64,000 nucleotides of DNA from assembly GCA_965248205.1 (NCBI GenBank), contig CBDFIS010000006.1:6476276-6540275 (forward strand), written 5' to 3'. The position numbers and the translations under genes were made by a program. This stretch comes from Bryobacterales bacterium. GTDB taxonomy: Bacteria > Acidobacteriota > Terriglobia > Bryobacterales > UBA6623. The notes below the pieces were generated by a model. It made no database searches and was not told the origin of the DNA. It was given only the letters and a program-made list of their open reading frames with translations. The first letter of the stretch is position 1. Each line of letters starts with the position of its first letter. Positions 1 to 64,000 of this stretch are shown piece by piece.

Positions 1-1257
1 TGGTGGCGCGACCTTGAAGTCGAAGCGTCCGGCGGGAGCCGAAGGTGGGTTCAGCTCAAAACTCGACGCTTCTGATGCCTGTTGGACGAGCGTGGTGGAC
101 TCCGAGTAGGGAAGCGAAGCCGCAGGCTGTGGGCCGGACGGGGTAATTTCCGGGGGGACGGGGATGGCAAAGGTCGATACGGGCTTCGATTCCATCAACC
201 GTTCGCGAATCGAGTCGCGAACGAAATCGTGAACGACTGATTGATGCCGGAAGCGGACCTCGGTCTTGGAGGGGTGGACGTTGACGTCCACTTCTTCGCA
301 AGCCATGTCGAGAAACAGCAATGCGAACGGGAAGCTGCCGGGCGGAATGATGTTGTGGTAGGCGCTCGAGATGGCATGCAGCAGCAGACGGTCTCGGATC
401 AACCGTCGGTTGACGAAGGTATAGATGGAGTTTCGGTTTAGCTTCTGGACCTGGGGGCTGGATACGAACCCAGTGACCTGAAATGTCTGGTGTTTGAGCT
501 GGGATTCAGCCGCCCGGGCAGCGGCAACGGCCTGGGTGCGCGGAACTGGGCTGGGCGGCACCTCTAACTCGCGCGTGGCGGGTGACAGCTCCACGAGTTG
601 ATCCAGAGTCTCGGCGCCGAACACTTGAAAGACGCGCTCCCGCAGGCTCTTCACCGGAGTGACGTTGAACAACGATCCCTTCTCGTGGGAGAGCTGAAAG
701 GACTTATCCAGGTGCGCGAGACTGTAGTGCGTAAGCAGCGAAGCGATATGAGCCAACTCGGTTTTCTCGGTGCGTAGGAATTTCCGGCGGGCCGGTACGT
801 TGTAAAAGAGGTCCCGCACTGTGATCGTGGTTCCCCGGGGGAGAGCGGTTTCGGCGACATCGAGCATCTTGCCGCCGGCCACTTCTACACGTGTGCCGGT
901 CCGCTCCTCTTCGCTGCGTGTTTCTAGCGTCAAGCGGGAAACGCTCGCGATCGAGGGTATCGCTTCGCCACGAAACCCCAGCGTCGAGATGGACAACAGG
1001 TCTTTGACCTCCCTTAGCTTGCTGGTTGCGTGCCGCTCAAACGCCAGCATGGCGTCGTCGCGACCCATACCGGAGCCGTCGTCTCTGACCTGAATCAGCC
1101 GCTTGCCTCCCCGTTCGACTTCGACACGTAGCCTCTTCGAGCCTGCGTCGAGCGAGTTTTCGAGGAGTTCTTTGGCGACCGAGGCAGGGCGCTCGACGAC
1201 CTCACCGGCGGCGATCTTGTTCGCCACCACGTCGGGAAGAATACGGATTCGGCCCAT
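1..1257 (-). CDS. mutL: DNA mismatch repair protein MutL (5' part; runs off the left edge)
   Basis: Manual minus-strand translation from ATG at 1257: MGRIRILPDVVANKIAAGEVVERPASVAKELLENSLDAG, the MutL GHKL ATPase N-terminus; LGFRGEA motif follows. Absent from the ORF track, presumably because no stop lies in the window. Confidence 0.95.
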   Translation of the reverse strand, partial: MGRIRILPDVVANKIAAGEVVERPASVAKELLENSLDAGSKRLRVEVERGGKRLIQVRDDGSGMGRDDAMLAFERHATSKLREVKDLLSISTLGFRGEAIPSIASVSRLTLETRSEEERTGTRVEVAGGKMLDVAETALPRGTTITVRDLFYNVPARRKFLRTEKTELAHIASLLTHYSLAHLDKSFQLSHEKGSLFNVTPVKSLRERVFQVFGAETLDQLVELSPATRELEVPPSPVPRTQAVAAARAAESQLKHQTFQVTGFVSSPQVQKLNRNSIYTFVNRRLIRDRLLLHAISSAYHNIIPPGSFPFALLFLDMACEEVDVNVHPSKTEVRFRHQSVVHDFVRDSIRERLMESKPVSTFAIPVPPEITPSGPQPAASLPYSESTTLVQQASEASSFELNPPSAPAGRFDFKVAPP

Positions 1258-3501
1258 GAGTGAAGCGGCTTGGTAGAACCAGCTTACGCGGGCGGTTGGT
1301 GCGGGGGCAACCTAAGGAGGAAGCAAGTCCCTGCGTGGGGCTTGCCTCGTGGCGACTTACGAAACGAGGATCTTACCCTGGTTGGGTGTGGCCCGTTCTC
1401 AGGAACTGCGCATGGGTTTACGAGGCTCGCCTATGGTCCGGTTGGAGCCTGGGCGATACCCTCATCCTCGCCGTCGTCCACATCGTTCCAAAAGGGCGGT
1501 AGGAAATCTAGATCCATCCAGGGATGCCTGACCGGCGCGTCAGGGGGGTCGGGAGCGTCGGAGTTTAGAAACGATCGGTCGGCCGTATTACGTAGCTCCG
1601 TCCGAATGGCTTCAACCTCTGCTAGGTCGCCGGTACCACCGCCGATACCGAGCTGTTTCATGCGAGCCACGATTCCAGTCACCAGCGGCGCCGCGAAACT
1701 CGTTCCTCGCGCCTCGAACGCTCCCGACGGAGTAGGAATCTTCCGCGTTGCGCCGACAGGATCGGTGGGATCAGCGCCCTGCGCGCCACCGAGCGTAGTG
1801 GACAAGACTCCATAGGAAAACAGGCTGCAACCGGCGGAAAGTAGGACGGTATCGTTCCATCCCTCACCGGGTGCTGAAACGGTCATACCGGTGCCGATGT
1901 TTGTGAAGCCCGACGCGCTGTCGGCCGGAACCGCGTAGTAGCCGTTTGGATTGAAAATGTCAGGTGGGCACTGATTGATCCCGTCCGCCGCCGTTGTGGA
2001 GCCAACGGCAAAGACCGCCGCACAACCCGCCGGTGTGACCGTATCTATGTTCTGGCTGTAGCCGTTGCCTGCTGAGACGACAACCACGATACCCGCGTTG
2101 CGAGCTGCTGTCGCCGCCAGACACAACGGGGTGTCCTCCATCAACTCGCCAAGGAGGTCTCGGCCAGAGCTGATGTTGATGACTTCGACCGATGGGTTGA
2201 ACAGGCCAGGGTTGTTGAGGATATGGTTGATCGCGGCTACAAAGAGGGACTCATCGCCTGTACCGTCGCTGGCCAAGGTCTTGTAAGAATAGACTGTCGC
2301 CCCGGACGCAACGCCAACAGTGTCGTAGTTGTTGTTTGGGGCGTTGACCAGGCCGATGACGGCGGTGCCGTGCCCTCTGTCGTCCTGACCGGTGATCGTG
2401 TGGTAGTCCTCCATGGGGGTGCATGCCTGGTCGCGATGGTTGAGGTCACACCCGGAGTCCAGCACGGCCACGCCCACACCCGTGCCGTCGGATAGAGCGT
2501 CTGGCGGTCCGACCCTTTTGACGACAAATGAGATCAACTGCCGCGTGCCTCCGTAGGTGATTGCAGGGGGCGGATCGTCCAGCGTTGTGGCGTTGTCGGT
2601 GTTGGACGGACCCGACGGGCCGGCGACGTTCGACGCCAGCACGCGATAGGTGTAGTTGGTTAGCGCCGTCAAACCGGTATCACTATAGTTCGTGATATCA
2701 GCTCCCACCGAATCGATCTGCGCGAAAGTCGGACAGGGCGAGAGTTCGCCGCACCGCTCGATCAGGAATTCGTCCTCGTCACCCGAGTTGTCAACCCAGG
2801 TAAGATCGATCTGGCTCGAGGAAACGGCCGAGGCGGATAGATTCGAAGGCGCGGCCGGTGGTGTCGGAGGCGGAGATTGTGTCGTGGCCTCATCCTCGTT
2901 GGAGTAACCTGAAGGACCAGCTCCGTTCAGGGCATAGAGCCGATAGCGGTACATCGTATTGGGAGAAAGCCCTGCGGAGTCGCTGTGAACAAACGTGTTC
3001 GCCGGGACAGAAGTTAGAAACGAAAACGTGCACCCACCGTTCACCTCGCAGCGTTCAATTTCGAAACTGTCTTCGTCGGGCGGCGAGACGTGCGACCAGG
3101 TCAAGTCGATCTGGTCGTGGGAAAAGTCGGTTGCCACTAGTCCACTGGGGTCGTTGGGCGCTGAACCGGCGGGGAGGGTGGTGGCGTCATGTTCAATAGA
3201 GGGGGCGGAATCTCTCTCGCTAGGCTTACCACTAAGCGTAAAAGCGATGACCCTATAGGCGAATGTCGTGTCGGCTGGGAGGCCGGCGTCGCTGTGGAAG
3301 AGAACGTTCGCACCCACAGTTGCTAGGGTGCCAAAATCGCCATCGTTACAATTGACCGCGGTGTCCGTACAACGCTCGATACGGAAGCCGTCTTCGGGAT
3401 TTCCAGCGCCTTCGATCCAGGCGAGGTTAATCTGGCTTGAGGAAAAGGCGGTAGCTGTTAAGAGCACCGGTGCGGGCGGCGTCTTGGGCGCTGCTTCATA
3501 T

Positions 3502-4830
3502 CAGTGCTGTCCGGGGAAAGTCGCGCCATCGGACGGTAAGTCTCGACCGTTCAATGTCTTATGGCCTGTTTTGCCCGGGAACGATTTGAAATCCCGAGGC
3601 CGCAAATGGTCGCCTGAACGGAGCATCCGGACGCGGCACAATGAGGGATGAACCTTGGCCGTACGGTTTTCTCCCAACTGATCGAGCACCTACCGAGCAA
3701 AGAGTTTCAGAAATGTGTATCGCGCTACCGCGGCGATTCCTATCTGAAAAGTTTCTCCTGCTGGGATCAGTTTCTTGCGATGGCATTCGCCCAGCTGACC
3801 TATCGGGCAAGCCTCCGCGACATCGAGACGTGCCTGCGTTCGATGCACGGCAAACTCTACCACATGGGATTCCGCGGCAGGGTAGCGCGCTCGACACTGG
3901 CCGACGCGAACGAGTCGCGCGACTGGCGGATCTACGCGGACTTCGCGCAGGTCTTGATTGGCATGGCACGGCCGTTATATGCCCACGACCCGATCGGTGT
4001 GGACTTGGACCAGACTCTGTACGCTCTCGACTCGACAACAATCGACCTCTGCCTGTCGCTGTTTCCGTGGGCGAGATTCCGCAAGCAAAAAGCCGCCGTG
4101 AAGATGCACACGCTGCTGGATCTGCACGGCAATATTCCCACGTTCATCCGCATTACTGGAGGCAAAGTGCACGACATCAACATCCTCGACGAGATCGGCC
4201 CGGAGGCCGGCGCGTTCTACGTCATGGATCGGGCCTACGTCGATTTCGAACGCCTCTTCGTGTTCACTCTCTGCTCGTCGTTCTTCGTCGTGCGAACCAA
4301 GAAGAACATCTTGCTCCAACGGCGCTACTCGCATCCCGTCGACAAATCCACGGGCTTGCGCTCGGATCAGACCGTCATACTGGCTGCCATCGAATCGGCC
4401 CAAGCCTATCCCGACCCGTTGCGGAGGGTCAGTTACTTCGACGCCCGGACGAACAAGCGGCTGAAGTTTCTGACCAACAACTTCGCGCTCCCGGCGCTGA
4501 CCATCGCCCACATCTACAAGTCGCGTTGGCAGATTGAGTTGTTCTTCAAGTGGATCAAGCAACATCTGCGAATCAACTCGTTTTACGGCACCAGCGAGAA
4601 CGCCGTCAAGACGCAGATCTGGATCGCTGTCTCGATTTACGTGCTCATCGCCATCGTCCGGAAACGCCTCGGGCTGGAAGCGAGTCTTTACCAGATTCTA
4701 CAGATTCTCAGCGTTACGCAATTCGAAAAAATGCCCCTTTTACAGGCACTCCAGCCATCCGACTCCCCAAACGAATCCCCCTATGACCCCAACCAATTGA
4801 TTCTATTCGACTTTTAACCGGACAGCAGTG
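3502..4830 (+). mobile_element. IS4-family element, copy 1 (1329 bp)
   Basis: Terminal IRs CAGTGCTGTCCGG / CCGGACAGCAGTG; 9-bp TSD GCTTCATAT at 3493-3501 and 4831-4839. Confidence 0.95.
3648..4817 (+). CDS. IS4-family DDE transposase (DUF4372-like N-terminus)
   Basis: 389 aa; ALDSTTIDL, MDRAY, YKSRWQIELFFKWIKQ (Y-2-R-3-E motif); identical protein in four copies. Confidence 0.95.
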   Translation: MNLGRTVFSQLIEHLPSKEFQKCVSRYRGDSYLKSFSCWDQFLAMAFAQLTYRASLRDIETCLRSMHGKLYHMGFRGRVARSTLADANESRDWRIYADFAQVLIGMARPLYAHDPIGVDLDQTLYALDSTTIDLCLSLFPWARFRKQKAAVKMHTLLDLHGNIPTFIRITGGKVHDINILDEIGPEAGAFYVMDRAYVDFERLFVFTLCSSFFVVRTKKNILLQRRYSHPVDKSTGLRSDQTVILAAIESAQAYPDPLRRVSYFDARTNKRLKFLTNNFALPALTIAHIYKSRWQIELFFKWIKQHLRINSFYGTSENAVKTQIWIAVSIYVLIAIVRKRLGLEASLYQILQILSVTQFEKMPLLQALQPSDSPNESPYDPNQLILFDF

Positions 4831-5546
4831 GCTTCATATAAGGGATGGTCGGGAACCACTCGCCGCACGGATTGGTTGTTCATCAGTCCTTTCAGCACGT
4901 TCTGGTTCGGCACGGTAACGGCCAGGGCATCGATGACACCGAGGTCATGCCGTATCGCCGCCCCAGCCTGTTGCACGACTTGCGCCCGTGCGGACCGTGG
5001 TGTTTCCGGTGTGAACTGAACGATATACTTCGAGCCGTGGGCGCTACCGCTAGCCCCCGGACTCCCCGTGTCAGGTGCACCCTCGCCGGCAGGCACGATC
5101 ACCTGCGCGACACCCATTGTTGGCGCAACGAGCAACGCAGCGGCCAAACATACGACGGCGAAGCAGCTGGTGCTCCTATGGCTTAACACGACCCGATCAG
5201 CGGTGCTAAGCATTCTGGTAGCTGACACAGTCCCCTCCTACATCGGCCCCGGTATACGCTGGGACCGCTAGTCTAGGCAAAGATAGGAAACTAGGAATAA
5301 TGATAATGTTGCTCCAATTTCGGATGTAAGTCAACCCTCCTTTGGTACCTTCTGGTAATAGGAAGAAAGTCCCAACTCGACATAGGGCCTAGGGTGTAAC
5401 CTCAAGCAACACAGTTATTTGCACCCTGGCCTTGTGGGTAGCGGTAGTCGCGCGCGGCGGCTAGCAGTCAGAGAGCGGGCGAGTTTTTGACCCGAACCAG
5501 AGGGTGCACAGAGGTATCGGGCTATGAATCGATGAATCCGATGCGC

Positions 5547-6701
5547 TTAAGGCGAGCAGCAAGATGCGATCCCTCCTGCGATCGCCGTAGCTTGAGAATC
5601 AGTCCGTGATGCAAAGTAACCGCGGTCGGCCAGTTGACGGTAGACGTCACCGGCGATCTCAGCCGCCCGGGGGCCATACATCATCGGACCACCCCGCAAC
5701 ATGACCACGACCGCCAGTTTCTTTTCCGGCCCTTCGTTATAGGAGGCGAACCAGCCCAGGTGGGCACGGTAGGGGCGGCGACGCTGAGTGCAGGTCCCCG
5801 TTTTGCCGCGAATGACGTGCCTGGTTGAGCGAGCCTTTTTTCCTGTACCGCGCTTGACGGCTTCTTGGAGTCCGGCCTCGATTTCAGCCAGCCACGGCCG
5901 GATCGGGAGTTGGCGCTTAACCTTGGGAGAAAAACTGGCGATCTGCTCCGCGGTACGGGGAGCCTGCAGGTAGTAGAGGGTCCCGCCATTGGCCAAGGCA
6001 GCCGTCAGAGCGGCCAACTGCAAGGGTGTTACTGAGATCCCGTCCCCGAAGGTGCTCATTCGCCCGATACTCCAGCGGCTCTCGGCGTCAGGAAATCTCC
6101 CCAACTGCTCGCCGGCGATTCGCCAGCCGGCCTTTTCACCCAGCCCGAAAAGGTTCGCGTAGCGTTTCAGCCGTCCGAAGCCGAGTTTCTCTCCTAGGTA
6201 TTCGAAGTACACATTATTGGAGATGGCGAGGCCCTCAACCATCGTCATGAACCAATAGCCCTCGAACCAAACCCTCATTCCCGGCTTGACGATGCCTTCG
6301 TTTAGGGCGGCCAGCCCTACGATGATCTTGATCGTTGAGCACGGAATGTAGCCGCTGGCAAGGGCGAGCTTCTGGTTAACCATGGCCAGGATACGGCCGT
6401 TGCTCGTATCGGCTACTACTACAGTCCCGTTGAACTCACCGAGAGCCTCGGCGGCGGCTTCCCGGACGACCGCGTCCTCACCCCTCGAAAAATCGCCCGC
6501 GGTCGGATCAGTATAGGTTCGCTCGTTGTACCAATATGTTCTCCGCCGGGACCGGCGCGGCTTCTTGGCGGATTTGGGTGCCGAGCCAGACAGCGTCGAT
6601 TGGCTCGCAGCGGATGGCTGTTGCTTCTCAGCCGCTTTGGCCGAGGGTGAGAGGATCCATGAAAGAACCGCGATGATTGCGAATACCCTGAGTGGTTTCA
6701 C
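5547..6701 (-). CDS. Penicillin-binding protein, transpeptidase domain only (secreted)
   Basis: Signal-like N-terminus; SxxK (CSTIK), SxN (SNN) and KTG (GKTG) motifs. Confidence 0.8.
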   Translation of the reverse strand: MKPLRVFAIIAVLSWILSPSAKAAEKQQPSAASQSTLSGSAPKSAKKPRRSRRRTYWYNERTYTDPTAGDFSRGEDAVVREAAAEALGEFNGTVVVADTSNGRILAMVNQKLALASGYIPCSTIKIIVGLAALNEGIVKPGMRVWFEGYWFMTMVEGLAISNNVYFEYLGEKLGFGRLKRYANLFGLGEKAGWRIAGEQLGRFPDAESRWSIGRMSTFGDGISVTPLQLAALTAALANGGTLYYLQAPRTAEQIASFSPKVKRQLPIRPWLAEIEAGLQEAVKRGTGKKARSTRHVIRGKTGTCTQRRRPYRAHLGWFASYNEGPEKKLAVVVMLRGGPMMYGPRAAEIAGDVYRQLADRGYFASRTDSQATAIAGGIASCCSP

Positions 6702-7026
6702 GATTCTGGAGTAGAGAAGAAAGAATTAACTCGGGCTCTTGGTTGCTTCAGTGGCCAGCCAGGGCTGAACCAGAGAAATATTGTATCGGGTTCGCGCTCT
6801 AGCACCCAACGTCATGGCGGCCGGACGTCTGTTTGCGCGGCCGCCCTGAGCGGGCCCGTCTCGAGTGTTCCGCAAACGACGGCGGGATCTTGGCGCGGGG
6901 TGCCCAACCAGATACCGTTTTTGATGGGAACAAATCGCCTGCTCGTGGTGTCTATAACTACGGGACGAGGTGCGGGCGATTTGTCGGGTAGTGGCTTGAC
7001 TGCTACCCTAAGGGAAGCTGGCCGCA

Positions 7027-7668
7027 GTGGAAGGCGTTCCGGTGGACAACTCTGCGCCAAGATCGAACGAGGCGGAGCTTATCCGTAGGCTCCAGTGCCG
7101 CTACCCGGGAGCGTTCGAGGAGTTGCTCGACTCCTACGAGCAGCCAGTTTATCGTTTTGTCTACCGGCTGCTCGATGATCCGTCCGACGCCCCCGACGTC
7201 ACCCAGGATGTGTTTGTAAAGATCTTTCTCAAAGTCGGCGATTTTCGAGGAGATAGCAGTCTCAAAACCTGGATCTACCGCATTGCCCTCCATGAAGCTT
7301 CGAATCGCCGCCGTTGGTTCTCGCGTCATCGGGGGAGGGAGTTGTCGCTGGATTTCAGCTCCGACGGACACGGCTTGAACGGCCACTGGTTTGTGGACCC
7401 CCAGGAGACCCCCTTCGATGCGCTCAGCCGGCAGGAGCAATTGGAGCTTGTCGAAAACGCACTGCGCATGATCGATAGCCGGCTTCGTTATGCGGTAGTT
7501 ATGCGCGACATCGAGGGCATGAGTTATCAGGAAATCGCCGATACGCTGAAAGTGTCGCTCGGTACCGTCAAGTCGCGCATCTTGAGGGGTCGGGAGACGT
7601 TGAAGAAGAGGCTACAGCGTGAGGTACGGGATACCGTCCCGGAATCCTGCGCCCTTCAGCCGGAGTGA
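7027..7668 (+). CDS. ECF RNA polymerase sigma factor
   Basis: Region 2 (DVTQDVFVKIF...FRGDSSLKTWIYRI) and region 4 (MSYQEIADTLKVSLGTVKSRILRGR). Confidence 0.92.
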   Translation: MEGVPVDNSAPRSNEAELIRRLQCRYPGAFEELLDSYEQPVYRFVYRLLDDPSDAPDVTQDVFVKIFLKVGDFRGDSSLKTWIYRIALHEASNRRRWFSRHRGRELSLDFSSDGHGLNGHWFVDPQETPFDALSRQEQLELVENALRMIDSRLRYAVVMRDIEGMSYQEIADTLKVSLGTVKSRILRGRETLKKRLQREVRDTVPESCALQPE

Positions 7669-7671
7669 ATC

Positions 7672-8349
7672 ATGAGTTGCCGTTTCGCGCACAGCCAGAT
7701 CGCAGCCTACGTTGAAGGCCAGCTCGACCCAGCCCGTCGCTGGCTGGTGCGGCGGCATCTGCTCGCCTGCACGGCCTGCTACGAGGACTACGAGCACTCG
7801 GAGGCAGTAGGTGATCTCGTCGAACGAGTAGGGCCGCGGGTCGTGCCTCCCAATCTTCGCGTACAGATACTGTCTGCCCTATCGCACCGATTGAACCCCG
7901 ATCACTGGCCGCGGTGGAAGACGAGTTTCCGCAACTTGATGCGGCCGGTCGCCGTTCCGGCTGCGGGCGGTTTGGTGTCGGCCGTGGTTCTTTTCGGGAT
8001 ACTCATGTCGGGGCTAGCGGGATCGGGCCCCGGGCTCACCTCCGATATACCGATCACCTACTTCGATACAACCTGGGTGACCGATCCCAGTTTGCGTTCA
8101 CCTTCGCCCTTCGGGATCGACGAGAACGTAGTAGTCGAAGCGTTCGTTGACGGCCGCGGCAGCGTTTATGATTTCCGCGTGATTCGCTTGGCCGTGACGC
8201 ACCCCGCGGACTACACCAAGTTGAAGTCAGAATTGGCAAATGTTCTTCTAACGGCGACCTTCGTCCCGGCAACCAACTGGGGACAGCCCGTCCCCGGCAG
8301 GATGCTCATTTCCTTCCAGGCCCCGACACAGGTAATCGTCAGGGGTTAG
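7672..8349 (+). CDS. Zinc-binding anti-sigma factor (ZAS) with TM helix and C-terminal TonB-C-like domain
   Basis: Starts 3 bp after the sigma stop; HxxxCxxC (HLLACTAC); hydrophobic segment; C-terminal VVVEAFVDGRGSV...FVPATNWGQPV resembles TonB_C. Confidence 0.8.
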   Translation: MSCRFAHSQIAAYVEGQLDPARRWLVRRHLLACTACYEDYEHSEAVGDLVERVGPRVVPPNLRVQILSALSHRLNPDHWPRWKTSFRNLMRPVAVPAAGGLVSAVVLFGILMSGLAGSGPGLTSDIPITYFDTTWVTDPSLRSPSPFGIDENVVVEAFVDGRGSVYDFRVIRLAVTHPADYTKLKSELANVLLTATFVPATNWGQPVPGRMLISFQAPTQVIVRG

Positions 8350-8769
8350 CCGGCTGGTGGTCTGATTCAAAAACAACGCCATAAACGACGAGTCCGGCAT
8401 GCCACGCATGAAGACATGCCAGCCAGCCTTGCCTTTCCGAGCCTTGTAGGAGCTTAACCCCTGGAACTGAAGCGAAACCTCCGGTCCCGAACGGCCCCCG
8501 GCGACCTTCGGCACCGAAGTGAACTGATTGGCTTTGATCGGCGGCACCTCCAGGCCAGCGACCTGCCCGGCCGAATCCTGAAGATGTGTCACTGTTTCCA
8601 CCCCAGAAGAACCGACACCAACCTCGACGGCTATACCCCGAACCGAAGGGAATGGGCGTGGAAGAAGAAGTCCGCACGCACCACTACTTCGCCCGACCAA
8701 AACTGGTGGCAACAGCCCACCGACCCTGAAACGAGAATTCTAAGTGACTTTCTAGATGATCGAATTAGT

Positions 8770-8857
8770 TGGTGCGGAGAGGGGGACTCGAACCCCCATG
8801 AGATTGCTCTCACTAGCACCTCAAGCTAGCGCGTCTACCAAATTCCGCCACCTCCGC
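8770..8857 (-). tRNA. tRNA-Leu(GAG)
   Basis: Minus strand GCGGAGGTGGCGGAATTTGGTAGACGCG-CTAGC-TTGAGGT-GCTAG...long variable arm...GGGGGTTCGAGTCCCC-TCTCCGCACCA; encoded CCA. Confidence 0.95.
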
Positions 8858-8919
8858 ACAGCCAGGTGAGTGCTACCTAAATAGGGCGCCCGGGCCTTCT
8901 GGTTCTTGTCTGCGGCGGA

Positions 8920-9321
8920 CTACTCCGTATCGCTGTCGGGATCGCCTTCTCCCGTCGCGGCGTCATCTCCGGGAGGAATGACCTCAACCTCCGTTTGGAC
9001 ACCCGGCGGCTGCCCACTGGGCTCAGTGCCAGCCGGGTCAACAGTCTCCTCGGTACCGGTCCGCTCGATCACCGACTCCCCTGTGCCGCGGGTACGCACC
9101 TTTTCTATCCCCAGCCAAATTGAGGTCAGCATGAAGATTACGGCCGCCGCTGTGGTGGCTTTCGAGAGTAGCGTGGCCGCTCCTCGAGGGCCGAAGGCCG
9201 TCTGCGATCCCATACCCCCGAAGGCTCCCGCAAGATCCGCCGCTTTCCCGCTCTGTAACAGCACAACGATGATCAGGAAGAAGCATACAAACACGTGAAC
9301 GATGGTTAGCAGAAGCTCCAT
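8920..9321 (-). CDS. secG: Preprotein translocase subunit SecG
   Basis: Two TM helices around VLLQSGKAADLAGAFGG; canonical position after tpiA. Confidence 0.93.
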   Translation of the reverse strand: MELLLTIVHVFVCFFLIIVVLLQSGKAADLAGAFGGMGSQTAFGPRGAATLLSKATTAAAVIFMLTSIWLGIEKVRTRGTGESVIERTGTEETVDPAGTEPSGQPPGVQTEVEVIPPGDDAATGEGDPDSDTE

Positions 9322-9354
9322 GTTTGCTGAGTTCCCTTCGCTGCCGGCAGCGGG

Positions 9355-10116
9355 CTAGGTGTAGTTGACTATGGCCGCCATCGATTCCGGCTGCAAGCTG
9401 GCTCCCCCGACCAAGGCGCCGTCAATCTCAGGTCTAGCCATCAACTCTTGTACGTTTGCCGGCTTGACGCTTCCTCCGTATAGGATACGCAAACGCTCGG
9501 AGGCATCTTCGCCGAACTGTTGCGCGGATCTCTCGCGAAGAAAACCGTGCGTGTCGCCGGCGATATCCGGTGTCGCAGTGCGACCGGTTCCAATGGCCCA
9601 CACCGGCTCGTACGCTAAGATTATACGAGAGAAGTCTCGTTCGGTCAACGAAGCCATGGCACCGTCGAACTGCCCCGCTAAGACGCTTTCTGTGCGTTCT
9701 CCTTCCCGGTCCTGCAGGCTTTCTCCGACACAAACGATCGGCGTCAAACCCGCGCCCAGTGCGGAGGAAACGCGCTTGTTGACGGTCTCGTCGATTTCAC
9801 CGAAATATTGACGGCGTTCGCTATGTCCTACGATGACGTGAGTGCAGCCGATGGCGGCGATCATGGGACCGGATACTTCAGCCGTGAACGCGCCCTCGTC
9901 TTCCCAGTAAAGGTTCTGGGCGCCGATTTTGATGTTGGTTCCCTGCGCGGCGTCGACAGCGGCCGACAAGGCCGGGAAAGGCGGAGCAATGACAATCTCA
10001 CAATGAGTGACATTTTCGACCAGAGCCTTGAATCCGCCGAAGAACTGGACCGTCTCGGCGGCCGTTTTGAACATCTTCCAGTTACCCGCAAGCACCGGTT
10101 GTCGCGGAGGTTCCAC
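9355..10116 (-). CDS. tpiA: Triosephosphate isomerase
   Basis: LAGNWKM, IVGHSERR, AYEPVWAIGTG, LYGGSVK, LVGGASL; GTG start at 10116 preferred over the ORF-track start 10203. Confidence 0.97.
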   Translation of the reverse strand: MEPPRQPVLAGNWKMFKTAAETVQFFGGFKALVENVTHCEIVIAPPFPALSAAVDAAQGTNIKIGAQNLYWEDEGAFTAEVSGPMIAAIGCTHVIVGHSERRQYFGEIDETVNKRVSSALGAGLTPIVCVGESLQDREGERTESVLAGQFDGAMASLTERDFSRIILAYEPVWAIGTGRTATPDIAGDTHGFLRERSAQQFGEDASERLRILYGGSVKPANVQELMARPEIDGALVGGASLQPESMAAIVNYT

Positions 10117-10255
10117 GTTGCCTGACCATGCCCCTTCTTGAGATAGAAATAGGTTTGATAGGTCCGGGAGCGGCCGCCCCCTTTGAGCCACGGGATTCGG
10201 CAACCGTGAACGCCAAACTGAGGTTGGTCACGGCCCCAGCGTGCTGACGCGAAGC

Positions 10256-10420
10256 TCAATCACCCTCAGCCCGGGTCTCGTGATCTTCCAGTAAAGACTT
10301 TAGGTCGCTTAATTGTTGCCGCAGTCTCTTCTCACGGATGGAAAGCGACCAAAGATAGAGAATGTGAAGTATCCACGCGGCGCTGAACGCGTACCAAAGC
10401 CACTCCAAGTTTTCTTCCAT
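10256..10420 (-). CDS. ccmD: CcmD-like heme exporter small membrane protein (54 aa; not in ORF track)
   Basis: Manual translation MEENLEWLWYAFSAAWILHILYLWSLSIREKRLRQQLSDLKSLLEDHETRAEGD; single TM with W-Y-A pattern and basic tail, 18 bp after the ccmC stop. Confidence 0.75.
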   Translation of the reverse strand: MEENLEWLWYAFSAAWILHILYLWSLSIREKRLRQQLSDLKSLLEDHETRAEGD

Positions 10421-10438
10421 ATCGCCGTTCTATTTGCC

Positions 10439-11146
10439 TTAAAGGGCGTAAACTTCTCGCCGCAAGGCCTCCGCCTCCCGGCGTGTCTGTTCTAAACCTC
10501 TCCGAGCCCGAACCAAACTCCACAGAAGGACGAACATAGCTACCGTTACGACGATCAGAGCCGTTCTCATATCAGGGTGGAGCCCCGAGCCGTCACCGCC
10601 CAGTATGACGGGCTGAGGATGCTGCATACGCCACCAGCGGTTCGCCATGTAAACAATAGGAATGTCCACCATCCCGAAAATCGAAACAACGGCGCAGGCG
10701 ACAGCCCGCTGGCCAGGTTCGCTGATGGACTGCCGCAAGATCAAATAGCCGGCGTAGATGAGCGCCAGCAAAAGCATGGTTGTAAGGCGCGCATCCCAGG
10801 CCCACGCAACTCCCCACACCGGCTTGGCCCACAGCGACCCCGTAATTAGATTCACCACCGCAAAGATCAGGCCTGACTCGTTACAAGCCACTGATAGATC
10901 GTCATAGCGATGATCGCGCTTGACGAGATACAGAATGCTCGTGACCCCACCGATCACGAATGCCAAGAAGGCTGTGAACGCAGACGGAACGTGGAAATAG
11001 AAAATCCGTTGAACGATACCCATCGAGCGCTCTGTCGGCACCCAGACAAAAATCAAGTAGAGCGAAACCAACAGCATCACCAAGGAGGCGATCAGCAGCG
11101 GCGGGGTCGATCTGTCCGGATTGATGCCGCTTGAAGGCTGTGGCAT
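10439..11146 (-). CDS. ccmC: Cytochrome c biogenesis heme chaperone-loading subunit CcmC
   Basis: FYFHVP, WWD-type motif WAKPVWGVAWAWDARLT, MQHP; start trimmed to ATG 11146 (MPQPSS...). Confidence 0.88.
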   Translation of the reverse strand: MPQPSSGINPDRSTPPLLIASLVMLLVSLYLIFVWVPTERSMGIVQRIFYFHVPSAFTAFLAFVIGGVTSILYLVKRDHRYDDLSVACNESGLIFAVVNLITGSLWAKPVWGVAWAWDARLTTMLLLALIYAGYLILRQSISEPGQRAVACAVVSIFGMVDIPIVYMANRWWRMQHPQPVILGGDGSGLHPDMRTALIVVTVAMFVLLWSLVRARRGLEQTRREAEALRREVYAL

Positions 11147-11209
11147 GCTGGTCGAAAGCCCTTTCCGGTAAACAGTGTAGCAACTGGGCCGGAGCGAGCG
11201 GCGACGACG

Positions 11210-11758
11210 ATGGAAGGCGAGATCCAGTGCGAAGTCAACAAGTGGCGGCGTTTGAAACGCGAGCGGCCGGAGAGAATCGACACCCCCGGACCGAGTCAGG
11301 AAAGCGTTTGGGACTACCCGCGTCCGCCACGTGTTGAGCGAGTTGGCCAGCGCGTCCGAGTTGAGCTGGCCGGAATTGTGTTGGCAGACAGTGGCGAGGC
11401 CTACCGCGTGCTCGAAACCGCGAGCCCACCTGCGTATTACGTCCCGCCAGCGCACGTTCAGCGCGAATACCTGGAGCCAAGCGAGCATTCCACTCTCTGC
11501 GAATGGAAGGGGACTGCGCGGTATTGGTCGATCCGAGTGGGCGACCGACTTGTTGAGAATGGAGGGTGGAGCTATCGAGATCCGTTTGATGGCTACGAGA
11601 TTATTCAGGACTTCCTCTCATTCTTCGCCGGCAAGGTGGACGCCTGTTACGTCGGAGAGCAGCGAGTCGTCCCTCAAGCCGGTGGTTACTACGGAGGTTG
11701 GGTGACCTCCAACATCGTGGGGCCGTTCAAGGGCGATCCGGGCACGGAATCGTGGTAG
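11210..11758 (+). CDS. DUF427 domain protein
   Basis: ESVWDYPRPPR, LETASPPAYYVP, CEWKG, YGGWVT motifs. Confidence 0.8.
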   Translation: MEGEIQCEVNKWRRLKRERPERIDTPGPSQESVWDYPRPPRVERVGQRVRVELAGIVLADSGEAYRVLETASPPAYYVPPAHVQREYLEPSEHSTLCEWKGTARYWSIRVGDRLVENGGWSYRDPFDGYEIIQDFLSFFAGKVDACYVGEQRVVPQAGGYYGGWVTSNIVGPFKGDPGTESW

Positions 11759-11930
11759 GCGAGTCCACCATAAAGATGAGTTTGGGCAAAGAATGGTAGC
11801 GGTCGCCACTCTTGGCGGTCCTAGTTTCGGGTTCGACCGGCAACCTTGCCGCCTTCATACCCATCTTTCGGACGAATTCGAACCGACCTGGGCGCTCGCA
11901 CTGTGAGACAAGCAAGATTGCTCGTCCCGC

Positions 11931-11992
11931 TGAGCCTTTCGGCGGACTGCTCGACTAGCCTGCGCAATGACCTTCGACGAACTGAAAGACCG
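11931..11992 (+). repeat. Degenerate ~60-bp direct repeat; second copy at 13357-13420
   Basis: GCAATGACCTTCGACGAACTGAAAGACCG (11964-11992) vs GCAATGACTTTCGGCGAACTGAAAGACCG (13392-13420), 27/29 identical, with weaker similarity upstream. Confidence 0.8.
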
Positions 11993-12053
11993 TAAGATCG
12001 CCCATATGGCTCAATCGCGCCCGTAGTATACTCCTCGAAGAACAGGAAGACCC

Positions 12054-12464
12054 ATGGCTGAGCCGAAGACTAGGCGAACGACGGCAAGCGTCAAGAAGTT
12101 CATCGATTCCATCGAGGACGAAAAGAAGCGCAAGGACAGCCGCTCCATCCTGACAATGATGAGACAGATCACGGGAGAGCGGCCCCAAATGTGGGGGCCC
12201 AACATCGTCGGGTTCGGTACATATCACTACAAGTACGCGACCGGCCGCGAAGGGGACTGGCCCGTGACCGGTTTTTCTCCGCGGAAGCAGGCGTTGACCC
12301 TCTACATCATGTCTGGCTTCCCGAAGGATGACGCGTTGTTGAAAAAACTGGGCAAGTACAAAACGGGGAAGTCATGCCTCTACATCAAGAGGCTCGAGGA
12401 CGTCGACGAGGCGATCCTTCGCAAACTGATAGCGCGGTCGATCAGGAAGATGGCTCGCTGCTAG
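12054..12464 (+). CDS. DUF1801 (YdhG-like) protein
   Basis: MWGPNIVGFGTYHYKYATGREGDW...GFSPRK...LGKYKTGKSCLYIKRLEDVD. Confidence 0.85.
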   Translation: MAEPKTRRTTASVKKFIDSIEDEKKRKDSRSILTMMRQITGERPQMWGPNIVGFGTYHYKYATGREGDWPVTGFSPRKQALTLYIMSGFPKDDALLKKLGKYKTGKSCLYIKRLEDVDEAILRKLIARSIRKMARC

Positions 12465-12661
12465 CCGCCGTTTCTGGCTTAGGTCGAGCAGGGACCGATT
12501 CTGTCCAGGTCAGCGTAAACATGTGTCAGCCGGGCAGAGGTGCAACGAAAATTGGGGCCACGGAGTATGGCCTGTGCGGCGCACTAGCCCAGGACTACTT
12601 TGGCAAGTTGATCTCTTGGCTGAGACCGTCGGGTCTCGACATAGCGTGTGGCAGGCGTATT

Positions 12662-13273
12662 GTGGGGTTTGTCCTTTCACTTGTTTTTGTCAGTACATTG
12701 CTATCTTGCCGCGTCAGCCCTGAGGAAGTTCTTGAAGAGATCGACCGGCCGGCACAGATCCAAGGCCTGACTGAAGAGCCTGGCCGGGGACAGCGCCCCT
12801 TGTCCCCACGAGCGCCTTGCGAGGGTCCAGACGCAGATCCCTGGGTTACGGGGCTCCGCGACCGCGTGATATCCCTCAACCCGCTGGTCGACTACACGGT
12901 CGATCTGTACGGGCTACCTCTCACCTGCGAAGGGACGGTGACATCGGAATTCGACGGCTCGAAATTTGGCGCGGTGCGCCTGGGCTTTGCGGAAGGCGTG
13001 ACTTTCGAGGTCGAGACCATGCCGCCAGAGACGAGCGTCGTCACGCTGCGGGATCCCTTGGGGTTCGATGATGAAGCCTCGGCCCGCCAGATACTTGGGG
13101 CGTACTCGTCCGACTTCGGGCTCCAAATCGACTGGACGGCCCCAACCGTTACCGCGGAGGGCGACGAACGTGTTCAAAGCTTTTGGGACCCCGACGCAGG
13201 CCTGAACGGTTCGGCATCTTTCTTCTTCCTGGAGGACACGCTGGTCGCCCTGCGCTTCAGCGTCGCGCTGTGA
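12662..13273 (+). CDS. Putative lipoprotein of unknown function
   Basis: Hydrophobic stretch ending in lipobox-like LLSC; start (GTG 12662) is uncertain within ORF 12374-13273. Confidence 0.55.
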   Translation: MGFVLSLVFVSTLLSCRVSPEEVLEEIDRPAQIQGLTEEPGRGQRPLSPRAPCEGPDADPWVTGLRDRVISLNPLVDYTVDLYGLPLTCEGTVTSEFDGSKFGAVRLGFAEGVTFEVETMPPETSVVTLRDPLGFDDEASARQILGAYSSDFGLQIDWTAPTVTAEGDERVQSFWDPDAGLNGSASFFFLEDTLVALRFSVAL

Positions 13274-13394
13274 ACCCGCTGCTTCGGCAACCTGGGTTGT
13301 CGATTTAGGGGGGCGGCCACGAGCATTTCGGGTAAGGGCTATCGCACCCATGCCAGTGAGCGTTTCAGCAGAACGCTAGGGTAGGCCGACGGCA

Positions 13395-13748
13395 ATGACT
13401 TTCGGCGAACTGAAAGACCGCTGGGGTTGGAAGCCTATGCGAGGCTGCCCGGGGCGGTACATGCTGCCCGGCACAGAGTTCAACGGATCGCCTCTCGATC
13501 TCTTCGACACACAAACCAAACTCCACGAGTTTCGGGTGGACGCCGCAAGGGACCCGGTCGTCGTCGCACGCCTGGCCCAAGGCGGCGGCTTGATTTCTTA
13601 CCAACGAGAGGACGGAAAATATGTCCACACCCTCAATACAGAAGAAGGGTTCCGGCGCAAGCTCGATCAACTTGGCATCCGGCTCGAGCGGACGTCAGAA
13701 GGCCACGAACCAACGGGCTTGCCTGAGTCACAATCGGGGAAGACTTGA
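13395..13748 (+). CDS. Hypothetical protein
   Basis: 117-aa ORF with globular-looking composition (WKPMRGCPGRY...GGGLISY); its 5' end is duplicated at 11967. Confidence 0.65.
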   Translation: MTFGELKDRWGWKPMRGCPGRYMLPGTEFNGSPLDLFDTQTKLHEFRVDAARDPVVVARLAQGGGLISYQREDGKYVHTLNTEEGFRRKLDQLGIRLERTSEGHEPTGLPESQSGKT

Positions 13749-13788
13749 CTGTCGATTCATTGCACTAGAATAAACTTAGTCCACATCC

Positions 13789-14037
13789 ATGAAATCGAGC
13801 ACATTCAACGTCCACGAGGCCAAGACACATCTCTCCCGACTCCTTGAGCGAGTCGCGGCGGGCGAGGAGATCATCATTGCAAGGGACGGAAAGCCTGTCG
13901 CTCGCCTGGCGCCCCTCAAACCCGAGCGTCAACCACGTCAGCCCGGCGCCCTCGCGGGAAGAATCTGGATCGCAGACGACTTCGACGAGCCACTGCCTGA
14001 AACCATTGCTGCCGGCTTTCGAGGAGAAAAGGCTTGA
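13789..14037 (+). CDS. Phd/YefM-family antitoxin
   Basis: FNVHEAKTHLSRLLERVAAGEEIIIARDGKPVARL; 4-bp overlap with the PIN gene. Confidence 0.93.
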   Translation: MKSSTFNVHEAKTHLSRLLERVAAGEEIIIARDGKPVARLAPLKPERQPRQPGALAGRIWIADDFDEPLPETIAAGFRGEKA

Positions 14038-14414
14038 GGCTGCTCCTCAACACCCACGCGCTTTTGTGGTGGCTCACTGGCGACCCAAGACTGAAGCCAG
14101 AGGTTCAGTCGCTGATCAGCGACCGGGAAAACGAGATCCAGCTTCGCGCAGCTAGTTTGTGGCAAGCCTCGATCAAGCGGGCGCTCGGAAGGCTGCGATT
14201 CGAGACTGCCGAAATAACCTCTGCCCTAGTTTCGGGTGGCTTCCGCGAGCTGCCGGTAAAAGCGCTCCACGTGACTGCCGCCGGAGACCTATCCCGCTAC
14301 CACGACGATCCGTTCGACCGAATGCTCGCGGCACAGGCAGCGGCGGAAGGGCTCACCCTAATCACTCACGACAAAGCGTTCGCGCCCTACGGGGTCAGCG
14401 TGGTTTGGACCTGA
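14034..14414 (+). CDS. PIN-domain VapC-like toxin with D6N and E44Q substitutions
   Basis: MRLLLNTHALLW...SLWQASIK...HDDPFDRML...LITHD; PIN signature with two acidic positions amidated. Confidence 0.88.
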   Translation: MRLLLNTHALLWWLTGDPRLKPEVQSLISDRENEIQLRAASLWQASIKRALGRLRFETAEITSALVSGGFRELPVKALHVTAAGDLSRYHDDPFDRMLAAQAAAEGLTLITHDKAFAPYGVSVVWT

Positions 14415-14523
14415 TATGGCCGTAAAGACATCCGTGCTCTGTTCCCTCTCCCGTCAATGATTATGGTTACACGCTACACCGCCGGGACGATCGCCGGATA
14501 TTACCGGCAATATCGACATCGCA

Positions 14524-16754
14524 CTACTGAACTGCTTTTCCGACCTCCAAGGACGGTCTCAAAGATTGGCGGAATTTGTTAATGGGCTTTTCAAAGAAAT
14601 GCCAAGACAAGGCAGCCAGCGTGATTGTTATTGCGATCGCTAATGCCGCCATCCAAACCGGCGTCAAGAAACCTGCAAAACGAAATAGAGATCGATAAGA
14701 GTTTAGAATGTGGAAGACAAAAAGATGTAGAACATAGATGCCATAACTAATTTTCCCCATATAGGCTACTGGCCGCAATTCCAATAACCGGCCCATTAGG
14801 CCTTGATGCCCTTCGGAGGCTCGCAGTATTAACCACGCGAACGACATGGATAGCCCCGTCTTCGCAAATTCCGACATTTGCAATATTTCAGGCCAGTGCT
14901 GTCCGGGGAAAGTCGCGCCATCGGACGGTAAGTCTCGACCGTTCAATGTCTTATGGCCTGTTTTGCCCGGGAACGATTTGAAATCCCGAGGCCGCAAATG
15001 GTCGCCTGAACGGAGCATCCGGACGCGGCACAATGAGGGATGAACCTTGGCCGTACGGTTTTCTCCCAACTGATCGAGCACCTACCGAGCAAAGAGTTTC
15101 AGAAATGTGTATCGCGCTACCGCGGCGATTCCTATCTGAAAAGTTTCTCCTGCTGGGATCAGTTTCTTGCGATGGCATTCGCCCAGCTGACCTATCGGGC
15201 AAGCCTCCGCGACATCGAGACGTGCCTGCGTTCGATGCACGGCAAACTCTACCACATGGGATTCCGCGGCAGGGTAGCGCGCTCGACACTGGCCGACGCG
15301 AACGAGTCGCGCGACTGGCGGATCTACGCGGACTTCGCGCAGGTCTTGATTGGCATGGCACGGCCGTTATATGCCCACGACCCGATCGGTGTGGACTTGG
15401 ACCAGACTCTGTACGCTCTCGACTCGACAACAATCGACCTCTGCCTGTCGCTGTTTCCGTGGGCGAGATTCCGCAAGCAAAAAGCCGCCGTGAAGATGCA
15501 CACGCTGCTGGATCTGCACGGCAATATTCCCACGTTCATCCGCATTACTGGAGGCAAAGTGCACGACATCAACATCCTCGACGAGATCGGCCCGGAGGCC
15601 GGCGCGTTCTACGTCATGGATCGGGCCTACGTCGATTTCGAACGCCTCTTCGTGTTCACTCTCTGCTCGTCGTTCTTCGTCGTGCGAACCAAGAAGAACA
15701 TCTTGCTCCAACGGCGCTACTCGCATCCCGTCGACAAATCCACGGGCTTGCGCTCGGATCAGACCGTCATACTGGCTGCCATCGAATCGGCCCAAGCCTA
15801 TCCCGACCCGTTGCGGAGGGTCAGTTACTTCGACGCCCGGACGAACAAGCGGCTGAAGTTTCTGACCAACAACTTCGCGCTCCCGGCGCTGACCATCGCC
15901 CACATCTACAAGTCGCGTTGGCAGATTGAGTTGTTCTTCAAGTGGATCAAGCAACATCTGCGAATCAACTCGTTTTACGGCACCAGCGAGAACGCCGTCA
16001 AGACGCAGATCTGGATCGCTGTCTCGATTTACGTGCTCATCGCCATCGTCCGGAAACGCCTCGGGCTGGAAGCGAGTCTTTACCAGATTCTACAGATTCT
16101 CAGCGTTACGCAATTCGAAAAAATGCCCCTTTTACAGGCACTCCAGCCATCCGACTCCCCAAACGAATCCCCCTATGACCCCAACCAATTGATTCTATTC
16201 GACTTTTAACCGGACAGCAGTGATTTCAGGCATATGAAGGATCCGATCGGAAAGCCAAAGGAGCAAACCGATTCCGGCCAGCAAGCACGGCAACCGTCTA
16301 CTGGAGGTCCAACCGAAGAATTTCGTTAAAACAGCAACCAGTGAGCCCAGGCAGAGAGCATCCATTGAATCAGGAAGCAACACCCAAATGGGAATGTCTT
16401 CGATCCCTGATAGCCGTGCCGCAATTCTGTACACCAGTACCAATGGTACAGCCAAATAGATTAATCGCATTAATTTCCTATAATGCAGGAAACTCACGAC
16501 GAGGGGCCAGATCAAATAAAATTGTTCCTCAACGGAGAGAGTCCAGAAATGTGCCACCGACCCTTGCCATGAGTTGCTAAGGGCGAACTTCACATTTGAG
16601 ACGTAAAAGGCATGCCACCAGAAGGTTTCCCGAGTGTTTGGTATATCGAGGATAGCGGCCATGACAACGGTAGCAAGAAAGACTGGTGTGAGCCGGAGAT
16701 ACCTACGGATGTAGAAGTTCGTGATCAACGTAATTCTGGTTCCTGGGTTATTAT
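14524..16754 (-). pseudogene. Acyltransferase-3 (OafA-like membrane O-acyltransferase), split by IS4 copy 2 and 5'-truncated by copy 3
   Basis: FYIRRYLRL, HFWTLSVEEQFY, MGKISYGIYVLH, SWHFFEKP; removing copy 2 and its TSD rejoins HMPEI|LQMSEF in frame; the N-terminus is missing. Confidence 0.9.
14894..16222 (+). mobile_element. IS4-family element, copy 2 (transposase 15040-16209)
   Basis: Same IRs as copy 1; TSD ATTTCAGGC at 14885-14893 and 16223-16231. Confidence 0.95.
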
Positions 16755-18083
16755 CAGTGCTGTCCGGGGAAAGTCGCGCCATCGGACGGTAAGTCTCGAC
16801 CGTTCAATGTCTTATGGCCTGTTTTGCCCGGGAACGATTTGAAATCCCGAGGCCGCAAATGGTCGCCTGAACGGAGCATCCGGACGCGGCACAATGAGGG
16901 ATGAACCTTGGCCGTACGGTTTTCTCCCAACTGATCGAGCACCTACCGAGCAAAGAGTTTCAGAAATGTGTATCGCGCTACCGCGGCGATTCCTATCTGA
17001 AAAGTTTCTCCTGCTGGGATCAGTTTCTTGCGATGGCATTCGCCCAGCTGACCTATCGGGCAAGCCTCCGCGACATCGAGACGTGCCTGCGTTCGATGCA
17101 CGGCAAACTCTACCACATGGGATTCCGCGGCAGGGTAGCGCGCTCGACACTGGCCGACGCGAACGAGTCGCGCGACTGGCGGATCTACGCGGACTTCGCG
17201 CAGGTCTTGATTGGCATGGCACGGCCGTTATATGCCCACGACCCGATCGGTGTGGACTTGGACCAGACTCTGTACGCTCTCGACTCGACAACAATCGACC
17301 TCTGCCTGTCGCTGTTTCCGTGGGCGAGATTCCGCAAGCAAAAAGCCGCCGTGAAGATGCACACGCTGCTGGATCTGCACGGCAATATTCCCACGTTCAT
17401 CCGCATTACTGGAGGCAAAGTGCACGACATCAACATCCTCGACGAGATCGGCCCGGAGGCCGGCGCGTTCTACGTCATGGATCGGGCCTACGTCGATTTC
17501 GAACGCCTCTTCGTGTTCACTCTCTGCTCGTCGTTCTTCGTCGTGCGAACCAAGAAGAACATCTTGCTCCAACGGCGCTACTCGCATCCCGTCGACAAAT
17601 CCACGGGCTTGCGCTCGGATCAGACCGTCATACTGGCTGCCATCGAATCGGCCCAAGCCTATCCCGACCCGTTGCGGAGGGTCAGTTACTTCGACGCCCG
17701 GACGAACAAGCGGCTGAAGTTTCTGACCAACAACTTCGCGCTCCCGGCGCTGACCATCGCCCACATCTACAAGTCGCGTTGGCAGATTGAGTTGTTCTTC
17801 AAGTGGATCAAGCAACATCTGCGAATCAACTCGTTTTACGGCACCAGCGAGAACGCCGTCAAGACGCAGATCTGGATCGCTGTCTCGATTTACGTGCTCA
17901 TCGCCATCGTCCGGAAACGCCTCGGGCTGGAAGCGAGTCTTTACCAGATTCTACAGATTCTCAGCGTTACGCAATTCGAAAAAATGCCCCTTTTACAGGC
18001 ACTCCAGCCATCCGACTCCCCAAACGAATCCCCCTATGACCCCAACCAATTGATTCTATTCGACTTTTAACCGGACAGCAGTG
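16755..18083 (+). mobile_element. IS4-family element, copy 3 (transposase 16901-18070), no TSD
   Basis: Both IRs intact; flanks GGTTATTAT / CTTCCTTTT do not match. Confidence 0.93.
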
Positions 18084-18524
18084 CTTCCTTTTGGGCAGTG
18101 AACCCTCGTTCTTTCGGCTTTCCGTCGACTCGATTCCACTTCGGGAGCTGAAACCTTAATGTTTGATGTGAGGTTCGTCGGGCGATAGCCAGAAGTGACG
18201 TGCGACCCCCTAAGATTTACCTCTGTATCGTTTCACCGCGAGTTCCGATTAGGGCCACGCACTGCTCGACCGGGCTGATAGACAAGCCAAGCCGCTCCCG
18301 ACATTGCATTTCAGCAGATCTGCCCGGACAGCGAAGTCGATGTTTGGGCTGCGGTGCGCCGCGGGCGCACAATGGCGAGTCAGTTTTTACACAGATCATC
18401 CATAACCCGTTCGTTCCAACCCCGAACTAACAAATAGAGGATTCGGCCGAACTGGCCCAGAATGCGTGCCGGAAGACCAGTTGGAATTCAGCCGGCAGGT
18501 GGAGTGCCAGTGCTGGCGGGATAC

Positions 18525-18626
18525 ATGAACAACATGAGACTTGAACGCTTACTTTTGATCTTGGGCGGTGGTCTCCCGTTGTGGCTGATCATCTTCGGAA
18601 TCGTTTACGCCTTCGCCTTCGCTTAA
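18525..18626 (+). CDS. Putative 33-aa single-TM small protein
   Basis: Manual translation MNNMRLERLLLILGGGLPLWLIIFGIVYAFAFA; basic N-terminus plus one hydrophobic helix. Confidence 0.4.
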   Translation: MNNMRLERLLLILGGGLPLWLIIFGIVYAFAFA

Positions 18627-18728
18627 TTCACTCACTGAGAGAAACGGAGCGTAGGCATTATTCTTGCTGCGTACAGAGGTCTTAGTTCACCACCACGGTC
18701 ACCTATGATCCGATCGTTAGTCTCTTAC

Positions 18729-20044
18729 CAGTGCTGTCCGGGGAAAGTCGCGCCATCGGACGGTAAGTCTCGACCGTTCAATGTCTTATGGCCTGTTTTG
18801 CCCGGGAACGATTTGAAATCCCGAGGCCGCAAATGGTCGCCTGAACGGAGCATCCGGACGCGGCACAATGAGGGATGAACCTTGGCCGTACGGTTTTCTC
18901 CCAACTGATCGAGCACCTACCGAGCAAAGAGTTTCAGAAATGTGTATCGCGCTACCGCGGCGATTCCTATCTGAAAAGTTTCTCCTGCTGGGATCAGTTT
19001 CTTGCGATGGCATTCGCCCAGCTGACCTATCGGGCAAGCCTCCGCGACATCGAGACGTGCCTGCGTTCGATGCACGGCAAACTCTACCACATGGGATTCC
19101 GCGGCAGGGTAGCGCGCTCGACACTGGCCGACGCGAACGAGTCGCGCGACTGGCGGATCTACGCGGACTTCGCGCAGGTCTTGATTGGCATGGCACGGCC
19201 GTTATATGCCCACGACCCGATCGGTGTGGACTTGGACCAGACTCTGTACGCTCTCGACTCGACAACAATCGACCTCTGCCTGTCGCTGTTTCCGTGGGCG
19301 AGATTCCGCAAGCAAAAAGCCGCCGTGAAGATGCACACGCTGCTGGATCTGCACGGCAATATTCCCACGTTCATCCGCATTACTGGAGGCAAAGTGCACG
19401 ACATCAACATCCTCGACGAGATCGGCCCGGAGGCCGGCGCGTTCTACGTCATGGATCGGGCCTACGTCGATTTCGAACGCCTCTTCGTGTTCACTCTCTG
19501 CTCGTCGTTCTTCGTCGTGCGAACCAAGAAGAACATCTTGCTCCAACGGCGCTACTCGCATCCCGTCGACAAATCCACGGGCTTGCGCTCGGATCAGACC
19601 GTCATACTGGCTGCCATCGAATCGGCCCAAGCCTATCCCGACCCGTTGCGGAGGGTCAGTTACTTCGACGCCCGGACGAACAAGCGGCTGAAGTTTCTGA
19701 CCAACAACTTCGCGCTCCCGGCGCTGACCATCGCCCACATCTACAAGTCGCGTTGGCAGATTGAGTTGTTCTTCAAGTGGATCAAGCAACATCTGCGAAT
19801 CAACTCGTTTTACGGCACCAGCGAGAACGCCGTCAAGACGCAGATCTGGATCGCTGTCTCGATTTACGTGCTCATCGCCATCGTCCGGAAACGCCTCGGG
19901 CTGGAAGCGAGTCTTTACCAGATTCTACAGATTCTCAGCGTTACGCAATTCGAAAAAATGCCCCTTTTACAGGCACTCCAGCCATCCGACTCCCCAAACG
20001 AATCCCCCTATGACCCCAACCAATTGATTCTATTCGACTTTTAA
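18729..20044 (+). mobile_element. IS4-family element, copy 4 (transposase 18875-20044), right IR lost
   Basis: Left IR at 18729; sequence switches to the IS1380 end right at the transposase stop codon. Confidence 0.92.
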
Positions 20045-21711
20045 CTGGAATTTCCGTTTTGGCCATCCCGCGATGGTCAGGATACTCCGATCCGCGGCTC
20101 GGGTGCAAGGTCTTCGTCTTCCTCTCACGATCGATGCTCCGTTCGCTCCCGTTTGGGTCGCTGAATGCCGCTCGATCGCCGCGTTCCAGCTCGCTGGAGG
20201 GCTTTTCGCCGACACGGCTCCGAGTAGTTCCCTCTTCAGCAACCCAGCGTCTCTTCTCCGTCGCAGCCGTCGCCCGTTACCCGCCTGGCACAGGCAGCGC
20301 CCAGATCCGCCCCAGCATCTCAGCGAACAGCTTGCGGTTGAGATGCCCCTCGGCCAACAGCAGCCAGTAATAGCGGGCATGCTTGACCAGCCGCCCTCCG
20401 GTTTTCATCAACCGATGCTGCAAGCTCGTCAGCGACCAGTTCTTGATCCTCTGCGCCAGCCCCAGCCGCCGCCACAGGTTCCCCAGGTTGTAGGCCAACA
20501 CGCTCAACTGCAAACGCACCTCGTTTGCCCGGAAACGATGACAGGACAGCCGTGTCCAGTGGGTTGCCTGCTTGCCTTCCTTGATCCATTGCTCGGCCGT
20601 GCCGCGCTTGTTGTAGAAGCGCACCAGCGACCGACTGGGCAAGCTCATGCTCGTGACGATGAACCCGACGCGAGGAAACAACTCGCCTTGGTGGTGCTCA
20701 ACCTTGGCCACAACCCGCCGAGGCTTCGACCAACTCGCGGCCTGATAGCGGAAGCTCTTGTAGCGCACTAGTGGCTTCAGGCTCGGCCTGCCCGGCGGAC
20801 GGAACAGAATCTCTTCGATCTCCAACTCCAGGTTCTTGTTTGCTGGGATGCGAATGACGTAGTCCACTCCGCGATCCTCCAACGCCTCGTAGATCTCCGG
20901 CTTGGCGAAGGCGGCGTCGGCGCGGAACGTCACTTGCTTGCCTTCTCCCTGTTGGCGCTCGATCTCGGGCAGCAGCAGTTCGTCCCAGTCCTCGGCGCTG
21001 GACACGTTACCCGCTCGCAGCTTCGCCGCCAGACAATCACCGTGCTGGTTGAACAGCAACAGCGGGTGGTAGCAGGTGGACTCGAAATGGCCGTTGTAAG
21101 CGCTGCCTTCCTGCTGACCGTGGACCGGGCTTTCCGTGGAGTCCATATCGAGCACGACACGCTCGGACTCGTCCTGCGCTTGGGCTTGAGCGACCAACTC
21201 GCGGTTCACCGCCATCAGCCCAAGCAGGTTCTCTTCACTGGCCAGCAGCTCTGCCTCAAAGCTTTGTAGACGCGACGTAAGCGCCCCGCCGCGATCCCAG
21301 TTCTTCTTCGAGCCGATCAGACGAAAAGTCGGGTCAGCCGAGACACGGGCAGCATCGTTGAGATCCTCGTAGCCGGCGAGGCGGCTGTAGACCGATTGCC
21401 GCACCAGGTCGGCCAGTGGGAACTTCTTGTTTGTGCCTTGCCGCGAATCCGTCAGATGCTCGTCGATCAGCTTGCCCAGTCCGAGCCGCTCGTCCAGTTC
21501 CCGAATGAGAATCAGGCCACCATCCGAGGTGACGCGCGATCCTTGGAAATCGACTTTCAGAAATCCGTTGAAGGTGAGCTGAAACGGCTTGTTTTCTTTT
21601 TCACCCATTGGGTGTTGGCCTCCGTGCGTCCTGACAGGGCTTGAACCCCTATAAATAAAGACGCTGAAGGCCGCTGCAAGGTCGGGATGCCGAAATCAAA
21701 TTGGAAATGCG
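20044..21711 (-). mobile_element. IS1380-family element, copy A (transposase 20277-21608), one end 2 bp short, no TSD
   Basis: Transposase identical to copies B and C; ends ACTGGAATTTCC... and ...TTGGAAATGCG (intact copies end ...GCGGG). Confidence 0.93.
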
Positions 21712-22007
21712 CCCTTACAGTTAATGAACCCGCCTTCCCGATCTCGATGTCCGCTATAGACTTCCCTAAATTGTCGAGCGCGGTAACGAAGCGAGGCCGC
21801 TCAAAGTGAGTTACTACAGCGTATTCAGAGTATAGCAATCGAACTGGATGTCTATTACAGGCAACATCTGCAACACCTGAGACCGAACCGGAACCCGCTG
21901 GTCAGGGTGCCCATCCAATCAATTAGACACGGTTGACTACAAAGTCTAATACCCATCAGACAGATTGTTCTTCCGTTTCGAGATTTAGTCACAAGGAGAA
22001 TCTACAA

Positions 22008-22421
22008 ATGAGAGCATCAAGAGCTATTCCAATCTTGGGTCTACTGCTGGCACTGGGTGCGATACAGATGCATGCAGAAAGCCTTGGCGAGTTCGCAATT
22101 CCTTTCGATTTCACTGTTGGAAACAAGACACTGCCGGCCGGTGATTACTCCGTCCGAAACGTCAACTCCGGCTCCTTTGCCATCAGGATTCAAAATCGAG
22201 AGACTTATGCCTCCGCGATAGCCATAACCAATGCGGTTCAGAACTATTCGAATCGAGGCTACGCAAAGCTAGTCTTCCATCGCTATGGGAACAGACACTT
22301 TCTTTCGCAGGTTTGGTCCGGCTATCGGGTAGGGCGCCAATTGCCCAAGCGGTACCAAGAGCTTTCGCTTGTGACGAGCAGCTCACATCGGCAGGTCGAG
22401 ATCTTGGCCAGTAACTTCTAG
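22008..22421 (+). CDS. Small secreted beta-rich protein of a type common in Acidobacteria
   Basis: AAGGAG RBS before ATG 22008; signal peptide; IPFDFTVGNKTLPAGDYSV...LVFHRYGNRHFLSQVW. Confidence 0.75.
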   Translation: MRASRAIPILGLLLALGAIQMHAESLGEFAIPFDFTVGNKTLPAGDYSVRNVNSGSFAIRIQNRETYASAIAITNAVQNYSNRGYAKLVFHRYGNRHFLSQVWSGYRVGRQLPKRYQELSLVTSSSHRQVEILASNF

Positions 22422-23605
22422 GGTTCTCGACGAACCTTCGAGCCGGTCAAGCAGCGCGGGTTGGTCCTCGCCGGTCTGCCGGCGGGGCCACGCGCTACGG
22501 GGAAATAGCCCCAATATTCAGCCGAGGCGTTATGGCAAGGCACTCTAAGCAAAGCGGTGACAGGAACTGTTGGTTGGCAATAGGGGCATTATGTTTGGCT
22601 TTTTGGTCCGGAAGCGGCGGTCAGGAGATCCGTGGCGAGCAAGGGCTACCGCTAGCAAGTTCCGCTCAAACAGTGGGCGAGGATGAGGGTGCCAAAAAGA
22701 CTGAGGTAGCTCTTCCTCAAACGAAGGAGGGAACCTTGGCTCGCCCCCAAAGCGTCTTCGGTCAGGCTGTAGCCTACCATCGGCAGGGCAAGTATGAGCG
22801 GGCAGAGCCACTCTACTGGCAGACGTTGGAGGCGACAGAAGAGGCGGTGGGACCCGATCACGACGCAGTAGCCGCCATCCTAAACCAAATGGCCAACCTC
22901 TACGACGCCCTGGGCGATTACGCGAGAGCAGAAGAGCTCGGCCGACGGTCGGTCGCTATCTGGACGAAAACTCTGGGGCCAGGGCATTTCAGGGTGGCCA
23001 TAGGCTTGAGCACCTTGGCGTTGGTCCATTACCACCAGGGCAGATACCACAATGCTGAACCCCTCTACGAACGGTCACTTGACATTAAGGAGAAGTCGCT
23101 GGGGCCAGAGCATCCAGAAGTAGCCGGGGCCCTCAGCGATTTGGCAGCCGTCTACCAGGCTCGATTCCGGTACCTAAAAGCAGAGCCTCTCTATCAGCGG
23201 TCGCTGACGATCATAGAGAAGGCCTTGGGACCAGACCGTCCAGAAGTGGCTACGACACTCAATAATCTGGGAAGACTTTATCAATCGCTAGGCTATTACG
23301 AAAAGGCAGAGTCACTTTACGAGAAGGCGCTTTCGATTAGGACAAGGGCTGTGGGGCCTCACCATCGAAAGCTGACGGGAACGCTCGACAATCTCGCGAG
23401 CCTGTATCGCACCCTCGGTTATCACACCAAGGCAGAGCGGCTTTACCAACGCTCGCTAGCAATCTGGGAGAGGGCCGTAGGTCCTGAACATCGCCTGGTT
23501 ACCGGAAGCCTAAAGAACCTGATCGTTCTATATCTCGACAAGCGCAAACATGCCAAGGTGGAACCACTTCTGAGGCGCCTCCTGAGAATCCAAGAGAGGG
23601 CTCTA

Positions 23606-24760
23606 GTCTCCTGTCCGGGCTAACTCTTTACAATAGCTTCTTTGCAGCGGCGCACCTTGTCGAGAATGACATCCGCAGTGGCTTTCCAAACAAACGGTTG
23701 GGGGTCGTGGTTCCAGATGGCCAGCCACTGATAGATCGCTCGCTCCAGTTCTGCCACACAATGGAAGGTTCCTCGGCGGATCATGCGGTCGGTGAGGAGC
23801 CCGAAGAGACGTTCGACTTGGTTGAGCCAGGAACTGCTGGTGGGCGTGAAGTGAAAGTGGAAGCGGCGCCGCTTTTTGGGTTGCAACCAGCGCTGGACGG
23901 CCGCGCTTTTATGGCTGGAGTAGTTGTCCATGATGAGGTGAACTTCTTGATCCAGCGGCACCTCTCTTTCCACTTGGTTGAGAAACCTGACGAACTCCTT
24001 GGCGCGATGCCGAGGCAGACAACTGCTAATCACTTTCCCGTTCAGGATGTTGAAAGCAGCGAACAAGGTGGTGGTTCCGTGGCGCTTATAATCGTGCGTT
24101 TGTCGCTGTGGCAAGCCGGGCCGTAACGGCAGAATCGGAGCCGTTCGGTCCAGGGCTTGGATTTGGCTCTTCTCATCCACGCACAGCACCAAAGCCCGGT
24201 CGGGCGGATGCAGATACAAGCCCACGATGTCCCGCACCTTCTCTTCGAACTGCGGGTCCTGGGAGAGTTTGAATTTCTCTACCCGATGGGGCTGCACCTC
24301 GTAACGTTGCCAAACCCCATGCACGAGCGTGCGGCTCACACCGAGATGCCGGGCCAGGGTGCGCACACTCCAGTGGGTCGCATCCGGCGGCCTGGTCTTC
24401 AAGGTCGTATCGAGAATCTTCTGCTCCAACTCGGGCGTCAACACACGTCGCGAGCGCTGGCGTTTTTGCCGCCGCCGGATCGCCTCCACCCCGCCCCGCG
24501 CGAAGGCGGCTCGCGTCGCGATCACGGTCGGACGCGACAAGCCGATCTGCTGCGCAATGGCGTGGTTGGGCACTCCCTCGCCAGCCAGCAAGATCAGCTG
24601 GCATTTCCGCGCCAACATCTGCGGCGTGCTTCCGGCACGGGCCATCGATTCCAGTACCTGTTTCTGCGCCGGATTGATGGCAAGCGGAGTCGCTGGGGTG
24701 AACATGCCCCATTACATCATGATCCCGCTATATTGTCAATAGTTATAACGGACAGGACAC
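23606..24760 (-). mobile_element. IS630-family element type a, copy 1 (1155 bp; transposase 23620-24705)
   Basis: IRs GTCTCCTGTCCG / CGGACAGGACAC; TA duplicated within a CTAG target; DDE motifs CVDEKS, IMDNYSSH, WLNQVE. Confidence 0.95.
24711..24739 (-). promoter_or_regulatory. Sigma70 promoter of the IS630 transposase (same site at 41718-41746)
   Basis: TTGACA-17 bp-TGTAAT, then 5 nt to the ATG at 24705. Confidence 0.7.
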
Positions 24761-25118
24761 TAGGCCCAACCGATCCTCAGGTAGCCAACACTCTACAAGC
24801 CCTGGCCTCACTCTATTGTACTCAGCGTAAATACGACTGGGCGGAAGCGGCCAGCAAATCGTCTCTTGCAATAAACACAGAGGCGCTGGGACCGCAGCAT
24901 CTAGATCTCGCAACCCACCTCGAAAACCGTGCTTTTCTCCTTCGGAAAATGAAAAGAACGGAGGAAGCAGTCGAACTGGAGCTTCGTGCCAAGACGATGC
25001 GGTCTGACTTACTCGGCGAACCCATCGCGAGGTGAATGGGCAGCGGTGTTTCCCCCTTCCGGAATAGCTGCTCTTGAAATCAGTGGTAAGGGTATGGTTC
25101 CCGAAACTCAATCCGCCT

Positions 25119-26213
25119 ACTGAACCCCGCATAATATTCTGACACCTTTTGGTTCCTTGGAGCATCTATAGATGTATGGGCAACCCGAAAGGTGTGAAGC
25201 GGGATTTCAAGGCGCTGGAGAAGCGCCGTTTCGAAGCGATGCGGCTGCTTGACCAAGGCCACAATCAGTCCGAGACGGCGAGACGGCTGAAAGTCGCTCG
25301 GCAAACCGTCAGTGAGTGGCGGCGGCCATACCTCGAGCATGGTCCGGCCGGGCTGCGTCGAGCCGGGCGCGCCGGACGCAAGCCGCTGCTAGACGCCGCA
25401 CAACGCGAACGCCTGACGTCGCTGTTGTTGGAAGGCCCCGAAGCCCACGGTTTCCGAACGCCCCTGTGGACCTGCCCGCGGGTAGCTCGTCTGGTCGCCG
25501 ATGAGTTCGGCGTCAACTACCACGAAGGCCACGTCTGGAAGATCCTGCAAGCCCTCAACTGGAGCCCGCAACGTCCCGTCGGAAAGGCGCGCGAGCGCAA
25601 CGAAGAGGCGATCCGCACCTGGAAGCGCAAGACCTGGCGGCGTATTAAAAAAAGCCCAAACCGAAGGCCGCACGCTCATCTTCATCGACGAAAGTGGATT
25701 GAGCGAGAAGCCGCACCGTTGCCGTACCTGGGCACCGCGGGGTCAGACGCCCGTGCTGCAGTTTAACTTCAACTGGGAGAAGCTTTCGGTGTCGGCGGGG
25801 CTGACGCTGCGCAACTTCTACTTCCGGCTCTATCCCGGCGCCATCGGCGAACAGGAGGTGATCCACTTTCTCAAAGCGCTGCTGCGCCACATCGACCGGC
25901 CGCTGCTGATCCTCTGGGATCGACTGCCGGCGCATCGCAGCCGCCTGGTGCGGGAGTTCATCGAGCTCTCCGAGGGCCACATCGAAACCGAGTACCTCCC
26001 GCCCTATGCGCCGGAGCTGAACCCGGTGGAGTACATCTGCGCTTACTGGAAGCAGCACGAGTTGCCGAACGTCTGCCCGAAAGACTACGGGGAGCTGAGC
26101 GAGCGGGCCCGCAAAGCACTGCGCCGCATGCGCCGCAAACCGCGCTTGATTACTGCCTTCTGGAAGCAGTCTTCTCTTTGCTTCGATTGACGGGGTATTA
26201 GGCGGGACTTAGT
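25119..26213 (+). mobile_element. IS630-family element type b; transposase 25176-26190 split at an A7 tract
   Basis: HTH/winged-helix ORF plus DDE ORF (FIDESG, LWDRLPAH, PELNPVE); imperfect 18-bp IRs ACTGAACCCCGCATAATA / TATTAGGCGGGACTTAGT; ends approximate. Confidence 0.85.
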
Positions 26214-26315
26214 CCTGCTCGCGGTCGCGCAGCTCGGCCAACGGCGGTGAAACGGCCGTGAGTGAAACGACGGCGAGCATCATATCAGACCGTCTCACCG
26301 GCGGCGTCCTGTCGC

Positions 26316-27413
26316 TCATCCGTCAGACGCCAGACGGTTCGCTACCGCCGCAGAGCTTTGAAATTCCTCCCTGAGGCAATCGATCGCAAAGTCGATCTGC
26401 TCATCACTTATATCGTCATGCGTGACGAATCGCAGTTGGTCGTCCTCGAGAAGATGAACCAGGACTCCCCGCTTCCGCAGACGTTCGCACAGATCGCGTC
26501 CGCTCAAGTTATCTGACAGCCCGGCGATGACGATATTGGTCACGACGCGCTCCGGATTGACCGCGACGCCGGAGAGCTTCGAAAGAGCCTCGGCCAGCCT
26601 CCTCGCCTTCCGGTGGTCGTCTTTCAAACGCGATTGAAAGTCTTCCAGCCCGTGGAGGCAGGCGGCGGCCAGAAAGCCTGGTTGATGGATCGCTCCCCCA
26701 AGCAGCTTTCGCACACTGCGGGCGCGCTCGATCCACGCAACAGGGCCGGCAACGGCAGCGCCTGCCGGGGCGCCCAACCCCTTCGCGAAGTCGATCATCA
26801 CCGAGTCAAACCCCGCGGACAGCTTGGTCAAGGAAAGCCCGCCGGCCGCCGACGCGTTCCCCAGCCGAGCACCGTCCAGGTGAGTCTTCAATCCGAGTTC
26901 GCGGGCCCGGGTGCAGAGATCGTCCACTCGCTGGTTGTCGAGCACCGTACCTCCGCAGAGGTTGTGAGTGTTTTCCAAGCAGATCAGGCTTGTCTGCGAT
27001 CGGCTGTAAACCCGCGGCCGTATTCGCGCTTTGATGTCGCCCCAGCACAGCATGCCGTCCTGATCGCCGGGTATCGGCCGCGCCAACAGCCCGCAGACGG
27101 CAGATAGCCCGGCCATCTCGGCGTTGTAGATGTGGCTTTGTTCTTCGAGGATCACCTCTTCCCCCGGCTGGGTGTGAACCTTCAACGCGACCAGATTGCC
27201 CATCGTTCCCGTCGGAACAAACAGTGCAGCCTCTTTGCCGAGCAAATTCGCAGTTTGTTCCTCCAGCAGATTGACGGTGGGATCTTCGTGCAGCCCATCT
27301 TCGCCGATGTTTGCGTCAGCCATCGCTTGCCGCATCTCCGGCGAGGCTTGGGTCACCGTATCGCTGCGCAGGTCCACGGGCTTATGCTTCCGGGGACTGC
27401 TTTTCCTACTCAC
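26316..27413 (-). CDS. ltaE: Low-specificity L-threonine aldolase family (PLP)
   Basis: DLRSDTVT, EDPTVN, LENTHN, HLDGARL, AKGLGAPAG (PLP Lys). Confidence 0.88.
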   Translation of the reverse strand: MSRKSSPRKHKPVDLRSDTVTQASPEMRQAMADANIGEDGLHEDPTVNLLEEQTANLLGKEAALFVPTGTMGNLVALKVHTQPGEEVILEEQSHIYNAEMAGLSAVCGLLARPIPGDQDGMLCWGDIKARIRPRVYSRSQTSLICLENTHNLCGGTVLDNQRVDDLCTRARELGLKTHLDGARLGNASAAGGLSLTKLSAGFDSVMIDFAKGLGAPAGAAVAGPVAWIERARSVRKLLGGAIHQPGFLAAACLHGLEDFQSRLKDDHRKARRLAEALSKLSGVAVNPERVVTNIVIAGLSDNLSGRDLCERLRKRGVLVHLLEDDQLRFVTHDDISDEQIDFAIDCLREEFQSSAAVANRLASDG

Positions 27414-27504
27414 ATTCCCTCCGTCTGCAGCGCTTAGAGTCAGAGAGCTAGGGGTCTTGGCCTCGCCTCAACATCTATGCCCGCACATGTTCTCAACATT
27501 CTAG

Positions 27505-29174
27505 CCCGCATTTCCAATTTGATTTCGGCATCCCGACCTTGCAGCGGCCTTCAGCGTCTTTATTTATAGGGGTTCAAGCCCTGTCAGGACGCACGGAGGC
27601 CAACACCCAATGGGTGAAAAAGAAAACAAGCCGTTTCAGCTCACCTTCAACGGATTTCTGAAAGTCGATTTCCAAGGATCGCGCGTCACCTCGGATGGTG
27701 GCCTGATTCTCATTCGGGAACTGGACGAGCGGCTCGGACTGGGCAAGCTGATCGACGAGCATCTGACGGATTCGCGGCAAGGCACAAACAAGAAGTTCCC
27801 ACTGGCCGACCTGGTGCGGCAATCGGTCTACAGCCGCCTCGCCGGCTACGAGGATCTCAACGATGCTGCCCGTGTCTCGGCTGACCCGACTTTTCGTCTG
27901 ATCGGCTCGAAGAAGAACTGGGATCGCGGCGGGGCGCTTACGTCGCGTCTACAAAGCTTTGAGGCAGAGCTGCTGGCCAGTGAAGAGAACCTGCTTGGGC
28001 TGATGGCGGTGAACCGCGAGTTGGTCGCTCAAGCCCAAGCGCAGGACGAGTCCGAGCGTGTCGTGCTCGATATGGACTCCACGGAAAGCCCGGTCCACGG
28101 TCAGCAGGAAGGCAGCGCTTACAACGGCCATTTCGAGTCCACCTGCTACCACCCGCTGTTGCTGTTCAACCAGCACGGTGATTGTCTGGCGGCGAAGCTG
28201 CGAGCGGGTAACGTGTCCAGCGCCGAGGACTGGGACGAACTGCTGCTGCCCGAGATCGAGCGCCAACAGGGAGAAGGCAAGCAAGTGACGTTCCGCGCCG
28301 ACGCCGCCTTCGCCAAGCCGGAGATCTACGAGGCGTTGGAGGATCGCGGAGTGGACTACGTCATTCGCATCCCAGCAAACAAGAACCTGGAGTTGGAGAT
28401 CGAAGAGATTCTGTTCCGTCCGCCGGGCAGGCCGAGCCTGAAGCCACTAGTGCGCTACAAGAGCTTCCGCTATCAGGCCGCGAGTTGGTCGAAGCCTCGG
28501 CGGGTTGTGGCCAAGGTTGAGCACCACCAAGGCGAGTTGTTTCCTCGCGTCGGGTTCATCGTCACGAGCATGAGCTTGCCCAGTCGGTCGCTGGTGCGCT
28601 TCTACAACAAGCGCGGCACGGCCGAGCAATGGATCAAGGAAGGCAAGCAGGCAACCCACTGGACACGGCTGTCCTGTCATCGTTTCCGGGCAAACGAGGT
28701 GCGTTTGCAGTTGAGCGTGTTGGCCTACAACCTGGGGAACCTGTGGCGGCGGCTGGGGCTGGCGCAGAGGATCAAGAACTGGTCGCTGACGAGCTTGCAG
28801 CATCGGTTGATGAAAACCGGAGGGCGGCTGGTCAAGCATGCCCGCTATTACTGGCTGCTGTTGGCCGAGGGGCATCTCAACCGCAAGCTGTTCGCTGAGA
28901 TGCTGGGGCGGATCTGGGCGCTGCCTGTGCCAGGCGGGTAACGGGCGACGGCTGCGACGGAGAAGAGACGCTGGGTTGCTGAAGAGGGAACTACTCGGAG
29001 CCGTGTCGGCGAAAAGCCCTCCAGCGAGCTGGAACGCGGCGATCGAGCGGCATTCAGCGACCCAAACGGGAGCGAACGGAGCATCGATCGTGAGAGGAAG
29101 ACGAAGACCTTGCACCCGAGCCGCGGATCGGAGTATCCTGACCATCGCGGGATGGCCAAAACGGAAATTCCAGT
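27505..29174 (+). mobile_element. IS1380-family element, copy B (1670 bp; transposase 27610-28941)
   Basis: Ends CCCGCATTTCC... / ...GGAAATTCCAGT; 4-bp TSD CTAG at 27501-27504 and 29175-29178; SDGGL, LDMDST, RADAAF, YNKRGTAEQWIKE. Confidence 0.95.
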
Positions 29175-29180
29175 CTAGAG

Positions 29181-29283
29181 GGCTTTGTCAAGTTAACGGC
29201 AGTTGGCGACAATCGACCGATGCGATCACTGTATCGACGCCACAGGTTTCCACCCGAAATTATCAGCCATGCCGTTTGGCTGA
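29181..29283 (+). pseudogene. IS6-family remnant (left IR plus first ~21 codons)
   Basis: GGCTTTGTCAAGTT IR-like end, then MRSLYRRHRFPPEIISHAVWL, typical of IS6 transposase N-termini. Confidence 0.75.
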
Positions 29284-30996
29284 TAGCTTGGCAGTCTCTT
29301 TGGTGTCTATCTGCCGGGTTTCGGGGTCGATGGCCACCCGGTAAACCTCTCGTGCTCGCTCCAGGCTCACTTTGCCCTCGCGCACGTCTGTTAGCACTGC
29401 CTGTGGGTTACGTTCTTCGGGCGGCCCATAGCCGCCTCCACCACAGGTGCGATAGCTCACTACATCGCCTGGTTTCAGTTCGATGGTGACTTTTGATCCC
29501 AACTCGGTGGCTTCACCATCAGGATTCAAAACATAGCTGGCCTTACGAGCTGCCAGCCCACCAAAGAGCCCCCACGGCCCCCAGCGATCTCGATCCGCCA
29601 AGACAGTAAAGGACACCTCGTGATCGGGAAAGAGATAATCGCGGCGTAAGCCCAGTCCGCCGCGATATTGGCCCCCGCCTTCCGAATCTTCCACGAGTTC
29701 GTAGCGGCTGATGCGAAAAGGGTAGTTGATTTCGATCTCCTCGATGGGCGCATTCTCGGTATTCTGGCCATGGGCCTGGACAGCGTCGGGGCCGTCGCGC
29801 GTCGCCCGGCCTCCGTACCCACCGGCAAGAGCCTCGTAGTAGGCGTACAGTTCGCCCGTGCGGGGATCGGTGCCGCCGAAGCCCACCTGGCACATCATCG
29901 CCTTGGTGCCTGCGGGAACACGGTCGGGCAGTGCCGCGGCCAGGGCCTTGAGAATCACGTCCGTCAGCCGGGTCTGAGTTTCCCAGCCTCCTACCACAGG
30001 CGCCGGGGCCGTGGCGTTAACTACCGTTCCTTCAGGGGCGATCAGACGCACCAAGCAATCGAAACCGGCGTTGACCGGCACATCCGGGTCGATCAGGCAC
30101 TTGAGCACATAAGCACAAGCAGAATAGGTCATAGCGTAGGTGGAGTTCACCGGCGCCCTCCGCTGAGGATCAGAGCCGCTGAAATCGAACAGAACACCAT
30201 CGTCGTCAATCACAACCTTGGCCACCAGATGGACCGGTTCATCGGTGAAGCCATCATTGTCCACATAGCCGTCAGCGGTGAAGACACCCTTGGGCAGATT
30301 GGCCAACTCCGCTCGGGCGCGGCGCTCCGTGTAAGTGATCAATTCATCCATGTAGAAGGTTACTTCTTTACTCCCTCGTTGACTTAATAGTGTGCTCAGC
30401 CGGCGCACGCCGGTATTGTTGGCCGCCAACTGAGCCCGAAAGTCGCCCGCCGTCTCGCGTTGGGAACGGATCTGTGCCAGAACCAGTCGAAAGATGTCGG
30501 GCACGATTTCGCCACCCTGCACCAGCTTTACCGGAGGAATGATGATGCCCTCTTGGTAGACCTCGCGGAAGGCGCCGATGCTAGCCGGTGCTCCTCCGCC
30601 TACGTCTACGTGGTGAACCAGGCTGGCCACATAGCCGAAGAGTTCATCCTGGTAATACACCGGTGAGATGAGAGTGATGTCATTGAGGTGAACCCCACCC
30701 AAATAGGGATCGTTGGCAAGGATGGCGTCACCCTGAGCCAGCTTCTCGCGTCCATATTCATTGATCACGCGGGGCACTAACACTGCTAGGGAGCCGAGAT
30801 GAACCGGCTGCCCAAAAGCCTGGGAGATGGCTCGTAGATGGCGGTCGAAGAAGGCGCAAGAGAAGTCCGCCCTGGTCTTGATGTTGGTCGAGTAGGCGCT
30901 GCGACGCAGGGCAATCGCCATTTCCTCCGTTACTTCGATGAGCGCGTTGCGGATAACCTCAAATCGGATGGGGTCACGTTGGGTGAGACCGTTCAT
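29263..30996 (-). CDS. Hydantoinase B / oxoprolinase-family subunit
   Basis: AYSTNIK...DFSCAFFD, HLGS, NDPYLGGVHLND, HHVDVGG, EALAGGYGG, GGGGYGPP. Confidence 0.92.
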   Translation of the reverse strand: MNGLTQRDPIRFEVIRNALIEVTEEMAIALRRSAYSTNIKTRADFSCAFFDRHLRAISQAFGQPVHLGSLAVLVPRVINEYGREKLAQGDAILANDPYLGGVHLNDITLISPVYYQDELFGYVASLVHHVDVGGGAPASIGAFREVYQEGIIIPPVKLVQGGEIVPDIFRLVLAQIRSQRETAGDFRAQLAANNTGVRRLSTLLSQRGSKEVTFYMDELITYTERRARAELANLPKGVFTADGYVDNDGFTDEPVHLVAKVVIDDDGVLFDFSGSDPQRRAPVNSTYAMTYSACAYVLKCLIDPDVPVNAGFDCLVRLIAPEGTVVNATAPAPVVGGWETQTRLTDVILKALAAALPDRVPAGTKAMMCQVGFGGTDPRTGELYAYYEALAGGYGGRATRDGPDAVQAHGQNTENAPIEEIEINYPFRISRYELVEDSEGGGQYRGGLGLRRDYLFPDHEVSFTVLADRDRWGPWGLFGGLAARKASYVLNPDGEATELGSKVTIELKPGDVVSYRTCGGGGYGPPEERNPQAVLTDVREGKVSLERAREVYRVAIDPETRQIDTKETAKLSAKRHG

Positions 30997-31521
30997 CGGG
31001 ACAATCTCCTCCTAAGTCAGTGGCCGAATGCCGGCCACTTGAGACTGTTGCATATATGAATGAGAAATTGAAAGGAGGCTGTCCGTTAATCCGTAGAAAG
31101 CAGCGACTCTCCGACCGAGGCTGGAGTAGCCTCGGAGTGAAGTTTGTGATTTCGAGAAAGGAGAGTCGCTGTGAGAAGAAGATAACAAATGGACCGCGAG
31201 AAAGCGGTCCGCCGTTTTCGAGAAAAGGCCGAGCAAGAGATTCATGGCCCCACGCTCGTCAAGCCAGTGGACGAGAGGGGGACCTTTTCATTCCCCAGGG
31301 GGCGAAATCAGGCTACTATAAGTGGCTTTGTTGGAGCATGTTACGAACCAAGAACGCTGATTGCTGGTGGGAAGGGCGATATGATCGGCATAGGGGCGGC
31401 GATCGCCCGCCGACCCCTGCCACACCACCGCCTTTGGCGCCGTCCTCCTCACCCTTCGACCACTCTCTCGGCACCAAAAACGCGGCGAGATACGGCTGCA
31501 CTGTGTCTTAACTGACTTCAG

Positions 31522-34500
31522 TCAACTCCCCGCGCGTGGCACCGAGATGGACCAATCCTTCTCGAAGAAGGACTTGCCGTCTCGCGTGATTCGAACGAGA
31601 ACCGTGTGATGAAACTCTTCATCGTCGCTGCGAGTTGATTCAGTCGAATGCACTTCGACATCGTACTCTGCTCGGCGTACGCGATAGCGACCCTCGGCTT
31701 TGAGCACGGCGTCAGCGGGTGACCGGTCGCTGACCGTGAAGGCGGATTTCAGTTCGAGTCGATTGTCTGAATCACCGGATTCAACATGCAAGCGCGCGGT
31801 GGTCGTCTGCTCGCTCAAGTTGTGAGTGATGGAGTACTCCGTCGGTTGCAGCAGTTGGTTCGGATCGGCGGGCTCGAGTTTGTGCAGGTCGGGACGTGTC
31901 ACCGTTGGTGATTGCCGCCCGATGGCCGGCAGGATGATGTGCGAAGCACAATGGCCACCCCGGAAGATGGAATGAACGCCTGGCTGGGACGTCGGCCAGG
32001 CGTTCTGGAAATCAGCTCCCGCAACGGCGATGCGCAGCCGATGACCGCGTTCAACTGGAATTTCCGTTTTGGCCATCCCGCGATGGTCAGGATACTCCAA
32101 TCCGCGGCTCGGGTGCAAGGTCTTCGTCTTCCTCTCACGATCGATGCTCCGTTCGCTCCCGTTTGGGTCGCTGAATGCCGCTCGATCGCCGCGTTCCAGC
32201 TCGCTGGAGGGCTTTTCGCCGACACGGCTCCGAGTAGTTCCCTCTTCAGCAACCCAGCGTCTCTTCTCCGTCGCAGCCGTCGCCCGTTACCCGCCTGGCA
32301 CAGGCAGCGCCCAGATCCGCCCCAGCATCTCAGCGAACAGCTTGCGGTTGAGATGCCCCTCGGCCAACAGCAGCCAGTAATAGCGGGCATGCTTGACCAG
32401 CCGCCCTCCGGTTTTCATCAACCGATGCTGCAAGCTCGTCAGCGACCAGTTCTTGATCCTCTGCGCCAGCCCCAGCCGCCGCCACAGGTTCCCCAGGTTG
32501 TAGGCCAACACGCTCAACTGCAAACGCACCTCGTTTGCCCGGAAACGATGACAGGACAGCCGTGTCCAGTGGGTTGCCTGCTTGCCTTCCTTGATCCATT
32601 GCTCGGCCGTGCCGCGCTTGTTGTAGAAGCGCACCAGCGACCGACTGGGCAAGCTCATGCTCGTGACGATGAACCCGACGCGAGGAAACAACTCGCCTTG
32701 GTGGTGCTCAACCTTGGCCACAACCCGCCGAGGCTTCGACCAACTCGCGGCCTGATAGCGGAAGCTCTTGTAGCGCACTAGTGGCTTCAGGCTCGGCCTG
32801 CCCGGCGGACGGAACAGAATCTCTTCGATCTCCAACTCCAGGTTCTTGTTTGCTGGGATGCGAATGACGTAGTCCACTCCGCGATCCTCCAACGCCTCGT
32901 AGATCTCCGGCTTGGCGAAGGCGGCGTCGGCGCGGAACGTCACTTGCTTGCCTTCTCCCTGTTGGCGCTCGATCTCGGGCAGCAGCAGTTCGTCCCAGTC
33001 CTCGGCGCTGGACACGTTACCCGCTCGCAGCTTCGCCGCCAGACAATCACCGTGCTGGTTGAACAGCAACAGCGGGTGGTAGCAGGTGGACTCGAAATGG
33101 CCGTTGTAAGCGCTGCCTTCCTGCTGACCGTGGACCGGGCTTTCCGTGGAGTCCATATCGAGCACGACACGCTCGGACTCGTCCTGCGCTTGGGCTTGAG
33201 CGACCAACTCGCGGTTCACCGCCATCAGCCCAAGCAGGTTCTCTTCACTGGCCAGCAGCTCTGCCTCAAAGCTTTGTAGACGCGACGTAAGCGCCCCGCC
33301 GCGATCCCAGTTCTTCTTCGAGCCGATCAGACGAAAAGTCGGGTCAGCCGAGACACGGGCAGCATCGTTGAGATCCTCGTAGCCGGCGAGGCGGCTGTAG
33401 ACCGATTGCCGCACCAGGTCGGCCAGTGGGAACTTCTTGTTTGTGCCTTGCCGCGAATCCGTCAGATGCTCGTCGATCAGCTTGCCCAGTCCGAGCCGCT
33501 CGTCCAGTTCCCGAATGAGAATCAGGCCACCATCCGAGGTGACGCGCGATCCTTGGAAATCGACTTTCAGAAATCCGTTGAAGGTGAGCTGAAACGGCTT
33601 GTTTTCTTTTTCACCCATTGGGTGTTGGCCTCCGTGCGTCCTGACAGGGCTTGAACCCCTATAAATAAAGACGCTGAAGGCCGCTGCAAGGTCGGGATGC
33701 CGAAATCAAATTGGAAATGCGGGTTCAAAGACGTAGGACATTGACTTTAGACGGACGTCTAATTCATAAACCTCTCTTGGGACGAGCGGCTGCGGCTGAG
33801 AATGGGACTCGCGATGCGTCGCATTCAGGCCCCCGTACCGCACCAGCTTGGCTGTGCCATCCGGCGCGACATCGATCAACTTCACGCGGAAGTAAGCGAC
33901 GGTAGCCGTCGAAGATACGAAAAGCTTCGCTTGAGGTGTGCCGGTAACTTCGAGTTCTCCCTCCAGCGGAGCCGAGGTGTAGACGAGCGAATTGGCGTCA
34001 TCGAGTCGCTGGTCTAACGGCATTCCCCACGGCAGTACTCCACCGCCCCAGTGAATTCCTGACGAGATTCCCGCACCGGCGCGGAAACGCAACTCATCCC
34101 CACTAACTTCCTTGGCGGGTGAATCGTCAAGCCCATGGTCTCCAAGATACAACAGGCGTTCTTGGCGGCGTGCGATCGGCCACTGCCTTTCGTGCCGCCA
34201 TTCTCCTGACTCTTCGAGAGGCATGCGGACGTCGGGAGTACTATAGCGACGAACGAAAAGCGTGACGGGAGGTTCGTCCATGATTCCGTTGTCGATATCT
34301 TTCAGCCAATAATCGAACCAGCGAAGGTAGATGGGACGTGTATCGATCCGCGGCCCGGGTACGGCGACCGACTCCTCGCCATACCAATGTCCCCAAGGAC
34401 CGACCATGGCCTTCTTGGGGCACTGTAAGTTTTCATAAGCTCTCAGCAACGCCGTTGGATAGCAGTCAGACCAGCCGCCGACGACGAATGTCGCACACTT

Positions 34501-35199
34501 CACACGCCCGTAATCCGCCGACAACGAGCGCTCTCGCCAGTAGGATCCTTGCAGTGGATTCGAGAGGTAGCCGATGCCCCACGGCGCGTTCTGCTGGAGC
34601 CGCTCTTGCCACAAATCTTCCCACTGTTCTCCGACAACATCCGGGTCTGGCGGGGCGAAGTTCCAGGTGTTCATGTTGGCGGAATAGCTGTCGAACATAT
34701 ACGGACGCAAGCAACCACCCGGATAGACCCACTCGGTATAAACGTCGTCGTTGGCCGACCGGACGATGATCGCCTTCAACGCGGGTGGATTCTGAACCGC
34801 GACCTGCCACTGCACGACGGCGCTGTACGACTTGCCGATCATTCCCACTTGGCCGCTGCACCACCGCTGAGCGGCGATCCAGCCGACCATCTCGTACGCG
34901 TCCTGCCGTTCCTCGTCGTTGTAGATATCAGTCGTCCAGCCAGCCGAATTGCCGGTGCCGCGAACATCGAACTGCACAATCGCGTAACCGCGCTCGGCCA
35001 GGTAAGGCACGACCGGGGGATACTCGTTGCGGTAATCCGGAAGAAGCTTGCGGAGTCGCCGATAGGGATTGTACTCCATGATCGCAGGGAACGATCCGGC
35101 ACCGTCGGGCCGCGTTATCTTGGCACAGAGGGTGACACCATCACGCATCGAAACACAGACATAATCGATCCGTACTTGATTTTCAAAGGTTGCGGTCAT
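31522..35199 (-). pseudogene. CocE/NonD-family (S15-like) serine hydrolase interrupted by IS1380 copy C
   Basis: DVRGTGNS, GKSYSA nucleophile elbow, GPWGH, PepX_C-like domain; excision rejoins MSYVFE|RGHRLRIAV in frame (667 aa). Confidence 0.9.
32054..33723 (-). mobile_element. IS1380-family element, copy C (1670 bp; transposase 32287-33618)
   Basis: TSD TTCA at 32050-32053 and 33724-33727; one SNP vs copies A and B in the 3' non-coding part (GATACTCCAATCC vs GATACTCCGATCC). Confidence 0.95.
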
Positions 35200-35400
35200 T
35201 CCTCTTTTCAGCTCCCAGCAGGTGCTAACTCAGCCGATCGCCGGCACCACGAGGTGTGACGGATAATGACTATTGTGCAGCACTGTTTGCTTTGCGGTAT
35301 GCATCCGCGTGCCCGTGGCGATGTCTTCTCCGGTGTTGGGGACGCGTAAGCCGTGCAGCAGGCGGATATCGCTTTGAGACTTAGACATCTGAAGGTTTTC

Positions 35401-37050
35401 TCACCACAGCACAACAAAGACTCGGTAGCCGGCGAGCAGAAGCACGGCCGCAGCCCACAATTCTGGCCGCCACCACCAAGAAATGCCCTGCTCGTCGACG
35501 CGGCCGCTCAAATTGCGAATTTGATCCATGCGATCTTGTGACCGAGCCAGCCACCCGGTGGCTGGAGTCGGCGATGTCGTTTCCTTGGGCTGTCCGCGAA
35601 GAAATGCTGAAGCAATCAACATTGACAGGGCTGTGATCAGGGTGCTCCAAAGATAGGATGCGAATTTCTCCGTCAGCCAGGCTGGCAGCAAACCTTGCGA
35701 ATCAACCGTTTCGCCGAGCGTGCCGGCGGCGAGGCCATATAGCGGACCGACGATGAGTCCCACAAGAGCGCTGCGCCGGTCGGCTTGCGTCACGACTCCC
35801 ACGACGTACACCGTCAGCAATGGAGTAACAAACACGCTGGTGATGCGAACAAAGAAATCGACAATGCTGTTTGAATAGAGAATGAATGGCACGTAGACAA
35901 ACGAAAGAGCCACAAACAGGACCGTTGTGACACGGCTGACCGTGAGGTAGTGCTTGTCGGAACCCTCCTTCACAAGCAGCCGAGCATAGATGTCGCGAGT
36001 GAAAATTGCAGACAGCGCGGCGCCAACGCCTTGGAACGTGCTGACAGCCGAAGCCAGCACACCGGCGACGACTAAGCCCTTCATGCCGGCAGCCAGATAT
36101 CGGTCGACAAGCTGTGGGTAAATCATGTCGGGCCGATCGAGTCCGGGCATCAGCGCCCGGCCGAAGATTCCAAGCGTACTGCTGAAGTAACCTGAAATCA
36201 TGATCAGGCTGACTCCGACAACGACGGACATCTGCAGGTCCCACAGCGAACGTGCGCCCATCAGCTTCATCGTCTGTGTATGATTGACAACGAAGTAACC
36301 GGTTGCGATCAGAATCCACCCCATCACGCCGACGAGCGGATGGCTCGCCCCGTCGCGTTGTACCCCGACGCGGAGGAGCGTCGATGTTGTCTGTCCGCCT
36401 TCCTGCTGGATCAGAGTCTGCTCTGCTCCCGTCCAGCCACCCACCTCGTTCGAGATGACGAACCATAAGGTGAATGTCGCGGCCAGCATAATGATGCCCA
36501 ACAGCAAATCAGCCGCCGCGACGGTTTTCAGCCCGCCCCAGGCTGCATAGACAGTCGTTGCCAGCGTTAGGACAGCAATCATGATCCAGGCCTGCGGAGC
36601 TTCCACCGCTGCCGCCTCGGTGAGCATCAGATGCAGCGCCACTGCAATCGTCGCCAAAACTGCCGTGCGATACTGAATCTGCACGAGCACACTGATGACA
36701 CGCACCGACAAGCCAAAGCGCGATTCGAGATACTCAGCGTTGGTAAAGTAACCTGCACGGTACATCGGCGGTACGACGACGAAAGCCGCTATGATCCCAC
36801 CGACGCCAACTCCAAAAATGGGCCCAACCAGCATCGACATTCCATCGCGATACGTGACACCATTGATCGAGACATACTCACCACCATCGACCGACGTAGC
36901 GAACATTGACATTCCGATGAGCCAGAACGGCAGGCTCCGCCCGCCAAGAAACCAATCGACATCGGACTTTGTTTTAAGCGACCGAAGGGCCGCAAAACCA
37001 AACACGAGCGAATTGAGCCCGACGACAATAGACCAGTCAATCGTTGTCAT
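35401..37050 (-). CDS. Sodium:solute symporter (SSS family)
   Basis: WFLGGRSLPFWLIGMSMFAT, EYLESRFG, YAAWGGLKTV, GLVVAGVLASAVST; many TM helices. Confidence 0.92.
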   Translation of the reverse strand: MTTIDWSIVVGLNSLVFGFAALRSLKTKSDVDWFLGGRSLPFWLIGMSMFATSVDGGEYVSINGVTYRDGMSMLVGPIFGVGVGGIIAAFVVVPPMYRAGYFTNAEYLESRFGLSVRVISVLVQIQYRTAVLATIAVALHLMLTEAAAVEAPQAWIMIAVLTLATTVYAAWGGLKTVAAADLLLGIIMLAATFTLWFVISNEVGGWTGAEQTLIQQEGGQTTSTLLRVGVQRDGASHPLVGVMGWILIATGYFVVNHTQTMKLMGARSLWDLQMSVVVGVSLIMISGYFSSTLGIFGRALMPGLDRPDMIYPQLVDRYLAAGMKGLVVAGVLASAVSTFQGVGAALSAIFTRDIYARLLVKEGSDKHYLTVSRVTTVLFVALSFVYVPFILYSNSIVDFFVRITSVFVTPLLTVYVVGVVTQADRRSALVGLIVGPLYGLAAGTLGETVDSQGLLPAWLTEKFASYLWSTLITALSMLIASAFLRGQPKETTSPTPATGWLARSQDRMDQIRNLSGRVDEQGISWWWRPELWAAAVLLLAGYRVFVVLW

Positions 37051-37584
37051 GTTGCCGTTGTGAACCTGCCCCCAAGAGTTGTACCACTTTCTTAAGTTAG
37101 GATTTGGGTCGTTTTCACAGGGGCGGAACCCCGTAGCTCGCCTTGGTATTTCTCGATGAGACCCGATAGATCCTCACTAACGTTAGAACCTTATCTGGAG
37201 TAATCCGGCGCTGGGAGGCGCGAGTAAAGGTGATAGGCCGATCGCCGGGTTACTTTGGATAAGGCCGTTTGAAGGGAGCCGCTCGCGTTTGCGGCGGACG
37301 CGGCAGCTGTGATTTTGGATCGAGCTACGACGGTTGGCAGGGTAATTGCTTATGGGTATTTAAATCGCAATCGTGTTATCAATTGCGGCACTCGTGCTAC
37401 TGGAAACCTGGTTTGCTCCTGCCCGAAGCTGATCGTCCACGCTGCAATGCCGTTGCCAGATCCTACCACGCGCAGGCGTCCGTCGCGCGAGCGGCTTAGT
37501 TCTAACGGCGAAGGGTTGACCGGGGCCCTGGGGTTGGGAGTTGGAGGTTTGGGTCGGGCCGGCTCACCCCGGCTGCGTCAGGGT

Positions 37585-38521
37585 TCACGCCGACTGCAAG
37601 TAGTCGCGCCGCCGCCTGAACCGATCCTTCGGCACGCCGCGCTGCCCGACCCAGTAATCCTCGTTCGAGATGATTCTTCTGAACGAGGCCAGGTGGTTCT
37701 TGACGGCCGGGGGATGGGCCTTTTCGCGCGTCGCGCCGGTGTAGTCGCCGCGGTAACGCAGGTCGACTAGCACATCGCGGATCTTCAGGTGCAGGTCGCG
37801 CCAGTTCAGCCCGCCGTACTTAGCGACAACGTCGGGCTTGTTGCAGATGCGAATCACGTCGCCCTCCAGCTCCTGGTAGGTTCGGAGGAACAGCGCCTTC
37901 TGCTGGTCCGGGGTGATCTCGATGGTTCCGAGTTCATTCGCGGCGATGAACTCCTTGGCCTGCTTACCCTTCTGGCCATGGGCTCGGGCCAACTTCCCGG
38001 CCGTCGTTTTCGGAACGCCCGCGGCGACCAGATCGGCGACGATCTCGTCTCTTGATTTCTCTCGCATGTCGTAGCCGCGGCCGATGGTGGCCCCGGAACT
38101 GGAGCTCGGCACGTGCAGGCGGCGACTGAAGAAGCGGCCTGGCCTTTCCAGCCCCTCAGGCGTCGAAGGTCAACTGACCGAACGCAACTGTGAAAGGATC
38201 GTCGACAGGAGCCGCGGGAGCCGCTCGAACGGGTGCTTCTTTCTTCGTCGGTTTCTTCTTGACCGTTTTGACGGAGCCGAGGCTCCTGCCCGGGATCTCG
38301 ACCTTGTCGCCGACGCTGATCGAGTTCGGGTCCGCCTTGTATCGAGGGTTGACGGCCAGCAGCCCCACGAGCGTGACCCCGTGGCGCGACGCGATCTTGG
38401 AGAGCGTGTCTCCACGTTTTACGGTGTAGGTCACGTTCCGGTCGTTTTTAGTCTTGGAGAGAGCCGTGGGCGTAGATCGCGGCGTGCGTCCGTCAGAGCC
38501 GTGCAGATTATGGTACATCAA
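37585..38521 (-). pseudogene. LysM + pesticin-C-like muramidase fusion with a 1-bp frameshift
   Basis: LysM (YTVKRGDTLSKIA...NP...ISVGDKVEIP) runs to GQLTFDA; skipping one base near 38158 continues EGLERPGRFFSRRLHVPSSSSGATIGRGYDM. Confidence 0.85.
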
Positions 38522-38787
38522 TCCAGCCTAACGGGGCTGTGTTTTCGTGCACTTCGAAGGCGTTGAAGAAAGACGGGAGCACTTGTCCGGGATTGCCGAC
38601 CACACAGCCAAATGGACCATTGAGTCGACCTAAGCCCCTTTTTTCGAACAGGTTAGACGGGGAGGTAGCGGGGTCCTCATGCGATCCCGATTTGTACAAC
38701 ACTCAGATTTACCGATACCTGCCGGACGGATGCGGGGGCCCGCCCCCCTAGTGCCTCGGAGAAAACAAGGGCTCTGGAGAGATAAGG

Positions 38788-40101
38788 CTACACCTTCGCG
38801 GGCAACGGGAAGTCTTTGTGATAGGTCCGCGTAAGCATCTGATCCGCCTGCTCGTCGCCCTCGAAGGTTTCACTGGCCGGGTCGAAGCGCAATTGGCGTC
38901 CGAGGCGATAGGAAGTGTTGGCGAGATGGCAGAACGCGTTCGATAGATAGATGTCTTCGATCTCGGCGTTCAGCATCTCCGGCTTGCCCGTCCGCATCGC
39001 GTCGAACCAGTTCGTGAACTGAATGTCGTCGATCGGCTGGAAGCTCTTGGTGGGCTCCTGCGGGGCTTTCAGATCCGGCTCCGGCTCCTTGCTGCGGCCC
39101 ATATAGACTTTGAACAGCCCGGAGGGAGCGATCTCCATGTGGCCCTTGGTTCCATAGAAGTGCCAACGGCGGGGCTCGCCGGTATAGAGGCCGCGGATCT
39201 CGCCGACCAGGACCGTCCCGTCGTCGAACTCGTAAGTCGCGGTCATCGTGTTCGGCGTCTCGGCCTGGTCTTTGTAGCCGAAGCGTCCCCCGACGGCGTG
39301 GACCCGGGTGGGCAGGCCCTTCTCTTTCCCGAGTCCCCAGTGGCAAATGTCGACGGAGTGGCTGCCGTTGTTCCCCATCTCGCCGTTGCCGAAATCCCAG
39401 AACCAGTGCCAGTTGTAGTGCACCAGGTTGCGGTGGAATGGCTGGTCGGGGGCAGGCCCGCGCCAGAGGTCCCAATGAAGCCAGCTCGGCGGGGGCTCGG
39501 GCCGTTTGAAGCCGATGGAGTTACGCGGTCCGGGCAGCAGCCAGCGCGTCATGTAGATGTCGCCAATCACGCCGTCGTGGATGAGCTGGATAGCGTGGCG
39601 GAAGTTCGGGTGTGAACGCCGCTGCGTCCCGCCCATCACGACGCGCTTGTACTTGCGCGCCGCCTCGACCAGCATGCGCCCTTCCTTGATGTTGTGCGAG
39701 ACGGGCTTCTCGACGTAGGCGTGCTTGTTCGCTTGACAGGCCAGAATGCCCGCGGGTGCGTGCCAGTGATTGCAGCAGGTGATGATCACGGCGTCGACGG
39801 AGGAGTCGTCCATGATGCGACGCAGATCCGGCTCGAGCTTCGGCTTCTTGCCGGTCCGCGCCTCCAACTCCCCGGCGCGTTCACGCATGCGGTTCTGATC
39901 CGGATCGCAGAGCGTCGCGACTTCAATGTTGTCGAGAGCGGCGACTGTTTTCATCACACTGCCACCGCGGCCGCCCATCCCGATGACGGCGACGCAGATG
40001 CGATCGTTTGCGCCCGCCCAGCTTCGGGACGTGCCCAGAAGCGAGACCGCACCAACGGAGGCGGCGGTCTTCAAAAGATCGCGGCGATGGAGTGGTTTCA
40101 T
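38788..40101 (-). CDS. Tat-exported Gfo/Idh/MocA-family oxidoreductase
   Basis: RRDLLK twin-arginine signal; VIGMGGRG; YVEKP; GNNGSHSVD. Confidence 0.92.
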   Translation of the reverse strand: MKPLHRRDLLKTAASVGAVSLLGTSRSWAGANDRICVAVIGMGGRGGSVMKTVAALDNIEVATLCDPDQNRMRERAGELEARTGKKPKLEPDLRRIMDDSSVDAVIITCCNHWHAPAGILACQANKHAYVEKPVSHNIKEGRMLVEAARKYKRVVMGGTQRRSHPNFRHAIQLIHDGVIGDIYMTRWLLPGPRNSIGFKRPEPPPSWLHWDLWRGPAPDQPFHRNLVHYNWHWFWDFGNGEMGNNGSHSVDICHWGLGKEKGLPTRVHAVGGRFGYKDQAETPNTMTATYEFDDGTVLVGEIRGLYTGEPRRWHFYGTKGHMEIAPSGLFKVYMGRSKEPEPDLKAPQEPTKSFQPIDDIQFTNWFDAMRTGKPEMLNAEIEDIYLSNAFCHLANTSYRLGRQLRFDPASETFEGDEQADQMLTRTYHKDFPLPAKV

Positions 40102-40346
40102 GATCGGCTCCCCGATTCAGGTTTGTGTGCGGCTACCGCACGTAGTGGCCTTTCTTTCGATCGGACGCGAGCCACGCTATCCGAGATCTTATCGCAGATC
40201 GGGAGTTCGGGAGCCGTGTTCTTGTCGGAAAAACGGGCGGCGGGCCGGAAGCCCACGCCCCCATTCTCGACCGTCGCACGATCGTCGTTGCAGCGCGCCG
40301 GGGAGGCAGAGTTCGTTGTTGCCATGCGACATCGATCTATCTCCAT

Positions 40347-40463
40347 CTATCCGAACGCCATCTCAAAGCGGCCGGCACGCCGATCGACCAGGCGGAGTTC
40401 TCCAGCCCGGACAAAGTCAAGACGCTGGAGCTCCTCCAGCATCATCTTGCGTAATCGGGTCAT
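40347..40463 (-). pseudogene. 5' stub of a tyrosine recombinase (type usually paired with IS91-like transposases)
   Basis: AAGGAGGT RBS plus MTRLRKMMLEELQR, resembling the N-terminal SAM-like helix of these integrases; similarity stops after 14 codons. Confidence 0.5.
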
Positions 40464-40612
40464 TGGACACCTCCTTCTAGGTGTCCTGACCTTACGCTTA
40501 CTTCGTCGCCAATGCTGACGAACCCGTCACGCGTAGCGTCCGCCGCCCGAGCGGCTTCGTTCTGACGGCGTAGTGTTTTTTTGTACCTTACCCGGACCAT
40601 TCGCGACAGCTA

Positions 40613-41767
40613 GTCTCCTGTCCGGGCTAACTCTTTACAATAGCTTCTTTGCAGCGGCGCACCTTGTCGAGAATGACATCCGCAGTGGCTTTCCAAACAA
40701 ACGGTTGGGGGTCGTGGTTCCAGATGGCCAGCCACTGATAGATCGCTCGCTCCAGTTCTGCCACACAATGGAAGGTTCCTCGGCGGATCATGCGGTCGGT
40801 GAGGAGCCCGAAGAGACGTTCGACTTGGTTGAGCCAGGAACTGCTGGTGGGCGTGAAGTGAAAGTGGAAGCGGCGCCGCTTTTTGGGTTGCAACCAGCGC
40901 TGGACGGCCGCGCTTTTATGGCTGGAGTAGTTGTCCATGATGAGGTGAACTTCTTGATCCAGCGGCACCTCTCTTTCCACTTGGTTGAGAAACCTGACGA
41001 ACTCCTTGGCGCGATGCCGAGGCAGACAACTGCTAATCACTTTCCCGTTCAGGATGTTGAAAGCAGCGAACAAGGTGGTGGTTCCGTGGCGCTTATAATC
41101 GTGCGTTTGTCGCTGTGGCAAGCCGGGCCGTAACGGCAGAATCGGAGCCGTTCGGTCCAGGGCTTGGATTTGGCTCTTCTCATCCACGCACAGCACCAAA
41201 GCCCGGTCGGGCGGATGCAGATACAAGCCCACGATGTCCCGCACCTTCTCTTCGAACTGCGGGTCCTGGGAGAGTTTGAATTTCTCTACCCGATGGGGCT
41301 GCACCTCGTAACGTTGCCAAACCCCATGCACGAGCGTGCGGCTCACACCGAGATGCCGGGCCAGGGTGCGCACACTCCAGTGGGTCGCATCCGGCGGCCT
41401 GGTCTTCAAGGTCGTATCGAGAATCTTCTGCTCCAACTCGGGCGTCAACACACGTCGCGAGCGCTGGCGTTTTTGCCGCCGCCGGATCGCCTCCACCCCG
41501 CCCCGCGCGAAGGCGGCTCGCGTCGCGATCACGGTCGGACGCGACAAGCCGATCTGCTGCGCAATGGCGTGGTTGGGCACTCCCTCGCCAGCCAGCAAGA
41601 TCAGCTGGCATTTCCGCGCCAACATCTGCGGCGTGCTTCCGGCACGGGCCATCGATTCCAGTACCTGTTTCTGCGCCGGATTGATGGCAAGCGGAGTCGC
41701 TGGGGTGAACATGCCCCATTACATCATGATCCCGCTATATTGTCAATAGTTATAACGGACAGGACAC
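40613..41767 (-). mobile_element. IS630-family element type a, copy 2 (transposase 40627-41712)
   Basis: Same IRs and transposase as 23606-24760; TA duplication in CTAG (40610-40613 / 41767-41770). Confidence 0.95.
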
Positions 41768-41929
41768 TAGATCGCCACATGCCGACAAGGCAGGATTTAG
41801 CGCCGTGCTCCGTTTAGCCGAGCTTGGGGCCAACGGACGAGAAAGCCCGTTTTCCAGGTACCAGCACAGCCTTCCGCTCGTGGCAGCCGTTCAGCGGTAT
41901 CAATTTGCTCGGGGTCTGGGACGCACCCG

Positions 41930-42000
41930 ATGATCGGCCAGACCATCTCGCACCACCGCTTCCCGGACAAGCTCGGCAGGGCGGCCTGGGATCATTACCG
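41930..42000 (+). pseudogene. Decayed 5' end of a Hanks-type Ser/Thr kinase
   Basis: MIGQTISHHRFPDKLG, then a frameshifted GGLG; resembles MIGQTISHYRILEKLGGGGMG. Confidence 0.55.
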
Positions 42001-42059
42001 CCGAGATACCGCCACCAGCTATGGTGTGGGCAAAGAGGCGAAGACTGCGACTTGTTCAG

Positions 42060-45000
42060 CTACTGGATGCTGACGGTGACGGTATTGGCGGTTTTGCCAT
42101 CGACTGTTAGGAGGATGTTCACCTCACCCCGGCCGATCAGTGATCGTGGCAGAGGGCCGAGGTTGGCCTGGTCGAGCCCCACGAACTGCGGCTGGGCCAC
42201 CGGGCCGAACACGCCCACTACCACGTCACCGACGGTGGCGGTGGCATTGTCCGTGAAGCCTCGCAGGCCGGTCCCGAACAACAGCAGGAAAATCTGATCC
42301 CCGTCAGGGCCGAGGTCGATCGGGAGGGCGGCCCGGCTGCCTTCCGGGGCAGTACCGTCAAAGACGAGCTGGCTCGTCTGGGTGCCGTCGGTGGCCACCC
42401 GTAGAGCGACTGCGGCGGCCACACCCTGACCGTTGGCGTTGGCGGCGAACAGGCTGGGAGCAACGTCATTGATCCGCAGGGTTCCCCGCGCGACTTCTTG
42501 GCCGTTCGTTTCCACCACCACCAGGGCGAGACCGGCTGCGGCGCCCTCGGGGATGAGATAGTTGATTTGACCGGGCGCGACGAAGAACAACTGCGCCAGA
42601 TACTCGGTTCCTCCGCTATCGGTGATTCTAACCACCGTGCCCGCCAGCGAGGTTGGCAGGGGTAGCTCTGTGGCGACAACAATCCCCGTGGCCAACCCCT
42701 CGCCGAAGCCGCTGGCAATCGACTCGGGCGCCGCACCGAATTCGCCACTGAAGCTGGCGGCCGAGACGGTGGTCAGCACGGGCGGCGGCGTTCCGGGCTC
42801 GATCTTGGCGACCAAGACATCCGCAAGGCCCGCACTGCTGGTTTGGAAGGCCCCGAAGGTGACCGGGGAGTTGCCCGACGAGCTGAGCCCGGTGACATAT
42901 GCGTCTCCTGCTGCATCCAGTGCTATAGACACTACAGAGTCCCGGTCGCTGCCTCCCAAGTACGTGGAGTAGCCGATAGTAGAACCGTCAGGATCCAGCC
43001 TGACCACAAAACCGTCACTCATTCCCCCGTTCGCAGGCTGGAAGGCACCGATGGAGGGGAAATCACTCGAATCCGTCTCGCCCGCAACGTAAGTGTTGCC
43101 GCTCGAGTCGACAGCGACGTCGAAGCCGATATCCATACCAGTCCCACCAAGGAACGTGGAATAGACGAGTTCCGAGCCTTGCGCGTTTAACTTGCTCACA
43201 AACGCGTCAAAGCCCAGCAGGTCGTCGCCTCTGAGTTGCTCGCTTGCGGCATTCAGGGTCGGGAAGCCGGTCGAACCCGTGACCCCGGTGACGTAGGCGC
43301 TGCCGTCGCTGTCGACAGCAATGCCGAGGCCGTAATCACTGCTCCCTCCGCCTAGAAAGCTCGAAAAGAGTAAAGCTGTGCCGTCGGCCTCAACCTTACT
43401 CACAAAAGCATCGAAATGCCCGGCCAGCTCCGTTTGCAAGGCGTCCACCGTGACCGGGAAGTTCTCCGACAACGTCGCCCCCGTCACGTAGGCGTTACCT
43501 TCGGTGTCCAGGGCGATGCCGCGCGCGAAGTCGTCTTCGCTGCCGCCAAGGTAGGTGGCGTACACAACCTCGCTTCCCGCTGGGTTCAATTTGGCGACGA
43601 AGTCGTCGAACCGGTTACATACTGACTGCCGTCGGGACCAACAGCAATGCTTCCACCCGCGTCATAGTCGCCACCCCCCACATAGCTGGAATACGACAGC
43701 ACCGGGTCGATCACGAGCGGCCGGGACGTGTCGTAGGAATCGACCTGAAACCCAACCAAATCCCCTTCACTGACTCTGTAGCGGCCGGCGATCTGCTGCC
43801 GGTCCCCGTCGACTACTTGGTAGATGAACGGCCTTTTGAAGTGGAATTGTTCCGCTCGAGATTCGAGAAGCAGATTCCCGTGCTCGTCAAGTCCCAGCTT
43901 GTCGACCCCCTGAAACGTCAGCCGTATCTGATTGGGACTTGCCCCGGGGGAAATAATGAAGTCGTAGGCGAGTTGGCGCTGTTTGCCGTAGTAAACCAGG
44001 TCTACTCCGGGGTAAACTTCTTCGTACTTGACTTTCCTGTAATGCGGCACATTGGTGCGCCACTTTGCGGGATCATTCCCAAACAGGTAATGGCTTTTCC
44101 CAGGTTGTGCCTCCAGCCCCGCAACCCTCGGTGACGCAAGCGCTCCCACAAGCTGCATACGCACAACGGACGTTGAGGGTGCGGTGACCTTGGAAACCGG
44201 GGTGGTGACCAGCAATGCTTCTTGGGGGGTCAGATAGAGCCTATATCCGAGTCCCCGGGCGAGATAATCGACGGTCATGTCGGCCTGCCCCCGATTAGCC
44301 TCAAAGGTCAAGGGTACTTGGTCATACTTGGCTCGAACTTGCTGACCTTCGCTGGTAGGTCTTTTGCGACTTCGCTTTTCTGGGGGAGCGACGAAGTTGG
44401 CTAAGAGTTCGCGATCCGCCAGATAGTCCCGTACCTGCTGGAGGGTGCTCTGCAATGCTGACCCAGCGTAGGCTTGGAAGTGCTCGATCACGTCCGCAAT
44501 TTTATTCACCCCACCTCCATGCAGCCGCACCACTCGCGCGATAGCAATCGCTTGGAGCAGCGGCGAGTACGTTTTCACGTTTTCAAGCAGGCGCTGGAAC
44601 AACTCAGGATCGTCCAACAGAATCTGCACGGTCTCGTCGGGGGAGAGGTCAGCCGGGTCCCTGTGTGGTGCCTGTCGCGCGAGAAGTTCGTTCCACGAGC
44701 CGCGTAGCGGGGCTAGCGAACGCGGCAGGTGGGCCCCTCGAAGCATGGCCGTCAGAGCGCCGAGTCCCGACACGACCGAGCCTCTGCAAAGAAAAGACGT
44801 ACCGTCGATGGATCCGCTGGCTTCGAAATCTGTTCGATCCAATGGTTCTGCGGAAGGTGGGACATGCTCGAAGGTCGCTCGTCCGTTGGCGTCGGTCTGG
44901 AGGGTGACCGTCGATAAGGTCGGTGTCTCAGAAGAGTCCAAGAACGCGGGTTTCGTTGCGAGCAACGAGATCGTCACGCTTTCAGAAGGAGGAGCGCCGT

Positions 45001-45760
45001 CAACGTTCACAACCACGCTTGCCGGATGTGGCAGATGCCGAGCCGGATTCGATAGATGGTTCTCAAATACGTGAGTCGGCAGGTAAGTGTTGCGCGGCTG
45101 AATTCGGCACGTAGGTGCGCCCTCGGGTGCGATCGTCACCGACCAGTTATCGATGCCGCTTTCTCGGAATACGGTACTAAACCCGCGTGTGCTGTTCCTT
45201 GTAATGTAGCCGAACTGGATTGGGCTTGCAGTCGCCGAAAAATCGGGCTCTCGCGGACCGCTGCCTACATTAAAAAACTCCGATGCCGTCAAGCCCGCCT
45301 GGCCGAAAAGGGACCAAGTTCCGTTGAACACGTTATCCTGCGGCAACGACCGGTAATACATGCCGTTCTGCAACAGCACCAAAGAATAGCCGACCGCCAA
45401 TCCGGGGGGTGGGTTCAGGTGGATTGCGTCGTACGAATAGCCGATTGAAGCAATAGATCCTTGCCCGGCAGGGTCATAGACGGCCCCTGCTCGCAGGTGG
45501 GCCACGCCGATAAGCCCCTGTGTGTATTGGTGGGTAACACGCCGGAATGGGCCATTATCTGCTCCGCTTCCGCCTGAGGAGACTTGCGCAGCCGTAAACA
45601 CAGCCGATGCCCCCGGCGTTGTGTCCTCCACTTTCTGGGCCGTCCAATCGGCATCGCTGAATGTTTCGTCTGAAAATGTCACCACCTGAGCAGTCAGGGT
45701 GCCCAGCCCTAGCCCTATTACCAGCAGAACCGAGCGCGCGTACCGCAGCAGATTCGACAT
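42060..45760 (-). pseudogene. Secreted SBBP beta-propeller repeat protein with TIGR03437-like C-terminus, frameshifted near 43600
   Basis: Signal peptide after ATG 45760; PLTFEANRGQ...IDPVLSYSSYVGG; SBBP repeats (YVTG.T.S..FP...DAFV.KL); SAASF...APESIAS...QLFFVAPGQINY...GLDQAN tail. Confidence 0.85.
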
Positions 45761-46670
45761 GGTTTCCTCTCCGAGAAAGCGCCGAGACGGCGGCCCTGAA
45801 GTACCGGCGACTTCACTAGATTCTAGCAGCGCGCCTTCGGCGCAATTCACCAATTCGTCCAATGTGTTCATTTGGCGCGAAGTCACAGGAACACGCGCTT
45901 CGCCCGAAGAACAGGTCATCACGAAACCCAAATCCTACGAAATCAACGACACCCCGCGATAAAACCGGAAATTCGCCCCCTGCACTTGTAAACTGGACCC
46001 GAGCCCGCCTCAAATCTGAAACGACCAGTCCCTAAACGCTTCCGGCTGCACCCACCGCCGGATCCCCCTCGATCTGATTCCTCCGCCAATACCCCCGCCA
46101 ATGAATCGCCTCGGGATCCCAAGGCAGCTTCTGCCGGTCCCTCTGTCCAAGAATGGGCGTTCGGAGGGTGCTAGATCCTTCCTGACGGCGAAGGGTTGAT
46201 CCAGGCGTACCGCTTTACGACCCGCCAAGCCCGCCGGCTCGCCCTCGGCGACAGGTCTACCCTGAGCGGAGGGGTGCGAGTCGGGGTGACGAGGGCGCAA
46301 AAATGAAACAAAAAAATTGGGGTGTGGGGTCAACCCCCGGGTACCTGCGCTCTCTCCTCCCGCGTGGGGACAAAGATGGGCCTTTGGGGCTCTGGTGGCC
46401 TCGTCGCCGCGACCTGGGTTGCCCACTGGGGCCCGCGTGCGGCTGTGTTGGTCTGGTCGGGCCCGCGTCCCAGGCGTCGCGCCGGGGTGGTGCCGATAGG
46501 GTGGCGGTGGCGACCCTCTGCCCGCCGGTTGTACTCCCTCGGACCGCCCGCGGGGGGATCGTGTGTGCAGGGCGTGCTCCAAGCCAGCCCGAAAGTGAGC
46601 CCGCGTTGACAGCAATTCTGAGATCCGATAATATACAGGTATCGGACGTTAGAGCCTCACGGAGGGCACA

Positions 46671-47639
46671 ATGACCCAGGCTGACCTGATCCCTACCGGC
46701 GTCACTGAGGCGGCCCTCTCCCCTGTGATGGACCGGGCCCGGGAGTATGCCCGCCAGTCCAAGGCGTCCAACACCATCCGCGCCTACCGGTCCGACTGGC
46801 GAGACTTCGAGGAGTGGTGCTTTCCCCATCGCCGGCGACCTCTCCCCGCGACACCCGAGACGGTGGCCTTGTACCTGACTCAACTGGCCGACCAGGGCCG
46901 CAAATCCTCGACCATCACCCGGCGAGTGTCGGCAATCAGCCAGGCACATCAGATGGCCAGTCGTCGTTCTCCCACGCGAAGCGCCAAGGTGCGGGCCGTG
47001 CTGCGGGGCATCCGTCGCACGAAAGGTACCATGCCCGAGAGTAAGGCTCCCGTGTTGATCGATGACATCCGCCAGATGATGGCCGGCTTGCCAAAGCGCC
47101 TCCTGGGAGTTCGGGATGGGGCCTTGCTGCTGGTGGGTTTTGCTGGAGGATTTCGACGATCGGAGCTGGTCAGCCTCAATGTCGGGGATCTAGAGTTCAC
47201 CGAGGACGGCCTGGTGGTGCGCTTGCGGCGTTCCAAGACCGATCAGGAGGCTGCTGGGAGGAAGGTCGGCATTCCCTTCGGATCAAACCGCGGAACCTGT
47301 CCGGTGCGCTCTCTGAAGGCGTGGCTCGAGGCGTCTGACATCGAGCGCGGGCCTGTGTTCCGGCCGATCAACCGTCATGGGCAGGTCCGGGGGAAGCGGC
47401 TGTCGGACAAGGCTGTGGCTTTGATCGTGAAGCGTGCTGCCGAGGCTGTAGGGAAGGATCCGGCGGAGTTTGCCGGCCATAGTCTCAGGGCTGGGCTGGC
47501 CACTGCGGCAGCAATCGGCGGGGCTTCAGAGCGGTCCATCATGAAGCAGACGGGGCACCGGTCCACGGCGATGGTCAGGCGCTACATCCGGGAGGGGAGT
47601 TTGTTCCGGGAGAACGCGGCGGCGAAGGTTGGTCTGTAG
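46671..47639 (+). CDS. Tyrosine recombinase/integrase (Cre-like, with N-terminal SAM domain)
   Basis: RDGALLLVGFAGGFRRSEL, GHSLRAG, TGHRS, RRYIR: catalytic R-HxxR-H-Y intact. Confidence 0.93.
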   Translation: MTQADLIPTGVTEAALSPVMDRAREYARQSKASNTIRAYRSDWRDFEEWCFPHRRRPLPATPETVALYLTQLADQGRKSSTITRRVSAISQAHQMASRRSPTRSAKVRAVLRGIRRTKGTMPESKAPVLIDDIRQMMAGLPKRLLGVRDGALLLVGFAGGFRRSELVSLNVGDLEFTEDGLVVRLRRSKTDQEAAGRKVGIPFGSNRGTCPVRSLKAWLEASDIERGPVFRPINRHGQVRGKRLSDKAVALIVKRAAEAVGKDPAEFAGHSLRAGLATAAAIGGASERSIMKQTGHRSTAMVRRYIREGSLFRENAAAKVGL

Positions 47640-47876
47640 CGTCGCGGTACGATACGCGAAGCGAGTGAGATGGCTGGCAAGCACCCCGACGGGGTCTCTG
47701 TGATGCCGCCTAGAGGCCAACGCTCGGGGCACAGGACCTCGGCTGGGTTGACGGGTGCGACGTTCCTGCTCGGGGTGTGTGCCAAAAGTGTGCCACGGAC
47801 ATGCATTTTAGGTAGTTCTGCCACTTCTGGCACATTGTAGAATCAATAACTTACGTGTAGCCAACGATGGGTGAAA

Positions 47877-47900
47877 GTTCGAATCCCTCTTCCTCCGCCA
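47877..47900 (+). other. att-like duplicated 3' end of a tRNA-Ser-like gene
   Basis: GTTCGAATCCCTCTTCCTCCGCCA (T-loop to CCA, G discriminator); the 5' T-stem and the rest of the tRNA are absent; 240 bp after the integrase. Confidence 0.75.
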
Positions 47901-48308
47901 TACCACATAAGTGTCTTAATTTGAACAGATTGTGATTCTTGGTGTCGGTTGAGGGCGAAGAGAAGGCGTAAAAACGAGACTTGTCCCACACACAGTCATA
48001 GCCTGATTCGGCGCGAATTCCAAGGCTGCAACAGTCTGCAGGGTGACGTCCTGTTTGGGACTGTCGGTGTTCGCTTCAGGCACGGACGCCCTGTTGGGTC
48101 GGGAGCGCTTGAGGATCAGCCTCGACGGGGCCCGCCTATTCGGTCGGAATCCAGCAAAAGTATAGTTGCAGGAAGGATTACTACTGTCATAGAAGACAGG
48201 CAACGGCAAAAGCTCGGATTTCCGGCGGGTTTGAAGTTCAGATGTAAGTAAAGCATTGCAAATCCTAGAGGTCTCGGTCGGTTACACTCAGATTACCGAT
48301 CTGGAACC

Positions 48309-49091
48309 CTACGACAGTTCTTCTCGCAACCGGTCCACTTCCGCACGAATCAGTTTGCAGCGGCTGCGGAAGATCTCGGAATCAACGGAATACGCTAAAT
48401 AGGTGACCCCTTCACCCATCCAAATCTTGGCTTGCTCCGGCGAATTCGCAAAACAGCCCACGGCAACGCCTTGGCGGGCGGCGGCCGAAGCGATGGAGCG
48501 CATGGCTTCGCGCACCCGAGCGTGCGTGACCTCGCCGGGAATGCCCATCGTCTGCGACAGATCGTAAGGCCCTAGGAAAGCGACGTCGACACCCTCTTCC
48601 GCGAGGATCTCTTCGACGTGGTCCAGCGAGTCTTGTGCTTCGACGTGCAGGACGACTAGCGTGTCCTCGTCGGCCGTCCGCCGAAAGTCTTGGACCTGTC
48701 GCGCCCCATAGTCAGCAGCGCGGACAAACGGATTAAAGCCCCGGACGCCCTGAGGCGCAAACCGTGTAGCGGCGACTGCGCGGGAGGCGTCTTCCCGTGT
48801 TGCGATCTGGGGTATGTGCAAGCCTACAGCGCCCAGATCCAGGACTTCCAGGATGTCCCCTGGATCATTCTTCCTTACGCGCACAAGCGGGGCGATGTCC
48901 GCGGCCTGGGCGGCCCGTATCAGGTTTCCGGTTGCCTCGCCCGAGAAAGCTGCGTGCTCGCGGTCGATGATCACATGATCAAAGCCGCTGAGACCGAGGC
49001 TCTCGACGATTTCGGGCGCGGGAATCTCGACGAAGCAGCCTAGAAGGAAACCGTTCTTCTTGAGGCGCTCTTTGGCGCTGTCGCGATGCAT
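48309..49091 (-). CDS. HpcH/HpaI-family aldolase
   Basis: IIDREH, VLDLGAVG, LHVEA, FLGPYDLS. Confidence 0.9.
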   Translation of the reverse strand: MHRDSAKERLKKNGFLLGCFVEIPAPEIVESLGLSGFDHVIIDREHAAFSGEATGNLIRAAQAADIAPLVRVRKNDPGDILEVLDLGAVGLHIPQIATREDASRAVAATRFAPQGVRGFNPFVRAADYGARQVQDFRRTADEDTLVVLHVEAQDSLDHVEEILAEEGVDVAFLGPYDLSQTMGIPGEVTHARVREAMRSIASAAARQGVAVGCFANSPEQAKIWMGEGVTYLAYSVDSEIFRSRCKLIRAEVDRLREELS

Positions 49092-49103
49092 GACCGGCTG
49101 AGC

Positions 49104-50174
49104 TTAGGACGGACCGACCGATCCGGCCGGGGCGGGGTCTTTTTGTAGTGCGTCCTTTTCCTTGGACTTGAGCAGATCTAGCGCCACATCGACGATCATG
49201 TCTTCCTGGCCCCCGACCATGCGACGGCGACCCAACTCGACCAAGATCTCGCGCGTATCTATGCCGTACTGTTCGGAAGCCTTCTCGGCGTGCCGCAAGA
49301 AGCTCGAGTAGACCCCTGCGTAGCCGAGGGAGAGTGTCTCGCGATCGACGCGGACAGGGCGGTCTTGGAGGGGACGGATCAGGTCTTCCGCGGCATCCAT
49401 GAGTGCGAACAGGTCGCAACCGTGCTGGAAACCGAGCCGATTCGCAACCGCGATGAATACTTCCAACGGAGCGTTGCCCGCACCAGCTCCCATACCGGCG
49501 AGCGAGGCGTCCACGCGCCGCGCACCGTGCTCGATCGCGACAAGAGTGTTTGCGACGCCCAACGACAGGTTGTGATGGGCGTGCATGCCCTTCTGGGTCT
49601 CCGGCTGGAGCACGTCCGCGAAGGCCTGGAATCGTTCCGCGACGTCTTGCGTCAGCAGGGCCCCCGCGCTGTCGGTCACGTAGACACAGTGCGCGCCGTA
49701 GGACTCCATCAGCTGCGCCTGGCGAGCCAGCTCCCGAGGCGGCGTCATGTGGGCCATCATCAGAAAGCCGGCAACGTCCATGCCCAGCTCACGGGCGCAC
49801 TCGATGTGCTGCTTGGCAACATCCGCTTCCGTTGAGTGGGTCGCAACTCGAACCGAGCGCGCCCCGGCCTGATAGGCTTTCTTCAAGTCCTCGATCGTTC
49901 CGATTCCCGGTAACAACAGCGCGGTAACCGTGGCCTGCTTCACGTTCTCGGCAACCGCGGCGATCCACTCGTAGTCGGTGTGCGCGCCTACGCCGTAGTT
50001 GAAGCTCGACCCCGCCAGTCCGTCGCCGTGCGTGATCTCGATCGCGTCCACGCCGGCCGCATCGAGGGCCCGGGCGATCTGGGCCGCTTGCTCGGCGGTG
50101 TATTGGTGACGGATGGCATGCATGCCGTCCCGCAAGGTGACGTCCTGGATGTAGAGTTTCGGTTTGTCGTTCAT
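49104..50174 (-). CDS. dmpG: 4-hydroxy-2-oxovalerate aldolase
   Basis: [43 protein letters not shown]. Confidence 0.95.
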
Positions 50175-51109
50175 GCGGGCGCCCCCTGTGACACCAGTCG
50201 CTCGGAAAGTCGTTCGCCCGTGGCGAGGGCGGCGGAGGTCATGATGTCGAGATTGCCGGCGTAGGCCGGCAGGTAGTGCGCTGCCCCTTCGACCTCGAGA
50301 TAGACCGACACCTTGAGGCCTCCCGCCGGCAGCGGCTCGGGAAGGGCGTGGCTCTGGTCGGGGGCGATCGGCTCGAACTGGACGTCCTGTTTGAGCCGGT
50401 AGCCGGGAACGTATTGCTGGACCTCCTGAACGGTGGCCTCGATCGAGCGGGCGATGGCATCCGTGTCCGCCAGGTCCGTCAAACAGAAAACGGTATCGCG
50501 CATGACGAGCGGCGGTTCCGCGGGGTTCAGGACAATAATCGCCTTGCCCCGGCCCGCGCCGCCAACCACCTCGAGGCCTCGGGCCGTTGTCTCGGTGAAC
50601 TCATCGATGTTCGCGCGCGTGCCCGGGCCGGCGGACTTACTCGCGATGGATGCCACGATCTCCGTGTAGTGAACCGGCGTTACGCGCCCCACGGCGGCGA
50701 CAATGGGAATCGTCGCCTGCCCGCCGCAGCTCACCATATTCAGATTGGGTTCCTCGAAGTGTTCGCCCATATTCACGATGGGGACTACATACGGGCCAAT
50801 CGCAGCGGGCGTTAGGTCGATAATGCGCTTGCCGCGCTGCCGCAAAACCGCGTCGTGGGGTCCGTGCGCCTTCGCCGATGTCGCATCGAAAACGATTTGG
50901 ACCTTGGAGAACGCGGGCATGTTAACGAAATCGTCAATGCCTCCGTGCGTCGCCGGCACCCCCATGGAATGGGCGCGCGCGAGTCCATCGGAGTCCGGGT
51001 CGATGCCCACCAACGCGCCCATCGTAAGCGCATCGGACGACTGCAGAACCTTCATCATCAAGTCGGTTCCGATATTGCCCGACCCGAGAATCGCAACTGA
51101 CGTCGGCAT
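50171..51109 (-). CDS. dmpF: Acetaldehyde dehydrogenase (acylating)
   Basis: [48 protein letters not shown]; 4-bp overlap with dmpG. Confidence 0.95.
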
Positions 51110-51147
51110 GAGGGCTGTAGTGTAGCAATTCCTCCGGAGGGGATAGC

Positions 51148-51254
51148 GACCGGCGAGATCGCCGGTCCCTACTGCCGCAGCTTATGACGACTCAAGTAGG
51201 GACTACTGCCGCGCTTATGACGACTCGAGTAGGGACAAGCGATCCCGCTTGTCC
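51148..51254. repeat. REPIN-like element: two inverted GTAG-type REPs with an internal 33/34-bp tandem duplication
   Basis: Minus: GTAG-GGACCGGCG-ATCT-CGCCGGTC (51172-51148); plus: GTAG-GGACAAGCG-ATCC-CGCTTGTCC (51229-51254); tandem units 51169-51202 and 51203-51235. Confidence 0.75.
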
Positions 51255-51347
51255 AGGGCCCGACATGTCGCGCCCGTACATAATAAGCGGTGCAATGCGG
51301 GGCAAGATCCGTTGCTTCCATCACAGCTCAGGTGAACGGTCTTGCGG

Positions 51348-51902
51348 CTAATTGTGGCACAGCTTACAAGCTTTTTCGCGCGGCAGCGTGAGGAGAGCCT
51401 TTGCCGTGGAACCATGCGCGTTGTGGCACTGGCCGCATTCTTCTAGCATGTGCGGCGGGTGGTCGTGGATACCGGCGAACGTCTCTTGCTCGTGGCAAGC
51501 GAAGCAGCCGCCGGTGAAGCGAAAACGGGCGCGGCGACTCAGTCCGTGGCAGTGCGTACATTCAGTGGCAACAGGTGGGTGGCGACGGAAAGGTTTGAAG
51601 CGGGCAGGAGGATCGTCACCTACATAGAATCGGATTTCCTCTCGACCGCTTTCCCAAACTAACGCCAGGGTGTGTTCACCTGGTGCGGCGTTCGTTGAGG
51701 CATGGAAGACATCGGGAAACGGCTGTTCGACTGGAATCGCCTGGCCGTCCAACTCTAGTTTGCCTCCGGGAGCCGTGGCGACAACACTAAGCTTGCCGGA
51801 GAGCAGCGCGGCGCCGTCTTGGGGTCGAACAATCTTGCCTTCTCTCTCGGCGGAAGCGGAAGTCAGCGACAACAGCGTCAGAAACAATAGACGCTTCGTC
51901 AT
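51348..51902 (-). CDS. Secreted tetraheme c-type cytochrome with N-terminal Ig-like domain
   Basis: Signal peptide; four CxxCH motifs (CTHCH, CFACH, CGQCH, CKLCH). Confidence 0.85.
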   Translation of the reverse strand: MTKRLLFLTLLSLTSASAEREGKIVRPQDGAALLSGKLSVVATAPGGKLELDGQAIPVEQPFPDVFHASTNAAPGEHTLALVWESGREEIRFYVGDDPPARFKPFRRHPPVATECTHCHGLSRRARFRFTGGCFACHEQETFAGIHDHPPHMLEECGQCHNAHGSTAKALLTLPREKACKLCHN

Positions 51903-52669
51903 ATTTGAATCCGGCAGATGTAGCCCGAGTACTTGCTGTTGCTGTCGACGCCCCCGGGGCCAATGCCCGCATCGCAGTAGTAGAAAGCGCCGTTATAGCG
52001 CGTCATGCCATGCGGGTCGGGATCCGATTCCTTCCGAAGCTGCACTGCTTCAATGATACGGCCGTCCTTTGCATCGAGTCGCTGAATCACGTAGTCGTTC
52101 GAGAAAACGCACCAGATCGAGCCGTCATCCCATGCCAGGCCGTGGGCGCGGTCCAAGGTCACAGGAATACTGCGAAGGATGTTGAAATCCACATCGACCT
52201 GGGTCAATTTCTTCAGCGTCAGCGTAGTGACCCACAGCGAATTCTCTGCCCAGGTCAAACCATGAAGACCACCTCTTCCGGGAATCGGGTAGCGCGCAAC
52301 CGTGTTGCCGGATTTAGCATCAATCTTGACGACAGCGCCCGTGGTGCCATCACGGGGACGCGGCTTGCGCCGCAAAGGGGGCCCGTTGGCCGCCATCCAG
52401 AGGAATCCTCCTCCGTAGGCCATGCCGCTGGTGTTGGAAGAGTCGGTCGCGATTTTACGCAACACTTTGCCGCTTTCCCAGTCCAGCAAGTAAGCCACGT
52501 CGGTGATCTGCTCCCCAACCCAAAGGCCCTCGGGCGATGCTTCGAGAGCGTTCGGGTAGCCGTCGGGAGATTTCCACAACGGCTCCACTTTCGGACGATG
52601 GACTGGGTAGTCCTTGGCAACCAGTGTGCCGGCCGCCAGCACGGCGATTAGTTCTCTGCGGGTATACAT
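51899..52669 (-). CDS. Exported beta-propeller protein (Vgb/glutaminyl cyclase-like fold)
   Basis: TRRELI twin-Arg-like signal; repeated G(L/M)AW/Y.DG.LW units; ATGA overlap with the cytochrome gene. Confidence 0.65.
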   Translation of the reverse strand: MYTRRELIAVLAAGTLVAKDYPVHRPKVEPLWKSPDGYPNALEASPEGLWVGEQITDVAYLLDWESGKVLRKIATDSSNTSGMAYGGGFLWMAANGPPLRRKPRPRDGTTGAVVKIDAKSGNTVARYPIPGRGGLHGLTWAENSLWVTTLTLKKLTQVDVDFNILRSIPVTLDRAHGLAWDDGSIWCVFSNDYVIQRLDAKDGRIIEAVQLRKESDPDPHGMTRYNGAFYYCDAGIGPGGVDSNSKYSGYICRIQI

Positions 52670-52680
52670 GGTCAATTGCT

Positions 52681-53859
52681 CTAATCTCGCCACCGAACCA
52701 GTTTGCGATCGATGTCTGAAATCTTGGCCACCCCGGACATTCCCATGTCCAGGGCAAGTTCCGTGCGGAGAAGCTCGAGAACGCGAGAAACGCCCCGCTG
52801 TCCGAAACTAGCCAGCCCCCACAAGTAGGGCCGCGCGATCCCTACCGCGGCCGCGCCCAGCGCAAGCGCTTTCAGAATATCGGTTCCCCGACGGAAGCCG
52901 CCGTCCACCATAACCGGGATCTTTCCCGCGGCCGCCTCGACGCATTCCGGCAAGGCTTCGATCGGCGCGCCGACGTGGTCGAGCTGCCGGGCCCCGTGGC
53001 TTGAGACGATCACCGCCGACATGCCCGTCTCGACGCACTTTTCAGTATCTTCTGCGGTCAGAACGCCCTTGATGACAATCGGAAGGTCGGTTTCGTCGCG
53101 GAGCTGTCGCACCGTGTCCCAGGTCGCGGTGGGGAAGGGCCTCTCCGGATAGTTGCCTGTTCGCCACGCGGTCTCGCCGGGCCGGTAGATCAGATGGCCT
53201 TGGGCATCTCTTGGGATTCCCGTCTCACACCAGCGTCGCACGAACTTATGGCGAATGCTGCGCTCGCGATGGGAGGTGTGCATGATGTCGACAGTAAAAC
53301 AGATGCCGGCGGCCCCCATATCTTCCAGCTTCTCCACGAAATTGAGCATCATGTTCTTGGTGCGGAACTGGCCGCCGGTAGTAAGTTGCCACCAGTTTTT
53401 GGGTCCCTGTCCCGAGGTCAAAAGGGCGTCGATGCCGCCGTTAGTGATCATCATGGCATTCGATTCGGCAGCGGCTTTGGCCACTTCTTCTTCACCATTG
53501 GGGTAGAAACAGTTCTTTCCTCCCGCCGGGCAGATAAAGATGGGGTAGTCCAACGTGCTTCCAACAGCGCTAGTCGAAAGATCGATCTTATGGACGTCGG
53601 TCAAGAACCGAGGCCGGATGATGATGCGGTTGAACGCTTTCCGGCTATCCCGCAATGCGACCTCATCCGCGCCACCCTCGGCCATGTAGTCCCACGCGAC
53701 GGGATCGAGTTTCGATTTCGCTAGCTTGGCGAAGTCGAATACATTGATAAGGTCAAGCAGCGGATCGTCATCAGCGGCCAGGCTCAGACCTTGTAATAAC
53801 GGCGAGGCCAGGAAGAATTGAGCCAGGCCCCGGAGTGCTTGCCGTCGGGTGTGGGTCAT
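52681..53859 (-). CDS. FMN-dependent alpha-hydroxy acid oxidase/dehydrogenase with Tat-like signal
   Basis: TRRQAL; IRPRFL, PIVIKGV, SSHGARQLD, DGGFRRGTDILKALALGA. Confidence 0.9.
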   Translation of the reverse strand: MTHTRRQALRGLAQFFLASPLLQGLSLAADDDPLLDLINVFDFAKLAKSKLDPVAWDYMAEGGADEVALRDSRKAFNRIIIRPRFLTDVHKIDLSTSAVGSTLDYPIFICPAGGKNCFYPNGEEEVAKAAAESNAMMITNGGIDALLTSGQGPKNWWQLTTGGQFRTKNMMLNFVEKLEDMGAAGICFTVDIMHTSHRERSIRHKFVRRWCETGIPRDAQGHLIYRPGETAWRTGNYPERPFPTATWDTVRQLRDETDLPIVIKGVLTAEDTEKCVETGMSAVIVSSHGARQLDHVGAPIEALPECVEAAAGKIPVMVDGGFRRGTDILKALALGAAAVGIARPYLWGLASFGQRGVSRVLELLRTELALDMGMSGVAKISDIDRKLVRWRD

Positions 53860-53910
53860 GCCAACCTACCTAAGCCACCTACAGGTAACCACAGGTGATA
53901 CTAGTGGGTC

Positions 53911-54117
53911 CTAGTTGGGAGACGGTTTGAGGCTCTGCATCACAACCGGGAGGACGAAGAATAGACCGGCCGCGATGCTGATGGCGACTGAATGGAGTAT
54001 GGTATCGTTCCGCCAGCCAGGGTCGCCAAGGAAGCCGCGCCAGCAACCATCGACGATGGGCCACGCAATCGTTGCCGAGGTGAGCCACAGCCCCGCTGTT
54101 TTTGTGGACTTTGACAT
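53911..54117 (-). CDS. Small hypothetical membrane protein
   Basis: 68 aa with two hydrophobic segments; AAGGAG RBS before ATG 54117. Confidence 0.55.
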   Translation of the reverse strand: MSKSTKTAGLWLTSATIAWPIVDGCWRGFLGDPGWRNDTILHSVAISIAAGLFFVLPVVMQSLKPSPN

Positions 54118-54290
54118 GACGTGCTCCTTGGCTAGAGAGTTTACGCGATGAGTTCTTCGATTGTCCACACGTTAGTGGAACCCGTGAAGCCTTCAATCGT
54201 CAAGGACCAGGAATGAGCTGTTCACCTGGCTCCCCGTCCCCGCGCTAAGATCCCACGGGATCTGCAACATACCCTTCAGTGTGCCGCAAA

Positions 54291-55028
54291 CTAACCTGTT
54301 TTGTCGCGGGACGGCGCTCGAAGCTGAATGCAAACTTCGTTGCCGAATGCCGGGAAGATCGCCGCCAAAAACTGGTTGAGGCGCACCCAAGCCTGGTAGT
54401 TCTCCAGGCGGCTGCCGGTCCAGCGAAGGATATGCGAGCCGGCGAAGACCTCCACCTCAAGGCCGAGTCCGGCGGCCAGCCGTTTCCACATTCGCGGATG
54501 GAAGGCGGTGACGTGCTGCCCGAGCTGCCGTCTTCCGGCCTGCAGTTCACGGCCGTATCGCCGCTGATAGTATGCCGCTACGGGCCGCGCCAGTACCGGA
54601 GATCCGACCAGCAAGATTCCGCCCGGCTTGACGACGCGGATTGATTCGCGAAGTGTGTCTTCCGGGTTTCTCAGGTGCTCCAGGATGTGTGAGCAAACGA
54701 TGATGTCAGCCGAGTCGTCGGGAAGTGGCATCGCCTCCTCGAGATTGCATTCGTGAAGTTCGTGATACCCGGCGGCCACTACGTACTCATTAGCGACGTT
54801 GCGGTCCAGTCCGATCCAGCGGGCGTCAGGTACGGGCGGTGCAAGATTTCTTAGCAATCCGATTTCAGAACCGACGTCGATAATGGTGGGTCCGCGGCCA
54901 AGGCGCCTAGCCTCATCGAGGATTGCCTGATAGACCCACCAATAGCGCAGCACCCGGAAGGGGTACTTCGTTCGCTTGGCTCCTTCTCGCAAGGGAAGCG
55001 CCTCCATTGGCGCCCGAAAGTCTTCCAT
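54291..55028 (-). CDS. Class I SAM-dependent methyltransferase
   Basis: IIDVGSEIG, WIGLD, ADIIVCSHILEHL, LKPGG-like VKPGG; start trimmed to ATG 55028. Confidence 0.85.
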   Translation of the reverse strand: MEDFRAPMEALPLREGAKRTKYPFRVLRYWWVYQAILDEARRLGRGPTIIDVGSEIGLLRNLAPPVPDARWIGLDRNVANEYVVAAGYHELHECNLEEAMPLPDDSADIIVCSHILEHLRNPEDTLRESIRVVKPGGILLVGSPVLARPVAAYYQRRYGRELQAGRRQLGQHVTAFHPRMWKRLAAGLGLEVEVFAGSHILRWTGSRLENYQAWVRLNQFLAAIFPAFGNEVCIQLRAPSRDKTG

Positions 55029-55377
55029 GGGAGCCAGCGGCCACGAGAGCAGTTGAAATCGGCGGATGGCTTTCCCTTGCATAAGACGTGTCGGACTCCA
55101 ATCAGGAATTTCCTGAACCTGACAGCACGCAACACCGGGGGGACCTCCGATTTTAGCCGCTTGCCGAGTGGATTGTCGGCGCTGAGCGGCGAGTGTGAGG
55201 CTGTGAAAAACCCCGGGACTGTCCCAAGCGCCTTGCACGGGGGTGGCGTTTTACCAATGATGTACGCGGGGCGCGGGGACTGCACCCAAGGTTTTTTCAC
55301 ACACCCGCGAGCGGTCTAGTCCGCATTTCTCACCAGCGGTCGGCAGGAGTGGAAGCAAATGCCCGCCATTAGTGCTG

Positions 55378-55505
55378 CAGACGCAGCGTTGCAGTAAGAC
55401 AGACGCAGCGTTGCAGTAAGCCGGGCGTACCGTTGCAGTAGAAAGACCCAACCACCGCGCATTCTATCACTTAGACGCACCAAACGGGTCGCGTGTCACT
55501 GCAAC
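55378..55505. repeat. 22-bp-phased direct repeats plus one inverted copy
   Basis: CAGACGCAGCGTTGCAGTAAG twice (55378, 55400); core CGTTGCAGTA at 55387, 55409 and 55431; inverted ACTGCAAC at 55498-55505. Confidence 0.85.
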
Positions 55506-55547
55506 ACACGGCCCGTTAAATGTTTTAGGCTGACGACCACCGAGCCG

Positions 55548-58500
55548 TCATGCGGCCCGCCTCAGCCTTCTGTAGTGGGCGCTCGAAACCTCAGCGGGTA
55601 ACGCCACCGCCCAGCGCAACAGCGCAAGGTGGTCCCATGCCCACCAGGTCACATGCGGTAGCTGCTCACGCAGCCGCGCGATCAGATACTCTTGCTCCCA
55701 CGGCGAGCCGCCGTCGAACCACCCGATCAGGTAGCGCACGTCCGCCTTCGTCCATGCGAACTCGGTGTACGCTAGCTTGATGGCTGCCTCGGCCTTCACC
55801 AGATCCCGATCGGTGCGACCGTGCGCCAGAGCCTCGACCTTCAGGCGGTCAAATCCCGACCCGCTCTTCTGCTTCCATGCGGTAGGCATGTTTACGGCGC
55901 GATTCAAGCGCCCTCCCACCTTCGAGAAGCCCGTCTGCACTGAAACATCCTGGTTTACGTCAGCGGGCCACAGTAGCTCAAATTTGGCCCCTGCATGGGT
56001 GCTCAGAACGTGGGTCCGAATCGCCGCGACGTGATCCTTGAGCCGGTCGGCGAGAAAGTTCGCGTCCGCTGAGCTGTTCACCGTCGGGTCGTCGGTCGGC
56101 AGGATAAAGCTGTCGAGCGCCCGACCGAGCGCCGCCTGCGCCGCCGCCTTCGTCGCGTCGTCGTAGTAGGCCATCCCGCCGTCCGTGTTGGTCGAGGCGT
56201 TGTAGTTCGAGAAGTACCAATGGCCGATCTCACCGATCTGCAACCACACCGGCACACCCGCCGCATTCATCAGATCGGCAAACTCCAGGAACTCTTTCTT
56301 GTGGTAGGCGAGCACGTCGTCGGAAAAGGCTAGCTGCTCGCCGACGAGCGTCCCGAACACGTTCGCCGTGAGCACCTTGTCGCCGTCTAGATAACGCGCC
56401 GTGAAAACCTTCCCGCTCGCCGGGTCGTCGGGCGGATTCGCCATTTCCATATTGAGCGCCTGGACGACGGTCCAGCCCTTCGCTAGGATCTCCCCGTAGA
56501 AGTCGCTGTGCCAGTCACGAGCCGCACGGTTCACCACCTGAGAAGCGGCCTCGTCCACCGTCCATGTCCCCTCGACGCCGCCAGTGAGCGAGCCGCTTTC
56601 GCTGATCGTCCCGCTCGCACTAGACTTGCTGGTCGAGAACGTGAATGAGAACACGGGCGACCGGTTTGTGATCGTCAGAACGTTGCTCGACACCGAGGCC
56701 CGCACGCCGCTGAAGGTCTCGTTAATGAAGCGCTCGAAGTGCGCCGCGATGGTGTCGTTCGTATCTGCCGGGAAAACGCTCTTGCCGATCGTCGTCCCGC
56801 CTATCGCGAGGAAGGCCGAATCCCCGTCCGCCCAAACACCTCCGAACGTGACCGTCACACTGGGGAACGAGCCGCCGACCCGCTTGCGCTCGGAGTGGAA
56901 GTAGATCAGCGTCGCGTGGTTCACGTCGCCCTGAAAACCGGACCACTCGATCGCCTTGACCAGCGCAGTGGGCGCACGCAGGTAGGTCGCATTGGTATCG
57001 AAGTCGGTCGAGATACCGACGTCGGTGTAGACCTGCGGCGCAGCCGGAACGTCGCTCCGCTCGACCACCGCCTCGATCACGTCGACGAACCCGTAGAAGT
57101 CGGACGAAGCCCCGTTCTTCGTGCTCTTCAGCGTCAGCTCTAAGGTGTGCTTTCCGGCAGCGACCGCTGGGCGCACCTTACGTCGCGTCACCACCGGAGG
57201 CTCGGCGTTCAGGTACATATCGAGGTCCGTCTTCGCATCGCCGTCGAGCGACACCTCGAAGATCCCGCGATCACTGTAGAGCGACGTACCCACCTGGAGG
57301 TCATGGGTGTGCTGGCAGTGGTACGTGAAGGTCACTTTATCGCCCGGCGTCGCCGCTCGACGCGCGAAGCCCTGCTCGTAAAAACCGGCCTCATCACTCC
57401 ACGACGAGCCACTATAGACGGCCCACTGATCCCGCGCGCTCACCCGCACCGACTTGTCGAGATCCATCACCTTCAGCGCCCGCTTGCTCTCGGCGTCGGT
57501 GACAGTCCAGTTCGTGACGACCGCCGAGAACTCCTCGGATGTGAACGCGCCGCTGTGAATCAGCCGAGGCGCGAAGGTAAGCCACGCTTGCCGGACGCTC
57601 GTGATTCCAAGCGCCGAGAAGTCGAGGGTCACCTGCCATGTCGTAGACGAGTCCCCGCCCGTGAACGCAACACTCGCTTGCGTGGTCTTCAGATTGTTGT
57701 TTTTCCAGATCGAAGACATCTCGATCGAGTTGCCGTCGTAGCCGCCACGCTCGGCGAGATACAGCACGTTGGTTTGACTTCCGGCGCTCGCCGTTAGGGT
57801 AATCTGCGTCGGTGAGTCCACGGTCGAGACGGTGTAGGGGACCTGGTTGATTCGGATCGTCGAGCTACCCGCGATCCCTGGGAACTTCGCGCCGCTCACC
57901 CACGTAACCGTCGTCCCGCTGGTGTCTACGCGGCCCGCTCGCTCGGCCTTGATCGTGAGGTTGCTGCCAGAGCGATCCGCGCGTAGAGCAAAGGGACTGT
58001 CGCTGGTCCAGTCGCGGTTATTGATCTGGTCGCGGATGTCGTCGATGGCCGCGCCCAAGGGGTCGCCGCTCGGGGGGTCCGTCACGATGTGATCAAAAGC
58101 TAGGTTTTGGAACCACAGCGTCACGCGATCGAATGCCTGAATTCCGTTGTCCTCGAAGGTGAACGTGCCCGAGGCGACGCCGAGCGTGCCGCCGACTTTC
58201 TTCGCGTGATCAAAGAGCTTCACGGTCGCCGTGGAGCCGTCTTGCTTGATCACCTGCAATAGATCGGCCTTCGTGAAGTCCACGAAAAACGGACTGTCGA
58301 GCGGAAACACGTTCGTGTAGGCCACATCGAACTTGAGCGTCAAGCCGCTGAAATCGAAGTCCGGCAAGTAGCGCCAGCGCGGGTGCCCGAAGGGGTCATC
58401 GGCGTCGTAGAGCACCAGCACGGCAAAGTCCGCCGAGTCTTTCCACACGCCGCTAACAGTGAAGCCCGAGGCGCTCGCGGAATGCAGCGCCGCCGCCGCG

Positions 58501-58565
58501 CCCCGGCGATCGAACCCGCGAAGGTGCATCGTGAGATAGTCGAGCTTTCGGAGCGTGTCAGACAC
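55548..58565 (-). CDS. Large tail-associated protein (non-contractile-tail-associated TIM-barrel-like C-terminus, CBM-like central domains)
   Basis: 1005 aa; GHPRWRY...DFSGLTLKFD and VWLQIGEIGHWYF...FDRLKVEA resemble alphaproteobacterial GTA/phage tail proteins (recalled similarity, not searched). Confidence 0.6.
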   Translation of the reverse strand: MSDTLRKLDYLTMHLRGFDRRGAAAALHSASASGFTVSGVWKDSADFAVLVLYDADDPFGHPRWRYLPDFDFSGLTLKFDVAYTNVFPLDSPFFVDFTKADLLQVIKQDGSTATVKLFDHAKKVGGTLGVASGTFTFEDNGIQAFDRVTLWFQNLAFDHIVTDPPSGDPLGAAIDDIRDQINNRDWTSDSPFALRADRSGSNLTIKAERAGRVDTSGTTVTWVSGAKFPGIAGSSTIRINQVPYTVSTVDSPTQITLTASAGSQTNVLYLAERGGYDGNSIEMSSIWKNNNLKTTQASVAFTGGDSSTTWQVTLDFSALGITSVRQAWLTFAPRLIHSGAFTSEEFSAVVTNWTVTDAESKRALKVMDLDKSVRVSARDQWAVYSGSSWSDEAGFYEQGFARRAATPGDKVTFTYHCQHTHDLQVGTSLYSDRGIFEVSLDGDAKTDLDMYLNAEPPVVTRRKVRPAVAAGKHTLELTLKSTKNGASSDFYGFVDVIEAVVERSDVPAAPQVYTDVGISTDFDTNATYLRAPTALVKAIEWSGFQGDVNHATLIYFHSERKRVGGSFPSVTVTFGGVWADGDSAFLAIGGTTIGKSVFPADTNDTIAAHFERFINETFSGVRASVSSNVLTITNRSPVFSFTFSTSKSSASGTISESGSLTGGVEGTWTVDEAASQVVNRAARDWHSDFYGEILAKGWTVVQALNMEMANPPDDPASGKVFTARYLDGDKVLTANVFGTLVGEQLAFSDDVLAYHKKEFLEFADLMNAAGVPVWLQIGEIGHWYFSNYNASTNTDGGMAYYDDATKAAAQAALGRALDSFILPTDDPTVNSSADANFLADRLKDHVAAIRTHVLSTHAGAKFELLWPADVNQDVSVQTGFSKVGGRLNRAVNMPTAWKQKSGSGFDRLKVEALAHGRTDRDLVKAEAAIKLAYTEFAWTKADVRYLIGWFDGGSPWEQEYLIARLREQLPHVTWWAWDHLALLRWAVALPAEVSSAHYRRLRRAA

Positions 58566-58576
58566 ACTAAGTCATT

Positions 58577-59593
58577 TCAGCTTCTAAGAAACGCATCTGC
58601 CTTCTGCTGCCGGATGAAATCGGTGAATCCGCCGTCAAATGCCTCGATCTCTCGATGGGGTACGGATTTTCGCAGCTTGTCACGAACTTTCCCCGCCGTG
58701 TCCTTGCCACTCGCAACGACCATGAGACTCACTTCGCGTCGCACGTTCTTCTTAAGGAGATCAAGAAACGGGATTTCACTTGCTCGCCATCCGATCGACA
58801 GTAGCCTCGTGACTTTTGGGAGGCACGCGCGCAATGCCTGGAGGTGTTCATCTGGGCACTCGTGATGGCGCTTGGTCTCAACCGGGATAGCCAAAGCGGG
58901 GAAAAGATCAATCTCCTTCACTACTCCGCTGACGACGTTCGAGGTGATCACGCGGTACCGCTGGCTGACCTTGAGATTCGGTGCTCGCTCTATCAGTTCT
59001 TGGGCGATCTGCTCGGAATTGAGACTCCCACTCGGAAGTACGTCATCTAGTTCGCGCCCCCAATTGACCGACCCGTGGATCTTTATGAGCTTCCACTCAT
59101 CGCCTGAGATGTAAGCGTTGATGTCCCCGATCGGCTTGCCAATTGTGCCGAGAGCTCTGTCTAGGAGCGTGTCATAGTTGAAGGTGACTAGGCAGGTTTC
59201 CTCTCCTTTGCTAGAGTGCCTTATCTGGTCAAGGAGGGTCGCATAGTTCGTTACTCCTCTTGTGACGTTGTTCCAGCGGTCGACACATTCCGAAAGCATC
59301 ACTTGAAGGTAGAAGCGTATCGCCGCAAGTTGGCGGTGTCGCTCGGGGTCGCGGTCGGACTGAGAATTAAACTCTTCGAGTCGCTGCTCTACTGAGACGC
59401 CCTTTGGACGGTGCCGGAGAGGGTCAATGATCGGCAGACACCGTCGAAACCTGGAGGCAACTTGGCTGAACTCATCCCTGTCGGCGAACAGTTCATCTGC
59501 AAGCGGTGGCCGGTGCCGATGCGGCTTTAAACCTGGTGGGAGCGACGGAGCGGAATCGTACGAGGCACCTGCCCCGAAGATCACCATCAGCAT
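58577..59593 (-). CDS. SIR2-like (SIR2_2) protein
   Basis: VIFGAGAS, TFNYDTLLD, IKIHGSVNW, LSIGW motifs. Confidence 0.85.
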   Translation of the reverse strand: MLMVIFGAGASYDSAPSLPPGLKPHRHRPPLADELFADRDEFSQVASRFRRCLPIIDPLRHRPKGVSVEQRLEEFNSQSDRDPERHRQLAAIRFYLQVMLSECVDRWNNVTRGVTNYATLLDQIRHSSKGEETCLVTFNYDTLLDRALGTIGKPIGDINAYISGDEWKLIKIHGSVNWGRELDDVLPSGSLNSEQIAQELIERAPNLKVSQRYRVITSNVVSGVVKEIDLFPALAIPVETKRHHECPDEHLQALRACLPKVTRLLSIGWRASEIPFLDLLKKNVRREVSLMVVASGKDTAGKVRDKLRKSVPHREIEAFDGGFTDFIRQQKADAFLRS

Positions 59594-59629
59594 TGGCTCA
59601 CCCTAGCACGGCCTTTGACCAGAGGCACC

Positions 59630-61780
59630 TCAGAATCTCACGCTCGCGACCAGCCGCTCGCCGGGAAAATCCGAGCCGACTTGGGTCAAGTCGATCGACA
59701 CGGGCGTATCTTTGTTGACGAAGCCCAGCTCGGCGAACGCCGCTGTCGAGCCGCTCGTTTGTCCGGCAGTGATCTTCACGCCGGTAATGACCTTCACGCC
59801 TCCCACAACTACATCGACCAGCAGGTCAGCGCCGGTAGGCGCTTTGTTGTCGTCCACCCGCAGCAAGACGTCTTTGATGGGCATCGCCCGCTCGATGGTC
59901 AGCGGTGGCCCCGCGCTCGACGCGATCGCCAGCAGTCCGTCGATCACAAAGTCGAGCTGCCCGCCGTTGAAGACCCGCAGCCCGTTGTTTTGGAAGCCGG
60001 TTGTGAAGTTGTTCGTCGTCGTCGGTGAATCGCCCTTGCGGTTCGTCACGAAGCAATCAACGGCCACGACACGCTGCCCGCCCAGCTCGGCCTGCCCTTG
60101 CCACGAGCCGCCCACCGAGCCAGCAAGCCCGCTGAAGGCGTTGAAGGGGAACACGAACGGGAAGTCGGTGCGCGTGATCCCCCACAGCTTCGCGCCCGAC
60201 GAGTGCGCCTCGGCGGTCGAGCCTTCCTGGGCGCGCGCGACGGTGATCGCGTTGCCGGTGATCGTGTCCACCTTAACGATCTCGCCGCCGATCGCCACCA
60301 GCTCGCCAGCCGTGAGCTTCGTACCATCGGCCACTGTCCACGAGGTTGCGCTCGTGTCTACCGCCGTGCTCAGGGTCGTCGCCTCGCTTGCGATGTCACT
60401 GCGGTGATGGACCTGGAACGTCGCGGTGTCGATGAACTTCGTCGAGTTGTCGAGCTGAGAAAACCCGATCCCCGCGAAGCGTACAAGGCCGTCTTGCTGA
60501 ACCGCTACGCCGAAGCTCGGGGTCGGTGGACGTGCGATCGCCGAAACGATCACGCCGCCTTCAAAGTCCTGGTTCGGATCAGCCGCGTCGGTGAACGCGG
60601 CCACGTCGTACTCTTGCAACAAAAACTCGCGCTCTTCGCCCGGAAGCTCCCCGGCCTCGATCACCTCGAAGGCTTTCTTGCCGTCCCATGGCGCGAGCGT
60701 GTGCTCCACATCGACGCGATCGCCGGGCAGTAAGTGGATCGAGTCCTGCAACCCGCGCAGGCTCACCATACGACGGTCATCGACCGCGCGGGTGAGGAAG
60801 TAAGTGCCTATCCGCCGCGCCTGTTGCTGGGTCGTGTTGCCGAGGTCGAGTTCCTTCTCGATCACCTTGCCGATGAGATCCTGCGCCGACTCCCGCTCGC
60901 CGAAGATGCTCGCGACAGCGAAATCGTTGTCGAGATCCCGGAACTTGAGCCGCAGCCTGTTGGTAGCAGCACTGATGTCGCGCGTCCAAAACCGAAAAGA
61001 CCCGTCCCCGACGTTGGAAGGAACCTTGTCGGTGAAGGTGTGCGACGCGACGCGCGTTTGGTCGATGCGGATCGAGATTTTTCCTCCGTCATCCATGAGG
61101 AAGCCCCGACAAGTATTCAAGAGCGCTTGAAGCGCTTCGCCGAAACTGACCTGCTTCGGAAAGGCGACGTGGCTCTCGAAGCGTGTAACCGTCTGGCTGT
61201 TGACCGTGATTTGCGCGTCGCAGTAAGCGGCCTCGGTTGCAAAGGACGCGAAGTCGATCCGGCTGGTCGGCTCGCGCATGAGCAGCATGTCGAGGACCTG
61301 CCACACCGGGTTAGCGCTGTAGACGGTCGAGAGCGGCGTTCCGTTCGGGTCGTAGGTCCCGACCTTGCGTGTCTTGTATTTCCCGAGAACGAGGAACTCG
61401 CTCGTCGGAGCCTCGATGTCCTCTGTCGATCGGATCGCGACGTAGGCCGTACGGGAGAAGGTGAGGCCCTGAATTTCAGCGGGAAACCAGAGGTCGATCT
61501 TCTGGTCGCCATCGACGCCGCCCGTGCCGGTCTCGCCGTCTTTGCCGGGATGAAAGTGGAATTTGTCGCTGGCGAGCACCAGGCCGTTCAAGCGAAGCTC
61601 TTCCACGCTATCCCACTCACCCTCGCCGAGCGCGACCATCAGGATCGTGACGTTGTTTGTGGCGTCGTCATCACGCAGAACAACGTTGCCCGCGACCAGG
61701 TGACGACCGTAGGCGAGCGCCACCGGCTTGTTCTGGCTGGCCGTCAAGCGATCGAGGAGTTCCGTCGTTATGAGACTCAT
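59630..61780 (-). CDS. Phage tail tip/host-specificity protein (J-like, Phage-tail_3 type)
   Basis: KPVALAYG, ALGEGE, NPVWQVLDML, IDFASF...AAYCD, RLRLKFRD, LLPGDRV. Confidence 0.85.
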   Translation of the reverse strand: MSLITTELLDRLTASQNKPVALAYGRHLVAGNVVLRDDDATNNVTILMVALGEGEWDSVEELRLNGLVLASDKFHFHPGKDGETGTGGVDGDQKIDLWFPAEIQGLTFSRTAYVAIRSTEDIEAPTSEFLVLGKYKTRKVGTYDPNGTPLSTVYSANPVWQVLDMLLMREPTSRIDFASFATEAAYCDAQITVNSQTVTRFESHVAFPKQVSFGEALQALLNTCRGFLMDDGGKISIRIDQTRVASHTFTDKVPSNVGDGSFRFWTRDISAATNRLRLKFRDLDNDFAVASIFGERESAQDLIGKVIEKELDLGNTTQQQARRIGTYFLTRAVDDRRMVSLRGLQDSIHLLPGDRVDVEHTLAPWDGKKAFEVIEAGELPGEEREFLLQEYDVAAFTDAADPNQDFEGGVIVSAIARPPTPSFGVAVQQDGLVRFAGIGFSQLDNSTKFIDTATFQVHHRSDIASEATTLSTAVDTSATSWTVADGTKLTAGELVAIGGEIVKVDTITGNAITVARAQEGSTAEAHSSGAKLWGITRTDFPFVFPFNAFSGLAGSVGGSWQGQAELGGQRVVAVDCFVTNRKGDSPTTTNNFTTGFQNNGLRVFNGGQLDFVIDGLLAIASSAGPPLTIERAMPIKDVLLRVDDNKAPTGADLLVDVVVGGVKVITGVKITAGQTSGSTAAFAELGFVNKDTPVSIDLTQVGSDFPGERLVASVRF

Positions 61781-62568
61781 TCCGGTTCTGGGGATTCACT
61801 CTGCGGGGCTTCATCGGTTATCGTTTCGATCCCACTCGGAACACCGTACTTCTGCTGATACTGATCGTTAAGTCTCTTGCCAACGACAAACAGTTGCTGC
61901 ATAGCGGGAAGCACAACTGGATCTTGCCGGAAACGGCCATCGAAGCAGCGGTCAAAGGCATCGAGAATCCTGCCGTGGACGGCCCCCAATGTGATGAATT
62001 GCCGCTCGATCTCACGATCGTTCGTGTGAAAATAGTTGAGGTGCACCTCGCCTTTACCCTCTCCAAGAGTCTTCCATTGCCAGTCAAGGCTGTCATAGAA
62101 CTCAGGTGTGAAGTGGACGGATGCGTCTGACAGTACGCCGAGAAAGAGATCCATTGTGTCGATCAAAGGATCACCACGTACCGCTTTGAGCTGGACTTTG
62201 AAGTGCTTGGGCTTCTCGCCCTTTTGCCTCGCCAACCACCGTTCATGACGTTCTTGAAAAGCCGTCCAGCGTTCAGCATTCTCACCATCGAGTTTGATTG
62301 CTAGAGCGGTCTTTGCGGCCTCAACTGCTCTCCGGGTGATGGCAACAGAGTCCTCTGGCTGCCTTTCCAAGATCAGCATGGCTGCCGATAGAAGGGACTT
62401 ATGACAGATGAGGAGAATCCGACCAAAGGTTGTGGGGTAGCCTTCAGACGGCACGCTTCTAATCGCTACCTTGTAGGCTGCATTTATTGAACCGATCAAA
62501 TCCTTAAAATAGGGATTTCGTCTACTGCCATCGAGATTCGCTCTCCGTGCCTCGATGAATCTGTCCAT
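61777..62568 (-). CDS. Alpha-helical HEPN-like/DUF5677-like protein
   Basis: AITRRAVE and LSDASVH match the R..(l)E and S..vH pattern of DUF5677-like HEPN proteins (inference); stop overlaps the J start (ATGA). Confidence 0.5.
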   Translation of the reverse strand: MDRFIEARRANLDGSRRNPYFKDLIGSINAAYKVAIRSVPSEGYPTTFGRILLICHKSLLSAAMLILERQPEDSVAITRRAVEAAKTALAIKLDGENAERWTAFQERHERWLARQKGEKPKHFKVQLKAVRGDPLIDTMDLFLGVLSDASVHFTPEFYDSLDWQWKTLGEGKGEVHLNYFHTNDREIERQFITLGAVHGRILDAFDRCFDGRFRQDPVVLPAMQQLFVVGKRLNDQYQQKYGVPSGIETITDEAPQSESPEPE

Positions 62569-62592
62569 GGCGGGTTCTCCAAGAAAATGGCC

Positions 62593-63261
62593 TTAGATAA
62601 ACTCCCAAGGCGGATGCATTTCACCGGGGAAAAACGTCGTCGGATTCACCGGCTCGGGCGTCGGCACCGGGGGAACCTGCTCGGTGAGTTCCCGCGTGAG
62701 GTGAATAAAGCCGTTGAAACGGTGCGTCTGCGCCCGCGCCGTGCAGTCGGTGAAGGTCTTGTTGCAGACGGTGAACTCCGTCCCCGTGTAGCCGCACTCG
62801 GTGCTCTTGAACTTCCAGCTGCATTGTTGCGAGTAGACCCGCTCGGGGATGCGCCGCGCTGTCGGATCGAGTCCCGAGATCAACACCAGCTCGGCGTGCC
62901 GCCGCTCGATGCGGCACGAGGCCACGCGCCCATCGAAGACCACGACCGCCTCGTCCGCCTCGGCGTAGAGTCGTCGCAGTTTCGCAGTTGCACCGTCGAG
63001 CGTGACCGTCTTCATCAAGTCGGTGAAATAGAGGCTCGTGTTCTCGACGACAACCACAGCGCGGTCGAGCTGGAGCGAGCGGTGCTGTGTGAGTGAGTCC
63101 TCGAAGGTGAGGCGCGGAAGGTAGTCGTTTCCCCCAAAGCGCATCGTCATGTCGGCAAAGTAGAACGGCTGCGCTCCCGCCACGACGTCGAGCAACAGAT
63201 GGGTGTGGGCCTGGTTCGTGTTCTTGGCAGCGGTGAGCGTCGATGAGAGGGATCGGGGCAT
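62593..63261 (-). CDS. Minor tail protein L-like (DUF2163/BR0599-type) with C-terminal 4-Cys motif
   Basis: VFDGRV...QQCSWKFKSTECGY...CNKTFTDC...RFNGF, as in the Fe-S-binding C-terminus of lambda gpL. Confidence 0.85.
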   Translation of the reverse strand: MPRSLSSTLTAAKNTNQAHTHLLLDVVAGAQPFYFADMTMRFGGNDYLPRLTFEDSLTQHRSLQLDRAVVVVENTSLYFTDLMKTVTLDGATAKLRRLYAEADEAVVVFDGRVASCRIERRHAELVLISGLDPTARRIPERVYSQQCSWKFKSTECGYTGTEFTVCNKTFTDCTARAQTHRFNGFIHLTRELTEQVPPVPTPEPVNPTTFFPGEMHPPWEFI

Positions 63262-63267
63262 TCGATG

Positions 63268-64000
63268 TCACTTCAAGACCACACCGAGCGCAGCGGCGAT
63301 CTGCGGTCCCCAAACGTTAAAGATGCTCGCCGCTGCGCCAGCCATCCCTGCTAACTGGCTGACGCGCTGGAGCATCCGATCGAGTGTTGCCTTGTCGAGC
63401 CGCTCGTCTTCGGATCGGTCTAGTTGCTCCGTGAGTGTTCTGAGAAGGTCAAGAGCTTCGTCGCGCTGGTCGCGGCTGAGCCTCTCACTACTCTTCAGCG
63501 AATCCCTCAATTGAAAGAACCCTTCCACCACAACCACGACGGACACCGGTTCCTGGCGCTGAAGCAGTTTGTCGCCGACTAGCGAAAGCAGCTGATCGTA
63601 CTTTCGCCTGCTCTCTTGCAAGTCCTCTTGTTTGATCTCTAGGATTCTAAGAGTCTGCTCGTGCCTCACTCTCTCTAGTTGGAGTGTCTGTTCAAGTTGC
63701 AGGATGTGGAACTTGTCTGCTAGCAGGTCCTCAGGCTTTTTCCGGCCAACTACGACCAAGCCGTATTCCGTCAAGGTCTCTTCGATTGGCTCCTTCTTCC
63801 CCTCAGGCGTCTCGACAACCATTCTCACCTTGAGACCCTCTTGCTCAATTCGCACTTTGACGGGGATGTGAGGGTACTTTTGCCGGACTACGGTCCCGAA
63901 GTATTCAAGGATCGACAGGCCAGCTTGGTGATGTTGGGGCGGGAATTCGATCTGCCGAACGATTCTGTCTACTGATTCGGCGTTGGCATCATCAACAACC
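63268..64000 (-). CDS. Hypothetical non-structural protein (3' part; open to the window edge)
   Basis: Frame is open from 63999: ...RQIEFPPQHHQAGLSILEYFGTVVRQKYP...VRIEQEGLKVRMVVE..., then a coiled coil and a hydrophobic C-terminal helix. Confidence 0.7.
   Translation of the reverse strand, partial: VVDDANAESVDRIVRQIEFPPQHHQAGLSILEYFGTVVRQKYPHIPVKVRIEQEGLKVRMVVETPEGKKEPIEETLTEYGLVVVGRKKPEDLLADKFHILQLEQTLQLERVRHEQTLRILEIKQEDLQESRRKYDQLLSLVGDKLLQRQEPVSVVVVVEGFFQLRDSLKSSERLSRDQRDEALDLLRTLTEQLDRSEDERLDKATLDRMLQRVSQLAGMAGAAASIFNVWGPQIAAALGVVLK

Follow-up and report, generated by a model that had tools for sequence, protein, structure and literature searches.

The locus, which carries the tail-tip module, is probably the right arm of a Mu-like transposable siphophage that is defective and has variable cargo slots; it is integrated in an acidobacterial chromosome, probably one of the Bryobacterales. 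ORF calling across the window (the whole 64-kb stretch of DNA analysed) confirmed six co-oriented minus-strand ORFs (Table 1), in which tail genes alternate with passenger genes. The identical arrangement occurs in four independent assemblies (L001–L004; 99.96–99.98% identity) and is therefore not an assembly artefact. The original prediction, made from the window's sequence, treated the region as a phage tail operon; it does not amount to a working one and is better described as the 3′ remnant of a defective prophage.

Table 1 Features of the locus, by position in the window
Feature	Position	Strand	Basis
ATGGC, right copy of 5-bp target-site duplication	55365..55369	-	comparison with L004
Right terminus, three 22-nt-spaced repeats TACTGCAACG[GC]T[AG]CG, end ...GCAGCACTA	55370..55442	-	putative transposase-binding sites (attR-like)
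Conserved structured spacer, hairpin CGGGCCGTGTGTT...GACACGCGACCCG	55445..55547	-	conservation and RNA fold
Large distal tail protein with TIM-barrel domain, 1005 aa	55548..58565	-	Pfam TIM-barrel_NCTSP
SIR2-family passenger, 338 aa, single domain, 36-nt leader	58577..59593	-	fold and motifs
J-like central tail-tip protein, 716 aa	59630..61780	-	Pfam and PHROG matches
Passenger X, 263 aa, distant DUF5677-like	61777..62568	-	family profile, AF2
L-like tail-tip/hub protein, 222 aa	62593..63261	-	Pfam and PHROG matches
Pentapeptide-repeat passenger no. 3, C-terminal part, 244 codons visible	63268..64000	-	frame open to window end

Tail genes and their passengers

The three predicted tail identities were upheld by Pfam cut-offs and PHROG matches. 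The L-like protein matches Phage_phiJL001_Gp84_N (29.6 bits, cut-off 26), Phage_tail_L (27 bits, cut-off 25) and two tail PHROGs (phrog_18 and phrog_778), and the J-like protein matches Phage-tail_3 (29.1 bits, cut-off 23) and phrog_31, ‘central tail fiber J’ (1e-23). The large distal protein (hereafter NCTSP), encoded by the final gene of the prophage right arm, matches phrog_6040 (3e-20) and TIM-barrel_NCTSP (42.9 bits, cut-off 27), Pfam’s ‘non-contractile tail sheath protein’ family; in 42 related loci a homologue of it comes after a J-type gene. Orthologues in L181 and L182 are 69–74% (L-like) and 70–77% (J-like) identical. The tail ORFs are intact in the window and diverge from those of relatives at low dN/dS (0.05–0.23), which leaves room for a continuing role and counts against viewing them as relics; in L003, NCTSP carries a frameshift.

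The intergenic gaps recomputed from ORF coordinates match those predicted (6, 24, −4, 36 and 11 bp), the negative value being an ATGA overlap of the X stop with the J-like start. The passengers had been called AT-rich by eye, and per-gene calculation bears this out: tail genes have GC 0.624–0.626 and GC3 0.81–0.83 (L-like 0.825, J-like 0.81), passengers GC 0.52–0.56 and GC3 0.56–0.66 (X, 0.519 and 0.56; SIR2, 0.556 and 0.63; visible pentapeptide part, 0.554 and 0.66), and the window background GC3 is 0.70 ± 0.075 (n = 42 other ORFs, many of which are IS copies). A scan of 55–64 kb found neither a sigma-70-like promoter nor a terminator above chance; with gaps this tiny, expression of the cargo in a lysogen is hard to account for, which counts against the explanation that we favour below.

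Alternation had been described as strictly 1:1. The alternation itself holds but the strictness does not, as three pentapeptide genes share one upstream slot. The one in the window, previously read as a whole gene of unassigned function, is the C-terminus of a pentapeptide-repeat protein that in L001–L004 is 418–458 aa long, with a pentapeptide beta-helix at its N-terminus, then a coiled-coil, and with a C-terminus that is hydrophobic. The other two, just upstream and beyond the window (L001–L004), are pentapeptide–TIR paralogues with TIR_2 at E = 1e-25, and their TIRs match PADLOC PDC-S66/ThsB-type TIR models.

Fold and motifs confirm the predicted SIR2 protein, which we regard as a candidate cassette with presumed NADase activity. 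Its model (AF2 pLDDT 93.4) has as best Foldseek match the SIR2 subunit of SIR2-HerA (8wld; E = 6e-7, TM 0.52), the family (at least 1,581 homologues of ~340 aa, PF13289) has invariant residues G7-A-G-A-S11 (GAGxS), N139, Y140 and H173-G-S, and the match to PADLOC is weak (E = 7e-4). The prediction that X is HEPN-like fared worse: its family lacks a conserved Rx4-6H motif, Foldseek found no match at E < 0.01 in PDB or in BFVD (a library of predicted viral protein structures), and similarity is confined to weak DUF5677 matches in 17 of 48 family members. X is predicted to be all-alpha with one hairpin (AF2 pLDDT 92), and its 88 homologues (~250 aa, without a Pfam domain) lie beside HNH/Dcm/Vsr genes, a restriction–modification (R-M) system with an integrase, or RepA. 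When a DUF5677 ORF was tested for defence in Enterococcus faecalis, it did not count among the active systems (PMC12632615).

Ends of the element and the missing phage

The unit ends with three 22-nt repeats, its boundary lying 178 bp beyond the final tail gene; within the 64 kb these repeats are unique to the right terminus (0.02 chance matches expected). The spacer next to them (RNA fold −44.1 kcal/mol, z = −2.95) is kept in the window, L011 and L181, and the latter two also have identical right-end architecture and the same terminal 9-mer, with different flanks beyond. L004 shows the other end: three inverted copies of the repeat lie at the opposite (left) end of the unit, the two ends form an imperfect 26-bp terminal inverted repeat (18/26), and ATGGC directly abuts both termini (44–48 and ~16412–16416, the latter right after the terminal ...GCAGCACTA). 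The inverted repeats and the 5-bp target duplication thus mark a defective Mu-like transposable prophage, which presumably arrived by transposition; the window itself contains no left end, repressor or transposase, and the Mu-like assignment rests on L004 and relatives. Mu-transposase C-terminal domains are present in L011 and L106, the latter also with an IstB-like ATPase, and imperfect repeats also come in threes close to each end of phage Mu itself (PMC4378225).

Upstream of the locus, none of the four assemblies contains a head, tube or complete tape-measure gene. Upstream of the L-like gene, L001–L003 carry nothing but pentapeptide(-TIR) genes, an ORF of 246 aa and an IS3; in L004 a C-terminal fragment of the tape measure (375 aa) adjoins an HTH-like ORF that runs leftward and is apparently cut at its N-terminus. 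The locus has lost the tape measure’s N-terminal two thirds, and host metabolic genes lie downstream of the unit. The suggestion in the original prediction that a tailocin- or GTA-like particle incorporates or delivers the passengers as toxins could draw on their tight coupling to tail-tip genes and on a weak match of the pentapeptide beta-helices to the tail-fibre PHROG phrog_28766 (E = 3.5e-4), but it is highly improbable for a locus that has no tube, sheath or head gene and has lost most of the tape measure, and whose passengers differ in composition, have independent homologues outside tail contexts and, in the case of X, have no structural match in BFVD.

Slot contents and cassette boundaries in relatives

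Tabulating the inter-gene slots of relatives, as the original prediction had proposed, showed that each slot differs where the J-like protein is 56–77% identical. The orders are 246-like / 510 aa / L / 153 aa / J / UDG(−) / NCTSP in L181; L / ASCH + DUF5131 + ~130 aa / J / 188 aa / NCTSP in L182; L / GH108 + 256 aa / J in L183; and two pentapeptide–TIR genes + Abi_alpha / L / X / J remnant in L106 and L107. L181, which retains a tube gene and an 1,102-aa tape measure, is a more complete prophage that carries cargo as well. Among 42 more distant loci with a J-type ORF before NCTSP, this junction is empty (≤51 bp) in 22, and in about 10 it holds other inserts, mostly of lower GC, including HU, DnaJ, a pentapeptide protein, a methylase and a zinc-finger protein. 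A check for passengers at the same positions and with the same GC in all related phages found no such pattern. Variable slots, one of the readings first proposed, are thus borne out by different genes per slot, but their description as a defence hotspot is borne out only in part: TIR, SIR2, Abi_alpha/PDC-S47 and DUF5131/PDC-M41B are defence-like (the last two in orthologous slots), but UDG, HU, DnaJ, DNA methylase, GH108 lysozyme, YjbR and many unassigned genes are not. Because contents are only partly defence-like, ‘accessory-gene hotspot’ fits better.

Homology breaks exactly at the stop and start codons of the tail genes. L028 differs from L025 by an additional SIR2 insert of ~1.1 kb, a precise presence/absence, and divergence is mosaic, with a SIR2 dS of 0.24 against 0.73 in the adjoining 63-codon stub. 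The tail genes themselves erode: in L106, J is fused at about aa 100 to NCTSP at about aa 620, and the L106/L107 array retains little of J, no SIR2 and none of the first ~620 NCTSP residues; NCTSP has an internal deletion in L011; and L024–L028 keep passengers beside 70–125-bp NCTSP 5′ stubs and J 3′ stubs. Tail genes are thus lost piecemeal with passengers left whole, which contradicts the proposal that the passengers act as an addiction that stabilises the operon. Together with its structural counterpart, in which the passengers would be conserved chaperones or structural genes like lambda K/I analogues, it is scarcely credible: a small ORF (~91–141 aa) does lie between L and J in many distant L-like-bearing phage loci, and L183 has its lysozyme there, but X is missing from four of the five other loci of its own phage lineage, is lower in GC and is found by itself in non-phage islands.

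The erosion also bears on whether the L-like, J-like and TIM-barrel proteins have been co-opted as phage-part sensors, decoys or scaffolds that trigger the TIR/SIR2 NADases. Intact tail ORFs alternating with effectors in four assemblies, the low dN/dS and the diverged orthologous L106/L107 array, with two pentapeptide–TIR genes, L-like and X in the order of the window locus, would agree with such a system. We nevertheless consider it very unlikely because that array lacks so much of J and NCTSP and any SIR2, NCTSP is frameshifted in L003, close relatives differ in slot contents, SIR2 and X homologues occur in contexts without any tail gene (their neighbours include R-M, HNH, Schlafen-like and DUF4062 genes, integrases and transposases), and low dN/dS is expected from a past as a functional phage alone.

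The explanation that we favour is that the junctions 138-like / 246-like / L-like / J-like / TIM-barrel protein would be permissive slots for foreign single-gene cassettes, each beginning right after the upstream tail stop codon, with a short leader, and ending right before the next start, limits that would keep the tail ORFs intact. The conserved flanking tail genes would act as homology arms, so that related phages and prophage remnants could swap slot contents by recombination, a mechanism suggested by the boundaries and the mosaic divergence. In this genome the slots hold two pentapeptide–TIR proteins, a pentapeptide/coiled-coil protein, a DUF5677-like protein and a SIR2 that stands alone. 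Its TIR and SIR2 proteins, presumably expressed, would most likely be independent abortive-infection or NAD+-depleting effectors protecting the lysogen, or the phage’s own replication, from competing phages, and we give an anti-phage function of the cargo an even chance. An internal deletion would have taken out the early, head and tube genes, leaving the tail genes as relics and the cargo as the retained part, given that in relatives tail genes shrink to stubs beside whole passengers.

The cargo might instead serve the phage, as late-expressed accessory functions transcribed with the tail genes in lytic growth (counter-defence, DNA repair or modification, or exclusion of co-infecting phages), which we regard as unlikely. 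Co-orientation, the 6–36-bp gaps, the ATGA overlap, the promoter scan, the identical slots occupied in L181, and UDG, DNA methylase and HU among relatives’ slot genes would all suit it, and in Pseudomonas Mu-like phages a plasticity region of low GC, lying between genes for morphogenesis, holds anti-CRISPRs (PMC4378225). However, passengers that stay intact amid tail decay in several genomes imply host selection without a lytic cycle, SIR2, TIR and Abi_alpha are domains characteristic of effectors that protect the host, and X and SIR2 homologues occur in non-phage islands.

Comparison with known systems

Lambdoid morons, such as the superinfection-exclusion gene gp15 in the tail region of HK97, are extra genes between structural genes that deviate in GC and benefit the lysogen. 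The passengers resemble them in position, in composition and, putatively, in benefiting the lysogen, but classical morons bring their own promoter and terminator, neither of which is detectable here. In mini-Mu and internally deleted Mu the interior is missing, but the two ends survive with their multiple transposase-binding repeats, as does the 5-bp duplication; the same holds for L004, and L011 and L106 keep A/B-like genes joined to right-arm fragments, although these are natural, cargo-rich derivatives in Acidobacteriota. Orphan cassettes of Rhs/CDI polymorphic toxin loci carry short fragments of a conserved neighbour gene, a possible source of homology for swapping also seen in L024, L025 and L028; here, however, the fragments are stubs of two different tail genes, and no cassette is a toxin tip joined to a carrier or comes with an evident immunity gene.

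TIR/SIR2 NAD+-processing chemistry is expected as in Thoeris (ThsA SIR2-SLOG plus ThsB TIR) and SIR2-HerA (Nezha), the latter’s SIR2 subunit being the closest solved structure to the SIR2 passenger and the TIRs matching ThsB-type models. The locus belongs to neither system: the SIR2 passenger has no SLOG or Macro sensor domain, there is no HerA gene, and TIR and SIR2 genes are non-adjacent and do not co-occur in relatives.

Two further parallels are hotspots. The Pseudomonas aeruginosa Mu-like siphophages D3112, B3, DMS3 and PaMx73 have regions of genomic plasticity (Cazares et al. 2014, PMC4378225) and share with this locus transposability, a flexible tail, a right-arm tail module, variable and often low-GC ORFs at fixed positions in a conserved core, borders without a recognisable recombinase target, and cargo partly engaged in phage–host conflict, theirs being anti-CRISPRs. 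In those phages most of the plasticity regions are found in the left arm and head module, and a typical region carries a single short ORF, whereas here four consecutive tail-tip junctions are filled, with large enzymes (TIR, SIR2), in a deletion remnant in an acidobacterial host. P2-like prophages and P4-like satellites likewise have fixed loci of variable content between conserved genes, which include anti-phage systems and benefit the lysogen (Rousset et al. 2022, PMC9122126); P2 has two discrete hotspots per genome, in contrast to this run of adjacent single-gene slots, and defence activity, shown experimentally there, is putative here, where many genes in the slots do not resemble defence genes. 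Tail cargo slots are thus a variant of known phage accessory-gene hotspots rather than a new machine.

Variable slots in the tail-tip module

ORF calling recovered all six minus-strand genes of the original prediction, and the intergenic gaps computed from their coordinates (6, 24, −4 (ATGA), 36 and 11 bp) agree with it. The impression that the passengers, the genes carried between the tail genes, are more AT-rich was confirmed by per-gene GC and GC3: the L-like, J-like and 1005-aa large tail protein (NCTSP) genes have GC 0.624-0.626 and GC3 0.81-0.83, and the three passengers 0.52-0.56 and 0.56-0.66. Since 42 other window ORFs have a mean GC3 of 0.70 ± 0.075, the tail genes exceed the host level by ~1.5 SD and the passengers fall short of it by 0.5-1.8 SD. 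The arrangement is not an assembly artefact, because window positions 50000-64000 recur in four independent long contigs (L001-L004) at 99.96-99.98% identity. In one of these four assemblies the large tail gene was called as two ORFs (118 and 903 aa), a frameshift or a sequencing error. IS elements are unusually abundant in the window, judged by ORFs of equal length and GC.

Coordinates of the features discussed (window positions unless another locus is named)
Feature	Position	Strand	Comment
Pentapeptide-repeat gene, C-terminal part	63268-64000	minus	passenger
L-like gene	62593-63261	minus	tail tip
X	61777-62568	minus	passenger, 263 aa
J-like gene	59630-61780	minus	tail tip
SIR2	58577-59593	minus	passenger, 338 aa
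NCTSP (large tail protein)	55548-58565	minus	1005 aa
Spacer between last tail gene and end repeats	55445-55547	minus	stable fold, −44.1 kcal/mol, z = −2.95
Three 22-nt-spaced repeats, TACTGCAACG[GC]T[AG]CG	55382-55440		just past last gene
Right terminus, ...GCAGCACTA	55370
DDE_Tnp_1/DUF4372 transposase ORF, 389 aa	3648-4817, 15040-16209, 16901-18070, 18875-20044		four copies
DDE_Tnp_1_4 ORF, 443 aa	20277-21608, 27610-28941, 32287-33618		three copies
DDE_3 ORF, 361 aa	23620-24705, 40627-41712		two copies
Large tail gene called as two ORFs	L003 13216-16234
Inverted end repeats, left end	L004 59-75, 166-182, 429-445		three copies
Palindrome GATGTAGGGGCGCGATTCATCGCGCCCGC	L004 1-45; L011 ~12110-12140		left flank; right flank
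27-nt hairpin motif GRCCGCTCYCTYGCGGTCGCGGCTCTG	L004 2807, 3271, 3316 and 4832; L106/L107 4332	+ (first three); − (4832 and 4332)
J-NCTSP hybrid ORF	L025 10001-10249; L028 1492-1755
IS1595-family transposase genes	L106 1-685, 10646-11413
SIR2 homologue and neighbours	L029 4797-7486

The L-like protein scores above the Pfam cut-offs for Phage_phiJL001_Gp84_N and Phage_tail_L, the J-like protein matches Phage-tail_3 and phrog_31 ('central tail fiber J', 1e-23), and the 1005-aa protein matches TIM-barrel_NCTSP. Searches of GenBank phages by tblastn returned five remote partial matches to the J-like protein and none to the 1005-aa protein, scans of IMG/VR returned no match to the J-like protein or to a 246-aa protein encoded upstream, and a literature search on 'non-contractile tail sheath' gave nothing useful on the Pfam family. 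The NCTSP family is not confined to this tail module. Its members of 1085-1323 aa in loci L018 and L020-L023 (near locus position 10000) occupy another conserved, apparently non-phage neighbourhood, with 244-aa and ~306-aa ORFs upstream on the opposite strand, and a J-type neighbour was not detectable beside many metagenome homologues.

Slot contents, a slot being the junction between two adjacent tail genes, were tabulated across relatives as the original prediction had proposed, and different genes were found between the same conserved flanks. The large tail protein served as anchor for 5 IMG/VR, 16 genome and 76 metagenome loci, the genome loci coming nearly all from Bryobacterales or other Acidobacteriota. 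In 42 loci a J-type ORF stands before the anchor; the junction between the two is empty (≤51 bp) in 22 of them, spans 100-300 bp in 10 and exceeds 400 bp, with ORFs inside, in ~10. These inserts, mostly of lower GC, encode HU, a DnaJ protein, another pentapeptide protein, an N6/N4 methylase, a zinc-finger protein and unknowns; SIR2, X and the pentapeptide-TIR proteins (PRP-TIR) occur in none of the anchored loci. The closest lineage, found via the J-like protein, is decisive for slot variability. Locus L181 (J 70% identical) still carries a tube gene and a tape measure of full length (1102 aa); it has a 510-aa ORF before L, a 153-aa ORF between L and J, and UDG on the opposite strand between J and NCTSP. 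In L182 (J 77%), ASCH, DUF5131 (PADLOC PDC-M41B, E 1e-119) and a ~130-aa ORF lie between L and J, and a 188-aa ORF between J and NCTSP; in L183 (J 56%), GH108 lysozyme and a 256-aa ORF separate L from J. The related array in L106/L107 keeps two PRP-TIR genes, has Abi_alpha (PDC-S47) in place of the third pentapeptide gene and continues with L, X and a J stub. All three window slots differ in content among the window, L181, L182, L183 and L106. Between relatives, homology extends to the upstream tail gene's stop codon, is lost there and returns at the start codon of the next tail gene.

These comparisons of gene order demonstrate permissive junctions in the tail-tip module, with insertion exactly at ORF boundaries and variability across the lineage. 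The proposal of variable defence slots therefore holds as to variability, since contents differ in orthologous slots, and is broadened as to function, to an accessory-gene hotspot. PADLOC matches to slot cargo are at domain level only (TIR, PDC-S66 and ThsB-type; SIR2, weak; Abi_alpha, PDC-S47; DUF5131, PDC-M41B), and no complete known defence system was found among the cargo. We also considered X as an insertion that split a formerly fused L-J gene, L and J being one gene of 1251-1368 aa in the NCTSP-defined relatives. This was rejected: the closer lineage L181-L183 already has L and J as separate genes, with other inserts, which makes the split a trait of that lineage rather than an effect of X.

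Passenger proteins

The 338-aa passenger is one of at least 1581 proteins of ~340 aa that make up a large family (PF13289), and its predicted membership of the SIR2 superfamily was upheld by a modelled Rossmann-type SIR2 fold, a GAGxS NAD-binding loop and putative catalytic Asn and His. Invariant across 54 family sequences are G7-A-G-A-S11, N139/Y140 and H173-G-S. The model (pLDDT 93.4) finds its best Foldseek match in the SIR2 subunit of SIR2-HerA (8wld, E 6e-7, TM 0.52), with probability 1.0 against both that subunit and sirtuins; only SIR2-fold structures matched over its length, and no SLOG or Macro domain was found. No HerA domain turned up at the window locus or in four other SIR2-homologue contexts, and membership of SIR2-HerA (Nezha) was rejected for want of a HerA partner gene. 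Three genes stand between TIR and SIR2 at the window locus; Thoeris, in which ThsA with a SLOG/Macro sensor stands next to a ThsB TIR protein, differs in that no ThsA model matches at this locus. The pair does not co-occur in L026-L029 or L106, and a split Thoeris system was rejected on domain content and this missing co-occurrence. SIR2 homologues are surrounded by transposases, a Schlafen-like ORF, DUF4062 and a methylase. One of them (L029, 47% identical) has a DUF4062 ORF as one neighbour and, on its other side, a weak Schlafen/AlbA_2-like ORF plus a 231-aa ORF, with an N6/N4 methylase near, possibly an uncharacterised defence neighbourhood. The copy in L026/L027 is flanked by ORFs of the window's 443-aa DDE_Tnp_1_4 type.

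The assignment of X to the HEPN proteins was not supported: no Rx4-6H pair occurs among the invariant residues of the family, the motif GRxLLICH is a majority consensus whose R and H are <90% conserved, and neither the HEPN four-helix fold nor a HEPN Pfam domain was matched. Foldseek searches of the X model (pLDDT 92) against PDB and BFVD gave nothing at E<0.01, only helical-bundle noise, a PDB sequence search was empty, and X is absent from PADLOC and PHROGs. All 88 homologues lack a Pfam domain; DUF5677 is matched weakly by 17 of 48 family members, and a tested DUF5677 ORF of Enterococcus faecalis was not among active defences (PMC12632615). Homologues of X stand alone by HNH/Dcm/Vsr genes, by an R-M system and integrase, by a RepA gene or among ordinary chromosomal genes. 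Because X and SIR2 have homologues outside tail settings, the passengers are independent single-gene cassettes rather than tail components or one multi-gene system.

The gene described as unknown at the window edge is present but not whole, its frame still being open where the window stops: it encodes the C-terminus of a pentapeptide-repeat protein of 418-458 aa. Directly upstream lie two paralogous PRP-TIR genes (TIR_2, E 1e-25; PADLOC PDC-S66 and ThsB-type TIR; PDB matches Np275/276 and AbTIR) and the 246-aa ORF. Across L001-L004, >99.9% identical otherwise, the pentapeptide genes at locus ~4700-8500 vary in length (400 versus 390 aa and 458 versus 418 aa), which suggests repeat-number instability of these 15-nt-periodic arrays. 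In L002 the third pentapeptide gene is broken by a DDE_3 IS.

Element ends and prophage erosion

A defective prophage has left its right arm here as the six-gene 'operon'. Within 10 kb upstream there is neither a tube nor a head gene. In L001-L003 an IS3 element and host genes follow there and the tape measure is gone; in L004 a 375-aa ORF is similar to tape-measure PHROGs at their C-terminal end only and is followed by 138-, 298- and 246-aa ORFs, the whole preceded by a leftward HTH-like ORF, apparently cut at its N-terminus. Downstream of NCTSP are host genes (methyltransferase, FMN dehydrogenase, DmpG). Toxins packaged in a tail particle, one reading in the original prediction, are not supported, the full tube, tape-measure, tail-tip, head or sheath gene set of a functional tail operon, tailocin or GTA being absent.

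The end repeats occur nowhere else in the 64 kb (0.02 expected by chance), and the left end in L004 carries three inverted copies at wider spacing; the outermost 26 nt of the two L004 ends match at 18 of 26 positions, an imperfect terminal inverted repeat. A 5-bp target duplication is a hallmark of Mu, and ATGGC abuts both termini in L004, a single insertion whose ends were defined by eye beforehand. L011 and L181 have the same right-end architecture and terminal 9-mer as the window, and the flanks of all three differ at once beyond, as in Mu-like insertion at unrelated chromosomal sites in different genomes. The multiple imperfect inverted repeats near both ends, putative transposase-binding sites, recall the three imperfect repeats per end of Mu (PMC4378225). 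No DDE transposase A or ATPase B gene was found in the window or L001-L004; in L011, Mu-transpos_C ORF fragments (25.8 bits, cut-off 21.7) are joined to a remnant of this right arm, and in L106, Mu-transpos_C_2 and an IstB-like ATPase lie next to homologous right-arm fragments. From these features we infer a Mu-like transposable siphophage with its interior deleted.

The central hairpin of the spacer is kept in L011 and L181. The palindrome GATGTAGGGGCGCGATTCATCGCGCCCGC, just outside the element, could be a REP-type repeat of the genome and perhaps marks a neighbourhood favoured for insertion. GRCCGCTCYCTYGCGGTCGCGGCTCTG lies at or near the junctions of the tape measure with the 138-aa ORF, of the 138- with the 298-aa ORF and of the 246-aa ORF with PRP-TIR, the last kept in the diverged orthologous array of L106/L107; it may be a REP-like element, a terminator or a recombination site, and we leave it as REP-like. 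An integron-like reading was rejected: there is no integrase, the window lacks the motif, and unrelated loci contain it at low similarity. The L106 array is bracketed by two IS1595-family transposase genes, composite-transposon-like.

In related loci the nearest SIR2 homologues adjoin stubs of the same tail genes at otherwise unrelated sites. L026/L027 (SIR2 83% identical) retain the same 36-nt leader and 11-nt spacer, followed by NCTSP codons 1-62 alone. L028 equals L025 plus a ~1.1-kb SIR2 insert immediately 5' of the NCTSP start codon; this insertion shows no target duplication or inverted repeats, and transposon-like cassette ends were rejected. In L024 and L025, successive low-GC passengers are followed by further copies of the first 70-125 nt of NCTSP; L106 has a deletion joining J residue ~100 to NCTSP residue ~620, and L011 an internal NCTSP deletion. 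Passengers are intact in all these eroded loci. The suggestion that they protect the operon against piecemeal deletion, addiction-like, is contradicted by this pattern, in which tail genes eroded piecemeal while passengers persisted. Because most divergence pre-dates decay, dN/dS was uninformative on relic status. L025 and L028 also share a hybrid ORF of 82-87 aa that fuses the NCTSP N-terminus (~34 aa) to the last ~48 J residues, with an identical junction in these two different genomes, 92% DNA identity and different passengers after it; it could be the trace of a deletion between tandem copies or else a linker under selection.

Cargo exchange and comparison with known systems

Cargo would be exchanged by homologous recombination in the flanking tail genes, which fits the mosaic divergence (SIR2 dS 0.24 versus 0.73 for the adjacent stub) and the lack of transposon-type ends. 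The TIR and SIR2 proteins, to judge from their domains, would act as NAD+-consuming abortive-infection effectors. A less conventional interpretation, which we hold to be improbable, is that the internally deleted element is a mobilisable mini-Mu-like satellite: a helper Mu-like phage would transpose and package it, spreading TIR, SIR2, other cassettes and possibly alternative tail-tip proteins, and the tail-gene stubs in other genomes would be homology arms taking new cassettes from infecting phages. In its favour, both transposase-binding ends are kept, with an intact 5-bp duplication in L004, and three independent deletion derivatives (L004, L011 and the IS1595-bracketed L106) join left-end functions to the right arm.

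If the reading as a defective Mu-like right arm with variable cargo slots is right, the tail-tip module of Mu-like phages in Acidobacteriota, a poorly studied phylum, is a multi-slot carrier of swappable accessory genes whose cargo host genomes retain while the phage scaffold erodes to stubs. The interval from a J-type 3' end to the conserved NCTSP 5' end would then be a gene-discovery handle for candidate conflict cargo, including the uncharacterised stand-alone SIR2 family, pentapeptide-TIR fusions and the DUF5677-like family. No new mechanism is revealed.

Among known systems, three precedents come nearest: plasticity regions in the Mu-like siphophages of Pseudomonas (PMC4378225), defence hotspots of P2/P4 (PMC9122126) and the morons of lambdoid phages. 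Unlike morons with their own promoter and terminator, the window passengers have leaders of 6-36 nt, and a scan gave 1 promoter-like site (outside the operon) and 8 terminator-like sites, where shuffles predict 1.6 and 8.1, with a consensus that may not fit Acidobacteriota; with no signal above chance, co-transcription of the passengers with the late tail genes stays a live rival. Like P2/P4-type hotspots and Mu-like plasticity regions, the slots hold variable content between the same conserved flanks. The present element departs from all three precedents in its position, at four consecutive tail-tip junctions of the right arm, in its tight, promoter-less gene packing, in how large its cargo is and of what type, and in the cassette remnants that stubs of tail genes flank.
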